Source: Blastocatellia bacterium | Lineage (GTDB): Bacteria; Acidobacteriota; Blastocatellia; Pyrinomonadales; Pyrinomonadaceae | Length of the DNA stretch: 64,000 nucleotides | Assembly: GCA_034665305.1 (NCBI GenBank) | Contig: JAXDFZ010000010.1 | Coordinates: 307,567-371,566, forward strand | Reading direction: 5' to 3' | Shown: in pieces, positions 1 to 64,000 of the stretch | Layout of the letters: every line of letters starts with the position of its first letter | How positions within the stretch are numbered: position 1 is the stretch's first letter | Program-made: the position numbers and the translations under genes | The notes under the pieces: model-generated | Seen by the model: only the letters and a program-made list of their open reading frames with translations | Told to the model about the DNA's origin: nothing | Database searches by the model: none

Positions 1-103
1 ATTTGAGATGGAAGCGCAAGCGCGCTGTTTTGAATCTCAGGATGCGAAAGAGGGCGTACGCGCTTTTCTGGAAAAGCGGCCACCGAAGTTTACGGGGTAC
101 TAA
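1..103 (+). CDS. Enoyl-CoA hydratase/isomerase family protein, C-terminal fragment; the start lies before the window
   Basis: Open frame from position 2 to TAA at 101-103. It translates ...FEMEAQARCFESQDAKEGVRAFLEKRPPKFTGY, a typical crotonase C-terminus. Confidence 0.5.
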   Translation, partial: FEMEAQARCFESQDAKEGVRAFLEKRPPKFTGY

Positions 104-220
104 GGAAAGTTTCGGGTTTCGAGTTTCGGGTTTCGAGTTCGGAAACACGGGTCAGCTCCCGACACACGATACCTGACGCCCGATACCCGATACCTGATTT
201 CGAACTCGAAACTAATCCCC

Positions 221-997
221 ATGAAACTCGAGAACCGGCTAACGTTAATCACTGGCGGCGGGCGCGGAATTGGCCGCGCCATTGCTTTGGCGTTTGCGCG
301 CGAGGGCGCGAGCGTCGTGGTTGCGGCCCGCAGTCTTGATCAGATTGAAAGTGTAGCCAAAGAGATCCGCGCCAGTGGGGCCATCGCCGCTGCTATTGCC
401 TGTGACGTCGCTGACGCTGCAAGTGTGCAGCGGATGTTTTCTCAAATTCGCGATCAGTTCGGCCGTGGTCCTGACATCCTCGTCAACAACGCGGGCATTG
501 CTGAAAGCGCGACAGTGGATAAGACCAGCGACGAACTCTGGCAGCGTCATATCGGAGTTAATCTAAGTGGCACGTTCTTTTGCACGCGCGCCGTGGTGCC
601 GGAGATGATGGCCAGCGGCTGGGGCCGCATCATTAACATTGCTTCCATCGCCGGAAAGACCGGAGCCCCTTACATTGCTGCCTACTCTGCGTCCAAGCAC
701 GGCGTGTTGGGACTGACGCGCAGCGTTGCCCTCGAGGTCGCACTTAAGGGTGTGACTGTAAACGCAATCTGTCCCGGTTATGTCGATACGGAAATGACTT
801 CGCGCGGCATTGAAAACATTACGGCGAAAACCGGGAAGAATGCCGACGATGCCCTCGCGGCCCTGAAACGCATGAGCCCGCAGAATCGACTGGTGACTTC
901 GGAAGAAGTTGCGGCCCTGGCGTTGCTGCTGGCTTCGGAAGATGGCCGCGGCATTAACGGACAGGCCATTAATGTAGACGGCGGCACCGTGCTTTGA
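221..997 (+). CDS. SDR family NAD(P)-dependent oxidoreductase, resembling 3-oxoacyl-ACP reductase or 3-hydroxyacyl-CoA dehydrogenase
   Basis: 258 aa with the Rossmann TGGGRGIGRAIA motif and a catalytic YSASK motif. Confidence 0.85.
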   Translation: MKLENRLTLITGGGRGIGRAIALAFAREGASVVVAARSLDQIESVAKEIRASGAIAAAIACDVADAASVQRMFSQIRDQFGRGPDILVNNAGIAESATVDKTSDELWQRHIGVNLSGTFFCTRAVVPEMMASGWGRIINIASIAGKTGAPYIAAYSASKHGVLGLTRSVALEVALKGVTVNAICPGYVDTEMTSRGIENITAKTGKNADDALAALKRMSPQNRLVTSEEVAALALLLASEDGRGINGQAINVDGGTVL

Positions 998-1033
998 GGA
1001 TGTCAGAACCGCCTGCGGTAGCGGGCGGGCCAC

Positions 1034-1127
1034 TGCGATTGCAGATTGCAGACTGCGGATTAAAAACGAAGATAAAGAGCCGTTCGTTGGCCTTCAATCC
1101 GCATTCTGCGCTCCGAAATCCGAAATC
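1034..1127. repeat. MITE-like repeat family B, copy 1 (downstream of the SDR gene)
   Basis: GATTGCAGATTGCAGACTGCGGATTAAAAACGAAG...CAATCCGCATTCTGCGCTCCGAAATCCGAAATC. It is co-linear with copies 2 and 3. Confidence 0.75.
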
Positions 1128-1132
1128 ATAAA

Positions 1133-1531
1133 ATGTCATTTACATTCATCAATCCGGAATCACTCGGCGCGCCGCGCGGTTATTCCAATGGGGTGCTCAC
1201 AGAACCTGGGGGCCGGCTACTGTTCATCGCCGGACAGATTGCCTGGGACGGTCAACAACAGATCGTTAGTGACGACTTCGTGGCGCAATTCGATCAAGCG
1301 CTGGCGAATGTAATCACAGTCGTCAACGCGGCGGGTGGCACAGCGGAACAGATTGCGCGGCTGGTGATTTATGTTACCGATAAAGCGGAGTACAAAAAAC
1401 GCACGGACGAAATCGGCGATAGTTATCGCGCCCGCATGGGAAAACATTTCCCGGCAATGGCGTTGGTAGAAGTTAAGAGCCTGCTCGACGACAACGCCAG
1501 GGTTGAGATCGAAGGCGTAGCTTACTTGTAA
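1133..1531 (+). CDS. RidA/YjgF family reactive-intermediate (enamine/imine) deaminase
   Basis: 132 aa with the typical Rid family length and motifs (GPYSNGV-like, IAGQIA). Confidence 0.8.
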   Translation: MSFTFINPESLGAPRGYSNGVLTEPGGRLLFIAGQIAWDGQQQIVSDDFVAQFDQALANVITVVNAAGGTAEQIARLVIYVTDKAEYKKRTDEIGDSYRARMGKHFPAMALVEVKSLLDDNARVEIEGVAYL

Positions 1532-1576
1532 CGCGAGTTGTTTTGACGCACGTCTGTCGTCGCGCAACGAACCCTC

Positions 1577-2422
1577 ATGAGACAGAAACTTTTCAGCGCG
1601 TTTGCCATCCTGATGCTTGTTTCCGCGGGGCTCGCCTGTTCCCTGGGCTCCTCGTTATTCCGTTCAAAGGGCCAACGGAGCTGGCATCTGGTTTTGGAGA
1701 TCGCTCCTTCCGCGTCTGACAAGGAAGCGACCTTGACACAGATTATGAGGGTGATCGAGAGGCGCCTGGACGCTGCCCACGTGCCGAACTATAAGGTTGA
1801 AGCGCAGAGTGGGACTGACAATCGCATCCTGGTCGACCTTCCCAAGATCGCCGATCGGGAACGTGTGAAGTCTTTGATCACGGCCGGTGGCAAGCTGGAG
1901 TTTGTGCAAGTGATCAGTCCGCCAAGTCCCTCGCCGGTGCAGACGTTTGCCACCAGAGAAGAGGCTGCATCTTTCGTTAAGGGACAAGATCCAACCACCG
2001 TGCGAATCTTATCTTACCGGGAAAGGGATGACCCGATTGCCACCCAGGAACTGCGAACCAGCTCGCCTGCGCCGCGCTGGGTCGTCGTAGCAGTTCCCGC
2101 GATCGTTGATGGCAGCGAACTTCGGAATGCGTCTGCGGCCCCATCAGTGGGGGTTCGTGACGAATATTCGATAATGTTTTCGCTAGGGCAGCAGGGCGCC
2201 GGGAAGTTCGGGGCCTGGACCGCCGGCAATATCAATAATTACCTTGGCGTGGTTCTGAACGACGAAGTGAAATCGATCGCTTATATTAAAGGACAGATAT
2301 ACGACTCGGGCGAGATTTCGGGCAGATTCACAAAACAGAGCGCTGAGGATCTGGCCCTGGTGCTGCGATCAGGTGCCCTACCAGTCCCGGTAAAAATTGT
2401 GTCCGAAACCATTGATAAATAG
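1577..2422 (+). CDS. Lipoprotein carrying a SecD periplasmic-head (P1)-like domain without the SecD transmembrane core
   Basis: Signal peptide with a lipobox (LVSAGLACS). Internal GGKLEFVQV and C-terminal LRSGALPVPVKIVSETI match the SecD P1 head motifs LEFR and SGALPAPLEIVEE. There are no transmembrane segments after the signal. Confidence 0.5.
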   Translation: MRQKLFSAFAILMLVSAGLACSLGSSLFRSKGQRSWHLVLEIAPSASDKEATLTQIMRVIERRLDAAHVPNYKVEAQSGTDNRILVDLPKIADRERVKSLITAGGKLEFVQVISPPSPSPVQTFATREEAASFVKGQDPTTVRILSYRERDDPIATQELRTSSPAPRWVVVAVPAIVDGSELRNASAAPSVGVRDEYSIMFSLGQQGAGKFGAWTAGNINNYLGVVLNDEVKSIAYIKGQIYDSGEISGRFTKQSAEDLALVLRSGALPVPVKIVSETIDK

Positions 2423-2443
2423 GACCAGCGAAGCGGCCTGCCG

Positions 2444-3238
2444 ATGATCAATCCCAAAAGCTTTCTTTACGAACTCAGTGACGCGGGCGTGGCGACGATC
2501 ACTCTAAACCGTTCGGAACGTTTGAACGCGATCACGTTCGACGTTTACCGGGAGTTAACCGATACGTTTGCGGCGCTGCGTGAGGAAAAAGATGTTCGCG
2601 TCGTAGTCATCACCGGCGCGGGCAAAGCGTTCTGTTCCGGCGGCGACGTTCACGACATCATCGGCGAATTGTTTGGGCGCGATATGCAGGGCTTGCTGGA
2701 TTTCACGCGCCTGACTTGCGCGCTAATTCAAAACATCCGCGCATTGCCGAAGCCGGTCATCGCCAGTCTCAACGGCACCACCGCCGGCGCCGGCGCCTGC
2801 ATTGCGCTGGCAGCCGACATGCGGATCGCGAGTGAAACCGCAAAGATTGCGTTCCTGTTTGTGAAGGTGGGATTGTCAGGTGCGGACATGGGCGCCGCTT
2901 ACTTGTTACCGCGCATTGTCGGTTTGGCGAAAGCTACCGAACTGTTGATGACGGGCGATTTCGTTTCAGCTTCGGAAGCGGCGGCGATGGGTTTGTACAA
3001 TCGTGTGGTTCCCGCTGACGCGTTGGCCGCCAACACGAAAGAGTTCGCGGAACGTCTGGCCGCCGGGCCGGCGTTCGCGCTGGCGAAGACCAAGGAGATG
3101 CTGAACCGCGAAATGCAAATGGATCTCGCGACCGCACTGGAAACCGAAGCCCAGGCCCAGGCGCTTTGCATGCAGCATACGGATTTCCGCGAAGCCTACG
3201 ACGCGTTCACAGCGAAACGTCCTGCGAAGTTCAAGTGA
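2444..3238 (+). CDS. Enoyl-CoA hydratase/isomerase (crotonase) family protein
   Basis: 264 aa with the crotonase fold signature GAGKAFCSGGD and an oxyanion-hole region. Confidence 0.85.
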   Translation: MINPKSFLYELSDAGVATITLNRSERLNAITFDVYRELTDTFAALREEKDVRVVVITGAGKAFCSGGDVHDIIGELFGRDMQGLLDFTRLTCALIQNIRALPKPVIASLNGTTAGAGACIALAADMRIASETAKIAFLFVKVGLSGADMGAAYLLPRIVGLAKATELLMTGDFVSASEAAAMGLYNRVVPADALAANTKEFAERLAAGPAFALAKTKEMLNREMQMDLATALETEAQAQALCMQHTDFREAYDAFTAKRPAKFK

Positions 3239-3242
3239 TTTT

Positions 3243-3356
3243 GGAGTGCGCCGGCAGAGCGCAGCGCCGACGGCGCTTTGGATAACGCCGTAAACCTGGG
3301 AAGGAAAGGAATAGAATCCAAGACGGTGTCGCCGCTTCGCTCTGCCACCGCACTCC
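3243..3356. repeat. Palindromic repeat family H, copy 1 (terminal inverted repeats GGAGTGCGCCGGCAGAGCG...CGCTCTGCCACCGCACTCC)
   Basis: 19-bp inverted termini with a 28-bp right end nearly identical to the copy at 41658-41784. Confidence 0.6.
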
Positions 3357-3377
3357 GGGAGTAGTTGCTGTCAAACT

Positions 3378-4532
3378 ATGGATCGGTTCATCGAAACAAC
3401 TCCGTTCTTTACTGCTACGCAACGCGCGCTGGCGACGCACGCAGCTGCGTTCACTGCGCGCGACGTTGAACCGCGGGCCGCTCAAGAAGAGGCGGGTCTG
3501 GACGAATCCTTTCGGGCCTACCTTGGTCTTTTGGTCGAGGCCGGCCTCTTGCCTTTTGCGGTGACTGTTCCCGGGCAGGCCTTCGATCTGCGATCGTTTT
3601 GCATAATTCGCGAAGCGCTTTCTTACTCTTCATCGCTCGCCGATCTGGCGTTCGTAATGCAGGGGCTGGGCACATATCCCATCAGCGTCGCGGCCAGCGA
3701 ACATGTGCGTGACTTCTGGCTCGAGCGGGCGGCCACCGGAAAAGCGATCGGAGCTTTCGCGTTGACCGAAGTTGAGGCGGGCTCCGACGTAGCGGGAATC
3801 AAAACCACGGCTTGCCGCGACGGCGACGCATATGTGATTGATGGCAGCAAGCGTTTCATTTCCAACGCGGGCCTCGCTGATTTCTACACCGTCTTTGCGC
3901 GCACCGGCACCCGCGCCGACGGCCGCGCTGAGTTGTCGGCCTTCGTGGTTGGCGCGCGCATGGCGGGATTTTCAGTTCGCAAACGCACGCAGATGCTGGC
4001 CGCACATCTGATCGGTGAAATCGAATTTAACAATTGCCGCGTTCCGGCAGAGAACCTGGTTGGCGCCGAAGGCGACGGGTTGCGTATGGCGTTGCAAACC
4101 CTCGATACCTTCCGCGCCAGTGTGGGCGCTGCCGCCTGTGGTCTGGCGCGCCGGGCCCTCGATGAAAGTGTTTCTTACGCAAAGACCAGGCAGCAGTTCG
4201 GCCGGCCGCTATCGAGTCATCAGTTGATCCAGGCGAAACTGGCCGACATGGTGACGGAGCTCGATGCGGCGCGCCTGCTGGTTTATCGCGCAGCCTACTT
4301 GAAAGATACGGACCACACGAATCGCTCGACGCTGGAAGCGAGCGAGGCCAAACTGTTCGCCACTGAAGCAGCCGGACGGATTGCTGACAGCGCGTTGCAG
4401 ATACACGGCGGCTCCGGACTGGTGCGCGGCAGCGTGGTCGAACGCGTCTACCGCGACGTGCGCGCGTTGCGCATTTACGAAGGCACTTCCGAAATCCAAA
4501 AACTGGTAATCGCGAATCAACTCGTGAAGTAG
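3378..4532 (+). CDS. Acyl-CoA dehydrogenase
   Basis: 384 aa with the acyl-CoA dehydrogenase middle and C-terminal domain motifs (GSDVAGIKTTA...YRIYEGTSEIQ). Confidence 0.9.
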   Translation: MDRFIETTPFFTATQRALATHAAAFTARDVEPRAAQEEAGLDESFRAYLGLLVEAGLLPFAVTVPGQAFDLRSFCIIREALSYSSSLADLAFVMQGLGTYPISVAASEHVRDFWLERAATGKAIGAFALTEVEAGSDVAGIKTTACRDGDAYVIDGSKRFISNAGLADFYTVFARTGTRADGRAELSAFVVGARMAGFSVRKRTQMLAAHLIGEIEFNNCRVPAENLVGAEGDGLRMALQTLDTFRASVGAAACGLARRALDESVSYAKTRQQFGRPLSSHQLIQAKLADMVTELDAARLLVYRAAYLKDTDHTNRSTLEASEAKLFATEAAGRIADSALQIHGGSGLVRGSVVERVYRDVRALRIYEGTSEIQKLVIANQLVK

Positions 4533-5189
4533 GACAGACATTCCTGTCTGTTCCAGTGAGCACCAATCTCAGTGGCCATTTTCACAAGGCCTTGGACTGG
4601 TGAAGAAGAGCGGCAAATATGGTTACATAAACAAAAAAGGAGCCGTTGTTATTCCTTTTCGGTTTGATGGCGCAGGCGATTTTGCGGAGGGCTCGGACTA
4701 GTGTTAATTGCAAGCAAGTATGGTTACATCGATAAGACTGGCAAGATCGTAATTCAACCACAGTTTGAGCGCTGCGGTGGTTTCTCTGAAGGATTGGCCC
4801 GATTTGTTGATAACGACAAAGTTGGTTACATAGATCGGACGGGAAAAGTTGTGATCGCGCCCTGGTTTGAATCCGGAGAACCCTTTAGCGAGGGGCTGGC
4901 GGAGGTTCAAGTCGACAGAAAATGGGGCTACATAAACAGAAGCGGGGAAATCGTTATAAAGCCCAACTTCGTAAGGACTGGACAGTTCTCGGAAGGCTTG
5001 GCACCGGTTTCACTGGGGAGCCATGGTGGCTTTATCGATACTACTGGTCGAATGGTCATCGAGAATATGTGGTGGGATATGGGCGAAGAATTCTTTGATG
5101 GGCTTGCATTGATGGAGACCAGTTACGGCCTGGCTTACATAGACAAGCGAGGGAACCACATTTGGAGGGAGAAGATCGCTCATCGTTGA
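4528..5189 (+). pseudogene. WG (KWG) beta-repeat protein remnant, 5'-truncated and carrying a -1 frameshift near 4690
   Basis: The 4701-5189 ORF holds about five WG repeats (KYGYIDKTGKIVIQPQFERCGGFSEGLA...). The same repeat continues upstream in another frame (4528-4701: ...WPFSQGLGLVKKSGKYGYINKKGAVVIPFRFDGAGDFAEG). Adding one G in the gagggctcgg run restores ...DFAEGLGLVLIASKYGYID. The upstream frame opens right at the acyl-CoA dehydrogenase stop with no start codon and no signal peptide. Confidence 0.5.
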
Positions 5190-5252
5190 GGGTTCATGGT
5201 TACACCCTGGTAACTCTGCGGCGCAGTCATTTCCGAAGCATTTCTTGAAAGA

Positions 5253-6635
5253 GTGAACGAGACAACTTCAAAGAGAACCCAACTGGAGTCCCATCTCGCC
5301 CGCCGTCTCGGCCTTTTCGATACCGCGATGCTGGTGATGGGCGGGATCATTGGCTCCGGGATCTTTATCAATTCCTACGTGGTTGCTCAGCAGGTCCATT
5401 CTCCGATCCTGATTTTGGGCGCCTGGGCGGTTGGTGGTTTGATTGCGCTGGCCGGCGCGTTTATCTACGCCGAGCTCTCGTCGCAGACTTCGGCTTCCGG
5501 TGGCCAATACATTTATTTGCGCGACGCGTTTCATCCTTCCATCGCGTTTCTCTACGGTTGGGCGCTGCTGCTGGTTATTCAAACCGGAGGCATGGCAGCG
5601 GTAGCAATCACCTTCGCCAAATATTTTTTGGAAGTGGGCCACCTGTCTGGTGGCGATCGTAACGCGGCGATCGTCGCGGTGATTGCCTTGAGCGCGCTCA
5701 CGCTGATTAATTGCCTCGGCGTGCGGGCGGGAAGTACGACGCAAAACGTCTTCATGATTCTGAAGTTGATTGCCATCGCTGTGCTGGTTGCCTGGGGATT
5801 GACGGTTAGCGACTCAGCTCCCAGCGAAGGAATCACTGCTATTGCCGGGGGGACTTCGGATGTGTGGGCCATGTTGACGGCATTCGGCGCCGCACTTATT
5901 CCAGTGCAGTTTGCTTATGGCGGCTGGCAAACATCCTGCTTCGTCGCCGGCGAAGTGCGCGAGCCGCACAAGAACCTGCCGCGTGGATTATTGCTAGGCG
6001 TGTTGGGTGTGATTGCGGTTTATCTTTCAGTGAACTTCGTTTATGTCTACGCGTTGGGACCGGCGACCCTCGCGCAAACGAAGACTCCGGCGTCGGCCGT
6101 GATGCGTCTGGCACTAGGTGAAGGCGGCGCGCGCTTCATTGCCATCGGGATTGCCGTTTCCACTCTCGGGTTTCTAAGTCAAAGCATGTTGACGGCGCCG
6201 CGAGTTTATTTTGCGATGGCGCAGGATCGTGTGTTCTTCAGCGGGCTGGCGCGTTTGAATCGCGCGCGCGTGCCGGCAATGGCGATTGCATTACAGGGCG
6301 CGCTGGCGATTGTAATTGCGCTTTCCGGCCGCTACGAGCAGATACTGAATTACGTGGTTTCGGTTGATGTAGTTTTCTTTGCGCTCACGGCGCTGTGCGT
6401 GTTCCTGTTCCGAACTCGGGATCGTGCGCGCGGCGAAGCTCGGGTGGATACGTTTCGTATTCCCGGCCATCCTTTGACGACAATCTTTTTCATTCTCGCC
6501 TGCGGCGCGGTAATTGTGAGTACCGTTTACCAGTATCCACGCAACAGCGCGATCGGCCTGGGAATCATGCTGGCAGGGTTGCCGGTTTACTTTTTGTGGC
6601 GCAAACGGCCGGTCGACTCCGATCCTGTCAAATAG
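5253..6635 (+). CDS. APC family amino acid permease
   Basis: 460 aa with about 12 predicted transmembrane segments and an N-terminal GGIIGSGIF motif typical of amino acid/polyamine/organocation transporters. Confidence 0.85.
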   Translation: MNETTSKRTQLESHLARRLGLFDTAMLVMGGIIGSGIFINSYVVAQQVHSPILILGAWAVGGLIALAGAFIYAELSSQTSASGGQYIYLRDAFHPSIAFLYGWALLLVIQTGGMAAVAITFAKYFLEVGHLSGGDRNAAIVAVIALSALTLINCLGVRAGSTTQNVFMILKLIAIAVLVAWGLTVSDSAPSEGITAIAGGTSDVWAMLTAFGAALIPVQFAYGGWQTSCFVAGEVREPHKNLPRGLLLGVLGVIAVYLSVNFVYVYALGPATLAQTKTPASAVMRLALGEGGARFIAIGIAVSTLGFLSQSMLTAPRVYFAMAQDRVFFSGLARLNRARVPAMAIALQGALAIVIALSGRYEQILNYVVSVDVVFFALTALCVFLFRTRDRARGEARVDTFRIPGHPLTTIFFILACGAVIVSTVYQYPRNSAIGLGIMLAGLPVYFLWRKRPVDSDPVK

Positions 6636-6638
6636 ATT

Positions 6639-7733
6639 ATGATCAAACAGTCTGCTTACATGCACTGGGCCAAAACGCGACCGCGAGTCAAATATGACCT
6701 CGCCCTGAGCGGCGTTCTCAATCTGCCTTTCAGCGAACTGGACGTAGAACTCGCGGATCTGGATCTCAACGGACCGAATCCCTACGGTTATCCGCCGCTG
6801 CTCGAAGCGTTGGCAACCCATTGCAAAGTCACGCCGGAAATGGTCGTCACGGTTTCGGGTGGCACTTCGATGGCCAATCACCTGGCGATGGCGGCATTGC
6901 TGAATCACGGTGATGAAGTGCTCGTGGAAGAGCCAACTTACGATCCGCTGCTCGCCGTGGCGGAGTACCTCGGAGCCCGTATCAAAAGATTTGCGCGCCC
7001 GTTCAGCACCGGCTTTCGCATTGATCCCGAAGCGATTCGCGAACAGATCACCGAACGCACGCGGTTGATTGTTCTCACGAACATGCATAACCCGAGCAGC
7101 GTCCTGACCGATAACGAAACCTTGAAAGAAATCGGATTGCTGGCGCGAAGCGTCGGCGCGCGCGTGCTGGTCGACGAAGTTTATCTGGAGGCATTGTTCG
7201 AAGCCGGACCGTCTTCATGCGTTCATCTGGGGCCGGAGTTTGTGGCTACCACCAGTCTTACCAAAGGCTATGGCCTCAGTGGGTTGCGTTGTGGCTGGAT
7301 CCTCGCAGCGCCTGAATTGGCGCAAAAATTTTGGCTGTTGAAAGATATCTTCGAGGGTGTTGGGCCACATCCGACCGAACGTTTAAGCGTAGTGGCGTTG
7401 AAACAGTTGCGTCGCATCGCCACTCGCGCGAAAAATATTCTCCGAACTAATCGCGCCGCGCTTAATCAATTCCTGGAATCACAGGACGAGCTTCAGGCGG
7501 TGCCAACTGAATCGGGGACGACGATCTTTCCGCTTCTGCGCCACGGCAGCGTCGATATGCTTTGTGATTTGCTGAACCGCAAGTATGAGACGGCCATTGT
7601 GCCCGGGCGATTTTTTGAAATGCCACAGCATGTGCGCGTAGGAATCTGCTGTGAGCCGGAACTCTTTACCGGCGGCCTGGAAAGACTGGGCGCGGCATTG
7701 TCTGAACTACCGCAGACGGATCAGAGGCGATGA
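6639..7733 (+). CDS. Pyridoxal phosphate-dependent aminotransferase, class I/II fold
   Basis: 364 aa with aminotransferase class I/II core motifs. The start lies 4 nt after the permease stop, and its stop overlaps the next start (ATGA). Confidence 0.75.
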   Translation: MIKQSAYMHWAKTRPRVKYDLALSGVLNLPFSELDVELADLDLNGPNPYGYPPLLEALATHCKVTPEMVVTVSGGTSMANHLAMAALLNHGDEVLVEEPTYDPLLAVAEYLGARIKRFARPFSTGFRIDPEAIREQITERTRLIVLTNMHNPSSVLTDNETLKEIGLLARSVGARVLVDEVYLEALFEAGPSSCVHLGPEFVATTSLTKGYGLSGLRCGWILAAPELAQKFWLLKDIFEGVGPHPTERLSVVALKQLRRIATRAKNILRTNRAALNQFLESQDELQAVPTESGTTIFPLLRHGSVDMLCDLLNRKYETAIVPGRFFEMPQHVRVGICCEPELFTGGLERLGAALSELPQTDQRR

Positions 7734-9775
7734 GAATCAGCATCATTGGCGGTGGGCCAGCCGGGCTTTACTTCGCCATCCTCATGAAACGGACCGATCC
7801 GGCGTACGAAGTCACGGTCTATGAGCGGAATGGCCCAGACGATACATTCGGCTGGGGTGTAGTCTTTTCCGGAAAGACGCTAGCGAATCTGAAAGCGGCT
7901 GACGAAGAATCGTTCCGGCAAATCACCGATAGTTTTCAAACCTGGGACAACGTAGACGTCCGGCACCGCGATCAGCAGGTTACGATTCGCGGTAATCATT
8001 TTTCCGGCATCGCGCGTCTGGAGCTGCTGCGCATTCTGCATCGCCGCTGTCTGCAGTTGGGCGTCGAACTGAAGTTTCGCGCTGATCTGTCTCCTGCAGA
8101 TATTGCAGCGTTGCGAGACACTTCGAATCTGGTAATCGGTGCTGACGGTGTGAACAGCACGGTGCGCCGGGAATACGCGAAGGTGTTTGAACCGACGCTC
8201 GGAGTCCGCACGAATAGATATATTTGGTACGGCACACACCGCTTGTTCCATGGTTTGACGCTGACCTTTCGCGAGAATCCAGACGGCGTTTTCGCCGCGC
8301 ATTCATACAAATTCAACGAATCCACCAGTACGTTCATCATTGAGTGTGATGAACAAACCTGGAGGCGCGCCGGTTTCGCGGAGATGACGGACGCGGCGAC
8401 CCGAAGTTATCTGGAGCAGGTGTTTGCGCCGGACCTCGACGGCCACTCGTTGTTATCCAACAATTCAAAATGGATTAACTTTCTGCTCGTAAAGAACGCG
8501 AGTTGGAGTTACGGCAACATGGTCTTGCTGGGTGACGCGTTGCACACGGCGCATTTCTCGATCGGCTCAGGAACTAAACTAGCGTTCGAGGATGCGATCG
8601 CTCTACACAAGTGTTTTGCCGGGTCGGCAGATGTGCGTTCTGCTTTGGAAGAATTCGAAAAAGTGCGGAAGCCGGTCATCGAAGAATACCAGGCCGCCGC
8701 CTACGACAGCATGGTTTGGTTTGAGAACGCGAGGCAGTACATGCACCTCGATCCGGTCGAGCTAGCGTATGTGTTGATGACCCGCAGTGGGAAAGTCGAT
8801 CGCGACAGTTTGCAGCGGCGAGATCCGGAGTTTGTGGCGAGGTATGAGGCGTCGCGCGAATCGAATTGCTTCCGCGCTGGGACCAAGGTCAAAACAGGAA
8901 AAGGGTGGCGGGTAATTGAAGAAATTCAACCAGGCGAACTTGTTTTGTCTTATGAGAACGGCTTGCGCATGGTGGTTAGTTTACAGAAGCGACCGCATGT
9001 TGGAAGGTTACTTGGGCTTCGTTTGCGATCAAACATTGGGATTGTTTGGGTGACGCCAGACCAATGCTTTCTTGCCCCCTCTCCGCAAGCGGAGAGGGGG
9101 TTGGGGGGAAAGGAAGAGGCGCCAGCTAACCCCACCCCAAACCCCTCCCCGCGGGCGGGGAGGGGGAAGAACGCTGAGGTTCAGTGGAAACTCGGTGGAA
9201 CTTCTCCGACAACCGCTTACTTAGCACGGCAGTTACGAAAGGACTCAACCTCGGCAGAAAGGATTCTTTGGGAGTGTTTGCGCGGGCGGCGTTTAGCTGG
9301 TGCCAAGTTCCGCCGACAACATCCACTGGGAACCAATTATATAGCTGACTTTTATTGTTCTGAGGTGGGGTTAGCGATTGAGCTCGATGGAAGCGTGCAT
9401 GACTCTAATAAGGGGCGATGGGCCGACGGGATTCGACATCGACAACTGGCAGTGAGCGGCGTCAAGTTCTTGCGCTTTGAAAACTCACGGGTCTTCGACG
9501 ATTTAGATGGTTTATTACATCAGATCGCGCAATATCTCGTCGCTTCCAACCCCCAACCTGAGGGTAGTGAGGAACGACCAAAATGGCGAATAGCGAAAGA
9601 CCTTCTTCCCGGGGACCGACTGATCATTGACGAACACGGGCGCGTAGAATTCATCGAGAGTGTCGATCAGATTGTTGTTAATGAATCCGTTTACGATCTG
9701 GTGCTCGAACGGAACAGCCCATTTATTACCGAAGCGGGAGTTGTGCGCAGCCTTCATACGAGTGAAGTACAATAG
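7730..9775 (+). CDS. FAD-dependent monooxygenase. It is the N-terminal half of a 2-aminobenzoyl-CoA monooxygenase/reductase, also called a salicylyl-CoA 5-hydroxylase-like bifunctional enzyme. It is fused in frame to an intein-like Hint domain that encloses a DUF559 endonuclease.
   Basis: Residues 1-379 ([34 protein letters not shown]...[22 protein letters not shown]) match the monooxygenase half of the bifunctional aminobenzoyl/salicylyl-CoA monooxygenase-reductases. From Cys380 (nt 8867) the sequence switches to Hint block A ([28 protein letters not shown]) and block B (IVWVTPDQ). It then reads through a REP element, a DUF559 domain and Hint C-terminal blocks ([19 protein letters not shown]) before the stop. 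Confidence 0.7.
   Translation: [681 protein letters not shown]
8867..9760 (+). other. Intein-like (Hint) element with a nested DUF559/Vsr-like endonuclease domain, probably degenerate
   Basis: Block A begins with Cys. Block B reads TPDQ where the canonical motif is TXXH. The C-terminal block reads GVVRSLHT where VVHN is expected. Only 4 codons (SEVQ) follow as a C-extein before TAG. The DUF559 region (about 9185-9543) has the hallmark YIADFYC...LAIELDG...H...D...R...VLRFEN motif. Confidence 0.6.
9075..9166. repeat. GC-rich triple-palindrome REP-like element family A, copy 1. It is inserted in frame inside the intein-like ORF.
   Basis: CCCCCTCTCCGCAAGCGGAGAGGGGG ... AACCCCACCCCAA ... CCCCTCCCCGCGGGCGGGGAGGGG. 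The first and third modules are perfect palindromes. It is translated as [31 protein letters not shown] without a stop. Confidence 0.8.
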
Positions 9776-9781
9776 TATTGA

Positions 9782-11335
9782 TTATCCCTGCCACTTGGGC
9801 GCCAGTAATCGCCGGCGGCCATCATTCGCCAAGCTTATCCCTGATTCATCGAGCTCTTTTCGATCCCAAAGTTTGCAGGTCACCTGCTTGTGCGCCTGGT
9901 CCAGGGCCTCACAGTAGTTCGTATAAGTGCACCGCCTGACTTCATCACCGCGTCCGAGTCTGACTTTCAAAAACCAATCAGGATCGGCGAGTGCCTGGCG
10001 GGCGAGGCCAATAATGTCGGCCTCGCCGCGTTGCAGGATCGCTTCGGCCTGATCGAAGACAGTGATGCCGCCGGTTCCAACAACGGGAACATGAAACCCG
10101 GCATCATTGACGGCGGCTTTGATCGCACTAGCCAACGGCATCGACCGGCCAAATGGTCCAAGTTCATCGGACAGGGTCGTCGGCATGCATTCGTATCCGC
10201 TGCGGCCGGTGTACGGATAAACAGCTTCACCGACTTTTGGTTGCTGCGCGTCTTCGAACTTTCCGCCTTTCGAAAGTGAAAGAAAATCGAAGCCGGCTTT
10301 CGCGAACTCAATAGCGAAGTATCTGGCATCGTCCAGGCGGTTGCCGCCCGCAATCACTTCGTCACCCAGGAAACGCACCCCAACAACGTAAGCGTTTCCG
10401 ACGCGTTCGCGCACGGCACGATAAACCTCCAACGGTAGCCGCGCGCGTTCCGGGCGGGTTCCGCCATAACCATCACTACGGTTGTTCAGCGCGCTGAGAA
10501 AACCCGCCATCGTGTATGCATGGGCGTAATGAAGTTCCACGCCGTCAAAGCCCGCTTCGCGCGCTCGCCCTGCAGCATCAGCGAAAATTGCCGGCAGTGT
10601 TTGTGGGAGTTCCGCGATGTGCGGCAGGTGAGTGTCCGTTACGCGTTCGCGATAGCCGAGCTGCAAAGATTCCAGTTCCCGTTCGTTCAACACACTGGCG
10701 ATCACTTCGTCAGTAGCGTCCTCGAGAAAAGTACGTAACGCGCACTCGCTTGCGCTGAGCCAGTGATCATCGCCGGTCAATCGCGCCAGACGCTTACGAT
10801 GGCCCTCCGTCACTTCCAGAAAGCGTTGGAAGAACTTGCCCGGATCCGGTCGCCGTTTGATCGCCAGGAAATCGAGGATTTGAATGAACAAACGCGTTTC
10901 GCCATCGCTGGCGTCGCGCACCGTCTCGACGAGTTTCCGCAGGCCGGGAATAAATCGATCATGGCCAATGCGTAACAGCGGCCCACTGGGAATGTCGCGC
11001 ACACCGGTGGCCTCCACCACGATCGCGCCCGGCTTACCTGCAGCGAAGCGGCGGTACCAATCCAGGTTTTCCTGTGTGACAAATCCATCGTCGGTGGCCC
11101 GCCAGGGCACCATGGCCGGCACCCAGGTGCGGCTCGCGAGTGTGATGGGACCGATCGCGATCGGCCGGAACAGCAGTGAGCGAGCGGCCTCCTCGGCGGT
11201 GGGCCATCTTGTTTCCGGAAGCGGATGCTTGATTGGGTTAGCAAACTTCCACATAGAGTCTGTCAATTTACCACGGCTAACGCTCATGGAGTGCGTCGGC
11301 GACGGCGCTTTAGATATACGACCCTGCCGGCTCAT
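9782..11335 (-). CDS. NADH:flavin oxidoreductase of the Old Yellow Enzyme family. It matches the reductase half of the 2-aminobenzoyl-CoA monooxygenase/reductase and is encoded on the opposite strand.
   Basis: An OYE TIM-barrel follows the motifs LLFRPIAIGPITLASRTWVPAMVPW...GFDGVELHYAHAYTMAGFLSALNNRSDGYGG...VGVRFLGDE. The long open frame extends 5' to 11440, into REP copy 2, where only a TTG is available. ATG candidates lie at 11335, 11287 and 11254, so the true start is uncertain. The stop at 9782 is 6 nt from the stop of the convergent monooxygenase-intein ORF. Confidence 0.7.
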   Translation of the reverse strand: MSRQGRISKAPSPTHSMSVSRGKLTDSMWKFANPIKHPLPETRWPTAEEAARSLLFRPIAIGPITLASRTWVPAMVPWRATDDGFVTQENLDWYRRFAAGKPGAIVVEATGVRDIPSGPLLRIGHDRFIPGLRKLVETVRDASDGETRLFIQILDFLAIKRRPDPGKFFQRFLEVTEGHRKRLARLTGDDHWLSASECALRTFLEDATDEVIASVLNERELESLQLGYRERVTDTHLPHIAELPQTLPAIFADAAGRAREAGFDGVELHYAHAYTMAGFLSALNNRSDGYGGTRPERARLPLEVYRAVRERVGNAYVVGVRFLGDEVIAGGNRLDDARYFAIEFAKAGFDFLSLSKGGKFEDAQQPKVGEAVYPYTGRSGYECMPTTLSDELGPFGRSMPLASAIKAAVNDAGFHVPVVGTGGITVFDQAEAILQRGEADIIGLARQALADPDWFLKVRLGRGDEVRRCTYTNYCEALDQAHKQVTCKLWDRKELDESGISLANDGRRRLLAPKWQG

Positions 11336-11426
11336 AGACTCGAAAGCCCACCGTCTCAATCGTGTAACAGGAACGAATCCAAAGCGGTGTCGCGCTGCGC
11401 TTGCCCCGGACTCCAGATGTTCTTTA

Positions 11427-11516
11427 CCCCCTCTCCGCAAGCGGAGAGGGGGTTGGGGGGAGAGGATGCGACGGCGCTAACCCCACCCCCAACCCCTCCC
11501 CGCACGCGGGGAGGGG
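11427..11516. repeat. GC-rich triple-palindrome REP-like element family A, copy 2
   Basis: Same three modules as copy 1 and in direct orientation (CCCCCTCTCCGCAAGCGGAGAGGGGG ... CCCCTCCCCGCACGCGGGGAGGGG). It lies between the OYE gene's 5' region and kynU. Confidence 0.8.
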
Positions 11517-11571
11517 CTTACTCTGTGGTAAATTATCGTATCGAATAATTTGATAGCAGACGGAGTCTCCG

Positions 11572-12759
11572 GTGACCGATGATCTTCTCAAGTGGCGTGA
11601 CGAGTTTCCCATCCTCGAAAAGGCTGTCTATCTAATCTCGCACAGTTTGGGCGCCATGCCGCGCGCGACGTACCAGCAGCTGCAGGAGTATGCGGAGACA
11701 TGGGCCACCCGCGGTGTGCGCGCATGGGCCGAGGGCTGGTGGGAGATGCCGGTTACGGTGGGGAATGACGTGGGGCGGGTTATCGGCGCTGAGCCGCGCA
11801 CCGTCGTCATGCATCAGAACGTTTCTATTTGCCAGTCGCTGATTCTTTCCTGCTTTCAGCCGACACCCGAGCGAAACAAGATCGTCTATTCGGAGCTTAA
11901 TTTTCCGACGGTGATGTACGTCTATGAAGCGCACGCCCGCAATGGCCGCTTGCGCATTGAGACGGTCGAGTCAGACGACGGCATCACCGTGCCGCTGGAC
12001 CGGATGTTGGCGGCGATTGACGAAACTACTTTGCTCGTTCCGATCTCTCATGTTCTGTACAAGAGCGGTTTCTTGCAGAACGCGAAGGCCATTATCGAAC
12101 GCGCGCACGAAGTAGGCGCCATGGTGGTCCTCGATGTCTACCAATCGGCCGGCACCGTTCCCTTCAGTGTTACAGATCTGAACGTGGACTTCGCCACCGG
12201 CGGATCGGTTAAATGGTTGTGTGGTGGACCAGGGGCCGGGTATCTCTATGTGCGTCCCGATTTAATTCCCACGTTGCAACCGCAAACAACGGGTTGGATG
12301 GCCCATGAAGCGCCTTTCGCTTTTGACACCGACCTGCGCTATGCGCCGGGCATCGAAAGGTTCCTTCACGGCTCGCCTTCGATTCCGGCGCTGTACGCTG
12401 CGCGCAGCGGGTACAAAATCATCAACGAAATCGGTGTGCCGGCAATTCGGGAAAAAAGTGTGCGCCAAACAACGCGCCTGATTGAGTTGGCCGACGAGGC
12501 GGGATTTCATGTAACCAGCCCGCGCGATCCGGCGAGTCGCGGCGGCACGGTTACGATCGCGGCTGATCATGCTGCCGCAGTCACGCGAGAACTAGTGCGG
12601 CGCGAAATAATCGTCGACTATCGGCCGGGCGCCGGCGTGCGCATCTCGCCGCATTTTTATACCACTGACGATGAAGTCGAACGCGTCATCAGTGAGATGA
12701 AGATTATCAGGGACACACAGAGCTTTGAAACGAGCGACAAGGCCGGAGCCGCATATTGA
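11572..12759 (+). CDS. kynU: Kynureninase (PLP-dependent, aminotransferase class V fold)
   Basis: 395 aa with a GTG start. Kynureninase-like layout includes the KWLCGGPGAGYLYV region, matching the Pseudomonas kynureninase YKYLNGGPG. Confidence 0.75.
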   Translation: MTDDLLKWRDEFPILEKAVYLISHSLGAMPRATYQQLQEYAETWATRGVRAWAEGWWEMPVTVGNDVGRVIGAEPRTVVMHQNVSICQSLILSCFQPTPERNKIVYSELNFPTVMYVYEAHARNGRLRIETVESDDGITVPLDRMLAAIDETTLLVPISHVLYKSGFLQNAKAIIERAHEVGAMVVLDVYQSAGTVPFSVTDLNVDFATGGSVKWLCGGPGAGYLYVRPDLIPTLQPQTTGWMAHEAPFAFDTDLRYAPGIERFLHGSPSIPALYAARSGYKIINEIGVPAIREKSVRQTTRLIELADEAGFHVTSPRDPASRGGTVTIAADHAAAVTRELVRREIIVDYRPGAGVRISPHFYTTDDEVERVISEMKIIRDTQSFETSDKAGAAY

Positions 12760-12792
12760 GACCCGGAGCGCGCTTGCTCTTAGGCAATTAAC

Positions 12793-12875
12793 GGGGCAGT
12801 AGCCCGACCGTGAGGGAGGGCTCCGATTGAGTGCATGCGAGGGGGAGCCCTCCCTTACGGTCGGGCTACTGCCCC
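12793..12875. repeat. Near-perfect 32-bp inverted repeat (stem-loop) between kynU and kynA
   Basis: GGGGCAGTAGCCCGACCGTGAGGGAGGGCTCC, a 19-nt loop, then GGAGCCCTCCCTTACGGTCGGGCTACTGCCCC, with 1 mismatch. Confidence 0.8.
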
Positions 12876-12921
12876 GCTTCGCGGTAACCATCGAGCCGTC
12901 GCACTTCAAAACAGGTAATCA

Positions 12922-13824
12922 ATGACTAAAGACTACGGCGCCGAGGCCCCGCTCTCCTACAACAAGTATCTCCGCGTGCCGGAGCTGATCGACCTGCAGA
13001 GTTTGCTGTCCGATCCTGCGCACCATGATGAATTGCTCTTCATCACAGTTCATCAGGCTTACGAGCTTTGGTTCAAGCAAATCCTCCATGAGATTGACGC
13101 AGCGATCCGGTTGATGGATGAAGATCGAGGCGCGACCGCTGCGCGCGCGCTGCTCCGGGTGGTGGAGATCGAAAAACTTCTGGTCCAGCAGATTCATATT
13201 CTGGAAACTATGACGCCGGTAAACTTTCTCGCCTTTCGCGAAGAACTGAATCCCGCCAGTGGCTTTCAATCAATGCAGTTTCGCGAGATTGAGTTTTCTT
13301 CCGGTGCGAAAGATGAAGGCGTCCTGCGCCAGGCAGCAACAGATGAATTTGCGCTCGGGCGACTACAAGCTCGCATGGAAGCGCCGTCGCTGGGCGACAC
13401 TTTTTACGCGCTGTTACGCCGCCGGGGTTTTGATGCGCCCGCCGATGACGTGCCACCCGATAAGACCGAGCGCGGGCGACCGTACGGCAAGCGGGTTCGT
13501 GCAGTCCGCGACATCCTCGCTGATTTTGAAAATCACGAGCAGGAGTTTGCCCTTGCCGAAGCGCTGCTGGCACACGACGAATGGTTTTCCCTCTGGCGAT
13601 CGCACCACATCAAAATGGTCGAGCGCATGGTGGGTGCTAAAAGAGGGACAGGAGGATCGGAAGGCGTAGGGTATCTTCAGACTACGCTGACGAAAAGGTT
13701 CTTTCCGGAAATCTGGGAAGCTCGCACGTACCTGACGGCAAGCAGCCAAGAAGCCGGATGCCCGTTTGCCGGCGATCAGGCATCACAAAATGAAGAACCC
13801 TCATCCCCTGTCAAAGGAACATGA
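12922..13824 (+). CDS. kynA: Tryptophan 2,3-dioxygenase
   Basis: 300 aa with YNKYLRVPELIDLQSLLS...HHDELLFITVHQAYELWFKQILHEI...GFQSMQFREIEF...KRGTGGSEGVGYLQ, matching bacterial tryptophan 2,3-dioxygenase block for block. Confidence 0.9.
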   Translation: MTKDYGAEAPLSYNKYLRVPELIDLQSLLSDPAHHDELLFITVHQAYELWFKQILHEIDAAIRLMDEDRGATAARALLRVVEIEKLLVQQIHILETMTPVNFLAFREELNPASGFQSMQFREIEFSSGAKDEGVLRQAATDEFALGRLQARMEAPSLGDTFYALLRRRGFDAPADDVPPDKTERGRPYGKRVRAVRDILADFENHEQEFALAEALLAHDEWFSLWRSHHIKMVERMVGAKRGTGGSEGVGYLQTTLTKRFFPEIWEARTYLTASSQEAGCPFAGDQASQNEEPSSPVKGT

Positions 13825-15428
13825 CGATCCAATTCCCAGAGCGGTTCAACATGGCCGACTACTTCCTCTACCACAATCTGGAGGAAGGACGCGGCGATAA
13901 AGTCTGTCTTTATTACGAAGATCAAACCTATACGTATGGCGATGCGGCGCGCATGTCGAATCGCACCGGTAATGCGCTACGTGAGTTAGGTGTCGAGGTT
14001 GAGGATCGCGTTCTGCTGGTCATGCCGGATTGTCCGGAATTTGTCTGGACCTGGTTTGGCGCGGCGCGCATCGGTGCGGTTATCACGATGGTCAATCCAT
14101 TGTTGCCGGTGGATGACTACAAATACTATCTCGATTACACACGGGCCCGCGTGGCCGTGATTCATCGCTCGCTGATCAAAACTTTCACGGAAGCAGCCCG
14201 CGACACCACTTTTCTGCGCGCGGTTGTTGTTGTCGGGGACGACGAAGCCGCGACGGATCGGAGTCCCTTTCCCGGGGGCGAGAAGAGCGCAGTTACCGGG
14301 AAAGCGCGCTGGGTTGCCTTCAATGAAATAGTGTCAGCGCAGCCGCCCATCTGCCGCGCCGCCGACACGCACCGTGACGACATCGCAATCTGGCTTTTCA
14401 CTTCCGGTTCCACCGGCCACCCAAAAGGCGCCGTGCACCTGCAACACGACTTGCCTTACAACACCGAAGTTTTCGCCAAAGCGACGATGGGCGTTAACGA
14501 AAACGATCTGACAGTTTCGGTTCCGAAACTCTTTTTCGGCTACGCCACGGGAACCAATTTGCTGTTTCCATTTGCAGTCGGCGGAGCCACCGCGCTCTTT
14601 TCAGAACGTTCGACGCCGGAAAAACTTTTCGAAGTGATCCATCGTTACCGCCCGACAATTCTGACGACCGTCCCGACAATGATTAACTCAATGCTGAATG
14701 CCGACAACGCGCGGCAGCATGATCTGTCGTGCCTGCGGTTTTGCTATTCGGCGGGCGAAGCTCTTCCGGTCGAGCTTTATCACCGTTGGAAGGAAGTCTT
14801 CGGCGTCGAAATTTGCGACGGCATCGGGTCCGCTGAAATGTTTCATATCTACATCACCAATCGACCTGGTGATGTAAGGCCCGGAAGCCTGGGACGGACG
14901 GTTAACGGATACGAGGCCCGAATTGTCGACGCCGCAGGAAAAGAAGTTGCCGTGAACGAGATGGGCACTTTGAAGATCAAAGGCGACTCGGCCGCACTCT
15001 GTTACTGGAACGCGCATGAAAAGTCGAAAGAGGTGTTCGCGGGAGATTGGTGTACGACCGGCGACCAGTTTCACGCAGACTCTGAAGGATACTATTGGTA
15101 TCACGGTCGCACCGACGACATGCTGAAAGTCTCGGGTGTTTTCGTCGCTCCGGCCGAGATTGAGAATTGCCTGTTGCAGCATCCCGCGGTTTTGGAATGC
15201 GCAATCATTGGAGCTGCGGACGGTGATGGGTTGATAAAGCCGAAAGCGTTCGTCGTCCTTCGCCAAAGGGCAGAAGTCTCAACAAACGATCAACTAGCCC
15301 AGGACTTAAAAGATTTTGTGAAGTCTCGCCTGGCTCCTTACAAATACCCGCGCTCGATCGACTTCGTTTCATCACTCCCAAAAAACGATCGCGGAAAAAT
15401 CGATCGCAAGCAATTGAAGAGTGAGTAA
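13821..15428 (+). CDS. Benzoate-CoA ligase family protein, most likely 2-aminobenzoate (anthranilate)-CoA ligase
   Basis: 535 aa with an adenylate-forming enzyme AMP-binding motif (TSGSTGHPKGAV) and an N-terminal NMADYFLYHNLEEGRG typical of the benzoate-CoA ligase clade. Its start overlaps the kynA stop (ATGA). Confidence 0.8.
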   Translation: MTIQFPERFNMADYFLYHNLEEGRGDKVCLYYEDQTYTYGDAARMSNRTGNALRELGVEVEDRVLLVMPDCPEFVWTWFGAARIGAVITMVNPLLPVDDYKYYLDYTRARVAVIHRSLIKTFTEAARDTTFLRAVVVVGDDEAATDRSPFPGGEKSAVTGKARWVAFNEIVSAQPPICRAADTHRDDIAIWLFTSGSTGHPKGAVHLQHDLPYNTEVFAKATMGVNENDLTVSVPKLFFGYATGTNLLFPFAVGGATALFSERSTPEKLFEVIHRYRPTILTTVPTMINSMLNADNARQHDLSCLRFCYSAGEALPVELYHRWKEVFGVEICDGIGSAEMFHIYITNRPGDVRPGSLGRTVNGYEARIVDAAGKEVAVNEMGTLKIKGDSAALCYWNAHEKSKEVFAGDWCTTGDQFHADSEGYYWYHGRTDDMLKVSGVFVAPAEIENCLLQHPAVLECAIIGAADGDGLIKPKAFVVLRQRAEVSTNDQLAQDLKDFVKSRLAPYKYPRSIDFVSSLPKNDRGKIDRKQLKSE

Positions 15429-15456
15429 CGGAGGCTCTACGACATCAGTTCTTATT

Positions 15457-15496
15457 GGCCAGATGGAAGACATTCCGTCCTGGCCTTTTGCTTTTT
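15457..15496 (+). terminator. Rho-independent terminator after the aryl-CoA ligase gene
   Basis: GGCCAG-loop-CTGGCC hairpin followed by TTTTGCTTTTT. Confidence 0.55.
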
Positions 15497-15499
15497 AGT

Positions 15500-15988
15500 T
15501 TAGGGAGCACAAGTTCCGGAGGGATGCCCGGCGGTGGCTTCGCAATTATTTGAACAGCAGTTGCCGTTGCCCTGACAGGACTCACCCGGCTGCGCGCAAC
15601 TGGAAACGGCATGGACTGTCGGAGCGACGATAGAGGTAATTAGCGGCACCGCGATTACAGCAGCCAGTCCGATCTTTCGCATGACTGATCTACGGGAAAG
15701 GCGATTCAGATTCGCTGGTCGGTTCCAACGCTCCTGCAGCAAATCAAACTTTTCCAACTGGTCCAACGCGAGCCAGATCATCTCATCAGCGACGGGCGCG
15801 CCAAAATTTGTTTCAAAATGTGAGTGCAACTCCGAGAGCGTAGTGCGGCCGTCACAGTGTTTCCAAACAAATGCCGCAGTCTGATTCAGACAGTGTGCTT
15901 TGTCGCGGTCGAGATCGTAGATAAGAACTTCGTCAGGTAATTCCTGAACCACCAGGCGTTCCTGCCTGGCGGCGGGTAGATTTCTCAT
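15500..15988 (-). CDS. PqqD-family domain (RiPP-recognition-element-like) fused to one transmembrane helix and a C-terminal six-cysteine, knottin-like tail
   Basis: Residues 10-85 (LVVQELPDEVLIYDLDRDKAHCLNQTAAFVWKHCDGRTTLSELHSHF...) are PqqD-like. A hydrophobic helix follows (IGLAAVIAVPLITSIVAPTV), then C-x6-C-x5-CC-x3-C-x10-C (CAQPGESCQGNGNCCSNNCEATAGHPSGTC). Confidence 0.6.
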   Translation of the reverse strand: MRNLPAARQERLVVQELPDEVLIYDLDRDKAHCLNQTAAFVWKHCDGRTTLSELHSHFETNFGAPVADEMIWLALDQLEKFDLLQERWNRPANLNRLSRRSVMRKIGLAAVIAVPLITSIVAPTVHAVSSCAQPGESCQGNGNCCSNNCEATAGHPSGTCAP

Positions 15989-16213
15989 ATCGGGGCGAAC
16001 CTCAGTTCAAAATTGGGAGTAGTGCTTTTAGCCCAAAACCCCCACGCCAGTCAATATCCTTCGCCGGACCCGTCGCCGCCCATTTTTGTTAGCCGACGTT
16101 GAACGCAGAGCCCCATTGACTTAAGCGAGTTCCAAGGAAATTGCCTAGTGGGATTTTTGGAATTAGCGGAAGGATTTCCTGTTATACGGAAAGACTGTGA
16201 TAGGCGTCGCGGA

Positions 16214-17626
16214 TCAAGAGTTCCGGCGATCGAGGTTGTAATCACGTAAGCGGCGATACAGCGTGGAAGGAGAGATGCCGAGGATCTCCGCAGTCTTGCC
16301 GCGGTGCCAGCCAGTTTGTTCCAGAGCCGACAGAATCTGTTGCCGCTCGACTTCTCGCAAGGACGTTGGGGTTCCGCTATCTGAAGTCGATCCACTCATC
16401 GACTGCGATCCGGCTGCGACTGAAAAACTCGTTAACGAAGCAGAACCAACCGAGGGGCGCGCGACTTCGGGTGGTAATTCGTCAAGCGTAATGAGGTTGT
16501 TGTTTGCAAGTAAAACGCCTCGCTCGAGGCAATTACGCAATTGTCGAACGTTGCCGGGCCAGCTGTAGGCGCGCAACGCCGCGCGTGCTTCCGGCGTGAT
16601 TTCGGGAGGTGCCGCACTCAGCTGTTTCAAAGTGTGTTCCGTCAGAGGCTCGATGTCTTCCGGCCGTTCCCGGAGTGGCGGCAGGCTGATCTGAAATCCA
16701 TTGATGCGATAAAGCAAATCAGAACGAAACGAACCATCCGCAATCACAGTATCCAGGTTGCGATTGGTAGCGGCGACAATGCGCACATTAACTTCGACCT
16801 TGCGCACTCCGCCGACACGAAAAAACGTACGGGTCTCAATTGCGCGAAGCAGCTTTGCCTGCAACGGGGCCGGCAGTTCCGTTACTTCGTCAAGGAACAG
16901 CGTCCCGCCATCCGCTAATTCGATCAGACCTAGCTTGCGTCCCTTAGCTCCTGAAAATGCACCTGCTTCATAACCAAACAACTCAGATTCCAGCAGCGAT
17001 TCCTGAAAGGCGGCGCAGTTCAAGTCGATAAAGGAAGCGTCAGCGCGGGTCGACAAACGGTGGATCGCGTGGGCGATCAACTCTTTGCCGGTTCCGGATT
17101 CGCCGGTGATCAAAACCGATGCATCGGAAGGCGCAACTCGCTCGACCAACCGCACGGCTTCGCGCATTGTCTGGGAAACAGAAACGATTTCTGGCAGCGC
17201 CGATTGGCGGGCGAGTTGCTCTCGCAACCTTTGATTGTCCACGCGCAAGCGGCGCTTTTCGGCCGCCTGCCGGACGCGAACGTCGAGTTCATTGATGGTG
17301 TAAGGTTTGGTGAGGTAATCATACGCACCCATCTTCATGGCTTCGACTGCTGTTTCAATCGTGCCATTGCCGGTGAGCATGATTACTTCGGGAGGGTTAG
17401 GCCGTTCGTGCACTCGCCGCAACAGTTCCATCCCATCCATGCGCGGCATGTTGATATCGCAGAGCAGAACGTCGACGTTGCTTTCTTCTAAACGTCGCAA
17501 GGCTGCCTCGCCGTCGGGCGCAACCTGTACGCGATAGCCGAGGCGCTGCAATTCCTTCTGCAACACCATGCGCAGGTTCGTTTCATCTTCGGCTACCAAC
17601 AGGCGTGTCGTCTGGGCTTCGCTCAC
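16214..17626 (-). CDS. Sigma-54-dependent Fis-family response regulator (NtrC-like)
   Basis: REC domain (LLVAEDE...D), an AAA+ sigma-54 interaction domain with GESGTGKE and GAFTGA-like motifs, and a C-terminal Fis helix-turn-helix. Confidence 0.9.
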   Translation of the reverse strand: MSEAQTTRLLVAEDETNLRMVLQKELQRLGYRVQVAPDGEAALRRLEESNVDVLLCDINMPRMDGMELLRRVHERPNPPEVIMLTGNGTIETAVEAMKMGAYDYLTKPYTINELDVRVRQAAEKRRLRVDNQRLREQLARQSALPEIVSVSQTMREAVRLVERVAPSDASVLITGESGTGKELIAHAIHRLSTRADASFIDLNCAAFQESLLESELFGYEAGAFSGAKGRKLGLIELADGGTLFLDEVTELPAPLQAKLLRAIETRTFFRVGGVRKVEVNVRIVAATNRNLDTVIADGSFRSDLLYRINGFQISLPPLRERPEDIEPLTEHTLKQLSAAPPEITPEARAALRAYSWPGNVRQLRNCLERGVLLANNNLITLDELPPEVARPSVGSASLTSFSVAAGSQSMSGSTSDSGTPTSLREVERQQILSALEQTGWHRGKTAEILGISPSTLYRRLRDYNLDRRNS

Positions 17627-19692
17627 GAAATCTGATCTCCGTCCTGACTGGCGGGAAGCGTAATGGTAAACGTCGTGCCGGCGCCTACCTTTGATTCGAC
17701 CTCTAACTTGCCTCCGTGCTCCGTTAAAATACCATAAGAAACCGCAAGCCCCAGCCCGGTGCCGCTGCCTATCTCTTTAGTAGTAAAAAATGGGTCGAAA
17801 ATCTTCGTGAGATTTTCCGGAGGAATTCCAACGCCGGTGTCGGTTACCTCGATTAGTACGTGCGGACCCTCGCGGCGAGTGCGCAATATCAATCGACCGC
17901 CAAGCGGCATCGCGTCTATCGCATTTGTCGCCAGGGCCACCACGGCCTGCTGCAAGTGACCTTCGTCGCCGGACACCGTAACTATGTCGTCTGAAGCCTG
18001 TATGACGATCTCAATCTTGTCGCCGCGTTGTTGATGAGTGACCAGACGTGCGGCCGAATGCGCCACGTCGTTAACGTTTACGCGGGCATGACGACCGGCC
18101 CGCGTGCGACTGAAATCAAGCAGTCCATTCGTAATGGTTTTGCAGCGGAATGCTTCATCGCGAATTAACCCTAAGTATTCGCGCAGGCTGTCCTCTTCAC
18201 CTGACGCATTGAATGCTCCTTCCCGGACGCGCGTCTCCAGCGCCTCAGCGCAGGCAGCAATAGTCGCCAGCGGGTTGTTAATTTCATGCACTATTCCAGC
18301 GGCCAGGCGCCCGACCGCGGCCAGTTTTTCCGCGCGGGCCACAGCGCGATCGGCTTTTACGCGGCTCGTAATTTCTTCACCGACGGTAATGACGTGGGTG
18401 ACTTTCCGGCTGCCTTCGGCGCGCATTGGAATCTTGCTGATCAGCCAGTGCTTCGTTTCGCCAGTCTCGCTTACGGATTCCTGTTCGATGCGTTCGATCT
18501 GGCCGGTTTCAAAGACGCGCGCGAACTCCTGTTCCAGTACATCGCGCTTCTGTCTGGTAAGCACTTCGAACACACTACGGCCCAGAGCCGCGCCACGGGG
18601 AATGCCAAGTTCGCCGAGTTCGCGGTTATGGTTCCAGGCAACGACTCGATATTCACGGTCTACAGCGTAGAGCGAGATCGGTAAGCTATCGATAATTGCT
18701 CCTGTGAAGCGCTGTTGTACTTCTGCTTCTGCAGTGCGGCGATCGACTTCCTGGGCAAGGGTCGCAGCAGACTCGCGGGCCGCGAGGTACAAGGAAGCGA
18801 TGTGCGAAGCCAGCGCCGCTTGTTGCGCCGCAGCATCGCTCAGGCGACATTCGGTCTCGCCGCAGTCATCGATGGAATCGAAAGCGATTATTAGTGCCCC
18901 TTTTGTTTTGCCGCCGAAGCGGATGGGCGAAATGTACTCGACGCCATGAATTTCATCGCGCAAGAGAAAGCGGCTAGCGTCGACGGATCTGGTCGGGGTG
19001 ACTGATGCCGCGTCCGCCAGCCAACCAGCGAACCGCTCAGCGTTAATCATCGACATTCCCTCGGCGCTACCTTCGCGATCGAATACGCATACGGCACTCG
19101 AGCCTTCGCTATCAACGATGGCGGCGCAGAGTGCGGCGCCGGTTGCTTCGTAGGTGCTGCCCGCCACACGTCTGACTACCTGGCCCGGATCTAGCGCGCG
19201 TAGCAAGCCCCGTCCTAAATCGGCCAGGAAACGTAACTCACGATTACTGCCCAGCAACTGCCACTCGCGTTTGGCGGCACTTAAGTGCGAATTGACTCGG
19301 GAGAGCAGCTCAGCGGGAGAGGATGGTTTGATGATGTAGTCGTCGGCCCCGGCAGCGAAAGCTTCAACCTTACTGGTTTCGGTGTTGCTGGCAGAAAAAA
19401 TTACTATCGGCAGTTGCTTCATAGCCGGCTGGGCCCGCACCAGGCGACAAAGCGCAAGGCCATCTACTTCCGGCAACTCAATGTCGAGCAGTACTAGATC
19501 GCATTGCTTCTGGAGAAGCATCCGCAACGCGGCCGGAGCGTCATTCGCAGTCAAAGCACGATGGCCCGCCCGTTCAAAAGTGCGACACAGACTTTTACGC
19601 GTGCCGGCGTCGTTATCGACGATCAGCAGCGTCGCGCCAGTTGAGAGTATTGGGTCGTTAGTTTTAGCCGAAGAAGCTGACATGCTTCGCAA
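17623..19692 (-). CDS. Hybrid sensor histidine kinase with an N-terminal receiver domain
   Basis: N-terminal REC (LLIVDND...D...K), central sensory (PAS/GAF-like) region, HisKA H-box ([10 protein letters not shown]) and HATPase_c (GTGLGLAVS). Its 5' end overlaps the regulator gene by 4 nt. Confidence 0.85.
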
Positions 19693-19788
19693 TCTGAGCG
19701 GATTTGAAAGAGGAATTCAGGATGCGCGCTGCGCGCCGGTCGTCCTCTTTCAGATTGAAGCGAAGCAATCGGGGATTGTCAAGACAGA

Positions 19789-22317
19789 TCAGTTGATGGC
19801 TGTGGTGGCGAGATTACCGGTTAAGAGATCGAGGGGATTCTCTGCCGGTGTATTCGCGGCAACGGCTTCGGTAAGTTTGTGTGCCGATTTGGCCGAGTAC
19901 ATGGCCTGATCTGCGGCGATCAGGAGATGGTCCAGAGACTCGCCGTCCTTGCTATACGTCGCGGCGCCTAAACTGATTCCGACCTGCGCCCGTCGCTCGC
20001 CGCGGACGGCCAAGGAAAACTTTGAGACGGCCGCTTCAATGCGGTCGGTTAATTCCGTTACTTCCGGGCCATCGAGATCTTGAAGGATGGCGACAAATTC
20101 GTCACCTGCATAGCGCGCCAGGAAGTCATATTCACGCAGTTGCGCGTGAATGATATTTGCGACTTCGCGGAGCATCTTGTCGCCAATCTTATGACCGAAG
20201 GTATCGTTGACCTGTTTGAAATGGTCCAGATCCAGCATCACTACCTGGAACGGTTGGCCAGTGCGGCGCGCGCGGGAAACCTCCGCATCGAACCGAACCT
20301 GAATACAACGTGCGTTGGGCAGTCCTGTCAGGGGATCCGTCAGCGCATTTGATTCCGCCTGGGCGTGATGCAGTGCATTGGCCAGCGCGTCTGAAGCCAG
20401 TCGCGTCACCGTCTCCAACAGCCGCATGTGATCGTCCGTGTATTCAGCAAGATCAGTGGAGTAAACGGACAGAGCGCCAAGTAGGAGCTCGTCCTTAACC
20501 AGTGGCAAAGCGACCATGGAACGATAGTCGCTATTGGGCTCAAGTTCCACGCCGACAAAATCCAGATTCGGATGAATCTGATTAATTGGACGGCGGTTCG
20601 CGAGGGCAAAGCCGGTGACACCTTCACCGGGAGCGATGCAGCGGGCGCGCAGAGCGGCTGCATTTTTTCCTACTGCATGTGCGGAGGTCGCATAACCCTT
20701 GAGCTCGTCATAGACGTAAACAACACAAGTGTCGAAGGGAACTATGTGCGCAACTTTATCGACGAGGATGGCCAGTGTGTCCTGAATGTCGAGCGATGAA
20801 CCAAAAGTGCTGGCGATTTCGTATAGGGCGTAGACTTCACGATGGGCATTCCGGATCTGATCGTAAGCCATGAAGGATGCAGTGTCTTCGACCCCTCCGC
20901 CATGAGAGCCAGCAAATAGAATCGGATCGAAAGACACATGCGGATCGTGAGCCAGGGCGAGTTGTTCCAAACCGCGCGCAGCGATTTCCGCTTCAAAGCG
21001 CGGCAGATTATCAACGAAGAGTTCAACGATTTTTGGATCAAAGAGCGTGCGCGCACCAGCTCGCAGCAAAGTGACGGCTTCTTCGCGCGACATTCCCCGG
21101 CGAAAGGGTCGGTCCTCACGTACAGAATCGAAGCAATCAACGACTGACATGATCCTCGCGGTGATCGGAATCTGTTCGCCTTTAAGACCGTCCGGATAAC
21201 CTCGTCCGTTCCATTGTTCGTGATGATGGCGCACGATTGGTACTACAGGATAGGGGAAGTCAACCCGACTTAGTATCTGGGCCCCAACCGTGGTGTGCAC
21301 CTTCATTTTTTCGAATTCGGCGGGAGTTAATCCGCCGGGCTTGTTCAGAATGTGATCGGGCACGGCCAACTTTCCGATGTCATGAAGCAAAGCACCGGCT
21401 TTGAGAGCGGCGATCTCCATCTCAGAGAGACCCAGGATCTGGCCCATACCCGCGGCATAGATTTGCACACGGCGGACGTGGCAGTGAGTGGTCTGGTCCT
21501 TCGCATCAATCGCGGTGGCCAAAGCTTCAACGGTCGCCAAATGTAACTGGCTCGCTTCAGAAGCTTCACGCGTCTTAGCGTTTACACGCTCAAAATAAAC
21601 TCGATAGGTGGAGAACGTGACGGCGACAAATGGCGCACCGAGCAGCACGTATTGAATACCGAGGTGAGTAATGGCCGTGTAAATGACGCCGGCGGTAATC
21701 GCCGCCGCAAAGAACGACCATGACGTCCACAGGTAGCTGTCGCGCCAGAATGCCAGAATCGGCCTGCGGTCCCTAAGGGCAAAGATTGTCGCAATGCTAA
21801 GTCCGTTTCCGAAGTAGTAGACCAAAGCCATTAAGGCCATGGGCGCTAGCAATTGGATGGGCCGAAAGGGAACGCTAATGACGTTGCCGCTGAAATGGGC
21901 ATAGGCGCTGACGCTCATATGGAAAGCATTACCGGCAAGCCAGGCCGCGACCGCGATCACTGCCGGGGTGGCAATCCAACTAACCATCCGTCTGGAAGTG
22001 CGGTGCGAACTAACCAATGCATCCGCCGCACCGATCAGAACGGCTGCGGGAACGCCTAGAAACAATATGCTCAGGAAAGTGAAAGTGTCGCCGATCGTGA
22101 CGCTGGCACTGGTGTTAGGAATTGAAATCGGTCGTGAACCCGCCAGGATCGCGCAACCCAGCAGCGCCAGGAATTCAGCCCACTGCAGAGCGTCATACGA
22201 CATACAGCGATAAACCGCCCAAGCGGTAATTAAGGCGCCTGCAGTTACCATCGCGTACAAATAACGTTTGGACGCGTGATTGTAATCAGAGAGGTCTATC
22301 AGTTTCATCCAGCTCAT
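19789..22317 (-). CDS. Membrane-anchored c-di-GMP turnover protein with an HD-GYP phosphodiesterase, a GAF domain and a GGDEF diguanylate cyclase
   Basis: About 7 N-terminal transmembrane helices. HD-GYP signature (HCHVRRV...LLHDIGK...HHEQWNGRGYPDGL), GAF region, and GGDEF motif (RYAGDEFVAIL). Confidence 0.85.
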   Translation of the reverse strand: MSWMKLIDLSDYNHASKRYLYAMVTAGALITAWAVYRCMSYDALQWAEFLALLGCAILAGSRPISIPNTSASVTIGDTFTFLSILFLGVPAAVLIGAADALVSSHRTSRRMVSWIATPAVIAVAAWLAGNAFHMSVSAYAHFSGNVISVPFRPIQLLAPMALMALVYYFGNGLSIATIFALRDRRPILAFWRDSYLWTSWSFFAAAITAGVIYTAITHLGIQYVLLGAPFVAVTFSTYRVYFERVNAKTREASEASQLHLATVEALATAIDAKDQTTHCHVRRVQIYAAGMGQILGLSEMEIAALKAGALLHDIGKLAVPDHILNKPGGLTPAEFEKMKVHTTVGAQILSRVDFPYPVVPIVRHHHEQWNGRGYPDGLKGEQIPITARIMSVVDCFDSVREDRPFRRGMSREEAVTLLRAGARTLFDPKIVELFVDNLPRFEAEIAARGLEQLALAHDPHVSFDPILFAGSHGGGVEDTASFMAYDQIRNAHREVYALYEIASTFGSSLDIQDTLAILVDKVAHIVPFDTCVVYVYDELKGYATSAHAVGKNAAALRARCIAPGEGVTGFALANRRPINQIHPNLDFVGVELEPNSDYRSMVALPLVKDELLLGALSVYSTDLAEYTDDHMRLLETVTRLASDALANALHHAQAESNALTDPLTGLPNARCIQVRFDAEVSRARRTGQPFQVVMLDLDHFKQVNDTFGHKIGDKMLREVANIIHAQLREYDFLARYAGDEFVAILQDLDGPEVTELTDRIEAAVSKFSLAVRGERRAQVGISLGAATYSKDGESLDHLLIAADQAMYSAKSAHKLTEAVAANTPAENPLDLLTGNLATTAIN

Positions 22318-22472
22318 TAACCCGACTTTTATTTATTTAGATTCCCGTCAGCATAATTGCTTATCGCTAACCGCGTTTTCCTCACTCAGCCGTCCCTTTG
22401 CAAGACGAATCCAGCGCCACAAACGATTGCCGGGAGCAAGTCAGCTTTCGTTTGCGGCGCCGGACAGGGCAT

Positions 22473-22507
22473 GAGGCGGGCGCAGGGCACATCAGCCCGC
22501 CTGTTTT
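22473..22507 (+). terminator. Orphan terminator-like hairpin in a 690-bp intergenic region
   Basis: GAGGCGGGC-loop-GCCCGCCTG followed by TTTTGGGGG. No plus-strand gene lies upstream. Confidence 0.3.
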
Positions 22508-23006
22508 GGGGGTGAGATTCGGCAGATGCCTTCTCAAGGCTGTTAGGAGGGAACGCTCCATAGTTGTTTATTTTCAAACGCGGCTAGTGGGCTCAGTGCG
22601 GTGAGCCCGATAGCGCGCTAACGCTTCTAGCCGCGTCCTTCGCTTTACAAGCAATGTGCCGCAACGCAATTCATGTGGATATATCGCTGAATCAGCGGGA
22701 ATGCTGAAGTTTTCTAACCGGCTTCGTTAAAGAGGAGTGGGCGAATCGTTCTTACAATCATTGTGACACGTCAGAATGAAGCGTCGGTCAAAAGGCCTGA
22801 AGGCTTAATCGAAAGTTTCAAAGTACTGTCTGTCATTTTGGAATCTGTGACCGATCCAGTGCCACAATCCGCCTTGTAACAGGGCAAGTAGACAACTGCT
22901 GGGGCTGAGGGAATGACTCACAACTGTGAATCACCCGCTTTATTGACAAGGCGCAACGTCAGAGTGCAACCTCGACTCATTATTTTTCCACGCGATGGTG
23001 CGCTAG

Positions 23007-24377
23007 TTGAGCAAGACAAGACTCAAAGACCTGGAACCTTATAAGCCCGTGGGCTACATGCTATTGCTCCGTAGCAATCGGAGCTTTCGGCAGCTTTGGC
23101 TGGGCCAGGTAGTAAGCCAACTGGGCGATTGGTTCGACACCATAGCCGTTTATACGATTGTGCTGAACCTGACCGGCTCAGGGCGGGCAATAGGGTTAGT
23201 ACTGGTGGCCAGATTTCTGCCGACGTTTTTCATTGGGCCGCTTTCTGGTGTGGTCGCGGATCGATTTAGCCGTCGCTCGATCATGATCATTTCCGACCTG
23301 ATGCGCGCGGCAGTGGTGTTAGGGTTTTTGTTTGTTCGAAGGCCGGATCAGTTGTGGCTGGTCTATGTGCTCACGGTTTTCCAGCTGGCTTTCTCGGCGT
23401 TTTTTGAGCCTGCAAAAACTGCAGCCATCCCTTCGATCGTTTCCGAACAGGAATTACTCCCGGCGAATGCGATTGCGTCTGTCACCTGGTCGGTGATGTT
23501 GACGCTTGGGGCCGCGATCGGTGGGCTGGTTACGGGCTGGTTCGGAACCGACGCCGCCTTTGTTCTTGATTCACTGACTTTCGTTGGATCGGCACTGCTC
23601 GTAGCGAGCGTCCGCTTCCCCAAAAGAGCAGTCCGTGAAAAGAGCAAAATTACTGTCGCCAAGGCACTGGGAATTACCGATACGATAGAAGGTGTGCGTT
23701 ATGTTAAGGATCGGCCGCGGGTGCTGGCGCTGTTGCTAGTTAAGCCGTCATGGGGACTTGGCGGAGGAATATTGACCTTGCTGGCGGTCTTCGGAGAAAA
23801 GATTTTTCCGGTGGGCGGAAATACTGCCACTGGAATCGGTGTGCTGTTCGCTGCACGTGGGATCGGTACAGCAGTTGGGCCCATTGCCGCGCGTCGTCTG
23901 GCGGGCGATGCGCCGCGCCGCATGCAAACTTCGATCGGCATCGCATTTCTTATCGGCGGTATTTTCTATATCGCTTTCGGGAGTGCGCGAAATTATCTTT
24001 TCGCGCTGGCCGTGTTGCTGATAGCACATTGTGGCGGCAGCATCCTCTGGGTTTTTTCCACGGTGCTGCTGCAACAGACCGTTGAGGATCGCTTTCGCGG
24101 TCGCGTGTTCGCGGCAGAAATGGCGTTGTTGACATTAACCATGGCTGCCTCGAACTACTTCACCGGCGAGTTATTGGATCGGTTTCATTTTTCCCCTCGA
24201 ACAGTCACTATCGCCATCGGGATCCTGTTCTTGATCCCCGGAGCGATCTGGCTGCTTACGGAAAAAAGTTGGGGCAGGGAACGACTCAATCCAGCGACCG
24301 AGGGATTGCCGGAGGGTAAAATTCCGGTGCAACCCGCCGCGGAATTAATCCATGAAGTTGAGAAAGGGCTCTCATGA
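23007..24377 (+). CDS. MFS transporter
   Basis: About 12 transmembrane helices and an MFS signature region (GPLSGVVADRFSRR). The true start may be the ATG at 23058 (MLLLRSN...). Confidence 0.8.
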   Translation: MSKTRLKDLEPYKPVGYMLLLRSNRSFRQLWLGQVVSQLGDWFDTIAVYTIVLNLTGSGRAIGLVLVARFLPTFFIGPLSGVVADRFSRRSIMIISDLMRAAVVLGFLFVRRPDQLWLVYVLTVFQLAFSAFFEPAKTAAIPSIVSEQELLPANAIASVTWSVMLTLGAAIGGLVTGWFGTDAAFVLDSLTFVGSALLVASVRFPKRAVREKSKITVAKALGITDTIEGVRYVKDRPRVLALLLVKPSWGLGGGILTLLAVFGEKIFPVGGNTATGIGVLFAARGIGTAVGPIAARRLAGDAPRRMQTSIGIAFLIGGIFYIAFGSARNYLFALAVLLIAHCGGSILWVFSTVLLQQTVEDRFRGRVFAAEMALLTLTMAASNYFTGELLDRFHFSPRTVTIAIGILFLIPGAIWLLTEKSWGRERLNPATEGLPEGKIPVQPAAELIHEVEKGLS

Positions 24378-24937
24378 GGATCAAGGTCGGAATAATGGGT
24401 TCGGCGGATGATGCAATTACCGAAGGTAGTGGGAATACATTACGAAAAACGGCCGAGGAGTTAGGGCGTTCCATCGCTCGTAAGGATGCCCTGCTGATGA
24501 CGGGCGCGACGACGGGTGTGATACGAATCGCCGGGCTCGCAGCGCGTGCGGCCGGAGTTTTTCACATCGGCATATCGCCTGCCAGTAGTATCAACAAACA
24601 TATTGCGGAATATGATTTACCGATTGATGCTTGCGAGGCGATCGTCTACACCGGCTTTGGATTAAAGGGTCGCAACGTGGTGTTGGTGCGCTCCTGCGAT
24701 ATCGTGCTTTTCATAGCCGGGTCGATCGGGTCCTTAAACGAGTTCACCATTGCGTACGACGAAGGAAAAATAATTGGCTGTCTGCTGGGAACGGGTGGCG
24801 TGGCCGATGAAGCCGCCAACCTGGTCAAGGTTCTGGGAAAGCCGACCAAGTCGAAGATATTTTACGATGAAGATCCGGACCGACTTCTGGACAAATGCTT
24901 TGCGGCGCTTGAAACCTCAGGTGTTAAAGCGAAATGA
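24374..24937 (+). CDS. TIGR00725/LOG-like Rossmann-fold nucleotide-binding protein
   Basis: 187 aa with the pattern GSADDAITEG...LLMTGATTGV...AGSIGSLNEF, like the PGGxGTxxE motif of the LOG/SLOG fold. Its start overlaps the MFS stop. Confidence 0.55.
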   Translation: MRIKVGIMGSADDAITEGSGNTLRKTAEELGRSIARKDALLMTGATTGVIRIAGLAARAAGVFHIGISPASSINKHIAEYDLPIDACEAIVYTGFGLKGRNVVLVRSCDIVLFIAGSIGSLNEFTIAYDEGKIIGCLLGTGGVADEAANLVKVLGKPTKSKIFYDEDPDRLLDKCFAALETSGVKAK

Positions 24938-24994
24938 TCGTGGGTCATAACTCCGAACAGGCGCTGGGAAATACATTTCTACGCAGGAGAGACG

Positions 24995-25648
24995 ATGAGT
25001 GCAGTATCAACTCCACAGGTTCTGGCCCAAACCATCAGTCAGGATCTCGCGGCTGACGATTTGGCCGCAGCAGGCTGGGAGAGGGCTGAGCCAGTCTGGA
25101 TTAAGCGTCGCTGGTCTGGAGAACCCGCACCGCCCAACCGGCATGCGGAGGCGCGCATTCTCTGGTCGGATGATGCGCTTCATGTTCGCTTTGTCTGCGA
25201 GCAACACGAGCCGCTGATCGTAAATCCCAATCCGCAAACTGAAAACAAAACCCCTGGCCTCTGGGAACGCGATGTCTGCGAGATTTTTCTTGCCCCGGAT
25301 CCAGTCAGGCCAGAGAATTACTATGAATTCGAAGCCGCTCCGACTGGCGAATGGATCGATCTGGGTATTACCTGGGAAAAGGAAACGCGAGTAACGGATT
25401 GGAAGTTCAAGTCGGAAATGACTGTTGCCAGTCGCGTGGATCCAGACAGCCTCGTTGTAGCTATGCGCATCCCCTGGAGCGTGGACGGAGCGCCAATTCA
25501 CAGACCGCGACGCGGAGAACTTTGGCGCGTGAATCTATTTCGGTGTGTCGGTCTTGGCAATGATCGTTATCTGGCGTGGCAACCCACTTTCAGCAAAGAA
25601 CCAAACTTTCATGTGCCGCAGGCCTTCGGCTGGTTGCGTTTCGAATAG
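24995..25648 (+). CDS. Hypothetical protein, weakly resembling a CBM9/DOMON-like carbohydrate-binding fold
   Basis: 217 aa ORF with good coding bias. WSDDALHVRFVCE...EIFLAPD...NYYEFE resembles carbohydrate-binding module family 9. No signal peptide was recognised. Confidence 0.4.
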   Translation: MSAVSTPQVLAQTISQDLAADDLAAAGWERAEPVWIKRRWSGEPAPPNRHAEARILWSDDALHVRFVCEQHEPLIVNPNPQTENKTPGLWERDVCEIFLAPDPVRPENYYEFEAAPTGEWIDLGITWEKETRVTDWKFKSEMTVASRVDPDSLVVAMRIPWSVDGAPIHRPRRGELWRVNLFRCVGLGNDRYLAWQPTFSKEPNFHVPQAFGWLRFE

Positions 25649-25665
25649 TGCTTCGGCGCGGCGTC

Positions 25666-26217
25666 TTACTTCTCAAGGATATGGGCAATGTATTCATCGT
25701 AAGAGATGCGCTCACCCTCACCTATCTCAATAATCCTCATGCCGATCAGATAGCCGGCATTGGCTTCATCTTCATCAAGTCTTTCATACCGAACGGGCGC
25801 AACCTTTATCGGGATCGTTCGCTCCGGCAATTGCAGTTCCACCAGCAAAGCGCGACCTTCGCCAACCAGATGGTGGCCATCGATATGTATCGCCGGCACG
25901 ATGATCGCCAACCCGTCGCTGCTGACATCGCGCGTTTCGCCCAACAGCGCGGCATCCGGGCGCGCGCCGTTCAACTTCCTGGTTTTCTGAATCAACGATA
26001 CGGAGACCTTTAGGCGGGCGCGATGGCGATCCGTATGGCGGCGGTCACCAACGTACGCGCGCAATCGTGATGCTAACGATCGAAATAATTCCGGCATATG
26101 TTCGACGGCTGCTCGATTCGTTAATCGAGATCTAATTAGAAACTGAAGAGGGTTAGGGCAGTGGGGGAAGCGAAAACTCGCTACCAGCATTGTAGGTTGC
26201 GAGCCAAGAGGCTGCAA
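25666..26217 (-). CDS. PilZ domain protein (c-di-GMP receptor)
   Basis: RRHTDRHRARLKVSV...GETRDVSSDGLAIIV matches the PilZ RxxxR and D/NxSxxG motifs. The true start is possibly the internal Met at MPELF. Confidence 0.7.
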   Translation of the reverse strand: MQPLGSQPTMLVASFRFPHCPNPLQFLIRSRLTNRAAVEHMPELFRSLASRLRAYVGDRRHTDRHRARLKVSVSLIQKTRKLNGARPDAALLGETRDVSSDGLAIIVPAIHIDGHHLVGEGRALLVELQLPERTIPIKVAPVRYERLDEDEANAGYLIGMRIIEIGEGERISYDEYIAHILEK

Positions 26218-26257
26218 CTGAATTCTGAGCTGCCGTCTTAATTGCGGCCCGATCTCT

Positions 26258-27046
26258 TTATTTCAAGGGAAGGCCGCCGTTATCGGAGCTTTTGATGATG
26301 CCGGTCTGGTCAAGCGAAAAGGAGAGACGGCCTGATCGCCCATACTTTGCAGGCTCCGCGCCGGCAACGTAGCTCTTCGCATCCTTGGCGAGGTTAAGAT
26401 GAAAGTGATAACCGGTTGATTCCGTTCCTTCAATATCCTTCGGCATATACCCAATGCTGATCAGCGTCGGCAAATCCGCGAATAACCCGTTGTGGTCCTG
26501 GCTGTAGGCAAGCTGGACCACCAGAATCCGCCGCAGCAAAGCATCTACGTCCGTGTGATGAGTTTCGATGCGGGTTTCAAAGAAGAAGCGGCTGCCGGCC
26601 TTCTTGACGATCTCCAGATTGTCCTTGTCGCCGATAATCCATTGACCACTTACGAGCATCAATGGGATCGGAGCTGCCTCAAACTGGGTCGGATTATCGT
26701 CATTAGGCACCTTCATAAAAACCGTCGCGACGGCGCCGCTGATTTGTTCGCCGGTAATCTCAACCTTCTCCGGAATCTTGCCGGCGGCTTTTTCAAAGTC
26801 TGGCTGTAGCTCCGCAAAGTCATCCGGCTTCAAACCTTCTATCGCCGCCTTCCAGATGGAGAGAGCAAAAGCTTCGCGAATGCGCCGTTCGCGCATCGCG
26901 TTGTAAAACTCGCGCACCGTATCGGATGGCGAGCGTGGTGACGCGGTTTGGGTGAAAGCCACCCGCGACAGTCCTGGTGTGACAAGTAAGGCGATGAGCA
27001 CCCAGACAAATCGCCGGCGATTAACAAAAGACTCTTTAACGGACAT
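26258..27046 (-). CDS. Secreted hypothetical protein
   Basis: 262 aa with an N-terminal signal peptide (FVWVLIALLVTPGLSRVAFTQ). No recognisable domain. Confidence 0.5.
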   Translation of the reverse strand: MSVKESFVNRRRFVWVLIALLVTPGLSRVAFTQTASPRSPSDTVREFYNAMRERRIREAFALSIWKAAIEGLKPDDFAELQPDFEKAAGKIPEKVEITGEQISGAVATVFMKVPNDDNPTQFEAAPIPLMLVSGQWIIGDKDNLEIVKKAGSRFFFETRIETHHTDVDALLRRILVVQLAYSQDHNGLFADLPTLISIGYMPKDIEGTESTGYHFHLNLAKDAKSYVAGAEPAKYGRSGRLSFSLDQTGIIKSSDNGGLPLK

Positions 27047-27130
27047 TTAAAGATTTCCTTCGTTTAACTAAATTCGAGGCGCGCCCGGAATTGCAGCGCG
27101 CCTCAGTTTACTTCTTACTCGAGTTCACCG

Positions 27131-29731
27131 TCACTTTTTTGCGCGGGTCGTCATCAGGACGTCGCGCCCAACCAAATAAAGCAATCCGGTCAACAACACG
27201 AACGGAATCATTGACAACAGATTTGCGTAGTCGCCATTGAAAAACGGGTTCTTCGCTTTTGACCAAATGGTAATGGCGTCTGTGGTCGGCTTCAGCGCGC
27301 CGGCCATGAAAGCTATGACAATGCCGGCCAGTGCTCCGCCGGCGATGTAGCCTGAAGCGAGTAACACCCCAGGACTCTTGTCGCCCTCGGCAATCAATTG
27401 TTCTTCGCTGAGTTTCTTATCCTTGAACTTTCGTCGCAGGTAACGATCGACCAACCATCGCACCATGCCGCCGATAAAGATCGGACTCGACGAAGACAAA
27501 GGCAGATAAACTCCCACTGCGAAGGCCAGCGACGGAATGCCGCTCATCTCCAGGACAATCGCGATCATAACTCCCAGCAGTACCAGGCCCCACGGTAGCT
27601 TGTGACTCAGAACGCCTTTAATGATGTAGGACATCAACGTAGCCTTGGGCGCGCTGAATTTATCGATCTTGGTTTCGTCGGGCAGATATTTGTGGCTGCC
27701 ATTGATGCCGGGGTCAACCAGGTAATGAGGGACACCCTGATCATCGACCAGATAACGTTCGGCATCGTGTTCACCGGTAGGATCGGTTTTGATCCAGGTA
27801 CGATAGGTGGCGGTGTCTTGCTTTCCCTGGGAACCAGTCAACGTTTCGGATCCGCCGAGTTGAGAAGTGTCAGCACGCAGATCTTTCGGGAAGTTATGAC
27901 GCACTTTGCGGACGACTTTGCCTGACGAATCCACCAGGTACTCGCCGTCCCCCAGGTCGCTAAGGGTCGCCTCTTCTTTCTCCAAGGTCGCGCGATTGTC
28001 CTTCTTGGAAATCTTCAGCACGCGATAGTCGCCCTGAGTTTTCGGTTTTTCCGGTTCGGCGTAGCTCGGCAAACCAGCCACCAGACCGGGAGGCAACTGT
28101 ATAGTCGTGTCGTTGCCGTCCTTGTCGACGATCGGTTCAAACGTTGTGGGCGGAGCATAGACGGTTCCCGCCTGGTTCAACTTCAACAGAATCGGTCCCA
28201 GGACCAGGGCCGACGCAAGTGCGCCCGCCAGAATGGCAATCTGTTGATACCTGGGAGTCGAGCCAACCAGGAACCCAGTTTTTAAATCCTGCGAAGTGGT
28301 GCCGCCATTTGATGCGGCGATACAAACAATCGCGCCGACGGATAGCGCCGTCACGTAGTAAAGCGGCGAGGTCCACCCGACCAGCAAAAAGATCAAACAG
28401 GTTAGCAGGAGCGTCGCGACCGTCATTCCGGAAATAGGATTCGACGACGACCCGATTTCACCCGTCAATCGCGATGACACCGTCACGAATATGAAACCGA
28501 AAACGACGATCAAGATCGCGCCCAACAAATTCATATGCAGCGTGCGGAACGCGACAATCGCAATCACTAACGCGACAATTCCGCCGATGACCCATTTCAT
28601 CGAAAGGTCCTGATCGGTGCGCGGCACTCTGCCGGCAGCGGCTTTGGAGCTGCGCAGATCCTGAAGTCCGCCCTTCAACCCATGCCAGATCGTTGGCAAA
28701 CTTCTGCCCAAACTTATGATGCCGCCTGCCGCTACTGCTCCCGCGCCGATGTACAGCACGTAAGCGTTGCGGATGTCGTCAGGCGCCATGCCACTGATCA
28801 AGTCATCGCCGCGGACCGGCGCCAATGGTTCAGCCAAACCCGAGCCGAAGAATTTGATCATCGGGATCAGCACCAGGTAGGACAGCACACCGCCGGCGCA
28901 CATGATCGAAGCGATGCGTGGGCCAATGATGTAACCGACTCCCAACAACGTCGGCGAAATTTCAGCCGAGACAGAACCGGCCTCGAAGGGTTTGCCAAAG
29001 ATTTTTTCGGGAACGTCTTTCCACGCTTTGAACGCGGCCATCGCGAGCTGATAGAGGAAGCCGATACCAAAGCCGGCGAAAATGGTTTTGGCGCCGATGG
29101 CCGCTCCGCCCATTCTCTCCAACTCCGCCTTGGCCTCCGGTGAAGCATTCTCTTTAGATTCTTCTGAGGCGCCGGCCTTCAAAACTTCAGCGCAGGCAGT
29201 GCCTTCGGGATACTTCAAATAACCGTGTTGGGCAACGATAAGCGCGCGGCGCAAGGGAATCATCATTAGAATTCCCAGCAGGCCGCCCAATACCGCCACC
29301 AGCATCACGCGCACGATTTCGAGATCGAACCCCAGGATCATGATCGCCGGCATCGTCACACCCAAACCAAAAGCGATCGACTCGCCGGCAGAACCAGCCG
29401 TCTGCACAATGTTGTTTTCGAGAATGTTGGCATTGCGCAAGCCAAATTTCGAAAACAGGCGAAACAGGGTGATCGAAATAACGGCGACAGGAATTGAAGC
29501 ACTAACCGTCAACCCAACTTTCAGCACGAGGTAGAGCGATGACGCGCCAAAAACGATTCCCAGGAACGTGCCCATGATGAGAGGGAGAATCGTGAGCTCA
29601 GGCAGGTTGACCCGGGCCGGAATGTAAGGAGTAAAATTCGTCAGAAACGGATTATCCGGACTAAAGCCGATGCGATCGGGATACTCCTGTGCGGCTGCAG
29701 CCTCGTTAGGGTCGATGCTTCCAGAAGACAT
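27131..29731 (-). CDS. OPT family oligopeptide transporter with a large extracytoplasmic insertion
   Basis: 866 aa. OPT-like N-terminus ([47 protein letters not shown]). A hydrophilic insert of about 190 aa sits between transmembrane blocks. Confidence 0.75.
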
Positions 29732-30162
29732 CTTTGTAATGACCTCCGACTGAAGTTTGCTAGAACTTTAGAACTGGGAGAGCGCGGGGTTGATCGGGCT
29801 TACTTTACACGCGCCCATCGCGAGAGGGCAAGCACTTACTGCGGCAAGATGCTTACATCACTGTAGTTATCTTTGATCGTGCCAGCCAGCCATGCTGTGT
29901 AACAATCACTCGCGTTGTCGTTTAGCGGCGTTGGCTCAGCCATAGACTTGTGTACGCGGTTTCCTTCCGCTCGCCATTGCGGCACGCTAAGAAATTCCTT
30001 TGAGGGAAACTCAAAGGTGACACTGCGGGTTCAGGAGACACTTCCCTGGCGCCTCGTAAAAGGGCCGTATTTGGCTGGGATCAGCGCAATGGATTGTAGA
30101 ACTTTACACCCGGCTTCTTCGTATTAATAGATAGACAGCGATGATTTTTAGCCAGTTGGCGA

Positions 30163-30855
30163 ATGCGTCGCTGGGCCACAATGGTCACCCTTCTCATTAC
30201 TTCCGTTTTACTCCTGGGACTCTTCGCCATAGCCATATATTTTTGGCAGAAGCCCGCAGACCAGTCGCAACCTTTGGAATTGCCGCGACCGGCCCAAACC
30301 CGTGGTCTGTTCGAAGACGATTCCACGCACACCCAACTGGCAGCGCGCGCCGGAAACAGGGAAACACTGCGAAGCACCCTGTTGACGCGCGCGAGCGTCG
30401 GGGACAAGGACGCACTGTTGGAAGCGCGGGAGTTTGCGGATAATTCGTTTTACGACGAGGTGCTAAACACCCTGCTGTCGCAGACGAAAACGCCGGCGCA
30501 ACTGCTTTCGTTGGTGACCCACGTAACGCGGCATGAGCTGCGGATCAATGAAGCATTGGCGCGCGCGGTTGTCGATGACTGGCGCGGAACTTCCGATCGC
30601 AGCTCCACCGCAAGGATGCTGCACCTGTCTGCGCTCTCTGACGATCCGCAGGTCTATCAAAGGGCGGTCGACTCCGCGATGCAAGCCTGGCGCAGTGGCA
30701 GGTTGCGCGACCTTTCGGCGACTGAGTTGCAGGCTATACTGGATGGTGAATTCTGGGTACTATCTGCGCGCGCTCGAGGCTCCGGTGCAGGTTTTGTCTT
30801 GAAACGTACCCTCGCTTCTGCCCGGCGAGATTTGCAGGCGAGCAATGACGCTTGA
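30163..30855 (+). CDS. Hypothetical membrane-anchored, alpha-helical protein
   Basis: One N-terminal transmembrane helix (MVTLLITSVLLLGLFAIAIYFW), then an Ala/Leu/Arg-rich region. It lies directly upstream of the flotillin-like gene. Confidence 0.5.
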   Translation: MRRWATMVTLLITSVLLLGLFAIAIYFWQKPADQSQPLELPRPAQTRGLFEDDSTHTQLAARAGNRETLRSTLLTRASVGDKDALLEAREFADNSFYDEVLNTLLSQTKTPAQLLSLVTHVTRHELRINEALARAVVDDWRGTSDRSSTARMLHLSALSDDPQVYQRAVDSAMQAWRSGRLRDLSATELQAILDGEFWVLSARARGSGAGFVLKRTLASARRDLQASNDA

Positions 30856-30881
30856 CCGCTCTATATCTTTACCCTCGGTAA

Positions 30882-33101
30882 TTGAAAGAGGAATCTACTA
30901 TGCAAAACTTTGACTTTGTTTCACTTCTGCCTGTGCTTTTCGTGGCACTGATATTCCTGATCGTGCTGCTCGTGATCCTGAAGCGCATTTTCGTCAATGT
31001 CGGTGCTCGTGAAATCGCGATCAAAGAACGGCGCTATTTGGGATCGAAGATGCCGCCCGGACGAGTAGTGGCGACCGAAGGCGAAGTCGGAATTCAGGCG
31101 GATGTGCTGAAGCCGGGTTTACATCTGATCAAATATCCGTTTGAGCGTGTCGTGCGCAAGGTGCCGCTGATTGAAATCGGCGCCGACGAGCTTGGCGTGA
31201 TCGAAGCCATCGATGGCGAACCAATGCAGCCGGGTAGAATCTTTGCCCCGGACCGCGCGCAAAACGCGCACAATAATTTTCAGGATCCCATCGCCTTCAT
31301 CAAACAAGGGGGCGTCAAAGGCATTCAGCTCCGCACTCTGCCACCAGGACTGTGGCCGATTCATCCATACCTGTTCCGCGTTTCGGTGGCGCCGACAACT
31401 GTCATTCCGCAGGGAAAGGTCGGCGTGATCACGGCAGCCGACGGTTCGCCGCTCGATGCCGGACGTCTGCTGGGCAAGGCGGTCGAAGGCCACATCAGTT
31501 TTCAGAACGCAGAATTGTTTATTGGCGCCGGCGGTCAGCGCGGCCCGCAAGTCGACATTCTGACGCCAGGCACCTATCGCATCCTGACACAGTCACTGCC
31601 GATCGAAGGCGGCTCCGAATCAAAACCAGGATTGTTTTATATCCGGCTTTTCGATGCGACCATAATCAGCGAAAACCAAATCGGTTTGGTGGAAGCACTG
31701 GACGGCGCTCCGCTGAATCCCGGCGATTACGTGGCTGAGTCAATCGAAGGCCACGACAATTTCCAGGACGGCAAGGGATTCATCGACACCAGCGGACAAC
31801 GCGGACCGCAGAAAGATATCCTGCTGCCGGGCACCTACTACATCAACCCGCTCCTTTTCAAAGTCATTCCGGAGAGTGCGAAAGAAATCCGGCCGGGAGA
31901 GGTGGCCGTGATCGTTTCCAACACCGGCAAAGATCCGTCGGATGAAATTCGCAAACAGATGGCTGCGAAAGTCCGGGAAAGGATGGAACGCGAAGAACAG
32001 GAACAGGCCGAAGAGTCAGCCGCGCGCCTCGACAAGATCGACGATAATCGCACGGTCGACGAAATCAAGTTGGAGTTGATGACCGGCGACCCTGCCGACC
32101 GTCGTCTGGACGAAGGCGCGCACGAAGCTTACGTCGTGCCGGAAGGGTATCGTGGTATTCAGGAAACAGTAGTTGGCCCGGGCCGTTACTACGTCAACAC
32201 CCTGGCCATTACGCCGATCGTTATTCCTACGACCAACCAGACCGTTGAATGGACCGCCGGCGAAGTAGTCAATACGTTCAATCCGTTCGAGGTGATTTCA
32301 AAAGACGGTTTCACCATGCAGTTGGAAGTGCGCGTCGTTTTCCGAGTTAAACCCGAAGACGCGCCGTTCATGGTGGCCAAGATTGGCGGCATCGAGCGCT
32401 TGATTCAAAACGTGATGCACCCGCTAATCGATTCGATTTTTCGGAACCAGGCTTCAGAATCTTCGGCGATGGCGTATCTGCAGAACCGCCACGAAGAACA
32501 GGAACGGGCCGAAGCTCGCGTGCGCGCGCACCTGCTGAAATACCACGTGGACGTCGTCAACGTTCTGATCTGTCACATTCATCTGCCCGAAGAGTTGATG
32601 AAGACGCAGACTGAAAAAATTCTCGCGGAGCAGCGGCAAAGCATGTACAACGCGCAGCGCGAGGCGGAAGAAAAGCGCATTCAATTGGAAAGAACCAAAT
32701 CGCAGGCCGATAATCAAAGGGATTTAATGCAGGCCACGGTAGGCGTCGAGATCTCCGGCAAGCGCGCCGAACAGCGCAAAGCCGAGGGCGAAGGCGAAGC
32801 GCACTACATCCAGCAAACCGGCCGCGCTGAAGCTGAAACGGTCCAACTGATGGGCGAAGCGCAGGGCGTCGCATATCGCGAACAGGTCAACGCGCTCGGC
32901 GCCCAGGGCGTCGCGCTCGTCGAAGTCTTGAAAGTGATTGGCGAGAAGGGCGTGCGCATCACTCCGGATATTATGGCTTCGGGTGGCGGCGGCGCGGGCG
33001 GCGAAGGCGCCGGCGGGATCGGCACGCTTTTGCTGTTGAACTTATTTCGCAACCAGATGAATTTGCCGGCGCCCAACGGTGAGAAAGCACCCTCGAAGTA
33101 A
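30882..33101 (+). CDS. Flotillin/SPFH (band 7) family protein with a fourfold internal repeat
   Basis: N-terminal transmembrane helix. Four tandem units of about 95 aa share L-PG-Y-I-P-LF-V, GVI-A-DG-PL and EGH-NFQD. A glutamate/alanine-rich coiled coil is followed by a flotillin-type C-terminus (AEGEGEAHYIQQTGRAEAE...LVEVLKVIGEKGVRITPDI) and a glycine-rich tail. Confidence 0.6.
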   Translation: MKEESTMQNFDFVSLLPVLFVALIFLIVLLVILKRIFVNVGAREIAIKERRYLGSKMPPGRVVATEGEVGIQADVLKPGLHLIKYPFERVVRKVPLIEIGADELGVIEAIDGEPMQPGRIFAPDRAQNAHNNFQDPIAFIKQGGVKGIQLRTLPPGLWPIHPYLFRVSVAPTTVIPQGKVGVITAADGSPLDAGRLLGKAVEGHISFQNAELFIGAGGQRGPQVDILTPGTYRILTQSLPIEGGSESKPGLFYIRLFDATIISENQIGLVEALDGAPLNPGDYVAESIEGHDNFQDGKGFIDTSGQRGPQKDILLPGTYYINPLLFKVIPESAKEIRPGEVAVIVSNTGKDPSDEIRKQMAAKVRERMEREEQEQAEESAARLDKIDDNRTVDEIKLELMTGDPADRRLDEGAHEAYVVPEGYRGIQETVVGPGRYYVNTLAITPIVIPTTNQTVEWTAGEVVNTFNPFEVISKDGFTMQLEVRVVFRVKPEDAPFMVAKIGGIERLIQNVMHPLIDSIFRNQASESSAMAYLQNRHEEQERAEARVRAHLLKYHVDVVNVLICHIHLPEELMKTQTEKILAEQRQSMYNAQREAEEKRIQLERTKSQADNQRDLMQATVGVEISGKRAEQRKAEGEGEAHYIQQTGRAEAETVQLMGEAQGVAYREQVNALGAQGVALVEVLKVIGEKGVRITPDIMASGGGGAGGEGAGGIGTLLLLNLFRNQMNLPAPNGEKAPSK

Positions 33102-33125
33102 TTCGGGTTCAGGGCAAAACTTGTA

Positions 33126-33158
33126 GGGGCGGCACCCCGTGGCCGCCCCCTTTTTTTG
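33126..33158 (+). terminator. Rho-independent terminator of the flotillin-like gene
   Basis: GGGGCGGC-ACCCCGTG-GCCGCCCC followed by a run of 7 T. Confidence 0.7.
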
Positions 33159-33179
33159 CCCATGATTCAAGATTAGTGC

Positions 33180-33211
33180 AGACAAAGGGGGTGGCCACGG
33201 AGTGCCACCCC
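33180..33211 (-). terminator. Rho-independent terminator of ribF (a near-copy of the neighbouring hairpin)
   Basis: GGGGTGGC-CACGGAGT-GCCACCCC. On the minus strand it is followed by CTTTGTCT. Confidence 0.55.
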
Positions 33212-33237
33212 TACAAATCTGCGCGAACGGAGATTTG

Positions 33238-34191
33238 TTAAACCAGCGCCAGCGAATGATGCACACCGCTGGTTTCGAAGTAACGGTGGGCGCGGGTGAC
33301 GTCTCTTTCAATTTGGGTCCGCAGCTGGTCCACCGACGCAAATTTTTTCTCAGCGCGCAGGCGGTGCAGGAAACGGACCCGCACCACGTCGCCGTAAAGA
33401 TTTCCAGACCAGTTCATCACGTGCGTTTCCACCAGTCTGTTATTGCTATCTTCGAAAGTCGGCCGCGTACCGATGTTAGTGACACTGCGACGCCACTCGT
33501 TCTCGATCAGCGTTGCCGTCACATAAACACCATCAGCGGGAATCACACGGTTCTGCGGCGCCAGATTGGCCGTCGGGAAACCCAGTTGGTGTCCGCGTTC
33601 ATCGCCGCGCCCCACCTGCCCCTCGACGCCGTAGGGACGACCGAGCATGCGCCGCGCCAGGTTCACTTTTCCCGCCGCGAGCACTTGCCGTACGCGGCTC
33701 GAGCTGATTCGCTGGCCGCGTAAGCGCACTTCGGCAACTTCATTGGCGTGAAATCCGAGTTCGTTGCTAACGCGCTTCAGTAGTTCAATATTGCCTTCGC
33801 GATCGTGGCCGAAAGCAAAACCGCGGCCGAGATAAACTTCGCGGGCCTGCAGTCGCTCGCCGATTACCTCACGCAGAAACTCTTCGGCACGAATCCGTGC
33901 GAACTCTTCGGTAAAACGAATGATGATTGTTTGTTCGATACCCAGAATGCCGAGGGCCTCGATCTTTTGATCGAAAGTTTGTAGTAGCGGCGGCGCAGAT
34001 TCGGGATGCAGCACGGCGCGCGGATGCGGATCGAACGTGATCACGGTCGGCACGGCGCCGATGGCCCGCGCGCGTTCTGCCACCGTCTTCATGATCAACT
34101 GATGACCAAGATGCAGACCGTCAAAAACCCCGAGCGTTAAAACGGTCGGGCGCTGAATCTCGGCGTTGTCGGTTCCGTGGAAGAGGCGCAT
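33238..34191 (-). CDS. ribF: Bifunctional riboflavin kinase / FAD synthetase
   Basis: 317 aa. N-terminal FAD synthetase (LTLGVFDGLHLGHQ) and C-terminal riboflavin kinase domains. Confidence 0.9.
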   Translation of the reverse strand: MRLFHGTDNAEIQRPTVLTLGVFDGLHLGHQLIMKTVAERARAIGAVPTVITFDPHPRAVLHPESAPPLLQTFDQKIEALGILGIEQTIIIRFTEEFARIRAEEFLREVIGERLQAREVYLGRGFAFGHDREGNIELLKRVSNELGFHANEVAEVRLRGQRISSSRVRQVLAAGKVNLARRMLGRPYGVEGQVGRGDERGHQLGFPTANLAPQNRVIPADGVYVTATLIENEWRRSVTNIGTRPTFEDSNNRLVETHVMNWSGNLYGDVVRVRFLHRLRAEKKFASVDQLRTQIERDVTRAHRYFETSGVHHSLALV

Positions 34192-34230
34192 GGGTAATCA
34201 ATGGTTGGTTGACTGCTCGTCCGGCGCGAT

Positions 34231-34270
34231 CAATGGCGAATGAGAAATGAAAAATGACAAATGGAAAATC
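34231..34270. repeat. AT-rich AAATGA-type repeat, copy A
   Basis: CAATGGCGAATGAGAAATGAAAAATGACAAATGGAAAATC. It differs from the 39-bp copy B at 35139-35178 by about 5 substitutions and a one-base length difference. The base composition is locally anomalous. Confidence 0.7.
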
Positions 34271-34278
34271 GGCTGTTT

Positions 34279-35046
34279 CTAATCATCGCTCACACTCAAT
34301 CCGTCGTAGGCCCAGGTCACGCCCTCCGGCAGGCGAATGTAATCCCGCGCATATTTCACGTCATGCGCAATATGTGTAAAAAAAGTCCGTCGCGGCTTGA
34401 TCTTTTCAACATACTCGAGCGCCTTCTCCATCCACAGGTGCGTGGGATGCGGAGCGAAACGCAAACAATCAAGGACCAGCACGTCGAGGCCTTGCATTAG
34501 ATCAAGCGTGGTCTCAGAAATCTCGCTGAGATCAGTTGCATAGGCAAAATCGTTACAGCGATAGGCCATTACCGGGAGCCGGCCGTGGATTACTTCCAGC
34601 GGCATAATCTCTAGCTCAGGTGACAAACAAAATGCGGCGCCGGGAACAACGGTGTGCGGCACGATCTGCGGGAGGCCGCCGCCAAAGTGTGAAGGCTCAA
34701 ACACATATTTGAAGATCCTGCGAATGTCCACCCACGCCCGCTCGTTCGCGTACAAACCCATCGCGCCATGACGGAAGTTCAAAGGCCGTATGTCATCGAG
34801 GCCGAAGATGTGATCGGCGTGGCAATGCGTGATCAGGACCGCGTCCAGACGCTTCAGGCCGTGGCGCAAGGCTTGTTGCCGAAAATCCGACGACGTATCG
34901 ATGAGTACTGACTGGCCGGCGTGTTCGATGATCACTGAAACTCGTAAGCGCTTGTCCCGGGGATCGTCAGAAGTGCAGGTCTCGCACTCGCAACCGATGG
35001 AGGGAACGCCCGTCGAGGTCCCGGTGCCGAGGAAGGTCAGTTTCAT
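34279..35046 (-). CDS. MBL-fold metallo-hydrolase (PhnP-like)
   Basis: 255 aa with the HCHADH metallo-beta-lactamase motif and downstream His/Asp ligands. Confidence 0.8.
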   Translation of the reverse strand: MKLTFLGTGTSTGVPSIGCECETCTSDDPRDKRLRVSVIIEHAGQSVLIDTSSDFRQQALRHGLKRLDAVLITHCHADHIFGLDDIRPLNFRHGAMGLYANERAWVDIRRIFKYVFEPSHFGGGLPQIVPHTVVPGAAFCLSPELEIMPLEVIHGRLPVMAYRCNDFAYATDLSEISETTLDLMQGLDVLVLDCLRFAPHPTHLWMEKALEYVEKIKPRRTFFTHIAHDVKYARDYIRLPEGVTWAYDGLSVSDD

Positions 35047-35138
35047 TATTGTTGGACGTTATCGTTTGAGGTTTTCAAATCCATTTTCCATTTCTTATTT
35101 TCCATATGTCATCTTTCATTGAGATGGAAAGGACGCCT

Positions 35139-35178
35139 CAATGGCAAATGAGAAATGACAAATGAGAGATGGAAAATC
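35139..35178. repeat. AT-rich AAATGA-type repeat, copy B, with an adjacent partial inverted copy
   Basis: CAATGGCAAATGAGAAATGACAAATGAGAGATGGAAAATC. An imperfect inverted relative at about 35075-35125 can form a long imperfect hairpin. Confidence 0.7.
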
Positions 35179-35214
35179 CGTCCGTCCCAAGCGGACTAAT
35201 CTTATTTCCGACCA

Positions 35215-35817
35215 CTAACGACCGCCAATGATGTCCCGGCCGGTAAACTTCTGCTGGGCCGGGCCGCTGGTCAGCGAAACGTACTGCATTTGCAAATCCG
35301 CCAGAATGCTTTCGAATACCTGATCTTCCTTGGGATCGAGATTGTTCCGCGTTCGTTCCCGCAACATTCGCAGCACGTCGATCCAATGCTTCGCCAGTTG
35401 CAGGTCGACGCCGCTTTCTCCCGTGCCCGGATGAGGCATCATTCCCAGGGCCGCAGCCGCGTTGGTGGCCAGCGACATCAGAAAGTTTATGAAACTGGCA
35501 GGATCACCTGCGCCCGGCAGTTCAGCGTCCTCTCCAAGTTCTTCGGCAGGACCCGCGTCGAGATCCTGATTCGTGTCCGGTGATTGTGTGGCCTGACTGT
35601 TGGCAGTATCCGGTGTAGCCGCGCCGCTGCTCTCCGGCGGGGCAGCCGGTTGTGGTGTTTCCGTCGCCGGCTCTGCAGTTGCGCTGGTTGTTTCTTTCGC
35701 CGGCTCGGCGCTGGGTTCGATGTCGCGCGGCGAACCATCGGCGTTGAATAGCCGGCGGTCCGTTACTTTGAAACCTGATTGTTCCTCGGGCATATCTCTC
35801 ACTTTCGACGGCCACAC
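35215..35817 (-). CDS. DUF1844 domain-containing protein
   Basis: The C-terminal region FINFLMSLATNAAAALG...GESGVDLQLAKHWIDVLRMLRERTRNNL matches the DUF1844 pattern. A low-complexity, proline/glutamate/threonine-rich linker precedes it. Confidence 0.6.
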   Translation of the reverse strand: MWPSKVRDMPEEQSGFKVTDRRLFNADGSPRDIEPSAEPAKETTSATAEPATETPQPAAPPESSGAATPDTANSQATQSPDTNQDLDAGPAEELGEDAELPGAGDPASFINFLMSLATNAAAALGMMPHPGTGESGVDLQLAKHWIDVLRMLRERTRNNLDPKEDQVFESILADLQMQYVSLTSGPAQQKFTGRDIIGGR

Positions 35818-35925
35818 ATACCTTCTCTAATCGCAAGGATGATCCACCGTCTTCTGGAATTAATGGATGGCCGCGATGTTAGCATCCGGCTCAGCACAGT
35901 CGCAACGCGCAGTCAGAACCGCCAG

Positions 35926-36018
35926 CCGATTGCGGATTGCAGATTTTGGATTGCGGAATAAGCGACGACTCGCCATTTCTTTTCCAATCCGCATTCTGCA
36001 CGCCGCAATCTGCAATCG
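35926..36018. repeat. MITE-like repeat family B, copy 2 (upstream of mazG)
   Basis: GATTGCGGATTGCAGATTTTGGATTGCGG...AATCCGCATTCTGCACGCCGCAATCTGCAATC. The termini are inverted. Confidence 0.75.
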
Positions 36019-36129
36019 ACGGGCCCGCCCGCTACCGCAGGCGGTTCTGACAAATCGGCGCGCTCCATATCTGCAAACTTGAAACCTGAAACTTGAAACC
36101 CTACACTCGCAGCTCAACTCAGAAAAATC

Positions 36130-36969
36130 ATGCCTGTAAACTTTAACGACCTCGTCGCGCTGATGGCGCGCCTGCGCTCGCCTGAAGGTTGCCCCTGGGA
36201 CCGCGAGCAAACCTACGCGACGCTCGCACCGATGCTTTTGGAAGAAGCCTACGAAGCGTTCGATGCCCTCGAAGAAGCGCGCGAAGGCCGCGCTGATTCG
36301 TTGCGCGAAGAACTCGGCGATCTACTTTTTCAGATCACGTTCTTTGCGAAGGTCGCCGAAGAGCGCGGTGAATTCAATATCGACGACGTGATCGCGACGG
36401 TCCACGAAAAGATGGTGCGACGGCATCCGCATGTGTTCGCCGATGTTGAGGCGGGTGACTCCGCGGCAGTGTTGCGGAATTGGGAAGCGATCAAGGCCGA
36501 AGAGAAACGCGCCGCGCGCGGCGATTCCGCGAATGACGAAGCGGAGGTTTCCCTGCTCGCAGGCGTATCACGAAAAGCGCCAGCGTTGATGGAGGCCCAC
36601 CAGCTGACAACCAAAGCAGCGCGCGTTGGCTTTGACTGGGAAAAGGTCACCGACATCTTTGCCAAACTGGACGAGGAAACCGAGGAACTGCGCGCGGCGA
36701 TCGCCGCCCATGCAGAATCCAAAACCGAGGCCGATCACACGCGCATGCGCGAAGAGGTTGGTGACTTGTTGTTCGTGGTGACAAACATCGCGCGTCACCT
36801 GCAGGTGGAACCAGAAGCGGCACTGAAACTAACCAATCGAAAGTTTCGCCGGCGGTTCGAATACATCGAAACAAAGTTGCGCGAACGCCGGCAAGCGTTT
36901 GAGAATGCGACTCTCGACGAAATGGAATCTTTGTGGCAAGCGGCGAAGCTGGCTGAGATAAATGAATGA
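36130..36969 (+). CDS. mazG: Nucleoside triphosphate pyrophosphohydrolase MazG
   Basis: 279 aa. Tandem MazG domains (EEAYEAFDA...; EELGDLLF repeated). Confidence 0.9.
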   Translation: MPVNFNDLVALMARLRSPEGCPWDREQTYATLAPMLLEEAYEAFDALEEAREGRADSLREELGDLLFQITFFAKVAEERGEFNIDDVIATVHEKMVRRHPHVFADVEAGDSAAVLRNWEAIKAEEKRAARGDSANDEAEVSLLAGVSRKAPALMEAHQLTTKAARVGFDWEKVTDIFAKLDEETEELRAAIAAHAESKTEADHTRMREEVGDLLFVVTNIARHLQVEPEAALKLTNRKFRRRFEYIETKLRERRQAFENATLDEMESLWQAAKLAEINE

Positions 36970-36975
36970 CTCCCC

Positions 36976-37075
36976 GCCGATTGCGGAGTGCAGATTGCAG
37001 ATTTCGGATTAAAAGACGAAGCGCCTTTCTTCCTCAATCCGCAGTCCGCAGTCCGCATTCTGCAGCCGCAATCGC
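36976..37075. repeat. MITE-like repeat family B, copy 3 (downstream of mazG)
   Basis: GATTGCGGAGTGCAGATTGCAGATTTCGGATTAAAAGACGAAG...CAATCCGCAGTCCGCAGTCCGCATTCTGCAGCCGCAATCG. Confidence 0.75.
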
Positions 37076-37083
37076 TTGTGCCA

Positions 37084-38532
37084 CTACTGGTTCAGTTGCA
37101 GTGAACGCAGAATGTTGCTGAATGCGCTCTGGTAAGTGCTGTACTCATTCTGCGGCGCCACCGTGATCATGTAGAACAACTGGCCGTTCCGCAGTTGTGT
37201 GGTCACGATGTTGATTACTTCCTGCTGGCCGGTAGCCTCGTTGACGTTAGTCAGACGAGTTGAGAGGCCATTGCGACCGCCCACATACACTCGCGTCAAA
37301 CCAGTCTGCTGCCGCAGGTTGTTGTTCTGTCCTAACGAGCTCAACAGTTCGTTGGTCGCCTGCTGCAGGTTCTGTGACTGCGTTTGCGACACGCCGAACT
37401 GCACGCCATGCGTGAAAACGTCTGTGCCCTGAACCTGACCGTAGGCGCCCTCAGGTGCAAACCAGATTGACGATCCCTGGCTGCCCAACTGGCTCCAATT
37501 GTCAGGCACACTCACGCGAAACAGGTTCGATTCGCTGAATGTCCGGTAACGCGTCGAAGGATATGAAACTCGACCGCGGGGCGGGTTGCTGGGATAGTTT
37601 CCCGCCGGCTCGCCGTTGGGATAGCGTTGGCCGCTACGCGCAATTTCTGCCATCGATGCAGCGCGCGGCATGCCACGAAGTTGCGCCTGCACTTGCTGGA
37701 ACTGGCGATTGTCCCGGTTGGCCGTCTCCGTGTTGACTCGCAGCAGCGCGGCTTCCTGGTTGATGCGCTCGTAACGGTTGCCCGGGTTAGGGTGACTGCT
37801 GAGCCACTCCGGTCCGCCACTGCCGCCACCCTGTTGTTGAATAGTTTGGAACATGCGGGCCAGGTCGCGTGGATCGTAACCGGCGCGCGCCATGATCTGC
37901 GCCCCGAGGATGTCAGCCTGCGTTTCATATTTACGACTGTACTTCAAAGCGCCGGCCCCAAAACCAATTTGACTTCCCGCCCCGATGATCGCTCCGGGAG
38001 CGCCACCGATCACCGCACCGGCAATTTGGCCCAGCACCGAGCCGATTTGGAATTTCTGTGTTTCAGTGGCCTGCGCCGTCGCGTGACGCAAAGCGACGTG
38101 GCTAATCTCGTGGGCCATCACGCCCGCCATCTCACCTTCGCTATGCGCCGCCTGGATCATTCCGCGATTCACGTACATCGGCCCACCGGGTAACGCGAAA
38201 GCATTAATGTCGCGAGCGTCCACCACGTCAAACGTGTACCGAAACTGCGGATATTGAAACTCGGAAGGAATAGCCGCCACCAGGCGCTGTCCTACCGACT
38301 CCACATAGTTATCGATATTGCGGTCGCGAATGATCGGCATTTGCCGCTCGACTTGTTGGGCCGCCTCGCGGCCGGCCCGCACGTCGTCTTCTACCTTGTA
38401 CTTATTTTTTGGCGCAACGATTGGCGTTTGGCCGAAAGCTGCGAGGGGCGCAGCGAACAGAGCCAACGCTAACATCCACACAAATAGACTTTTGAGATTG
38501 CGATTATTGCTTCTAATCATTTCTTCCTCCAC
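37084..38532 (-). CDS. M48 family metalloprotease with a signal peptide
   Basis: HEISHVALRH zinc motif (HExxH) and the M48 fold. Signal sequence LFVWMLALALFAAPLAAFGQ. Confidence 0.8.
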   Translation of the reverse strand: MEEEMIRSNNRNLKSLFVWMLALALFAAPLAAFGQTPIVAPKNKYKVEDDVRAGREAAQQVERQMPIIRDRNIDNYVESVGQRLVAAIPSEFQYPQFRYTFDVVDARDINAFALPGGPMYVNRGMIQAAHSEGEMAGVMAHEISHVALRHATAQATETQKFQIGSVLGQIAGAVIGGAPGAIIGAGSQIGFGAGALKYSRKYETQADILGAQIMARAGYDPRDLARMFQTIQQQGGGSGGPEWLSSHPNPGNRYERINQEAALLRVNTETANRDNRQFQQVQAQLRGMPRAASMAEIARSGQRYPNGEPAGNYPSNPPRGRVSYPSTRYRTFSESNLFRVSVPDNWSQLGSQGSSIWFAPEGAYGQVQGTDVFTHGVQFGVSQTQSQNLQQATNELLSSLGQNNNLRQQTGLTRVYVGGRNGLSTRLTNVNEATGQQEVINIVTTQLRNGQLFYMITVAPQNEYSTYQSAFSNILRSLQLNQ

Positions 38533-38958
38533 ATCGTCTTTTGCTATCTTCCGATATTCGGCCCGGTCAAATACAGAGATTTCCCGTATTCCCGCTCTGA
38601 TTCAATCAAACGCAATGCCACTGTTATCAGCAGCCCACGATTGGGTTTTACGCAGGTTCGTTCCTCATTTGCGCAATCCTCCGCCCATTTCCCGCATGGT
38701 TTTGCCATTAACTCCGCAACCCGCTCGCAACAATTCGGGACATAAACGTGCATGCTTCAGGGACGTCAGGGTAAATCGCGATTAACAGACCGGAGCCCCC
38801 GCGGGGCGGCATAAATAGGATGAACGTTACGAATTATGTCGCTCGCTTCGCGAGCTTGGTTGCAATCGCCGACGTGGACCCACAGCTCGCGCTGTGGGCT
38901 ACGGGTATCGCCGCCCGCTATGCGGGCTTCGGAATCCAACTCGTCGCAGCCTACAAAC

Positions 38959-39924
38959 TCATTGAGGTTCACATCCCGACAGCAACGCGCGCGCGTTACG
39001 TTTCAGCCCGGCCAGCTTTGCGCGTTTCATGGCGCTGCGGCGAAACCTGGTCGCATAGGTTTCCGGTGTCAGTTCCAATATCTCAGAAAGGCCCGGGTTC
39101 ACATTATTTGAACGCGGTGCGAAACGCTCTTCTTCACTGTTTTGCGCGAAGCGATTCCACGGGCAAACATCCTGGCAAATATCGCAACCGTACAACCAAC
39201 CGGCGAGATTGCCCGCGAGGTCAGTCGGTATTTCCGATGCGCGCGATTCGATAGTCGCATGCGAAATGCATTGGTTTGAATCCACGAGGTAGGGTTCGAC
39301 AATCGCATCAGTGGGACACGCTTCGATGCAAAGCGTGCATGCGCCGCAGTGATCTTCGACCCGCTCGTTGTCATGGGCCAGTTCTAAATTCAACAACAAC
39401 TCACCGATGAAGATCCATGAACCGTAATCGCGTGTAATCAAGTTTGTGTGCTTACCAATCCAACCCAGACCGGCGCGTTGCGCCCAGGCCTTATCCATCA
39501 TCGGCTGGATATCTACGCAAACTTTTCCCTCCGCCGCCGGCCATCGGTCTTTGATCCAGTGTAGAAGGGCGCGCAACTTTTCGCCGACAACATCGTGATA
39601 ATCATCGCCCCATGCATAACGGGAGACTTTGCCGCGAGTAGGATCGCCGTCGTGCTGCGCGGGGGTTTGGTAATTAATCGCGACGACCAGGACGGACTTC
39701 GCAGCCGGAAAGATTTTGCGTGGATCAGTGCGTTGTTCGGGATCGCGAGCCATCCAGGCCATTTCACCGGCGTAGCCGCGCCGCAACCATTCTTCCAGGC
39801 GCCGGAGGTCACCAGCTAATGGTTCAGCCGGCACGATGCCGGCCTTCTGAAAACCGAGCGCGAAAGCGTGGGCCTTGATCAGTGCGGCGCCATCTACCGG
39901 CGAAATTGTTTCCGAGACCGTCAT
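38959..39924 (-). CDS. queG: tRNA epoxyqueuosine(34) reductase QueG
   Basis: 321 aa. Double 4Fe-4S ferredoxin motifs (CGACTLCIEACP; CDICQDVCPWN) and the QueG core. Confidence 0.85.
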   Translation of the reverse strand: MTVSETISPVDGAALIKAHAFALGFQKAGIVPAEPLAGDLRRLEEWLRRGYAGEMAWMARDPEQRTDPRKIFPAAKSVLVVAINYQTPAQHDGDPTRGKVSRYAWGDDYHDVVGEKLRALLHWIKDRWPAAEGKVCVDIQPMMDKAWAQRAGLGWIGKHTNLITRDYGSWIFIGELLLNLELAHDNERVEDHCGACTLCIEACPTDAIVEPYLVDSNQCISHATIESRASEIPTDLAGNLAGWLYGCDICQDVCPWNRFAQNSEEERFAPRSNNVNPGLSEILELTPETYATRFRRSAMKRAKLAGLKRNARALLSGCEPQ

Positions 39925-39997
39925 AGCTGGTTTGTGATGCTGTTAGTATATCCGCAGATTACGAAGATTACGCAGGCGCGAGGTTGGTTCAGTTGGC

Positions 39998-40092
39998 AAT
40001 CTCATTAGCACCGCACTTCAGTGCGGTGATCCGTAGTCCGGTCAAGTCGTATGGATGCCGCCCTAACACTGACTGAAGTCAGCCAATGAGGC
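39998..40092. repeat. MITE-like repeat family E, copy 1
   Basis: ATCTCATTAGCACCGCACTTCAGTGCGGTGATC...CTGACTGAAGTCAG...AATGAG, with internal hairpins CCGCACTTCAGTGCGG and CTGACTGAAGTCAG. Confidence 0.7.
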
Positions 40093-40148
40093 CTCTAAAC
40101 TGAAATACCGCCCAAACACAACCATCATTAAGAACTAACCCAACGATC

Positions 40149-41651
40149 ATGAGCAGAGACGGCTACATCCTGGCGATCGACCAGGGAACCACCGGTACCA
40201 AGGTGGTGATTGTCGATCACGACGCAAACATACGCGCGCGTGCTTATTCCGAATTTACGCAACGCTATCCGCAGCCGGGTTGGGTCGAGCACGACGCCGA
40301 AGAAATCTGGCGCGTCAGTCTCAGTCTGGTGGCGGAAGCCTTGAGATCGGCATCCATTGAAGCCCGCGAGATCCAGGCTATTGGCATAACGAACCAGCGG
40401 GAAACGGTGGTGCTTTGGGATCGCGTCACCGGTCTCCCGGTTTGTAATGCAATTGTCTGGCAGGACCGGCGCACAGCGAGCATTTGCGATCAATTAAAGG
40501 CTGCCGGTCTGGCGGAAACGGTTCGCGCCAAAACGGGCTTGGTAATCGATCCTTATTTTTCCGCGACGAAGATCAAATGGCTGTTGGACCACGATCCGCA
40601 ACTGCGTCAGCGAGCAACGCGCGGGGAGATCGCTTTTGGCACAGTGGATTCGTGGCTGGTTTGGAAACTCACTGGCGGACGCACGCACGTCACCGACTAT
40701 TCCAACGCTTCGCGCACGCTGCTCTTTAACATCAATGAGCTTCGTTGGGATGAAGAGTTGTTGGCCTTGCTCGACATTCCCGCGGAAATTCTTCCCGAAG
40801 TGAAACCCTCCTCGTTCATCTATGAACAGTCCGACCCGGCGGTTTTCTTTGGTCAAAGCGTTCCCGTCTCGGGGATCGCCGGCGATCAGCAAGCGGCACT
40901 GTTTGGGCAAGCCTGTTTCGAGGAAGGTTTGGCAAAGAACACTTATGGCACCGGTTCGTTCGTGCTGATGAACACGGGCAACCGTCCAGTACGCAGCAAC
41001 GCAGGTCTGTTGACAACCATCGCCTGGGGAGTTGCTGATGAGCCGGTTGTTTACGCGCTCGAAGGATCTGTTTTTATCACCGGTGCGGCAGTGCAATGGT
41101 TGCGCGATGGCCTTGGCATAATCGAAAGCGCCGCGGAAACAGAAGCGCTCGCGCTCTCGTTGGAAACAAATGACGGCGTGTTTTTTGTGCCGGCGTTGGC
41201 GGGACTGGGCGCGCCGCACTGGGATGCATACGCGCGCGGCACCATCCTGGGCATTGATCGCGGCACCACGAAAGCGCATCTGGCCCGCGCTGCCTTGGAA
41301 AGCATGTGCTACCAGTCGCGTGACGTGGTAGCGGCCATGGAGCAGGACTCGGGAACGCGTTTGAAGGAGTTGCGCGTCGATGGCGGTGCGGTCGGCAATG
41401 CTTTCCTGATGCAGTTTCAGGCCGACATTCTGGGAGTGCCAATCGAAGTTCCGTTGCTCACTGAAACCACCTCGTGCGGCGCCGCCTATCTGGCTGGCCT
41501 GGCTGTGGGTTTCTGGAAGAACACGGAAGAGATCGCCGCGACGTGGAAAGTGGCGAAACGATACGAGCCGCGCATTAGCGCAGCAGAACGCGAACGTTTA
41601 CAAGCACAATGGCTGCGGGCCGTCGAACGCGCGAAAGGTTGGGCCCAGTAG
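40149..41651 (+). CDS. glpK: Glycerol kinase
   Basis: 500 aa. [14 protein letters not shown] at the N-terminus and FGGK-family motifs throughout. Confidence 0.9.
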
Positions 41652-41657
41652 TTTTTT

Positions 41658-41784
41658 GGAGTGCGGTGGCAAGCGAAGCGCGACACCGCTTGGGATTGAT
41701 TCGATCAGTGAGATTTTTTTCAGCGTGAAGCCATGGGATACTAATCCAAAGCGCCGTCGCCGCTTCGCTCTGCCGGCGCACTCC
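41658..41784. repeat. Palindromic repeat family H, copy 2
   Basis: GGAGTGCGGTGGCAAGCGAAGCG...GTCGCCGCTTCGCTCTGCCGGCGCACTCC. The right end is nearly identical to the copy at 3243-3356. Confidence 0.6.
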
Positions 41785-41804
41785 AAATTCGGCCCCCGCG
41801 CCAA

Positions 41805-43391
41805 ATGAAGAGCAGTTCAACTTACGACGTAATCATCATCGGTGCCGGAATCAACGGCGCCGGGATCGCGCGCGATGCGGCCACGCGCGGGTTGCGCGTG
41901 TTGCTCCTGGACAAAAGCGACATGGGGGGCGGCACTTCCAGTTTCTCAACGCGCCTGATCCACGGCGGTTTGCGCTATCTGGAACACGGAGAGTTGGGGC
42001 TGGTCCGCGAGTCTTTGCGGGAGCGTGAAGTACTCTTAAGAATCGCGCCCCACCTGGTTCGCTCCATACCGATTCTGATTCCCATCTACCAACAAGCACG
42101 CCGTGGTCCATGGACCATTCGCGCCGGGATGATTGCTTATGACCTGCTCTCGCTTGCAAAAACGCTGCCGCGGCATCGCATGCTTTCGCGGACAGCAGCG
42201 TTGCAGCAGGCTCCGGGACTGAACCGCACGGGACTTGCCGGCGGAGCAATCTATTACGATGCGCAGGTTGAGTTTGCCGAGCGGCTCGTGCTGGAGAACG
42301 CATTGGCGGCGCAACAACAGGGCGCGGACATTGTCACCTATGCGCGGGTCGATCATTTCATAGTTGAAGACGAAGTGCTGCTCGGAGTTGAATTCATCAC
42401 CGAGCTAGACGGCAGCAACAACAGCGCGCGCGGGAATCTAATAATCAATGCCGCCGGGCCGTGGATCGATCAGGTGCTGGAACGATCTCGCATTAAGGGG
42501 AAGCGTTTGATTGGCGGCACGAAGGGAAGTCACGTGATCGTGGCCCCGTTTCCCGGTGCGCCGGCCGCCGCACTTTACATCGAAGCCCACGCCGATGGCC
42601 GGCCGTTTTTCATCATTCCGTGGAACGCTAACTACCTGATTGGCACGACCGACATTCATTACGAAGGCGATCTTGATCAGGTCGACGCCACGCCGGAAGA
42701 AATCGACTATCTGTTAGGCGAGACCAACCGGGTGATTCCCGGCGCGTATCTAGGTCGCGAGCAGATCCTTTACAGCTACGCCGGAGTGCGGCCGCTGCCG
42801 TTCGTGGACGACAAGAATGAAAGCGCCATTACCCGGCGGCACTTCATTCGCCAACACGCGCGTCATGCGAACTTGCTCTCGATCGTTGGTGGAAAGTTGA
42901 CTACCTATCGCAGCCTCGCGGAGGAAACGGTTGATCTGGCTTTCAAAAAACTCGGAAGAGACTCGCCGGCTTGCGTGACCGGGAAAGCGCTGCTGCCGGG
43001 CGCTATCGGTTCTGAGACTGCGTCGCCAGAAGTTCCAACTGCGGGCGGGTTTCCGCAAAAGGTAAATAAGCGGCTGGCGCGTATCTATGGTAGGCGAGCC
43101 AAGGAAGTCATGGAGCTTGCCTCTCAAGATGCATCACTGGGCACCACCTTCAACGCTGAAGCCGACGCCATCGCCGCCGAAGTAGTTTTTTCCTTTACGC
43201 GCGAGTTGGCGACGACGCTGGCGGATTGTTTACTACGCCGCACGATGATCGGATTGAATCCTTCACAAGGGATTGGCGACGATCTGGCAGCGGCCGACAT
43301 CGCGCGCAAACATTTAGGCTGGTCGGAAGATCGGGTGCGAAGAGAGGTTTCCGATTATCGAAAGCATCTGCCAGGTAAAGTTAATTCCTGA
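41805..43391 (+). CDS. glpD: FAD-dependent glycerol-3-phosphate dehydrogenase/oxidase
   Basis: 528 aa. N-terminal FAD dinucleotide-binding motif (DVIIIGAGINGAGIARDAATRG) and GlpD-like architecture. It sits directly downstream of glpK. Confidence 0.85.
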   Translation: MKSSSTYDVIIIGAGINGAGIARDAATRGLRVLLLDKSDMGGGTSSFSTRLIHGGLRYLEHGELGLVRESLREREVLLRIAPHLVRSIPILIPIYQQARRGPWTIRAGMIAYDLLSLAKTLPRHRMLSRTAALQQAPGLNRTGLAGGAIYYDAQVEFAERLVLENALAAQQQGADIVTYARVDHFIVEDEVLLGVEFITELDGSNNSARGNLIINAAGPWIDQVLERSRIKGKRLIGGTKGSHVIVAPFPGAPAAALYIEAHADGRPFFIIPWNANYLIGTTDIHYEGDLDQVDATPEEIDYLLGETNRVIPGAYLGREQILYSYAGVRPLPFVDDKNESAITRRHFIRQHARHANLLSIVGGKLTTYRSLAEETVDLAFKKLGRDSPACVTGKALLPGAIGSETASPEVPTAGGFPQKVNKRLARIYGRRAKEVMELASQDASLGTTFNAEADAIAAEVVFSFTRELATTLADCLLRRTMIGLNPSQGIGDDLAAADIARKHLGWSEDRVRREVSDYRKHLPGKVNS

Positions 43392-43392
43392 T

Positions 43393-43591
43393 TACGCCGA
43401 AGGCGTTGAATAACTCAGCCCAGGGGTAACACCCTGGAGACGGATTTGGAGTTACCGTTTCTTACCCTGAAAGAGTTGAAGAAGGAACTCCCACACCTCG
43501 ATTTACAACTCTTTCAGGGTAATTAATCACTACTGGGCATCGCCACCGAGGGTGTTACCCTGGGCTGAGTTATTCAACGCCGTCGGCGTAA
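43393..43591. repeat. Nested palindromic MITE-like element filling the glpD/rsmI convergent intergenic region
   Basis: About 43-bp near-perfect terminal inverted repeats (TTACGCCGAAGGCGTTGAATAACTCAGCCCAGGGGTAACACCCT ... AGGGTGTTACCCTGGGCTGAGTTATTCAACGCCGTCGGCGTAA). A perfect 16-bp inner inverted repeat (TACCCTGAAAGAGTTG ... CAACTCTTTCAGGGTA) lies inside. Confidence 0.7.
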
Positions 43592-43604
43592 GAAACAGCC
43601 TGAT

Positions 43605-44450
43605 TTAATTCCGCGCCCGCTCGGCGATGAAGCGGCGGTAAGCTTCGGCGCGCGGAATTCCCAACTCGCGGGCAGCCTTCTTCAAGGCAGCGCGATGCTC
43701 CATACCTTCGCTTTCAAATCTCGTCACCAACTCGAACACATTCGCTGTAGCAGGTTCGGTAGCGACATTCACGATCTCCCGGCGATCGATGATCAAAACC
43801 ATTTCACCGCGGACGCTTCCGGCGGAGGCAAAGCGCCCGGCTAGTTCGCTCAATAATCCGCGCGCGATTTCTTCATGAAGTTTCGTTAGTTCGCGCGCCA
43901 CTGCGGCCTGGCGTTCGCCAAGAACTGCAAGCGCATCGCGCAAGGTAGCCGCTATCCGATGTGGCGCTTCGTAGAAGATCAACGTCGCCTCAGTCGGCTT
44001 CATTTTCTCCAGGCGCGCGCGCCGAGCACTGGAACGCGCGGGCAGGAATCCTCCAAAGAGAAATTCATCAGTCGGCAAGCCCGAACCAATGAGCGCCGTC
44101 ACCACCGCGCTCGGCCCCGGGAGCGGAACGACATCGATGTTAGCGACGATTGCCTGCTGCACGAGGCGAAATCCCGGATCGTTTACGAGGGGTGTTCCGG
44201 CGTCGGATACCAGTGCCACATTGGCTCCGGCAGTGAGTTGCGCGCACAGCTCAGCGGCGCGCGTTTGCTCGTTATGCTCGTGGTAACTGATGGTCTTCGT
44301 TTTGATCGCGTAATGATTTAACAGCTTGCGTGTGTGGCGCGTGTCCTCGCAGGCGATGAGGTCGACTTCACTGAGGATGCGCAGCGCGCGCTGCGTAATG
44401 TCTTCCAGATTGCCGATGGGCGTGGGAACCAGATAGAGCGTGCCGGGCAT
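43605..44450 (-). CDS. rsmI: 16S rRNA (cytidine1402-2'-O)-methyltransferase
   Basis: 281 aa. The N-terminus LYLVPTPIGNLEDIT...CEDTR is the RsmI/tetrapyrrole-methylase fold signature. Confidence 0.9.
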   Translation of the reverse strand: MPGTLYLVPTPIGNLEDITQRALRILSEVDLIACEDTRHTRKLLNHYAIKTKTISYHEHNEQTRAAELCAQLTAGANVALVSDAGTPLVNDPGFRLVQQAIVANIDVVPLPGPSAVVTALIGSGLPTDEFLFGGFLPARSSARRARLEKMKPTEATLIFYEAPHRIAATLRDALAVLGERQAAVARELTKLHEEIARGLLSELAGRFASAGSVRGEMVLIIDRREIVNVATEPATANVFELVTRFESEGMEHRAALKKAARELGIPRAEAYRRFIAERARN

Positions 44451-44712
44451 GCGGCCTATTCTATCCGCTGATTACGCAGATTACACAGATGAGGAGAACG
44501 AAAACATTTTGCGGTCGGATCAGTTCGATTTCCAATCTGTGAAATCTGCGTAATCTGCGGGTACACTTCGCTCAAATGCGAAGCCTCGCTCATTGATCAA
44601 GAGGTTGGACGTAAAACCTGCAGCCGCTATGGGAAATCGTTTCGCCACGGTCGACTCCAAGGAGTTGGCGCGCACTCGCGATCGGTTGCTGTGGGTGGTC
44701 TTGTAGGATGCC

Positions 44713-45744
44713 CTAGATGATGTTGACACTCCGCGCGCCAGCAACCACGCACCCAATTCGGTAGCACGGCTCGCCGAGTTGACTGAGATGAGCTTCAATC
44801 GCGGGCGCATCGGACGGCGCGCAGACGATGACCATACCGACCCCCATATTGAACGCGCGAAACATCTCCGCCTCGGCAATGTTACCCAGTCGTCGCATCA
44901 CCTCGAACACCGGCAACACCGGCCATGAGCCCCGTTCGATTTCGACCGCAGCGTCTTCAGGCAGGATCCGCGGAATGTTGTCGGTGAGTCCGCCGCCCGT
45001 GATATGGGCCAGACCTTTGATCGCACCTGAATCCAGCAAGCCTTCCAGATGTCGCAAGTAACTGACATGCGGCTGCAAAAGGCTCGCGCCCACCGTCGTT
45101 CCTAATTCGTCGAGATGGGTGTTTGCGTGATGCCCGGCATTCTCAAAAAAAAGTTTGCGAGCCAGCGAGTAACCGTTGGTGTGCAAACCAACTGAAGGCA
45201 GCGCCAACAGCAGATCGCCGGCGATAATCTTCTTGCCATCGATGATGTGTTCGCGATCGACGACACCGACGATGAAGCCGGCCACGTCATATTCGCCATC
45301 GGCATAGAAGCCCGGCATCTCTGCCGTCTCGCCGCCCAATAACACACAACCATTTTCGCGACAGCCAGTAGCGATGCCTGCGACGATTCCCGCCACGGTT
45401 TCGGGGGAGAGTTTTCCGGTCGCGATGTAATCGAGAAAGAACAGCGGTCGCGCGCCCTGGACCAGGATGTCGTTGGTGCAATGATTGACGAGGTCGCGGC
45501 CCACAGTGTTGTGGATGCCGGTGGCAAAAGCAATTTTGAGTTTAGTTCCCACCCCGTCCGCCGAAGCCACCAACACAGGTTGGGTCATCTTCGGAAACGC
45601 GCCGTCGAACATTCCTCCAAAACTGCCGATCTCGGAAAGGGTGCGCGCGTTGAAAGTCGTCCGCGCCAGTTCTTTGATCTTGTCGGTGGCGCGGGTAGCG
45701 GCGTCGATGTCCACACCGGCATCGCTGTAGGTTACTGGTTTCAT
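44713..45744 (-). CDS. purM: Phosphoribosylformylglycinamidine cyclo-ligase (AIR synthetase)
   Basis: 343 aa. YSDAGVDIDA N-terminus and PurM N- and C-terminal domains. Confidence 0.9.
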   Translation of the reverse strand: MKPVTYSDAGVDIDAATRATDKIKELARTTFNARTLSEIGSFGGMFDGAFPKMTQPVLVASADGVGTKLKIAFATGIHNTVGRDLVNHCTNDILVQGARPLFFLDYIATGKLSPETVAGIVAGIATGCRENGCVLLGGETAEMPGFYADGEYDVAGFIVGVVDREHIIDGKKIIAGDLLLALPSVGLHTNGYSLARKLFFENAGHHANTHLDELGTTVGASLLQPHVSYLRHLEGLLDSGAIKGLAHITGGGLTDNIPRILPEDAAVEIERGSWPVLPVFEVMRRLGNIAEAEMFRAFNMGVGMVIVCAPSDAPAIEAHLSQLGEPCYRIGCVVAGARSVNII

Positions 45745-45770
45745 GAAGGATGTGCCGCAGGTCGCGTGTC

Positions 45771-46919
45771 TTACTTCTTTTTCTCAGTCTTTGGTTTTGG
45801 TGGCGGTCCGAAGTCGCCGTAGGCAATGAAGCCCGAACGTGACGAGTCATCCTTCTGTGCTTCGCGACCGAGCCACAAATCGGTTGCGGCTTCTTTCGCC
45901 GGTTTGATGACATAGACCGGATCGCCCTTGCCGCGGCTCGTGATCGAGATTTCGCTTTGCAGATCCGTGCGATAGATTTTTGCCCCGGCTGCTTTCAAGC
46001 GCTCGAGCACCGACTGTGCCGGATGACCGTAGCGGTTCCAGGCGCCGTCGGAAATAATTGCCACCGCGGGTTGGACGCGATTGATAAAGTCTTGCGAGGT
46101 AGCATACTTCGATCCATGGTGCGCCACTTTCAAAACCTTCGCTTTCAAATCCATATCTTTGCCCAGCATGCGCTGCTCAGTTTGTGCTTCCGCGTCCCCC
46201 ATCAACAGCATCGAGAAGTCGCCATAATCAAGCCGCAGGACAATTGAGTTAGCGTTGATGTCGTTCCCGCCGGCCTTCATCTTGTCGGCGGTCAAGAACG
46301 GATCTGACGGACCCAGTACCGTCATGCGCACGCCTCCGCCCAGATCGTATTTCTTCAACAGTTCTGCCTTTTCATGTTGCGCGCCACTTTGAGTGATCGC
46401 GTCCTTATACTCGTCGAAGAAACTGGTTACCGACTTTACCTTTCCCTTCGGTTTCGGCGGCGCGGGTGGCGCCTTCGCGCCTTTGCCTGTTTGCTTTACC
46501 GGCGCCGGAGTAGGAACCGGCGTCGAGAGATCGACGCCGTTATCGATCACTGTGCCGACCTTGATGCCCTTGAGCACTTCGGCCGCGCCGCCGATATGAT
46601 CCGGATGGGGATGTGTCGCCACGAAGTAATCGAGTGTCTGCACGTTGTAGCGTTTCAGCGCATCGAGGATCACTTTCCCTTTGCCGCGATCGCCGGCATC
46701 GATAAGTACCGTTTTCCCGCCGGGTGAAATGATCAAGATCGCGTCGCCTTCGACAGGGCCTACGTCCAGCACGTGCACTTGTAATTCACCGCCGGACGGC
46801 GGCGGCAGGCGGGTCTTCCACCAGTTCAAACCAAACTTCCAAAACGCGAAACCGCCGCCAATCAATACGACCACCAGCACCGCAATCGCGCACCCACATC
46901 CGCGTGTTGTTCGATTCAC
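45771..46919 (-). CDS. Membrane-anchored MBL-fold metallo-hydrolase (like the ComEC C-terminal domain)
   Basis: N-terminal transmembrane helix, LQVHVLDVGPVEGDAILI...HPHPDHIGG beta-lactamase motif, and a proline/lysine-rich linker. Confidence 0.7.
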   Translation of the reverse strand: MNRTTRGCGCAIAVLVVVLIGGGFAFWKFGLNWWKTRLPPPSGGELQVHVLDVGPVEGDAILIISPGGKTVLIDAGDRGKGKVILDALKRYNVQTLDYFVATHPHPDHIGGAAEVLKGIKVGTVIDNGVDLSTPVPTPAPVKQTGKGAKAPPAPPKPKGKVKSVTSFFDEYKDAITQSGAQHEKAELLKKYDLGGGVRMTVLGPSDPFLTADKMKAGGNDINANSIVLRLDYGDFSMLLMGDAEAQTEQRMLGKDMDLKAKVLKVAHHGSKYATSQDFINRVQPAVAIISDGAWNRYGHPAQSVLERLKAAGAKIYRTDLQSEISITSRGKGDPVYVIKPAKEAATDLWLGREAQKDDSSRSGFIAYGDFGPPPKPKTEKKK

Positions 46920-46934
46920 TCAATCCTCATTTTT

Positions 46935-47003
46935 CGTAACGCAAATTGTCAGTTTGCGATCTCTGGCAACCGACCGCCGCAAACTAACAGTTTGCGTTAC
47001 ACC
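46935..47003. repeat. Palindromic repeat family F, copy 1
   Basis: GTAACGCAAATTGTCAGTTTGCG ... CGCAAACTAACAGTTTGCGTTAC. It recurs at 58014-58083 and partially at 50296-50320. Confidence 0.65.
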
Positions 47004-47015
47004 GCAACAACCGAA

Positions 47016-47570
47016 CTAATAGATGACCCTGACTGCGGCTGAAGGGGGATCGAACTGGTTAACTACCTTGCGCACCTTTGGCGTGAGGTACTCATCCCTG
47101 AAGGCAAATGCTTCGATAAACTCTCGGGCATTCATGAGGCGCCAGATTGATTCGCGTCCGAAGACTTGTTCCGGAGCCAGCACCACGCGGTCACGACTTT
47201 TGATTGAAAGCTTCGTTGGAACTTTCAGGGAAAACTCTTTACCTGAATAACTGTCAAGATGCATTCCGGCAGGCCAGCTGACTGATGCGCGCACTTTGTT
47301 TTCGTAGTCCACGACCAGTAGCAGAAACGTTATGCCCAGAATCTGATCGCCGGAACTGTTATCTGCGGCACACTTCAGGACGTATCCCTTCTCAGTCTTT
47401 TCGAGCGTGGCCAAACTGATGCTTACCGGCAAGTCCGGCACTTGCAAATACTCGACTGGAATTGGTCGCGCGGCGGCCGCCTGGGGTTGCGCCTGAACAC
47501 TTCGACCATTCAAAAGCATCAAAACGAGTGATGCCGTGACCAGGGCCGGGACTGTTTGGCGTCGCGTCAT
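47016..47570 (-). CDS. Secreted hypothetical protein
   Basis: 184 aa with a signal peptide (ALVTASLVLMLLNGRSVQAQ). No recognisable domain. Confidence 0.5.
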   Translation of the reverse strand: MTRRQTVPALVTASLVLMLLNGRSVQAQPQAAAARPIPVEYLQVPDLPVSISLATLEKTEKGYVLKCAADNSSGDQILGITFLLLVVDYENKVRASVSWPAGMHLDSYSGKEFSLKVPTKLSIKSRDRVVLAPEQVFGRESIWRLMNAREFIEAFAFRDEYLTPKVRKVVNQFDPPSAAVRVIY

Positions 47571-47575
47571 TTGCG

Positions 47576-49000
47576 TTAGCCTTCGGACTGTACACTTGCC
47601 ATTTCGCGCGCATGCATTGTCTCAGCCTCGCGGGTAATTCGCGTCGGATACTTTTCGTTCCAGCAGGCGACGCAGGCCGAGCCGTCCGTGAAATCAGTTG
47701 CCTGCAACATTCCTTCGAGCGAAAGATAGCCGAGCGAGTCGGCGCCGATAAATTTTCGGATCTCTTCCACAGACATTTGCGCCGCGATCAGATCGGCTTT
47801 GTTCGGAGTGTCCACGCCGTAATAGCAGGGACTGATCGTGGGCGGACAGGAGATGCGCATGTGAATCTCAGCGGCGCCGGCTTCGCGAATCATCTGCACG
47901 ATTTTTTTAGACGTAGTGCCGCGGACGATTGAATCGTCAATCAGGATCAAACGCTTTCCTTCGATCAGGTGGCGCACCGGGTTCAGCTTAATGCGCACGC
48001 CAAAAGAACGGATGGACTGTTTCGGCTCAATAAAAGTGCGGCCGATGTAGTGATTGCGGACCAGCCCCTGGCGATAAGTGATGCCGCTCTCTGCCGAATA
48101 GCCAATGGCGGCGGCGACGCCCGAATCCGGCACGGGAACTACCATGTCTGCATCCGCTGGATGTTCGATGGCCAAACGCCGGCCCATTTTATGTCGTGTC
48201 TCATTCACCGAGCGGCCGTATATCAAAGAGTCGGGGCGCGCGAAGTAAACGTGCTCAAAGACGCACATCGAATGTTTTTCTTCGCGCAAAGGATGTGCAG
48301 AGTGCAGGCCGGTTTCGTCGATGACGATCATTTCCCCCGGCTCGACATCGCGAACGTAGCGCGCGTCGATTAAATCGAAGGCGCAGGTTTCCGACGCGAT
48401 CACCCACGATTCTCCCAGGCGCCCCAGCGCGAGGGGACGAAACCCTTTCGGATCGCGGATGGCGATTAACGCGGTAGGAGTCAGGAACAGCATCGAAAAA
48501 GCTCCCTCGGTTTCGCGCAGCACTTCCGGGATCGCTTCGGTCACAGATAAGGACGAGCGGGCCACACCATGCAAAACAACTTCGGTATCGGAAGTGGATG
48601 AGAAAATTGCCCCGACGCGTTCCAACCGTTTCCGCTCTTCATTAGCGAAAGGCAGATTACCGTTATGACAAACGGCGATTTGTCCGTGCTGACAAGTCAC
48701 CAGAAAGGGTTGCGCTTCGCGCAGCGAAACTTCGCCGGCGGTGGAATAACGCACGTGGCCGATTGCCGTGTCGCCTTTTAATCGATCCAATCGCGTCTGA
48801 TCGAAGACATCGGAGACCAGGCCCATGGCCCGTTCGGAACGCAATTCCGCGCCGTCCGACGCAACGATGCCGCACGACTCCTGGCCGCGATGTTGCAGCG
48901 CATACAAACCGAGATAGGTCAGGCGCGCCGCTTCGTTGTGGCCATAGATTCCGAACACGCCACACTCGTCGCGAAATTTATCTGATAGGGATTCTTTCAA
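47576..49000 (-). CDS. purF: Amidophosphoribosyltransferase
   Basis: 474 aa. N-terminal Cys nucleophile (MKE...CGVFGIYG), glutamine amidotransferase class II and phosphoribosyltransferase domains. Confidence 0.9.
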   Translation of the reverse strand: MKESLSDKFRDECGVFGIYGHNEAARLTYLGLYALQHRGQESCGIVASDGAELRSERAMGLVSDVFDQTRLDRLKGDTAIGHVRYSTAGEVSLREAQPFLVTCQHGQIAVCHNGNLPFANEERKRLERVGAIFSSTSDTEVVLHGVARSSLSVTEAIPEVLRETEGAFSMLFLTPTALIAIRDPKGFRPLALGRLGESWVIASETCAFDLIDARYVRDVEPGEMIVIDETGLHSAHPLREEKHSMCVFEHVYFARPDSLIYGRSVNETRHKMGRRLAIEHPADADMVVPVPDSGVAAAIGYSAESGITYRQGLVRNHYIGRTFIEPKQSIRSFGVRIKLNPVRHLIEGKRLILIDDSIVRGTTSKKIVQMIREAGAAEIHMRISCPPTISPCYYGVDTPNKADLIAAQMSVEEIRKFIGADSLGYLSLEGMLQATDFTDGSACVACWNEKYPTRITREAETMHAREMASVQSEG

Positions 49001-49140
49001 CCTTGATCCTTTTCTCGTGCTGGCGCGTAAACGTTCTGTGTTCTCTAATGAAGGTTGAGATTATCGCGCATCGCCCAAGCTTTCAACTAACAGCGAGGCC
49101 AGCCGCTGCGGCTTCGTGCTGAATCGCAACGATACGACCC

Positions 49141-49225
49141 CCCGCTACCGCGTGGCGGTACTGACCTCATCCCTCGGTCGTGTATCGGTCCCGATGAAGT
49201 CAGTACCACCACGCGGTAGCGGGTG
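49141..49225. repeat. Palindromic element (25-bp arms) upstream of purF
   Basis: CCCGCTACCGCGTGGCGGTACTGAC ... GTCAGTACCACCACGCGGTAGCGGG. Confidence 0.6.
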
Positions 49226-49374
49226 GGTCGCTCGTTCATACGATACGTCAATCAAAGTGCGGCAGCGTAACCGCTAGCCTGCGGTTTGTGGCCAGCGCTA
49301 GAGCGGAGCATTAGCGCCCGTTACAAAAAGCATTACGTTCGGTATTATGCAAAACCGGAAAGGACCAAGCACTG

Positions 49375-49749
49375 ATGAGATTAACACTGACGTTCGGCGC
49401 CGTTGTCCTGGCGCTCTTCACCGGCCTGTTTAGTGCCCTGCCGGGCTCGCAGGCAAGGATTGGCAGAGTTGAATTCGCAGAACCCGCGGTTGCCCCGGAT
49501 TCACGATCGTTGTATGCGCGTCATTGTGCGAGCTGTCATGGCGGTGACGGACGTTCGCGGACTGCCAAGGGAAGGCAGACGCATGCGCGAAATCTCGCCG
49601 ACGCCGGTTGGCAGAATGACGTTAGCGATGAACGCATTTTCAACTCTATTAACAATGGCCGCGGCGCGAAAATGCCGAAGTTCGAACATAAGCTTTCGGA
49701 AAGTCAGATCGATCAACTCGTCACTTACGTAAGACAGTTGAAGCGGTAG
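49375..49749 (+). CDS. c-type cytochrome (class I)
   Basis: Signal peptide and a single CASCHG heme-binding motif. 124 aa. Confidence 0.8.
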   Translation: MRLTLTFGAVVLALFTGLFSALPGSQARIGRVEFAEPAVAPDSRSLYARHCASCHGGDGRSRTAKGRQTHARNLADAGWQNDVSDERIFNSINNGRGAKMPKFEHKLSESQIDQLVTYVRQLKR

Positions 49750-49761
49750 TTTTGGAATCGC

Positions 49762-50265
49762 GTGAAACCACGTAGCCCTCTAATCGATGGATTGATCATT
49801 GTGTTGCGTGCGGCGTTGCCCGTGGCGCTGTTGCTGGCGGGCTGGAGCGTCTATCGCCAGTTGCCCGCGCCGGAACAGACAGGCAACCCGCAATCTTCGT
49901 TGGAGACCAGCCTGCAAATCGTTTTGCGGCAACCGTCGAATTACAACGGGCCATTGGATGTCGCGGTTGAGCTTTATCCCATCGACGTCTCCGCGGCGCA
50001 GCGGGAATATCTTTCCAAGCCTCACGCGGGCACAACCTTCGCCGAGTTTTTGAAAGGACGCATGAGTGGACGGGCCGCGATCAAAGGCCGCCTCGATAAG
50101 CAAGGCCAGGCAATTATGAATATTGGCGAAGGCGATTGGTGGATAGTTGCCCAGTTGTCCGGTGACAATGAAATCGAGTGGCGCCTGCCCGTTAAAGTTG
50201 CGGGCCGCAAACAAAGCGTTGAGTTGACCGCGGACAACGCCTACGGCCGCAGTAAAGTTTTTTAA
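49762..50265 (+). CDS. Hypothetical membrane-anchored protein
   Basis: 167 aa. One N-terminal transmembrane helix (LIIVLRAALPVALLLAGWSVY). No recognisable domain. Confidence 0.5.
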   Translation: MKPRSPLIDGLIIVLRAALPVALLLAGWSVYRQLPAPEQTGNPQSSLETSLQIVLRQPSNYNGPLDVAVELYPIDVSAAQREYLSKPHAGTTFAEFLKGRMSGRAAIKGRLDKQGQAIMNIGEGDWWIVAQLSGDNEIEWRLPVKVAGRKQSVELTADNAYGRSKVF

Positions 50266-50351
50266 GTCGCAGTGGCACTCCACTTCTTGGAGTTGTCGCA
50301 AACTCACAGGTTGCGTTACAGCTGGTGGACTAGTTTCTGAGCGCACTACTA

Positions 50352-51302
50352 ATGAAGGCCTTAAGAGTAGAGAATCAGAACGTTGCCGTGCGTGACGTTG
50401 AAAAACCGTGGCGCGATGGCGAAGCTCTGGTCCGTGTGACGCTGTCGGGAATCTGCAATACTGATCTTGAAATAGGTCGCGGCTATGCAGGATTTCAGGG
50501 CACGCTGGGACATGAATTTGTCGGCGTGGTTGAGAACGCGGCGGGAATTCAAACGGGACAACGCGTGGTCGGTGAAATCAACGCAGGTTGCGGATCCTGC
50601 GATCTCTGTCTCAGTGGCGATGCACGTCACTGCGCCGATCGCACCGTGCTCGGGATCGTGGGACGGGATGGCGCGCATGCTGAGTTTCTGAAACTTCCGG
50701 AAGGTAACCTGCTGCCAGTGCCGGCGGATGTCTCCGACGAGCGCGCTGTATTCACTGAACCGCTGGCCGCTGCATGCGGCATACTTGAACGCGCCTCGAT
50801 AACATCCGGTACGAAGGTCGCGGTCATCGGAGATGGCAAGTTGGGTTTGCTCTGCACCCAGGTCGTAGCCCTCGCCGGCGCCCAGGTTTTGTTGGTAGGC
50901 CGGCATCAGGAGAAGTTGGCAATAGCTTCACGTCGCGGCATAGAAACCGCGTTAGTGGCTGAAGTGGCTAAACTCAAACGGGAGTTTGATGTCGTGGTGG
51001 AGGCCTCAGGCTCGGCCGCCGGCTTTGCCCTGGCACTCGATCTTTTGCATCCCCGCGGCACGCTGGTGTTGAAGTCTACGTTTCATGGTGCCGCGGAAAT
51101 CGATGCGGCCCGCATAGTCGTCGACGAGATCAGCGTCATTGGATCGCGCTGCGGCCGGTTCGCTCCCGCGCTTGATTTGTTGCAACGAAATGCAGTGGAT
51201 GTGGAAAGTTTGATCAGCGAAGAGTATCCGCTTGCCGACGGCCTGCAGGCGATGAAGCGAGCCGGTGAACCCGGTGTAATGAAAGTTCTACTACGACCGT
51301 GA
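50352..51302 (+). CDS. Zinc-binding medium-chain dehydrogenase/reductase (threonine/sorbitol dehydrogenase-like)
   Basis: GICNTDLEI...GHEFVGVV catalytic zinc motif, CGSCDLCLSGDARHC structural zinc cysteines, and a Rossmann GDGKLG motif. Confidence 0.8.
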   Translation: MKALRVENQNVAVRDVEKPWRDGEALVRVTLSGICNTDLEIGRGYAGFQGTLGHEFVGVVENAAGIQTGQRVVGEINAGCGSCDLCLSGDARHCADRTVLGIVGRDGAHAEFLKLPEGNLLPVPADVSDERAVFTEPLAAACGILERASITSGTKVAVIGDGKLGLLCTQVVALAGAQVLLVGRHQEKLAIASRRGIETALVAEVAKLKREFDVVVEASGSAAGFALALDLLHPRGTLVLKSTFHGAAEIDAARIVVDEISVIGSRCGRFAPALDLLQRNAVDVESLISEEYPLADGLQAMKRAGEPGVMKVLLRP

Positions 51303-51306
51303 GGAT

Positions 51307-51412
51307 CAGGAGGCAGTCAGCAGGAGCAGTCGGCAGGAGCGTAAACCAAACGCCATGCCGTTTTTGCTGCTTACTTCTTACTGCTCCTGCCATCTGCTCC
51401 TGCCTCCTGCCG
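51307..51412. repeat. Palindromic element after the dehydrogenase gene
   Basis: GCAGGAGCAGTCGGCAGGAGC ... GCTCCTGCCATCTGCTCCTGC arms around a loop that contains a T-run. Confidence 0.5.
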
Positions 51413-51444
51413 ACTGGTTACCGCTGACTGCCGACTGATCCACC

Positions 51445-52440
51445 GTGCGACTGAAATCCAACCTTGCTGCGGATGCCGCCCTCGTCCTCACGACGCTGAT
51501 CTGGGGTTCGACTTTTGTAGTGGCCAAAGACCTGCTGGCGCACTGGCCGCCATTGGCTTACATCACTGTCCGCTTTGGCCTCGCCGCGCTGATACTCATC
51601 GCGGTATTTCCCAAACAACTATTCGCGGCGCGCCGCGCCGAATGGCAGGCGGGGGCGACGCTCGGCTTGCTGATGGGCACGGGTTTCGCAATCCAGGCGT
51701 TCGGCCAGGTTTACACCACGCCGGCAAAGTCGGCTTTCATGACCAGCCTGACAACGCCCCTGGTGCCGTTCGTCGCTTTGGTAATGCTTCGCGTTCGGCC
51801 CAATCTGGAAAACCTGATCGGAGTGACGCTCGCGTCGCTTGGTGGAATATTGATCCTGGCGCCGCGCGGCGCGATCGCAGCAAACGAAGGGGACTGGTTA
51901 ACGCTGATAGCCACTTTCTTCTTTGCGGCTCACATAACTTTCCTGAGCGTCTACGCGCGCCGGATAGATGCGCGACAGTTGACGGTGCTGCAGATTTCAG
52001 TGGCCGCCGCCATGTTTGTGATCGCGTCGGCGATATTGCGCGTCTCCGCGTCGTTGTTTTCCTTCAGCTCGCTTCCGGCTCTCATGAAGGTCGAAGGCGG
52101 TTGGCCGGTTTGGTCAGCGACGGTGGCCTGGCAGTTAATTTACCTGGCCCTCGTGGCTACGGTGATCACGTTTCTGTTGTGGACCTGGGGACAGTCGCGC
52201 ATGTCGGCGACGCATGCGGCAATCATCTTCAGTCTCGAACCGATTTTTGCCACCGCGTTTGCCGTGGCGTGGTGGGGCGCGGCGCAGTGGCTGGGCGGCT
52301 GGTCCACCGTAGGCGCAATCGCGGTGATCGCCGGCGTCGTGGTTTCGGAACTGCGCCTCAGCGGCCGGGGCAGCAAGGCGGATGCGGCTGTACTCGTCGA
52401 CGATGCGGACATTAGTTTGGACGAAACTTCAACAGATTGA
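51445..52440 (+). CDS. DMT superfamily (EamA) transporter
   Basis: 331 aa. 10 predicted transmembrane helices and a duplicated EamA architecture. Confidence 0.8.
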   Translation: MRLKSNLAADAALVLTTLIWGSTFVVAKDLLAHWPPLAYITVRFGLAALILIAVFPKQLFAARRAEWQAGATLGLLMGTGFAIQAFGQVYTTPAKSAFMTSLTTPLVPFVALVMLRVRPNLENLIGVTLASLGGILILAPRGAIAANEGDWLTLIATFFFAAHITFLSVYARRIDARQLTVLQISVAAAMFVIASAILRVSASLFSFSSLPALMKVEGGWPVWSATVAWQLIYLALVATVITFLLWTWGQSRMSATHAAIIFSLEPIFATAFAVAWWGAAQWLGGWSTVGAIAVIAGVVVSELRLSGRGSKADAAVLVDDADISLDETSTD

Positions 52441-52464
52441 GTCAAACTTTGGATGAGTTTGCGA

Positions 52465-52568
52465 ATCTCATTAGCGCCGCACTTCAGTGCGGTGATCGAG
52501 ATAGGCCATATTTAAAGTGAATTTATCGCCCTGCACCACCTGACTGAAGTCAGGTGCTAATGAGATTC
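52465..52568. repeat. MITE-like repeat family E, copy 2 (most complete copy)
   Basis: AATCTCATTAGCGCCGCACTTCAGTGCGGTGATCGAG...CACCTGACTGAAGTCAGGTGCTAATGAGATT. Perfect terminal inverted repeats. Confidence 0.75.
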
Positions 52569-52726
52569 CAATTGGCATAGCGCCAAACCAGGCATTCTTT
52601 GCCGCCCGCAACTTGTTTAGTTATACTTGACGCCTTCTGTATTAAGCGCGTTCGGAGGCCACGTAACCCGGGAGTGGCCCGCGACGTATTAGGAAGAGAA
52701 GTTTTTCGAAAGAAAGCGGTGGCTCA

Positions 52727-54310
52727 ATGTTCGATCGTATCCAGGGACAACCAACTGACGCCGAACGCACGGTGCTGCATAAGTTACGCGTTTGGATCGC
52801 AGCGCTGGCCATCGCCTGCCTGCTGATGGGTGTGGGCATCGGTGCCATGCTGGCCGGACGTCCGGCGGTGGCGCAGAGCGAAGCCCAAATTGCGCGCGCC
52901 CCGGAAGCTCTGTCGGCGTCGTTTGCCGAGATCGCGAAACGGGTTGAACCGGCGGTCGTAAATATCGATACGTTAACCGCTGCTCCCAACGTTGCCGAAA
53001 AGGACAACGAGGACAAAGAAGACCAAACCCCGAACAATCCGCTGTTCGACATGTTTCGGCGCCAGGCGCAACGCCCGGCGCGCGGAGTTGGCAGCGGCTT
53101 CATCGTCGATCCAAAGGGTTACATCCTGACGAACGAACATGTGATCGAAGGCGCCACGCGCATCACGATTGGTTTGCAATCGGGTGAGAAGTTGCGCGGC
53201 CAGGTCGTCGGGATTGATCACGAAACTGATCTCGCCGTCATCAAGGTAGAAAGCCCGCGCGATCTGCCGACCGTCAAGTTGGGTGATTCCAACGGCGCGC
53301 AGGTTGGTGATTGGGTGCTGGCGATTGGCTCGCCGTTTGGCCTGGAACAAACAGTAACCGCGGGAATCATTTCGAAGAAGGAACGCGAATCGCAGTTCTT
53401 CACGAGCTTTCAACGTTTTCTACAAACCGACGCCGCCATCAATCGGGGAAACAGTGGTGGACCACTCGTGAACATGCGCGGCGAAGTCATCGGCGTAAAT
53501 TCGCAGATCGCCACTTCCACCGGTGACTACAACGGGATCGGATTCGCCCTGCCTGCTAATGAAGCGGGTTTTGTCTACCGCCAACTGGTATCGGGCGGGA
53601 AAGTGAAGCGCGGTTATCTGGGAATCACTTTGGACTCCGTGCGCGCTGAATTTGCACGCGTTTATGGCTTGAGCGATGCGCGCGGCGCGATCGTGGCCGA
53701 TGTGCAAGCGGGCGAGGATGGCAAACCAACCCCGGCCGCTAAAGCCGGCATTCAGTCCAACGACGTAATCATCGAGTTCGAAGGCCAACCGGTGCAGGAT
53801 GCGAACGATTTGATCGCCCGCGTCGCCAGCACTCCGGTGGGACAGAACGTAACGCTCACGTTGTTGCGCGACGTAGACGGCAAACTGGACAAACGGACGG
53901 TGACGGTGATGCTCGGCGATCGCTCAATTTATCTGCCGCGCCGTGCGCCGGATTTAGCGCCACCGGTCGTGGACAAAGAGTCTTCGCTGAAGGGCAACAC
54001 TTTGAAGCTCGGCATCACGCTGGGCGAACTGACAGCGCAACTGGTTGCGGAGCGGCATTTGGGCGGCGTCAAGGGACTGTACGTAAAAGAGGTTGACCCG
54101 AACGGCATCGCCGCTGACGCGCGACCCTATCCGGTGCGCGAAAGAGAAGTGGTCACGCGCATCAATCGCGTCCCGGTTAATTCGCTGGCAGATTTTCAGC
54201 GCGTGTTGAGTGCGCTGAAACCGGGCGACGCGATTGTTTTGAACCTGACGCGCTTCGATGAGGAGTCAGGAAAGCTCGCGCAGCGAATCGTGCAGTTTAC
54301 GTACCAGTAA
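52727..54310 (+). CDS. Do/HtrA-family periplasmic serine endopeptidase with two PDZ domains
   Basis: Trypsin-like catalytic motifs (TNEHVI...D...GNSGGPLVN) and two PDZ regions. Confidence 0.9.
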   Translation: MFDRIQGQPTDAERTVLHKLRVWIAALAIACLLMGVGIGAMLAGRPAVAQSEAQIARAPEALSASFAEIAKRVEPAVVNIDTLTAAPNVAEKDNEDKEDQTPNNPLFDMFRRQAQRPARGVGSGFIVDPKGYILTNEHVIEGATRITIGLQSGEKLRGQVVGIDHETDLAVIKVESPRDLPTVKLGDSNGAQVGDWVLAIGSPFGLEQTVTAGIISKKERESQFFTSFQRFLQTDAAINRGNSGGPLVNMRGEVIGVNSQIATSTGDYNGIGFALPANEAGFVYRQLVSGGKVKRGYLGITLDSVRAEFARVYGLSDARGAIVADVQAGEDGKPTPAAKAGIQSNDVIIEFEGQPVQDANDLIARVASTPVGQNVTLTLLRDVDGKLDKRTVTVMLGDRSIYLPRRAPDLAPPVVDKESSLKGNTLKLGITLGELTAQLVAERHLGGVKGLYVKEVDPNGIAADARPYPVREREVVTRINRVPVNSLADFQRVLSALKPGDAIVLNLTRFDEESGKLAQRIVQFTYQ

Positions 54311-54398
54311 GAAAGACCGGTGTCGGGTCTCAGGTGTCAGGTGCCGGTTAACCAGCGCCCGTACCTGACACCCGGCACCCGACACCCGAACGCATTTT

Positions 54399-55967
54399 AT
54401 GGCCCAGGCAAAAAAAGCACTCACAAAATCAACTGCGAAACGTAAGATCGCGCGCCAAACACGCGCGGCAGCTAATACCTATCAGAACTACATCAACGGC
54501 AAATGGGTCTCGAGCAGAAGCGGTGAAACCTTCGAGAACGTTAATCCGGCCGACACCCGCGATGTCATCGGGCGGTTTGCGCTTTCCACTCGCGAGGACG
54601 TTGATGCCGCGGTCAGTGCCGCGCTCGAGGCGTTTAATCGCTGGCGGTTGACCCCGGCGCCGCGGCGCGCGGAAATGCTTTTCCGCCTGGGCGAGATTCT
54701 GCTGCGCAAGAAAGATCGCTACGCTGCCGATATGACGCGCGAGATGGGCAAAGTCTTGAAAGAGACCGGCGGCGACGTTCAGGAAGCTATCGATTGCACC
54801 TACTACACCGCGGGCGAGGGACGCCGCCTGCACGGCTTCACGACCCCGGCTGAGATGCCTAACAAGTTTGCGATGTGCGTGCGCCAGCCGGTGGGGCTGT
54901 GTGGTTTGATCACGCCATGGAATTTTCCCATGGCGATCCCTTCATGGAAACTGATTCCGGCGCTGGTCTGCGGCAACACGGTAGTGATCAAGCCGGCCGA
55001 GGACACGCCCTTATCAACTTACAATCTGGTGGCCGCTTGCGAAGAAGCCGGCATCCCGCCCGGTGTCGTTAACCTGGTAACCGGCTATGGCGAGACAGCG
55101 GGAGCGTCAATCACCGAACATCCTTCGCTGCGCCTGATTTCATTCACCGGTTCGACCGAGACAGGACGTTCGGTCGCCGCGGCATGTGCAGAACGCAACG
55201 CGATCTGCTCGCTCGAGATGGGCGGCAAGAACGTCATCATTGTGATGGAGGACGCCGATATCGATCTGGCGGTTGAGGGCGCGGTGTGGGGTGCATTCGG
55301 CACTTCCGGTCAGCGCTGCACCGCATCTTCGCGTTTAGTAGTTCACAAAGATGTCTACAAGCAATTCACCCGCAAGCTGGTCGACCGCGCGCGTAAATTG
55401 CGCGTCGGGAACGGCGCCGATCCTAAAACCGAGATGGGTCCGGTGATTAACGAAGATGCGCTGCGAAAGATTCTGAGTTACGTCGAAATCGGCCGGCGCG
55501 AAGATCGCGCGAAGCTTGCCTGTGGCGGCAATCGCCTGCCCGGCAGTGAATATGACAACGGGTTTTTCATCGAGCCCACGGTCTTTACCGACGCTGCTCC
55601 CGATATGCGAATTGCGCAGGAAGAGATCTTTGGTCCGGTCACAACAGTTATTCCGACGGGCTCGCTCGACGAAGCCATCGATATTGCCAACGGCGTTCGC
55701 TACGGTTTGTCAGCGGCGATTTATACCAGTGACGTGAACCGCGCTTTCCACGCGATGAACGAAACTTACACGGGGATCTTCTATGTGAACTCTTCGACGA
55801 TCGGCGCCGAAGTTCACCTTCCCTTCGGCGGCACCAAGGCAACCGGCAACGGCCATCGTGAGGCCGGAACGCAGGTGCTCGATATTTTCTCAGAATGGAA
55901 ATCAGTCTACGTCGATTACAGCGGCAAGCTGCAGCGCGCGCAGATCGATGTTGATGAGCATTTATAG
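54399..55967 (+). CDS. NAD(P)-dependent aldehyde dehydrogenase
   Basis: ALDH family motifs (catalytic Cys in [14 protein letters not shown]; glutamate in LEMGGKN). Lys/Arg-rich N-terminal extension. Confidence 0.85.
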
Positions 55968-56028
55968 TTCAGCCGCCCGCTCGCCTGGCGATGTTGGCCA
56001 GGTACGAATCTGCCCACGGAGCTAACGA

Positions 56029-57141
56029 ATGATTGTCGGATTACCTAAAGAGATTAAAGACAACGAATACCGTGTCGGCCTGACACCGGCCGGCGTGCGC
56101 GCTTTAACGGATGCCGGACACAAGGTCGTAGTTGAGCGTAGTGCGGGCGACGGATCCGGCTTCGCGGATAACCTTTACCAGCGGGCCGGGGCCACCATAC
56201 TCGAAACCGCCGATGATGTCTGGCAGCAGGGCGAAATGATCGTCAAGGTCAAAGAGCCGATTGCTCCCGAGTATCCGCGTATGCGCGAGGGCCAGTTGCT
56301 TTTTACTTACCTGCATCTGGCGCCTGACAACGAACTTACCAAGCAGTTAGTCGAACGCAAGGTCACCGGAATTGCTTACGAGACAATTACGGATCGTCGC
56401 GGAGCCTTGCCGTTACTCACCCCGATGTCTGAAGTTGCCGGCCGTATGGCGATCCAGGTGGGCGCGCATTATTTGGAAAAGATGAGCGGTGGCGGCGGCG
56501 TGCTGCTGGGCGGCGTTCCGGGCGTGCCGGCTGCACGCGTCGTGATTATCGGCGGCGGCGTCGTCGGAACCAACGCGGCCAAGATCGCTGTTGGCATGGG
56601 CGCTCACGTAACGATCATCGACAACAATCTCGATCGGCTGCGCGAGCTGGACGATATTTTTCTTTCCAAGATTTCTACACTCGCTTCCAACGCCTACATG
56701 ATTCAGGACGCGATCTCCACGGCTGACCTGATTGTCGGCGCTGTGCTTGTTCCTGGTGGCGCCGCGCCGAAACTGATAACGCGCGGTATGTTGAAAGAAG
56801 TTCCTCGCGGCGCGGTGATCGTCGACGTCGCAGTGGACCAGGGCGGTTGTATTGAGACCACGCACCCGACGACGCATTCGAACCCGACTTATTATGTCGA
56901 AGACGTGTTGCACTACTGCGTGGCGAACATGCCGGGAGCAGTGCCGCGCACCTCAACCTTCGCCCTGACCAACGCCACCTTGCCCTACGCTCTAAAACTC
57001 GCTAACAAAGGTTTCATCGAGGCGATCAACAGCGATTCGGGGTTGATGGAAGGCGTCAATACTTACGCCGGCAAATTGACCTACGAGGCCGTGGCCGGGG
57101 CGCAGAATCGCGAGTACACGCCGCTTAGTCAGCTTCTCTGA
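56029..57141 (+). CDS. ald: Alanine dehydrogenase
   Basis: 370 aa. [21 protein letters not shown]-terminus and the AlaDH NAD-binding domain ([13 protein letters not shown]). Confidence 0.9.
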
Positions 57142-57240
57142 ATCCGAAAAACCTCATAGCAAAGAATCCGGTATTTCACGATTCGGCGTCACCCTGCGTG
57201 GCATTCGCTTTGTCGTCTTGCCAGCCTTACAATTTGGCAG

Positions 57241-57462
57241 ATGAGTGATTCCGAACTCATGACCGAACCCAGTTTGGAAACGATTCTGGATCGAATCAAT
57301 GCGGAAGGCGCGGTGATGCGTGCTAGCTTTGAGAAGATCGAGGACAGATTCCAGGTAATCGAAGAGCGCCTGGAGCGGATGGAGAAGCGGCTCGATGGGG
57401 TTCAAGGTGCCGTACTTGAAGTGTGGGCCGACCAGAGAGAATTTCGCGCGACTTTCAAATAG
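57241..57462 (+). CDS. Small coiled-coil hypothetical protein
   Basis: 73 aa. Heptad-like ERLERMEKRLDGVQ region. Stand-alone ORF with reasonable codon usage. Confidence 0.35.
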   Translation: MSDSELMTEPSLETILDRINAEGAVMRASFEKIEDRFQVIEERLERMEKRLDGVQGAVLEVWADQREFRATFK

Positions 57463-57476
57463 CCGAAGTTGAGTAC

Positions 57477-57923
57477 TTAGGCTTCCCTCTTCCTGGCTTC
57501 ATCGATCAACCGAGTCAGGTGAGTTATTAGTTCCTCCGGCTTCACCGGTTTAATGAGACAAAGGTCCGCGGCTTCCCTCGCTTGCGTCGAAGCAGCATTC
57601 CCGTCAAACGCGCTCAAGAGAATGATGGGCAGCGTCGCCAGCGTAGGGTGACTGCGCAGGAAGCGAACCAATTCCTGACCGCTCAATTGCGGCATGATGG
57701 CGTCGGTGACCACCGCGTCAACCGGTTGGGCCAGCGCAATTTTCATCGCCTCCAATCCATCCGCCGCACAAATCACTTCATAACCGGCGCGTTCCAAAAT
57801 GACTTGCAGAAAACGCCGCACGGCGCGATCGTCCTCCGCCAAAAGGACGCGCGCCTTTCCTCCCGTCGAAGCGCTCGCGGTCTCTGAGGTCGCCGAGTCT
57901 GGTTTTTCTGGGCTGTCGCTCAT
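57477..57923 (-). CDS. Single-domain response regulator (CheY-like receiver)
   Basis: VLLAEDD...D...K receiver motifs. 148 aa with no output domain. Confidence 0.85.
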   Translation of the reverse strand: MSDSPEKPDSATSETASASTGGKARVLLAEDDRAVRRFLQVILERAGYEVICAADGLEAMKIALAQPVDAVVTDAIMPQLSGQELVRFLRSHPTLATLPIILLSAFDGNAASTQAREAADLCLIKPVKPEELITHLTRLIDEARKREA

Positions 57924-58013
57924 GGATTGCGGTGTTTCTCGGCCGTCAAACTCGCAAGGTTAGGGTGCCGACAAATCGTTGTCAATAAAGCACCGGTGGC
58001 TAGTGCCCTGATT

Positions 58014-58083
58014 TGTAACGCAAACTGTTAATTGCGATGTTTAGTGACAATCAACGGGCGCGCAAACTAACTGTTTGCGTTAC
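58014..58083. repeat. Palindromic repeat family F, copy 2
   Basis: GTAACGCAAACTGTTAATTGCG ... CGCAAACTAACTGTTTGCGTTAC. It lies adjacent to a truncated family E copy. Confidence 0.65.
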
Positions 58084-58132
58084 GAAAACCAAACTAGGGC
58101 ACCAGGTACCGATGCAGCAATGCGTCAGTTTG

Positions 58133-58190
58133 AATCTCATAAGCACCGCACCTCAGTGCGGTGATCCAGGTAGGCCATATTGATTAACGG
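58133..58190. repeat. MITE-like repeat family E, copy 3 (left half only)
   Basis: AATCTCATAAGCACCGCACCTCAGTGCGGTGATCCAGGTAGGCCATATTGA. It lacks the right arm. Confidence 0.6.
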
Positions 58191-58350
58191 TATGGACCCT
58201 GTAAAGCTAAAGCGGGAGCACATGTGGCTTTGCTAGCGACCTGCTATACTACGCGGTTTGGATAGAAGCCCCGCGAGCTGCCTGTGCGAGCTGAGCACTA
58301 TCGAGCATTGAATGCGCGGCTGTTAGGACTTAGAAGGAACGCATCGATTT

Positions 58351-59754
58351 ATGTACGAGTTTGCTGTTACTCCGGCTGTAACTCAGATCCGCCGCCGCGG
58401 CGTGGAGATCGCGACCGTGGCTCCCGCTAGTCTGGCTGAAGAACTCGAGTTGCAGACCGGCGATCGGATCATGAGAGTCAACGGACGTCCGGTGCGTGAC
58501 TATCTGGATTTCCGCTTTCAGACCGGAGGCGAAACCGAACTCGTAGTCGACGTGCGAAAGGCCAACGGCGAAGACTGGGAATTGAATATTGAGCGCGCGG
58601 AAGACGAAGACTTTGGTCTGGGCTTTGAACAGATTGTACCGCGGCAGTGCGCCAACGAATGTCTGTTCTGCTTCTGCAAGGGAAATCCAGACGACGCGCG
58701 TCCCTCGCTTTTTATTCGCGACGAGGATGTGCGTCTTTCTTTCCTTTACGGAAATTACACCACCCTGAGTTCGATCACTGAGGAAGAAATGAATCGCGTG
58801 ATCGAACAGCGCCTCACGCCGCAATACGTGTCCGTTCACGCTACCGATGTTGAGGTGCGGGCCTACTTGCTTGGCGTCGACAAAGAGCGCGCGGACATCT
58901 CAACCAAAATGTCGCGGCTGATGGATGCGGGAATTGAGATTCATGCGCAAGTAGTTTTATGTCCGGAGATAAATGACGGCGCCGTCTTGCGCCGGACGAT
59001 CATGGACCTCGCCCCTTTTCACCCGCGGGTAAAGAGCGTGGCTATCGTACCGTTGGGGCTGACGCGCTATAACACCGATAAGCGCTTAACTGCGGTGACA
59101 CCGGATTTTTGCCGGCGCACGATTGCGGAGGTCGGCGAAGTTCAAAACGAACTACGCCAGAGTCTGGGAACGACGTTCGCCTTCCTGGGCGATGAGATCT
59201 ATTTGCGCGCTGGCCATGCGGTGCCGGCGCGCGCGCATTATGGCGAGTATCCGCAGATCGAGGATGGCGTTGGGATGGTGCGGTCTTTTGCCAATGAGTT
59301 TGAAAAGCTCATCCGCAAACTTGAACGCCAGGCGCCGGTGCAGCCGCACGCGGTGCATGGAACAATCATGACGGGAACTCTGTTCGCTCCCGTTCTGCGC
59401 CGCATGATCGATCGTTTGAACCGCAAGTTTGGCACCAGGTTGAGCGTGGTCGCAGTTGACAACCTCTACTTCGGCGGCGACGTTAGCGTCGCCGGCCTGG
59501 TAAGCGGGGGCGATCTGCTGGCGGCCCGTTCGTCCGTCGCCGGCGACTTCGTCATTATTCCGCGGACGATGCTGAAGAGTGATGAAGCTGTAATGCTTGA
59601 CGGGATGAAGCTGGAGGAAATTGAACAGCAGTTTGGGCTGCCGGTGAAGGCAGTCGATTTCAATTCGTTTTCCGCGTTGATTGCGGGAGCATCTTCCTTC
59701 AGCGTCGGCGCGCCCGCCCAGTCAACGCTTGCAGCGGCGAAGTTGAGTCTTTAG
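58351..59754 (+). CDS. DUF512-type radical-SAM-like protein with an N-terminal PDZ domain
   Basis: PDZ-like N-terminus (LQTGDRIMRVNGRPV), CANECLFC (CX3CX2C) cluster motif, and the DUF512 C-terminal region. Confidence 0.7.
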   Translation: MYEFAVTPAVTQIRRRGVEIATVAPASLAEELELQTGDRIMRVNGRPVRDYLDFRFQTGGETELVVDVRKANGEDWELNIERAEDEDFGLGFEQIVPRQCANECLFCFCKGNPDDARPSLFIRDEDVRLSFLYGNYTTLSSITEEEMNRVIEQRLTPQYVSVHATDVEVRAYLLGVDKERADISTKMSRLMDAGIEIHAQVVLCPEINDGAVLRRTIMDLAPFHPRVKSVAIVPLGLTRYNTDKRLTAVTPDFCRRTIAEVGEVQNELRQSLGTTFAFLGDEIYLRAGHAVPARAHYGEYPQIEDGVGMVRSFANEFEKLIRKLERQAPVQPHAVHGTIMTGTLFAPVLRRMIDRLNRKFGTRLSVVAVDNLYFGGDVSVAGLVSGGDLLAARSSVAGDFVIIPRTMLKSDEAVMLDGMKLEEIEQQFGLPVKAVDFNSFSALIAGASSFSVGAPAQSTLAAAKLSL

Positions 59755-59814
59755 AAACGCCTGGTCTGATTTTCTGCTTGCACGTACCGGAGTGGGTAAT
59801 AAATCATACCTGCT

Positions 59815-60399
59815 ATGTCGAACCAAATTCCCGCGGGCGACAAAAAAATTCTGGACGTGGGTTGCGGCCGCAACAAGTATCCGGGCGCGATCGGTTTAGA
59901 CTCTAATCCGCGCACCGCCGCCGATGTCATTCACGATCTCGGCGTCCTTCCCTATCCGTTTCCTGATAATGAATTCGACGAAGTAATTAGCCGCCATGTT
60001 ATTGAACATGTCCCGGATGTGATGGCTTTTGTTTCTGAACTTCACCGCGTAACCAAACCGGGCGGCGTGATTAAAATCGTAACTCCGCATTATTCAAATC
60101 CTGATTGGCCCACCGACCCGACGCACCGCAATCACTTCAACAGTTATTCCTTCACCTGCTTCATGCCGGACCGGACGCCGTTTCCGTTTTACACCGACGT
60201 CGTTTTGAAGCCGATCCGCACTTACGTTTCACTCGCCAACCTCTGGCGTGCGCTGGGCATCGAGGTTCTGGTTAACCTGGATCAGCGCTGGCCCGCCCTC
60301 CGTTTCACGCGAAAATTTTGGGAGTTCTACCTCTCAAATATTCTTCGTGGCAAAGAGCTGCGGTATGAATTGCAAGTGGTGAAGAGTCAGGTCAACTGA
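59815..60399 (+). CDS. Class I SAM-dependent methyltransferase
   Basis: ILDVGCGRNKYPGA motif I and a methyltransferase type 11 layout. 194 aa. Confidence 0.8.
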   Translation: MSNQIPAGDKKILDVGCGRNKYPGAIGLDSNPRTAADVIHDLGVLPYPFPDNEFDEVISRHVIEHVPDVMAFVSELHRVTKPGGVIKIVTPHYSNPDWPTDPTHRNHFNSYSFTCFMPDRTPFPFYTDVVLKPIRTYVSLANLWRALGIEVLVNLDQRWPALRFTRKFWEFYLSNILRGKELRYELQVVKSQVN

Positions 60400-60633
60400 A
60401 CCTCCTCAACTGCCTGCTAAACCGGTCTTTAACCGTGTCCATTTCCGGGATTTCCAGGAAAATGAAGAAGTTCGGTTTTTTGGATCGGTAACTTCTGCCG
60501 CAGACCTTGCTTTCGCAGAATTTTCAAGGAAAAAAGACGCCCGGCCATTGGAATAAGCCTTGCTTAACTTTAAGACTATCCCCAGACAGAAAAATGAATA
60601 GCTCGAGGTACGAAAACAAGAGGGAGAATTTCT

Positions 60634-63600
60634 ATGTCTAAAGTATTGCGAGTCCTGTTTTGCCTCATCCTGATCAGCGGCTTGGCCAATATCTGCCTGG
60701 CCCAGACATCCGACGGCACCATCAGAGGGACAGTGTCGGATGCCAATGGCGCCCTTGTTACCGGCGCCACCGTCGAAGCGCTAAACGACAACACTGGCGA
60801 TAAGCGCACTGCCACGACTGACGACAATGGCGCGTACTCGATTACTAATCTTCCGGTCGGCACTTACACCGTGACAGCCAACGCCACCGGCTTTGCGCCG
60901 GCGACTGCCAAGGTGAAAGTTTCCGTCGCCTTCACGACCGATATGCCACCGCTGGTGCTGGGTGTATCGGGTGCTACTGCTAACGTCACGGTTACCGCGG
61001 GTGACGCCGAGACTCAACTCAACACCACGGACCAGCAGCTCTCGACTCTCATTGATAATAAGAAGATGCTCGACCTGCCCTTGTTATCGCGCGATCCGAA
61101 TTCGCTGCTCTTGCTGGCGCCCGGAACGAACCAGTCTACGAGCCGGCTGGGGGGCGTGACTGTGAACGGCCAGCGTGAACGCAACAACAACTTTTTAGTT
61201 GATGGCATCGACAACAATGACACCGACGTTCCCGGCATCCTTGGCGGAGTTTCCACTCCCAGCCTGGATGCCACCGAAGAGTTCCGCGTCATCACCAACA
61301 ACTTCAATGCGGAGTACGGCCGTAACACCGGCGCCATCGTCAGTGTGGCGACGAAATACGGCACGAATGAGTTTCATGGCGGCGCTTACATTTACTATCG
61401 TTCCGACAGATTCGCCGCTCGCGATTTCTTCGACACCACCGGAGATGCCAATCCGCTTCAGCGGCGGCAGTTCGGCGGAAAGATTGGCGGCCCGATCGTC
61501 AAGGACCGCACCTTTTTCTTTTTCAACTATGACCGCGATGTCTTCGATCAGGGATTACAAGTCACTCGCGATGTTCCCTCGGCGCAAGCGCGTCTGGGAA
61601 TTTTCAATTTAACGTCACAGGGGCTGGGTGTCATAGACGCTCGCTCGGCCGGCGCGAACAATGCGTTTGGCTTCACGGTTAATCCTGAATTCACTGCGCT
61701 ACTTAACCGGCTCTATCCGTTGGGGAACTCTCCCGGCCAGGGCTTCCTGCCGGGTGTGTTTGATGCCTTCAGGTTCTCTACGCAGACGAACGATAAGCAA
61801 AATCAGATCTCGACGCGTCTGGACCACCGCATCAGCGATAAACATAGCCTGAAAGGCAGCTTCGCCTGGTCGGACGGGACTTTTGAGTTCTGTTGCGAGT
61901 CGTTTCCCGGGGCCAACGATGCGATCCTTAGTCCACAGACTACCTATCGCCTTTCGACGAGCCTGGTTTCGAACTTCACGCCTAACCTCGTCAATGAGTT
62001 TCGCTTTGGCGGCAATCGTCTCCGCTTAGTCTTCGCGGGTGAAGGCGACGGAGGGGTCTCTGCCGCGCGCAGCCAGGATGTGCTGACCGCGCTCGCGCGC
62101 TCGGGCGCACCGCATGAGGCGAATCCGTTTGGTGGAGTCAACGGTGGTCAGATTTTTCTCGGCATTGCGGGAATTACGGCGCCGACATCCGGCTTTGACA
62201 CGCAGTTCCGGACCACGGGCACGACCCATATTGGTGATTCGTTCACCTGGATTAGCGGCGGCCACAGCTTTAAGTTTGGCGGCGAATTCCGCTGGGTATA
62301 TTCAAACGGAGCCAGCAATTTCTTCCGTCAGGAAAATCTGAATTTTAACCTTCCAACCACTTTCGGTTTTCCGCTGCTGTTCACAAACAATCCTGTGAAC
62401 TTCGACGCGGACCCGAACAATGACGAGTTCGTGCCGCTTTCAGGGCAGCTCGCGACAGTGCAAAACTTTGCCAGCTTCCTCTACGGGTTGGTGGCCTCCC
62501 AATCACAGTCGCAATTCTTCAACAAGAATGGCGCGCGCACCGACGCGGATTACCGCGGTTATCGCCAGCGTGAGTTCGAAGTTTTCTGGCAGGACACCTG
62601 GAAAGTTAAGCCGAACCTAACCTTCAACTACGGTCTGCGTTACACCTGGAATGGCGTGCCCTATGAGGTGGATGGCCAGATGTCGAACCTGGTCGGAGCT
62701 GATCCCAGCGGACCGACCCCTGCTGGTGGTTTCCATTTCGAACTGGTGGGTAAAAACTCGGGAGGGCGCTACAACCTTTACGAGAATGATATGAACAACC
62801 TCGGCCCGCGCGTGGGATTCGCGTGGAGTCCGAACGCTACGGATGGTTGGTTGTCCTGGCTGACCGGTGGGCCGGAGAGGACCTCGATACGCGGTGGCTA
62901 CGGCATTTTCTATGACCGTGTGTTTGGTAACCTTTTCAGTAACTCCAGCGCTAATCCGCCGTTCCAACGTGATTTCTTCGAGTTCGTTGGTGACTTTGTT
63001 GATGCGATCCCGCGTCCGGCGACGCAGAATCCTTCGGCTTTTGTCCAGGACGATTCGTTTATCTTCCCGGTGCTTTTCCCGCTGCCGGGCAATAACCAGT
63101 TTCAAGAGAAGTTTGCGATGCCCATGACTCAGAGTTGGAACCTCGGAATCCAACGTCAGTTTAAGGGGGCCATGCTTTTTGAAGCTGACTATGTGGGTTC
63201 AGTGGGACAGAACCTGCTGGGCGCAGTCGATGGCAACATGACGAGCGTCACGCGCGTTAACGCGATCACCGGTGCGCACAACACCATCGATCCCAATGAC
63301 CCGATTGGCAACTACTTCAACGGCTCAAGAAACACCGCGTTCTTCCAGTCGAATCTAAATGTTTCGATTGGCCGCTCCAGCTACCACGCGGGGCAATTTC
63401 GCTTCACCAAGAGTCTGAACCAAGGCAGATTTGGTCGAGGCCAGTTTCAGGCGGCTTACACGCTGGCCCATTCGATGGACAATGCAGCCGATCCCATCGA
63501 CACGCAACAAGGGGAACGCAGCTTCCCGCGCGATTCGTCGGGGTTTGTAGGTGGACTCGGCGTGGAGCGGGGTAACTCCGGCTTCGACGTGCGTCACCGT

Positions 63601-64000
63601 TTCGTAGGCAACATGACTTATGAGCTGCCTTTCCACCCACACAACCGTTGGGCGAAGGCGGCACTCGGTAACTGGACGATGTCCGGGATCTGGATCTACC
63701 AGACGGGCAGCCCGTACAGCATTTTTGGATTTACCGATAGCGCCGGCACCGCTTTAGGCCAGCGTGGTGATTACGCTACGCCAGGCAACGGCCTTCCCGC
63801 CGTCAGTAACACCGATACGCGAACCCAAACCGGCCCGTCGCGGCAACTGTTCGACAGTCCGTGTCCTGCGGGCGACCCGGGATGCCTGGGAACTATTAGC
63901 GGCATCGGCCGTCAGGGTACGACCGCACGTAATTCGTTCTATGGACCGAAGTACAACAACATAGATTTCTCGCTCTTCAAACGTTTTCCGTTTGGTGGCG
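60634..64000 (+). CDS. TonB-dependent receptor-like outer membrane protein with an N-terminal carboxypeptidase-regulatory-like domain. The 3' end lies beyond the window.
   Basis: RBS AGGGAGA 7 nt upstream of the ATG. Signal peptide (VLRVLFCLILISGLANICLAQ). TSDGTIRGTVSDANGALVTGATVEA...TDDNGAYSITNLPVGTYTV is the CarbopepD_reg-like domain typical of Acidobacteria outer-membrane proteins. The frame is open to the window end (1122 codons). Confidence 0.85.
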   Translation, partial: MSKVLRVLFCLILISGLANICLAQTSDGTIRGTVSDANGALVTGATVEALNDNTGDKRTATTDDNGAYSITNLPVGTYTVTANATGFAPATAKVKVSVAFTTDMPPLVLGVSGATANVTVTAGDAETQLNTTDQQLSTLIDNKKMLDLPLLSRDPNSLLLLAPGTNQSTSRLGGVTVNGQRERNNNFLVDGIDNNDTDVPGILGGVSTPSLDATEEFRVITNNFNAEYGRNTGAIVSVATKYGTNEFHGGAYIYYRSDRFAARDFFDTTGDANPLQRRQFGGKIGGPIVKDRTFFFFNYDRDVFDQGLQVTRDVPSAQARLGIFNLTSQGLGVIDARSAGANNAFGFTVNPEFTALLNRLYPLGNSPGQGFLPGVFDAFRFSTQTNDKQNQISTRLDHRISDKHSLKGSFAWSDGTFEFCCESFPGANDAILSPQTTYRLSTSLVSNFTPNLVNEFRFGGNRLRLVFAGEGDGGVSAARSQDVLTALARSGAPHEANPFGGVNGGQIFLGIAGITAPTSGFDTQFRTTGTTHIGDSFTWISGGHSFKFGGEFRWVYSNGASNFFRQENLNFNLPTTFGFPLLFTNNPVNFDADPNNDEFVPLSGQLATVQNFASFLYGLVASQSQSQFFNKNGARTDADYRGYRQREFEVFWQDTWKVKPNLTFNYGLRYTWNGVPYEVDGQMSNLVGADPSGPTPAGGFHFELVGKNSGGRYNLYENDMNNLGPRVGFAWSPNATDGWLSWLTGGPERTSIRGGYGIFYDRVFGNLFSNSSANPPFQRDFFEFVGDFVDAIPRPATQNPSAFVQDDSFIFPVLFPLPGNNQFQEKFAMPMTQSWNLGIQRQFKGAMLFEADYVGSVGQNLLGAVDGNMTSVTRVNAITGAHNTIDPNDPIGNYFNGSRNTAFFQSNLNVSIGRSSYHAGQFRFTKSLNQGRFGRGQFQAAYTLAHSMDNAADPIDTQQGERSFPRDSSGFVGGLGVERGNSGFDVRHRFVGNMTYELPFHPHNRWAKAALGNWTMSGIWIYQTGSPYSIFGFTDSAGTALGQRGDYATPGNGLPAVSNTDTRTQTGPSRQLFDSPCPAGDPGCLGTISGIGRQGTTARNSFYGPKYNNIDFSLFKRFPFGG

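Follow-up and report, generated by a model that had tools for sequence, protein, structure and literature searches.

Can members of the Acidobacteria degrade tryptophan through anthraniloyl-CoA, and is the key enzyme of such a route still usable in a genome in which it looks broken? Both questions are raised by a 64-kb stretch of DNA (the window) from a 514,720-bp JGI metagenome contig. The contig belongs to a metagenome-assembled genome (MAG) of the Blastocatellia (Acidobacteriota), which agrees with the Acidobacteria-like host suspected in a first-pass annotation. With the exception of a second enoyl-CoA hydratase, all ORFs named there are present, and their matches to the expected families lie far above chance level. 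We infer the function of the cluster from homology and synteny: family membership, catalytic residues and gene linkage are demonstrated, and the enzymatic steps are all predicted from these. The genes most likely represent a cluster conserved in soil Acidobacteria of the class Blastocatellia, in which tryptophan would be converted via kynurenine and anthranilate to anthraniloyl-CoA before the ring is broken.

Kynurenine-side genes and the CoA ligase

The gene at 11572-12759 (plus strand) encodes a kynureninase-like PLP hydrolase, predicted to cleave kynurenine to anthranilate and alanine, with Aminotran_5 and KYNU_C (57.9 bits) domains. It aligns over residues 3-379 with the Pseudomonas fluorescens kynureninase (PDB 1qz9, E 1e-48); the equivalents of D201, K227 and R375 are retained and Y226 is replaced by Val. 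It is followed on the same strand by a tryptophan 2,3-dioxygenase (TDO) gene (12922-13824; PF03301, 203 bits). In an alignment to the Xanthomonas enzyme (PDB 2nw7, E 7e-56) the equivalents of H55, R117, H240 and T254 are kept, with Phe in place of Y113. The assignment of these two genes to kynureninase and TDO is thus backed by full-length alignments to solved enzymes with conserved catalytic residues, comprising haem-ligand, substrate and PLP residues. Both are homologous to their counterparts in the KynA-KynB-KynU pathway, but they are divergent and score below the NCBIfam equivalog cut-offs (TIGR01814: 158 bits against 246; TIGR03036: 254 bits against 391). A further difference is that the KynB formamidase is missing from the cluster. 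As the first-pass annotation had noted, no kynurenine formamidase domain (e.g. Pfam Cyclase, PF04199) is found in the Pfam matches of genes across the window or within 10 kb upstream of it, and the gene is also absent from the variable gaps of related clusters.

The third gene of this group (13821-15428, plus strand) encodes an aryl-CoA ligase; with 557.6 bits to TIGR02262 (cut-off 375) it is of the benzoate/anthranilate type. Its top PDB match is the anthranilate-CoA ligase AuaEII (4wv3, 437 bits), with a benzoate-CoA ligase almost as good in second place (2v7b, 415 bits). Hence, it groups with benzoate/anthranilate-CoA ligases and not with aliphatic or phenylacetate ligases. The translational couplings that had been proposed are visible as ATGA start/stop overlaps, one between TDO and ligase (13821-13824) and one between an aminotransferase-like gene and the monooxygenase (7730-7733).

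Gene order was compared with related Blastocatellia/Pyrinomonadaceae genomes, all of them MAGs. Of the related species loci, 51 reach 8 kb or more downstream; in 49 of these the monooxygenase is followed by an Old Yellow Enzyme-family (OYE) gene on the opposite strand, kynureninase, TDO and ligase, in the same order and orientation. Upstream sequence was long enough in 56 relatives, and in 54 of them RidA, enoyl-CoA hydratase (ECH) and acyl-CoA dehydrogenase (ACAD) lie together 5' of the monooxygenase. This synteny, kept in about 50 genomes, strongly supports the pathway assignment.

The proposed two-gene key enzyme and its intein

The key oxygenase/reductase had been read as a disrupted gene, and this part of the earlier interpretation does not hold. 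The gene at 7730-8863 (plus strand) encodes a stand-alone FAD monooxygenase with homology to one half, the hydroxylase, of the 2-aminobenzoyl-CoA monooxygenase/reductase (ACMR). It covers positions 1-384 of the 768 positions of PRK08255 (470 bits) and is 47% (Ralstonia) and 50% (Gemmatirosa) identical to the N-terminal half of the fused enzyme. Its nearest homologues are complete stand-alone monooxygenases, hundreds of proteins of 373-392 aa with 66-80% identity, and about 377 aa is the normal length in this lineage. These homologues stop where an intein starts in the window; at another intein-bearing locus (L056) a stop at intein codon 3 yields a monooxygenase of normal length. Judged by its sequence, the monooxygenase, which forms the N-extein, is complete.

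The presumed reductase partner is a 490-aa OYE-family flavoprotein encoded convergently at 9782-11254 on the minus strand (Oxidored_FMN, E 2e-39), with the two stop codons 6 nt apart. The HxxHxY ene-reductase motif is kept as ELHYAHAY. Identity to the OYE part of the Ralstonia fusion protein is 34% over 217 aa, and the window protein has two insertions and is extended at its C-terminus. It belongs to a distinct subfamily and is not the closest relative of the ACMR reductase half; its nearest relatives outside the 490-aa group are ordinary stand-alone OYEs. Among related species the protein is 71-82% identical, with a median identity of 75% compared to 69% for the monooxygenase. In 67 of the 71 loci with room for it, the OYE gene is the convergent neighbour of the monooxygenase, usually within 250 nt, so the opposite-strand position is the normal conserved arrangement and not a sign of disruption.

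Debris of a broken fusion at the C-terminus of the monooxygenase was rejected as an explanation for the additional 303 aa, which form an intein-derived module (8864-9775, plus strand). The module consists of a Hint N-part (Hint_2, E 5e-6), a repeat, a DUF559/EDxHD endonuclease (DUF559, E 1e-27; about 9218-9538), a Hint C-part and a stop codon. The E..D..HD motif of the endonuclease reads AIELDGSVHD, and PDB matches of the module are 3hrl (E 2e-11) and the Pho RadA intein (E 0.07). Homing endonucleases of the EDxHD kind are known from the I-Bth0305I family (Taylor et al., 2011, cited in PMC9403480). As in other EDxHD (DUF559, Vsr-like) inteins, the Hint domain is interrupted by a DUF559 endonuclease and the distribution is sporadic (5 of 80 related species loci). 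Some relatives retain canonical splice motifs, namely C1, TPDH, EDHSF and AHN followed by C. In the same alignment the window copy shows TPDQ, ERNSPF and VVRS followed by L: the terminal HN is changed to RS, the +1 nucleophile to Leu, the block B His to Gln and the block F His to Ser. With the splice residues decayed in this way, no splicing is expected, and the monooxygenase may therefore carry a 303-aa appendage. Besides this decay, the element differs from other EDxHD inteins in its host protein, a catabolic monooxygenase, and in its insertion at the extreme C-terminus with a C-extein of just 3-10 non-conserved residues. It also differs in a hairpin repeat of about 95 bp embedded in frame (9073-9168). 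A second copy with 89% identity to the first lies as an intergenic double hairpin in the divergent control region of OYE and kynureninase (11425-11519), and the repeat pattern has 8 matches compared to 0.13 expected by chance.

Despite the loss of the splice residues, the ORF of monooxygenase and intein is intact over 681 codons. In comparison with the closest intein-bearing relative (L020), which has the same decayed motifs, dN/dS is 0.08 for the monooxygenase part and 0.10 for the N-terminal Hint part, with saturated synonymous sites. Because the decayed motifs are common to both loci, these values indicate that both parts have been under purifying selection since the decay. All conserved residues of the enzyme precede the insertion, which falls where fused ACMRs have their inter-domain linker, and for this reason the monooxygenase is expected from its sequence to stay functional despite the intein.

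Upstream genes, transport and regulators

As annotated before, domain matches place a short-chain dehydrogenase (SDR), RidA, one ECH and an ACAD upstream, all on the plus strand. The SDR (221-997; adh_short, E 2e-63) might serve the lower pathway as 3-hydroxyacyl-CoA dehydrogenase; its membership in the cluster is less certain, since it adjoins RidA in only 8 of 80 relatives. The RidA/YjgF-family protein (1133-1531; Ribonuc_L-PSP, E 3e-20) is a candidate enamine/imine deaminase. The crotonase-family enzyme at 2444-3238, either an ECH or a ring hydrolase, exceeds the cut-off of NCBIfam PRK08258 (379.6 against 330 bits) and shows a median identity of 78% across 64 relatives. It is followed by the ACAD (3378-4532; Acyl-CoA_dh_1, _M and _N domains). 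The second ECH that had been placed within the window is not there as a whole gene: the ORF at 1577-2422 (plus strand) encodes a SecD-P1-head-like protein (SecDF_P1_head, E 2e-23) with no assigned role, which 14 of 80 relatives carry at the same position. Immediately 5' of the window there are two more ECH genes, the last of which ends at window position 103. A plus-strand WG-repeat gene (4701-5189; WG_beta_rep, E 3e-41) has a counterpart in none of 80 related loci and is probably not part of the pathway.

The permease and the aminotransferase of the first-pass annotation are confirmed at family level, both on the plus strand. The former (5253-6635; AA_permease_2, E 8e-55) is an L-type-like member of the APC superfamily and a candidate tryptophan/kynurenine importer; its best NCBIfam match, the L-type amino acid transporter TIGR00911 (224 bits), is under the cut-off. 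The latter (6639-7733; Aminotran_1_2, E 6e-37) is a PLP fold-type-I aminotransferase-like enzyme with no assigned reaction (best NCBIfam matches GntC, PRK07324 and VioD, all under their cut-offs; top PDB matches 3op7 and 8fft). The pair occurs in 17 of 80 relatives, in every case between ACAD and monooxygenase. Candidate regulators, a sigma-54-dependent response regulator and a hybrid histidine kinase assigned by domain matches, are encoded at 16214-19692 on the minus strand. Of 80 relatives, 28 carry a regulator with 75-81% identity 3' of their ligase gene, and a search for -24/-12 promoters gave none above chance.

Predicted pathway and alternative readings

In pseudomonads, anthranilate is converted to catechol by anthranilate dioxygenase without a CoA ester. 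The window cluster follows the logic of the aerobic 2-aminobenzoyl-CoA pathway of Azoarcus evansii, which combines a ligase, ACMR and beta-oxidation-like genes (PMC4539516). Ralstonia solanacearum has a related cluster on its megaplasmid (CP023017). This cluster encodes a fused 785-aa ACMR-family enzyme together with SDR, RidA, ECH, ACAD and a ligase that carries the annotation 2-aminobenzoate-CoA ligase. Identities to the window proteins are 46% for SDR, 41% for RidA, 49% for ECH and 48% for ACAD. Shared with both systems are the predicted CoA activation of anthranilate and a subsequent PRK08255-family FAD monooxygenase. In contrast to the single fused protein of about 770-800 aa in Azoarcus and Ralstonia, hydroxylase and OYE are two genes on opposite strands in the window. 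The window ligase is of the benzoate/AuaEII type, with just 34% identity to the Ralstonia-cluster ligase. Furthermore, the window cluster includes the kynurenine-pathway genes in direct physical linkage and lacks a thioesterase and a MarR regulator.

In the predicted route, tryptophan or kynurenine would be taken up by the APC permease and TDO would open the indole ring to N-formylkynurenine. An enzyme encoded at another locus may remove the formyl group, or this may happen non-specifically, after which the kynureninase-like enzyme would release anthranilate and alanine. The ligase coupled to TDO would then form anthraniloyl-CoA. The stand-alone monooxygenase and the OYE flavoprotein would act as a two-gene ACMR that hydroxylates and hydrogenates the ring to 2-amino-5-oxocyclohex-1-ene-1-carbonyl-CoA, and this alicyclic ester would be processed in a beta-oxidation-like manner, with RidA for deamination, the crotonase-family enzyme for hydration or ring hydrolysis, and ACAD and SDR also taking part. 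ACMR chemistry and the follow-up steps have been described (PMC4539516), and in Arthrobacter anthraniloyl-CoA, hydroxyanthraniloyl-CoA and a cyclohexanedione-carboxyl-CoA were detected (PMC3534580). We consider it probable that the locus is a lineage-conserved tryptophan catabolic cluster with a two-gene ACMR and an unspliceable C-terminal intein on the monooxygenase. Of the original interpretation, the pathway assignment stands, in agreement with the ligase family and the kynureninase and TDO alignments; the disrupted oxygenase/reductase and the second ECH within the window do not.

It is unlikely, though worth weighing, that the monooxygenase alone acts as an aryl-CoA 5-hydroxylase, yielding 5-hydroxyanthraniloyl-CoA (or gentisyl-CoA from salicylyl-CoA), while the OYE is not its partner and acts on a later alicyclic/enoyl-CoA intermediate or an unrelated substrate. 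The different OYE subfamily and its transcription off the opposite strand would fit such a division. The fused family bears the NCBIfam name 'salicylyl-CoA 5-hydroxylase/oxidoreductase'; the fused salicylyl-CoA 5-hydroxylase belongs to the same PRK08255 family, a hydroxylase-only outcome is chemically possible for the stand-alone enzyme, and NADH-limited ACMR itself releases 5-hydroxyanthraniloyl-CoA (PMC3534580). Against this, the OYE gene is almost invariably tail-to-tail with the monooxygenase, is the more conserved of the two and keeps its ene-reductase residues. Moreover, the cluster contains no gentisate-type or hydroquinone-type ring-cleavage dioxygenase, and its make-up is unlike a salicylyl-CoA 5-hydroxylase setting: genes for TDO and kynureninase are present, those for salicylate or gentisate are absent.

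We regard it as improbable that the ligase and CoA-ester genes are used for benzoate or other aromatic acids, with the products entering the benzoyl-CoA epoxide pathway of the adjacent BoxBC genes, or that they supply anthraniloyl-CoA for biosynthesis of the quinolone or aurachin type. The similarity to a benzoate-CoA ligase, BoxC and BoxB genes 3.2-6.9 kb upstream of the window (both over equivalog cut-offs) and the biosynthetic nature of AuaEII speak for these options. However, the ligase is tied to TDO and kynureninase in nearly all loci and coupled to TDO here; in two relatives with listed upstream gene calls (L002, L003), molybdenum-hydroxylase genes take that place and box genes are not adjacent. 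The cluster also lacks PqsD/KAS III-type, PKS and NRPS genes, and its SDR, ECH, ACAD and RidA set matches a fused-ACMR-family cluster. Least probable of all is a pathway crippled in this genome by an intein remnant that inactivates the monooxygenase. The altered splice residues would be compatible with decay, but the uninterrupted ORF, the low dN/dS values relative to a locus with the same lesions, the insertion beyond the last conserved residue and the intactness of all neighbouring genes argue for a maintained enzyme. With the two-gene ACMR as the preferred reading, the pathway itself is known; what is different in these Blastocatellia is that the key enzyme is split over two genes, one of them with a decayed intein.

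Organization and conservation of the cluster

The cluster lies on a contig of 514,720 bp from a JGI metagenome, and its map was built from the ORF listing and profile searches. On the forward strand, an SDR (221-997) and RidA (1133-1531) are followed by a SecD-P1-head-like protein (1577-2422) and by a crotonase-family enzyme (2444-3238) scoring above the cut-off of NCBIfam PRK08258. An acyl-CoA dehydrogenase (ACAD, 3378-4532) comes next, then a protein with WG repeats (4701-5189) and an APC permease (5253-6635). Further along this strand, an aminotransferase-like enzyme of PLP fold type I (6639-7733) precedes a 681-aa ORF (7730-9775), which comprises a monooxygenase and an intein-derived extension. 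A 490-aa Old Yellow Enzyme (OYE) is encoded on the reverse strand (9782-11254), and a kynureninase-like gene (11572-12759), a tryptophan 2,3-dioxygenase (TDO, 12922-13824) and an aryl-CoA ligase (13821-15428) follow on the forward strand. These searches confirmed the gene cluster proposed in the first-pass annotation, and both ATGA overlaps that it had read as translational coupling are present. The second enoyl-CoA hydratase it had listed does not exist within the window; two more crotonase-family (ECH) genes sit just upstream of it. Family searches assigned no reaction to the aminotransferase-like enzyme.

Conservation was analyzed in a synteny sample of 80 species-representative genome loci, in which all relatives are MAGs. 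Of the 51 loci reaching 8 kb or more downstream, 49 have OYE, kynureninase, TDO and ligase in the same order and orientation, and RidA, ECH and ACAD were found together in 54 of the 56 loci that extend far enough upstream. Permease and aminotransferase-like enzyme are less widespread, occurring as a pair in 17 of the 80 loci. The conserved order is RidA-ECH-ACAD-(permease-aminotransferase)-monooxygenase / OYE / kynureninase-TDO-ligase. The stand-alone SecD P1-head-like protein (281 aa) occupies the same slot between RidA and crotonase in 14 of the 80 relatives. A PqqD-like protein of 162 aa directly 3' of the ligase (15500-15988, reverse strand) is common only to L020, the closest relative.

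The reverse strand encodes, at 16214-19692, a response regulator of the sigma-54-dependent type and a hybrid histidine kinase. In 28 of the 80 relatives, a regulator 75-81% identical is found 3' of the ligase. A sigma-54 promoter as the target of this conserved regulator was considered and rejected, as 95 pattern matches were obtained against 75 expected and the pattern search revealed no good -24/-12 site in the intergenic regions of the cluster. A scan for sigma-70 promoters and terminators was uninformative.

A proposed route from tryptophan to anthraniloyl-CoA

The TDO matched PF03301 with 203 bits and aligned over its whole length with the Xanthomonas enzyme (PDB 2nw7, E = 7e-56). It keeps equivalents of H55, R117, H240 and T254, with Y113 replaced by Phe, and has the distal His, substrate Arg and proximal His of a haem-dependent dioxygenase. 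The kynureninase-like protein scored 57.9 bits for KYNU_C (cut-off 27) and aligned over residues 3-379 with the Pseudomonas fluorescens enzyme (PDB 1qz9, E = 1e-48); D201, K227 and R375 are conserved and Y226 is replaced by Val, so that the protein has the KYNU_C domain, Schiff-base Lys and carboxylate-binding Arg of a PLP-dependent kynureninase. Both proteins stay below the cut-offs of their NCBIfam equivalogs (TDO: TIGR03036, 254 vs 391; kynureninase: TIGR01814, 158 vs 246 bits). Judged by these scores and the one active-site substitution in each, both enzymes are divergent in sequence.

The ligase belongs to the benzoate-CoA-ligase family (TIGR02262, 557.6 bits vs a cut-off of 375). Its best structural match is the anthranilate-CoA ligase AuaEII (PDB 4wv3, 437 bits), followed by benzoate-CoA ligases with nearly as high scores, and it is 34% identical to a ligase annotated as 2-aminobenzoate-CoA ligase in a Ralstonia cluster. 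It is a candidate for the AMP-forming activation of anthranilate. The first-pass annotation would have abandoned the pathway if the ligase had grouped with aliphatic or phenylacetate ligases, or if the ORFs at 11572 and 12922 had failed to align with kynureninase and TDO, and none of this was the case.

Its remark that no kynurenine formamidase is visible also holds for the 64-kb window and 10 kb upstream: the precomputed Pfam hits to the genes of these regions included neither a KynB cyclase nor an alpha/beta-hydrolase type enzyme. The variable gaps between the genes of related clusters were considered as a hiding place for a formamidase, but contained only membrane proteins, regulators and unrelated ORFs without a recurring candidate. 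As the gene was not found in the searched regions, the step must fall to a gene elsewhere, a non-specific hydrolase or an enzyme already present in the cluster.

The TDO is longer in some relatives. In the related locus L003, the TDO (15133-16386) has 417 aa and its C-terminal part matches a c-di-GMP-binding PilZ domain; an ORF in L014 (14246-15499) has the same length of 417 aa. The TDO of the window (300 aa) lacks such an extension; its gene instead runs into the start of the ligase gene. Nearby in the window, positions 19789-22317 encode a GAF/HD-GYP/GGDEF protein.

Upstream of the window, the same contig (locus L086) encodes BoxC (TIGR03222, 832 bits) and BoxB (TIGR03225, 750 bits) at L086 2871-6534, which is 3.2-6.9 kb upstream of window position 1. 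Both scores exceed the equivalog cut-offs. A TetR regulator, an ankyrin protein and the two ECH genes follow, directly upstream of the opening SDR. Two CoA-dependent aerobic aromatic pathways thus adjoin on this contig, box being the aerobic benzoyl-CoA epoxide pathway, and owing to this proximity the ligase could also serve benzoate. The adjacency is absent in L002 and L003, the two relatives for which upstream gene calls were listed. Several relatives carry a molybdenum hydroxylase of the xanthine-dehydrogenase family (2Fe-2S, MoCo and FAD subunits) together with a MobA-like protein upstream of RidA (L002: 1-4801; L003: 1-4237), in place of the SDR and box genes of the window's contig.

A comparable set of genes exists on the megaplasmid of Ralstonia solanacearum, where a fused 785-aa enzyme of the 2-aminobenzoyl-CoA (anthraniloyl-CoA) monooxygenase/reductase (ACMR) family is found beside SDR, MarR, ECH, ACAD, the annotated 2-aminobenzoate-CoA ligase, a thioesterase and RidA. 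SDR, RidA, ECH, ACAD and monooxygenase of the window are 41-49% identical to their counterparts there, and all four components of the lower pathway (SDR, crotonase, ACAD and RidA) are clustered in the window. In Azoarcus evansii, the ligase is followed by ACMR, which forms 2-amino-5-oxocyclohex-1-ene-1-carbonyl-CoA, and by beta-oxidation-like steps (review PMC4539516); the expected CoA esters were detected in Arthrobacter Rue61a (PMC3534580). Taken together, the conserved synteny, the likeness to the Ralstonia cluster and the published chemistry make a route from tryptophan via kynurenine and anthranilate to anthraniloyl-CoA, with subsequent dearomatization and beta-oxidation-like breakdown, the best explanation of these sequences. 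In this putative route, monooxygenase and OYE would convert anthraniloyl-CoA to 2-amino-5-oxocyclohex-1-ene-1-carbonyl-CoA, RidA may deaminate an enamine and the crotonase could catalyze hydration or hydrolytic ring opening.

Monooxygenase, Old Yellow Enzyme and the intein-derived extension

The 681-aa protein carries the NCBI label 'MAG: ... [Blastocatellia bacterium]'. Its residues 1-376 match the N-terminal half of PRK08255 (profile positions 1-384) with 470 bits, PRK08255 being the family of fused salicylyl-/anthraniloyl-CoA hydroxylase-oxidoreductases. This part contains an FAD aromatic hydroxylase domain with visible GxGxxG, DG and GD motifs and is 47-50% identical to the fused enzymes. 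The ORF has no fused C-terminal OYE domain, and the whole protein reaches 470 bits compared to a family cut-off of 1078.

The first-pass annotation had regarded this oxygenase/reductase gene as disrupted. The relatives argue against a disruption or inversion of a fused ACMR gene. In a collection of 5.8 billion proteins, the monooxygenase has its nearest homologues not among fused enzymes but in Blastocatellia/Pyrinomonadaceae proteins that stand alone, number in the hundreds and measure 373-392 aa (66-80% identical), the OYE is a stand-alone protein of 490 aa with 77-93% identity among its best 120 matches, and both genes are arranged tail-to-tail in 67 of the 71 loci having room. The gene is therefore neither broken nor inverted; a stand-alone monooxygenase with a convergent OYE is the rule, and the enzyme is encoded in two pieces in this lineage. 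The OYE keeps the ene-reductase motif HxxHxY. Aligned with the OYE half of the fused Ralstonia enzyme, it shows 34% identity over 217 aa, two insertions and a C-terminal extension. This supports homology, but not orthology to the ACMR reductase half: an exhaustive search of cluster representatives returned ordinary OYEs of 375-396 aa as nearest other relatives, and its best 150 matches included no fusion of monooxygenase and OYE. Its sequence places the OYE in a subfamily different from the ACMR reductase half, and gene linkage suggests that it is the partner of the monooxygenase.

The additional 303 residues (8864-9775) represent an intein with a Hint domain and a DUF559/EDxHD homing endonuclease at the extreme C-terminus of the stand-alone monooxygenase. 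They open with CFRAGTKV right where the stand-alone homologues end, which in the fused enzymes is the position of the inter-domain linker. The Cys1 nucleophile and Hint block A are present (Hint_2, E = 5e-6), the endonuclease is located between the Hint halves (DUF559, 96.6 bits; PDB 3hrl, E = 2e-11; EDxHD-type motif AIELDGSVHD) and a Hint C-terminal region closes the extension. DUF559/EDxHD proteins are a recognized homing-endonuclease family (PMC9403480, citing Taylor et al., 2011), so the element is a known kind of intein in an unusual terminal position. About 25 homologues share the architecture. Some of them (P0005, P0006 and P0017) have canonical splice motifs, namely TPDH/TPEH, EDHSF and an AHN that precedes Cys and a short C-extein (3-5 residues). 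The block B TxxH, the block F/G His, the terminal Asn and the +1 Cys/Ser/Thr are lacking in the window copy, which reads TPDQ, ERNSPF and VVRS followed by Leu; the pattern common to this copy and its closest relative is TPDQ, ERN(S/H)(P/S)F and, before a Leu, (R/Q)S. With these motifs decayed, protein splicing is not expected.

A split intein, or fractured gene, with its C-extein on the opposite strand was considered and rejected: the N-terminus of the OYE contains no IntC-like segment, and the canonical relatives have their own C-extein of 3-10 aa. Nor is there support for a homing target that reaches across the end of the convergent OYE gene (3' end), as the distance between monooxygenase and OYE in intein-free alleles varies from -26 nt to more than 1 kb (mostly below 250 nt). 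Between the window copy and its closest relative, synonymous sites are saturated, with dN/dS values of 0.08 (monooxygenase part) and 0.10 (N-terminal Hint part), indicating that both stayed under purifying selection. In L056 (11120-12030), Ser replaces Cys1 and intein codon 3 is an in-frame stop that gives a monooxygenase of normal length, so the enzyme can do without the module; the reading frame stays open over the other ~290 intein codons.

The intein ORF also harbors a double-hairpin repeat of ~95 bp (CCCTCTCCGCAAGCGGAGAGGG ... CCCTCCCCGCxxGCGGGGAGGG), which is present in two copies with 89% identity. The copy at 9073-9168 is in frame and translated as PSPQAERGLGG..PTPNPSPRAGRG, and the other (11425-11519) lies in the OYE/kynureninase intergenic region. 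Among the related loci, the repeat was found only in intein-bearing ones. In the intein homologues, the repeat segment shows a low dS of 0.3-0.6 (dN/dS 0.3-1.1), values suggestive of constraint on the DNA itself.

A joint reading of these data, which we regard as possible rather than probable, is that Blastocatellia use a true two-component anthraniloyl-CoA monooxygenase/reductase, with an OYE recruited from a lineage other than the one fused in Proteobacteria and Actinobacteria, and that the C-terminal Hint-EDxHD module of one sub-lineage no longer splices and may be kept by purifying selection, either as an appendage that stays attached or cleaves itself off, or as an endonuclease cassette that is still mobile.

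Place among known systems

The kynurenine pathway, the 2-aminobenzoyl-CoA pathway and EDxHD homing-endonuclease inteins are each of a known kind. In the literature, we found no description of both pathways joined in a Blastocatellia-wide conserved cluster, of a two-gene monooxygenase/reductase with a distinct OYE, or of a terminal, decaying intein in a monooxygenase of this type. For annotation, the lesson is that a 'truncated' monooxygenase beside an 'inverted' OYE is the normal state here and that the extra sequence is an intein. The split hydroxylase/OYE offers a natural system to study the transfer of an unstable hydroxylated intermediate between flavoproteins.

Kept across about fifty genomes of Blastocatellia/Pyrinomonadaceae, the cluster links kynurenine genes to CoA-dependent ring-dearomatizing genes. 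This conserved link offers a short list of testable candidates for the poorly known steps, namely RidA, the PRK08258 crotonase, ACAD and SDR. The pathway itself is recognized, yet the automated pathway tool GapMind omits tryptophan degradation via anthraniloyl-CoA monooxygenase/reductase for lack of knowledge (PMC9007349), which gives the conserved gene set some practical value. Ecologically, it points to aromatic amino-acid catabolism in abundant, rarely cultured soil Acidobacteria.

Follow-up and report, generated by a model that had tools for sequence, protein, structure and literature searches.

Background

Inteins are thought to persist by occupying conserved, essential motifs, from which they cannot be lost imprecisely without killing the host and in which they must splice. 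Splicing has been left behind in yeast HO, a domesticated LAGLIDADG endonuclease of intein descent that no longer splices and is encoded as a separate gene with a host function. For the DUF559 nucleases, we know of no described mobility mechanism. Vsr-like nucleases have been reported as free-standing genes between the halves of split inteins, with hairpins directly upstream of the nuclease coding region (Dassa 2009, PMC2677866; Taylor 2011, PMC3239194), and in a survey from 2025 nucleases of the Vsr-like class were known solely in association with split inteins or from the antisense strand (bioRxiv 10.1101/2025.01.02.630785). On inteins containing DUF559, the literature searched gave one passing mention (PMC9403480) and nothing further. 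Two other kinds of element bear on the locus described here, namely the ShiLan domain in a phage methylase, an in-frame insert that is retained in the host protein and has a homing-like distribution (PMC11855218), and the REP elements with their RAYT genes (REPINs), which are dispersed short palindromic repeats flanking a single-copy nuclease-type gene (PMC3116915).

Results

The open-reading frame at 7730–9775 (+) of the window, by which we mean the whole 64-kb stretch of DNA analyzed, was confirmed to encode a protein of 681 aa, which is also called on a 514-kb JGI metagenome contig. Its residues 1–379 (7730–8866, +), the equivalent of an N-extein, form an FAD-dependent monooxygenase domain that matches Pfam FAD_binding_3 and positions 1–384 of the 768 in NCBIfam PRK08255 (470 bits), and that resembles the N-terminal half of the bifunctional salicylyl-/2-aminobenzoyl-CoA hydroxylase-reductase. 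Orthologues without an intein end 2–20 residues past the motif RRDPEF..YE. The functional partner of the monooxygenase, an Old-Yellow-Enzyme-type (OYE) FMN oxidoreductase of 490 aa, is encoded convergently at 9782–11254 (−; gene call, Pfam Oxidored_FMN, NCBIfam), with its stop codon 6 nt from that of the element. The original prediction, made from the sequence of this locus, was that the monooxygenase frame continues from Cys380 into a Hint domain carrying a DUF559 endonuclease, and this is what was found, as residues 380–674 are an intein-type Hint fold interrupted by a DUF559 nuclease domain.

The N-terminal half of the Hint domain (8867–9073, +) comprises block A, starting at Cys380, and block B, VWVTPDQ, and was assigned from Hint_2, a profile match to the RecA intein, alignment with canonical relatives, and pLDDT. 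The C-terminal half (9578–9751, +), in which block F is degenerate and the block G equivalent is Arg-Ser, was assigned from the alignment with relatives, a RecA intein alignment extending through block G, and pLDDT. It is followed by a seven-codon tail, LHTSEVQ, and the stop codon (9752–9775, +), identified as the C-extein equivalent by alignment with the same-site copy L008 (...AHN/CGNKP, then stop) and other copies at this site. In the profile HMM comparison of residues 380–681 that had been proposed as a check, DUF559 was matched at E 3.9e-28 and Hint_2 at E 1e-6 (29.6 bits against a cutoff of 28.4), with the Intein_splicing model reaching E 0.16 only. This weak single-sequence Hint signal became decisive once relatives were added, since structures of the Mtu RecA mini-intein were found, with E values between 9e-11 and 5e-10, by a profile made from the two Hint halves with DUF559 removed, and the resulting alignment (VIGLRIAGGAIVWATPDH) is the one given in the original prediction. 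In an AlphaFold model, both Hint halves have pLDDT >90, and Foldseek matched mini-inteins (target TM 0.73–0.81) and BIL domains across the insertion, with BIL domains among its top matches. The C. thermocellum BIL domain (structure 2lwy) scored E 1.6e-5 against the same Hint-only profile, compared to E 9e-11 for the RecA intein, which is the closest solved relative. A BIL or Hedgehog-type Hint domain, named at the outset as the identity that would contradict an intein, was ruled out by this greater similarity to the RecA intein and by the canonical inteins among the homologues. The element is 42–63% identical to copies that have every canonical residue, both in methylases and at the same monooxygenase site, indicating descent from canonical inteins, and by these sequence comparisons residues 380–681 are a degenerate member of an intein family whose nested endonuclease is DUF559.

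The nuclease domain, a Vsr-like PD-(D/E)XK fold, occupies 9185–9559 (+) between intein blocks B and F. The Pfam match to DUF559 (PF04480, E 3.9e-28, ~1e-27) covers ORF residues 497–603, and the domain also aligns to PDB 3hrl (E 5e-12) and to the nuclease core of PvuRts1I. In Foldseek comparisons, TM was 0.87 with the DUF559 structure 3hrl and 0.81, at 24% identity, with 3r3p, the homing endonuclease I-Bth0305I; the fold is Vsr/EDxHD-like, in agreement with the Vsr-like nuclease that had been proposed. The nuclease motif ADFYC...IELDGSVHD (D...ExD...H) is intact, and in an alignment with 16 relatives all 19 of 19 family-invariant DUF559 columns are kept in the window copy; the nuclease is probably active. 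A Pfam search of the ORF found no NUMOD or other DNA-binding family, and the 64-kb window holds no further DUF559 or Hint copies.

The splicing residues have fared differently. The position-1 nucleophile is kept (Cys380, codon 8867–8869); the TxxH of block B is absent, as the window copy has TPDQ, with Gln at 9062–9064, where canonical relatives have TPDH or TPEH, which bears out the His-to-Gln (caa) change read from the sequence originally. The C-terminal blocks were likewise correctly recognized, and the alignment adds a loss that had gone unnoticed, that of the Asp and His of block F, which are Asn and Ser in the window copy (ERNSPF against EEDHSF in the family). At the end of block G, the window has VVRS against AHN in the family, and the His-Asn equivalent is by alignment Arg673-Ser674; the original prediction had read VVRSLHT in place of VVHN with four residues to follow, but the residues after Arg-Ser are seven (LHTSEVQ). 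Position +1 is Leu rather than Cys, Ser, or Thr, seven residues before the stop. These losses in blocks B, F, and G and at +1 support the assignment of a splicing-defective copy, and the window copy is predicted to be unable to splice. There is indeed no C-extein to ligate, although no large one has been lost, as the intact L008 element at the same site is followed by 5 residues. The term “decaying” fits the splicing chemistry only, whereas the frame, the Hint fold, and the family-invariant nuclease residues are retained. Loss of the block B His taken alone is no proof that N-terminal activation is lost; the Tko CDC21-1 intein compensates for a missing block B His.

The relatives of the element are canonical inteins (Cys1, TxxH, His-Asn/Cys) in motif I of PF01555 DNA methyltransferases, where full-length methylases are split by the intein at model position 188/190, within the motif DPx/CGSGTT. 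A scan of GTDB species representatives with a Hint alignment of 4 sequences returned 5 loci only. The monooxygenase-site element derives from a methylase intein, and the elements at this site group together, apart from the methylase inteins, in a single clade supported at 77%. A search for intact copies at the same site in related genomes, as had been suggested, was successful in L008 (a MAG), whose element is fully canonical (Cys1, TPDH, AHN/CGNKP, then stop) and in frame with the monooxygenase; its C-extein of five residues implies that this was always a tail-end intein. An L008-type element in L003 is +1 frameshifted away from the enzyme. The remaining copies have lost canonical residues to varying degrees, with Cys1, Gln, and HN/S in L013, HN/N in L010, QN/A in L011, Ser1 and RS followed by a stop in L002, and Cys1, Gln, and RS/L in the window, while the L005 copy is disrupted. 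Every readable same-site copy has a position-1 nucleophile, Cys in eight lineages and Ser in the L002/L005 lineage; most copies are in frame with the monooxygenase, and many host lineages carry splicing-impaired (Gln) variants.

Among 80 close monooxygenase loci, 44 are empty and have the convergent oxidoreductase, a single locus is filled, and in L083 a deletion has left a remnant, a frameshifted N-terminal piece of ~150 nt; the element is an insertion at this site and not the ancestral state. Its distribution is sporadic and its tree disagrees with the host tree, as filled loci occur in at least four host clades and were monophyletic in 0/200 bootstraps computed from numpy distances, and host sister pairs (100% and 83% support) were recovered in 0/200 element trees. 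Elements are 46–62% identical between host lineages that are themselves 71–84% identical, and only the closest host pair, L003/L008 (90%), has similar elements (87%). Within the monooxygenase-site clade, the element tree has a star-like shape and little resolution. The lineage of the window and P0001 is the most divergent, the window copy being 46–55% identical to other copies and 60% to P0001, a divergence that could mean relaxed constraint on the window copy. In the empty alleles, the intergenic region 3′ of the insertion point is hypervariable, holds unrelated terminator-like palindromes, and shows no conserved target sequence, and the right junction varies between filled lineages. Such variation departs from the precise homing of textbook cases, and a single ancient insertion with many later losses could explain it too.

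Since dS is saturated for all pairs that include the window copy, dN/dS is unreliable there and only dN and amino-acid conservation are informative. The sole pair with unsaturated dS is the splicing-competent L008/L003, in which dN/dS was 0.19 for Hint-N, 0.15 for DUF559, and 0.32 for Hint-C, showing purifying selection in this one close pair. The sporadic distribution, the incongruence of host and element, and the low dN/dS fit a homing element that can now do without splicing. They also bear on two other explanations. If the insertion were an inert relic, its intein and nuclease parts both without activity and only tolerated at the C terminus on the way to deletion, then the loss of nearly all splicing residues, the decay or loss seen at the site (the L083 remnant and disrupted L005), and the position of the window/P0001 lineage as the most divergent one would be expected. 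We consider this unlikely, given a frame of ~300 codons that is intact and stop-free at ~50% amino-acid divergence, the retention of all family-invariant nuclease residues, the dN/dS of 0.15–0.32 in the unsaturated pair, a confidently predicted Hint fold, and the spread of Gln variants across many host lineages. A domesticated autoprocessing domain, in which BIL/Hedgehog-like cleavage at Cys380 releases or modifies the monooxygenase to the gain of the host, would account for the position-1 nucleophile in all readable same-site copies, for the in-frame position of most of them, and for the BIL domains among the Foldseek top matches. It is very improbable, as 44/80 close relatives do without the element and have a normal stop, a frameshift separates the L003 element from the enzyme, Gln replaces the block B His responsible for activating the N-terminal junction, and the sequence is nearer to the RecA intein than to BIL domains.

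The stretch between block B and DUF559, which ends in PSPRAGRG and was missed in the original prediction, is a translated dispersed DNA repeat. This GC-rich double hairpin (9072–9165, no strand assigned) is read in frame as a disordered linker (pLDDT <50 in the AlphaFold model) and is a direct and inverted repeat with a second, intergenic copy at 11424–11520 (no strand assigned), to which it is 79% identical over 78 nt with identical stems. Folding z-scores are −5.8 for 9072–9165 and −5.4 for 11424–11520, both stems are nucleotide-invariant in 8 copies, and the linker has a dS of 0–0.33 while the flanking codons are saturated. Rfam holds no family for the repeat, giving sub-threshold matches to miRNA-precursor hairpins only, and no link between DUF559 and a hairpin repeat is described in the literature searched. 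The window contains two copies; 407 kb of element-free relatives contain none, and element-bearing loci contain extra ones. The repeat was also found alone and in frame inside a permease gene, and DUF559 with hairpin-derived peptides on its flanks, lacking a Hint domain, is inserted in LeuRS, MetRS-beta, HsdS, a type ISP enzyme, and FGE. A free-standing cyanobacterial DUF559 gene lies between direct repeats of ~130 nt with the same CCCTCTCC/GGAGAGGG core. In an unbiased sample, DUF559 ORFs ran into such peptides downstream in 13/112 cases and upstream in 5/112.

These observations raise the alternative that the nuclease serves the hairpin repeat and not the monooxygenase site, DUF559 and hairpins together being a mobile cassette of REP/RAYT type that entered the intein loop, spreads or maintains repeats genome-wide, and has the intein as one landing place. 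The invariant stems beside saturated codons, the lack of repeats in element-free relatives and the extra ones in element-bearing loci, the solo copy in the permease, the Hint-free insertions, and the bracketed cyanobacterial gene all speak for it, but the evidence at the DNA level comes from a few loci, the peptides adjoin DUF559 in a minority of the 112 ORFs, the window has only two repeat copies in 64 kb, and GC-rich hairpins could be terminators or unrelated MITEs that favor linkers. It is also compatible with homing at the monooxygenase site. We hold this alternative to be rather doubtful. A wider proposal, offered tentatively although with somewhat better prospects, is that DUF559 and its flanking double hairpins (core CCCTCTCC...GGAGAGGG, in Acidobacteria and Cyanobacteria) are an unrecognized mobile cassette comparable to REP/RAYT, which would insert in frame in many proteins, seed solo repeats, and have delivered the endonuclease to the intein family, the intein then leaving its methylase host to persist as a non-splicing, tail-anchored homing element.

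The two hairpin copies flank the OYE gene, and the monooxygenase and its convergent OYE-type neighbor correspond to the N-terminal half and the OYE-type half of PRK08255, an arrangement that might suggest a former fused monooxygenase-reductase with an intein at the domain junction, from which an inversion between the hairpins split off the reductase. This history is barely credible. Element-free relatives already have two convergent genes, and the canonical L008 element ends HN/CGNKP and then a stop codon, which together rule out an inversion between the hairpin copies and a broken monooxygenase-intein-OYE fusion; moreover, inverting 9166–11423 puts DUF559 and Hint-C on the wrong strand, and the element descends from methylase inteins.

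Discussion

The explanation that we favor, and regard as likely, is that the insertion is a selfish, intein-derived homing element with a DUF559 nuclease that has lost splicing and is tolerated in the dispensable tail of the monooxygenase. The normal home of the family is motif I of PF01555 DNA methyltransferases, from which one lineage would have moved, on a single occasion, to the non-conserved 3′ tail of the monooxygenase gene in Pyrinomonadaceae/Blastocatellia, where the C-extein is ~5 residues. Because the whole host enzyme is encoded ahead of the insertion point, splicing would be unnecessary for host function, and it is this seat in a dispensable tail that would allow the element to be conserved despite its lost splicing residues. 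Translation would append the element to the C terminus of the monooxygenase, with the Hint halves folding together and the nuclease held in the loop between them through the disordered linker, and the product would remain unspliced, with at most inefficient N-terminal cleavage at the retained Cys380. We infer that the nuclease cuts element-free monooxygenase/oxidoreductase junctions, into which the element would be copied by recombination (homing). By analogy with PI-SceI and yeast HO, the retained Hint fold probably serves as a scaffold or as a module for binding DNA, and the Hint domain may take the role of a NUMOD-type DNA-binding region.

With an intein in a dispensable tail, this locus represents the opposite regime to persistence in essential motifs. 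The same-site copies form a natural series, from fully canonical to splicing-dead copies that keep the Hint fold and nuclease, spread among genomes, and this series makes it possible to test directly which intein parts the element requires to propagate itself and which the host requires. Contiguous inteins are hereby documented to contain an in-frame Vsr-like/DUF559 nuclease, and PF01555 DNA methyltransferases are a well-populated home for them. The nucleotide-conserved hairpin beside DUF559 is a first functional handle on this very large, uncharacterized family, and the repeat may account for the “PSPxGEG”-type peptides inserted in LeuRS, MetRS-beta, HsdS, the type ISP enzyme, and the permease.

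Compared to known systems, the element resembles endonuclease-containing inteins such as PI-MtuI in M. tuberculosis RecA and PI-SceI in having Hint blocks A, B, F, and G and an endonuclease between blocks B and F, in frame in the host gene. It differs from them in that the nuclease is DUF559/Vsr-like and not LAGLIDADG or HNH, in its location in a non-conserved C-terminal tail with a C-extein of 5–7 residues instead of a conserved active-site motif, and, for the window copy, in lacking the block B His, the block F Asp/His, the block G His-Asn, and the +1 nucleophile. A Vsr-type fold, an association with inteins, and hairpins just ahead of the nuclease coding sequence are shared with EDxHD/Vsr-like homing endonucleases such as I-Bth0305I, whereas here the nuclease is fused in frame within a contiguous intein, belongs to Pfam DUF559 with 3hrl as the closest structure, and has no NUMOD DNA-binding repeats by Pfam. 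As in yeast HO, both a Hint-like domain and a nuclease are kept after the loss of protein splicing, but here the fusion partner is an unrelated enzyme, and the distribution is sporadic, of the selfish type. The Hint fold at a variable or C-terminal position, with no ligation-competent C-terminal junction and with cleavage possible, recalls BIL and Hedgehog C-terminal Hint domains; in contrast to these, the element is nearer in sequence to true inteins and descends from the canonical ones of methylases, it contains a nuclease, and its block B His is gone. Like ShiLan, it is inserted in frame and remains part of the host protein, although ShiLan has no Hint domain and its HNH nuclease is encoded out of frame. 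Finally, the hairpin repeat and DUF559 are possibly analogous to REP/RAYT, an association that rests on few loci, with the difference that RAYTs are HUH tyrosine transposases, unlike DUF559.

Host gene and identity of the element

The element forms residues 380-681 of a 681-residue open-reading frame (7730-9775, + strand), which is predicted as a single gene on a soil-type metagenome contig of 514 kb from JGI. Over residues 1-376, the protein matches PRK08255 (470 bits), the model for bifunctional salicylyl-/2-aminobenzoyl-CoA hydroxylase-reductase, in its N-terminal monooxygenase half, as well as VioD-like flavin monooxygenases. The Old-Yellow-Enzyme-type partner is convergent (9782-11254, - strand), the monooxygenase and reductase that are fused in PRK08255 proteins being two genes here. 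With nearby genes for tryptophan 2,3-dioxygenase, kynureninase, an AMP-dependent ligase, enoyl-CoA hydratases, and acyl-CoA dehydrogenases, the region 4701-18000 looks like a cluster that degrades tryptophan through kynurenine, anthranilate, and aminobenzoyl-CoA.

Pfam searches with residues 380-681 matched DUF559 (E 3.9e-28) and, barely above its cutoff, Hint_2 (29.6 bits vs 28.4), and the Intein_splicing match was not significant for the window sequence alone. A Hint-only profile, built from the two Hint halves of the window copy and eight relatives with the nuclease removed, matched M. tuberculosis RecA mini-intein structures across blocks B, F, and G (E 9e-11 to 5e-10) and, more weakly, a BIL domain (E 1.6e-5); the Pfam Hint_2 and Intein_splicing models match all of its members. 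An AlphaFold model built from the family alignment had a pLDDT of >90 in both Hint halves, 57-90 over most of the nuclease domain, and <50 in the linker (element residues 76-99). In Foldseek, alignments of this model to mini-inteins and to BIL domains spanned the insertion, and its central domain superposed on I-Bth0305I, an EDxHD homing endonuclease (3r3p, TM 0.81), and on the DUF559 structure 3hrl (TM 0.87). Sequence comparison also paired the central domain with 3hrl (E 5e-12) and with the PvuRts1I nuclease core. Together, these matches indicate that the intein-like Hint domain carrying a DUF559 nuclease, as originally predicted, is real and correctly placed.

An intein family of DNA methylases

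The same residues retrieved proteins spanning the full Hint-DUF559-Hint module at 39-63% identity, several of which are textbook inteins with Cys1, TP(D/E)H, EEDHSF, and His-Asn, followed by Cys+1 and GSGTTAYVAEQWGRRWITxD. An exhaustive profile search, followed by Pfam scans, recovered PF01555 DNA methyltransferases of full length that are split by the intein (homologs P0118, P0122, P0125, P0134, P0137, and others) at model position 188/190 in motif I (DPx/CGSGTT, the slash marking the junction). These canonical relatives and split methylases indicate that a DUF559-containing intein family exists, with the DNA methylase as its main home.

Nearly solitary copies of this family were also seen. 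The one at locus L007 (885-2084) is flanked by methylase extein of only ~23 and ~38 residues, with a gene for an ABC permease downstream; P0009, with flanks of 22 and 12 residues, has EF-P on one side and an MFS transporter on the other; and a further copy is on the contig of P0010. They resemble inteins left stranded without a host protein. A prophage MuF/portal-like gene in a Candidatus Baltobacteraceae MAG (L012:4975-6987, +) has a canonical Hint intein (PAHPS/CCPPGT...VVHN/CRCTT) whose insert encodes an antisense Vsr-like nuclease (AIEIDGGCWH; L012:6115-6813, -).

Loss of splicing residues and conservation of the nuclease

In several Pyrinomonadaceae/Blastocatellia assemblies, identified by contig look-ups and a GTDB genome scan, the element separates the monooxygenase gene from that of the convergent oxidoreductase. 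The copy at locus L008 (MAG SMAG_U4337) shares the monooxygenase reading frame and is canonical throughout (AREN/CFPAGT, TPDH, EEDHSF, AHN/CGNKP-stop), with a C-extein of five residues. In the L003 copy, a +1 frameshift leaves the enzyme ending at a stop of its own and the element beginning with a separate ATG, a form recurring in three independent assemblies. The remaining copies have Gln in place of the block B His, with Cys1 and HN/SRTD-stop (L013), HN/N (L010), QN/A (L011), or HN/R (P0002), and with Ser1 and RS-stop in L002. The window copy has Cys1, Gln, ERNSPF in block F, and RS/LHTSEVQ-stop, and the predicted changes in block B and the C-terminal block G are borne out by alignment with the canonical relatives. 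In this copy and its closest relative, P0001, only Cys1 and the block B Thr remain of the splicing residues, and both retain 19 of 19 family-invariant DUF559 columns. The description of a decaying intein, therefore, holds for the splicing residues but not for the rest of the element.

The window protein is predicted to stay unspliced. N-terminal cleavage at Cys380 may nevertheless occur, as the position-1 nucleophile is kept in all same-site copies where it is readable.

For L008/L003, both splicing-competent and the sole pair with unsaturated dS, to which direct dN/dS evidence is limited, dN/dS was 0.19 in Hint-N, 0.15 in DUF559, and 0.32 in Hint-C. Distant pairs had a dN of 0.3-0.57 with saturated dS, and the window lineage was the most divergent of all. 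The 300-codon frame is free of stops despite ~50% amino-acid divergence, which argues against neutral decay.

Sporadic distribution at a variable C-terminus

Scanning metagenomes with the monooxygenase C-terminal half gave 80 close loci (66-84% identical), only one of which, L013, contained the element. In 44 of the 80, a normal monooxygenase stop is followed directly by the convergent oxidoreductase, mostly across gaps of 40-150 nt holding unrelated palindromes. A ~150-nt frameshifted remnant of the element at L083 (CFRAGTMIKTE-stop) is a deletion scar. Empty alleles end 2-20 variable residues past RRDPEF..YE, placing the insertion point beyond the conserved part of the protein. In many empty loci (L048, L076, L021, L035, L070, and others), the monooxygenase frame enters a different intergenic palindrome, whose read-through gives recurrent tails such as TGSAGVPPA-stop or RSTDYADFTD-stop; the C-terminus of this monooxygenase is evidently free to vary.

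A host tree of monooxygenase plus oxidoreductase (862 columns, 200 bootstraps) puts the filled loci in at least four positions: the window with L013 (100%), L005 together with two empty loci, L017 and L065 (99%), L010, and L011 with the pair L003/L008 (83%), a group nested within empty loci at 94%. Monophyly of all filled loci was recovered in 0/200 bootstraps. In the element tree, copies from the monooxygenase site group as a single clade, separate from the methylase inteins (77%); its interior is star-like, and the two host sister groups were recovered in 0/200 replicates. Elements are 46-62% identical between host lineages that are 71-84% identical, the one exception being the closest host pair, L003/L008 (90%), whose elements are 87% identical. 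The simplest reading is a single ectopic jump from methylase to monooxygenase tail, same-site horizontal spread among related genomes, and then decay and loss, the pattern of a homing cycle.

A double hairpin associated with DUF559

The linker-coding DNA (9072-9165) is a GC-rich, 95-nt double hairpin with stems CCCCCTCTCCGC..GCGGAGAGGGGG and CCCCTCCCCGC...GCGGGGAGGGG, and a second, intergenic copy lies at 11424-11520 (folding z-scores against shuffled sequence of -5.8 and -5.4, respectively). Both stems are nucleotide-invariant in 8 copies from six lineages with variable loops and spacer, and linker dS is 0-0.33 while flanking codons are saturated. No Rfam family matched. Allowing up to 3 mismatches, no copy was found in 407 kb of element-free loci, and extra copies occur in element-bearing loci, one of them in frame within the gene for the amino-acid permease of L005 (SPSPHAERGIGGE...PSPRAGRG). 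Outside the window, the repeat was noted at L005:2210-2300, L011:2027-2110, and L002:2609 and 3800-3880. Several further families of short intergenic repeats, dispersed and palindromic or tandem-like (the GATTGCAGATTGCGGA and AATCTCATTAGCACCGCACTTCAGTGCGGTG types, for example), were observed in the window at 1001-1127, 35922-37067, 39945-40046, 44462-44567, 52463-52568, and 58132-58181.

Hairpin-derived peptides (PSPxGEG, SPQAERG) also flank DUF559 in the methylase inteins and, in frame without Hint, in LeuRS, MetRS-beta, HsdS, a type ISP restriction enzyme, and FGE-sulfatase (Hint-less insertions or fusions in P0053, P0045, P0061, P0026, P0022, P0017, P0086, P0101, and P0103). A free-standing cyanobacterial DUF559 gene (Leptolyngbyaceae CCMR0082, L093) lies between ~130-nt direct repeats (L093:1300-1490 and 1895-2025; L094:1984-2091), each with two hairpins and the CCCTCTCC/GGAGAGGG core common to the acidobacterial repeat. 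In an unbiased sample of 112 DUF559 homolog ORFs, hairpin-type peptides occurred downstream in 13 and upstream in 5. These associations suggest that DUF559 and the hairpins may form a mobile unit that supplied the nuclease of the intein, the most novel lead of this locus. DUF559 was also seen fused to the N-terminus of HisF in Mucilaginibacter and relatives, and to glutamine-amidotransferase (HisH-like) and amino-acid-kinase domains in other proteins.

Proposed mechanism and relation to known systems

The comparisons support a refined form of the original prediction of a degenerate intein with a nested DUF559 nuclease, in which the window element is a tail-end derivative of the methylase intein family, predicted to be dead for splicing only and otherwise conserved, with the nuclease in frame. 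Because it lacks its own start codon in most lineages, the element would be translated as a C-terminal extension of the monooxygenase, and failed splicing would be tolerated because the host enzyme is already complete upstream. Such tolerance could have permitted loss of the block B His, block F Asp/His, His-Asn, and the +1 nucleophile, with splicing-impaired Gln variants still found across many host lineages. The nuclease probably retains activity and acts selfishly, and the Hint fold is probably kept as a scaffold or DNA-recognition module, for which PI-SceI and HO are precedents.

The literature searched is thin on Vsr-like nucleases with inteins: they are described only as free-standing genes between split-intein halves, with hairpins upstream (PMC2677866), or as antisense genes in phage inteins (bioRxiv 10.1101/2025.01.02.630785), with I-Bth0305I as the prototype (PMC3239194), and we found one passing mention of a DUF559 intein (PMC9403480). 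In contrast to these free-standing or antisense nucleases, the window family has DUF559 in frame inside a contiguous intein.
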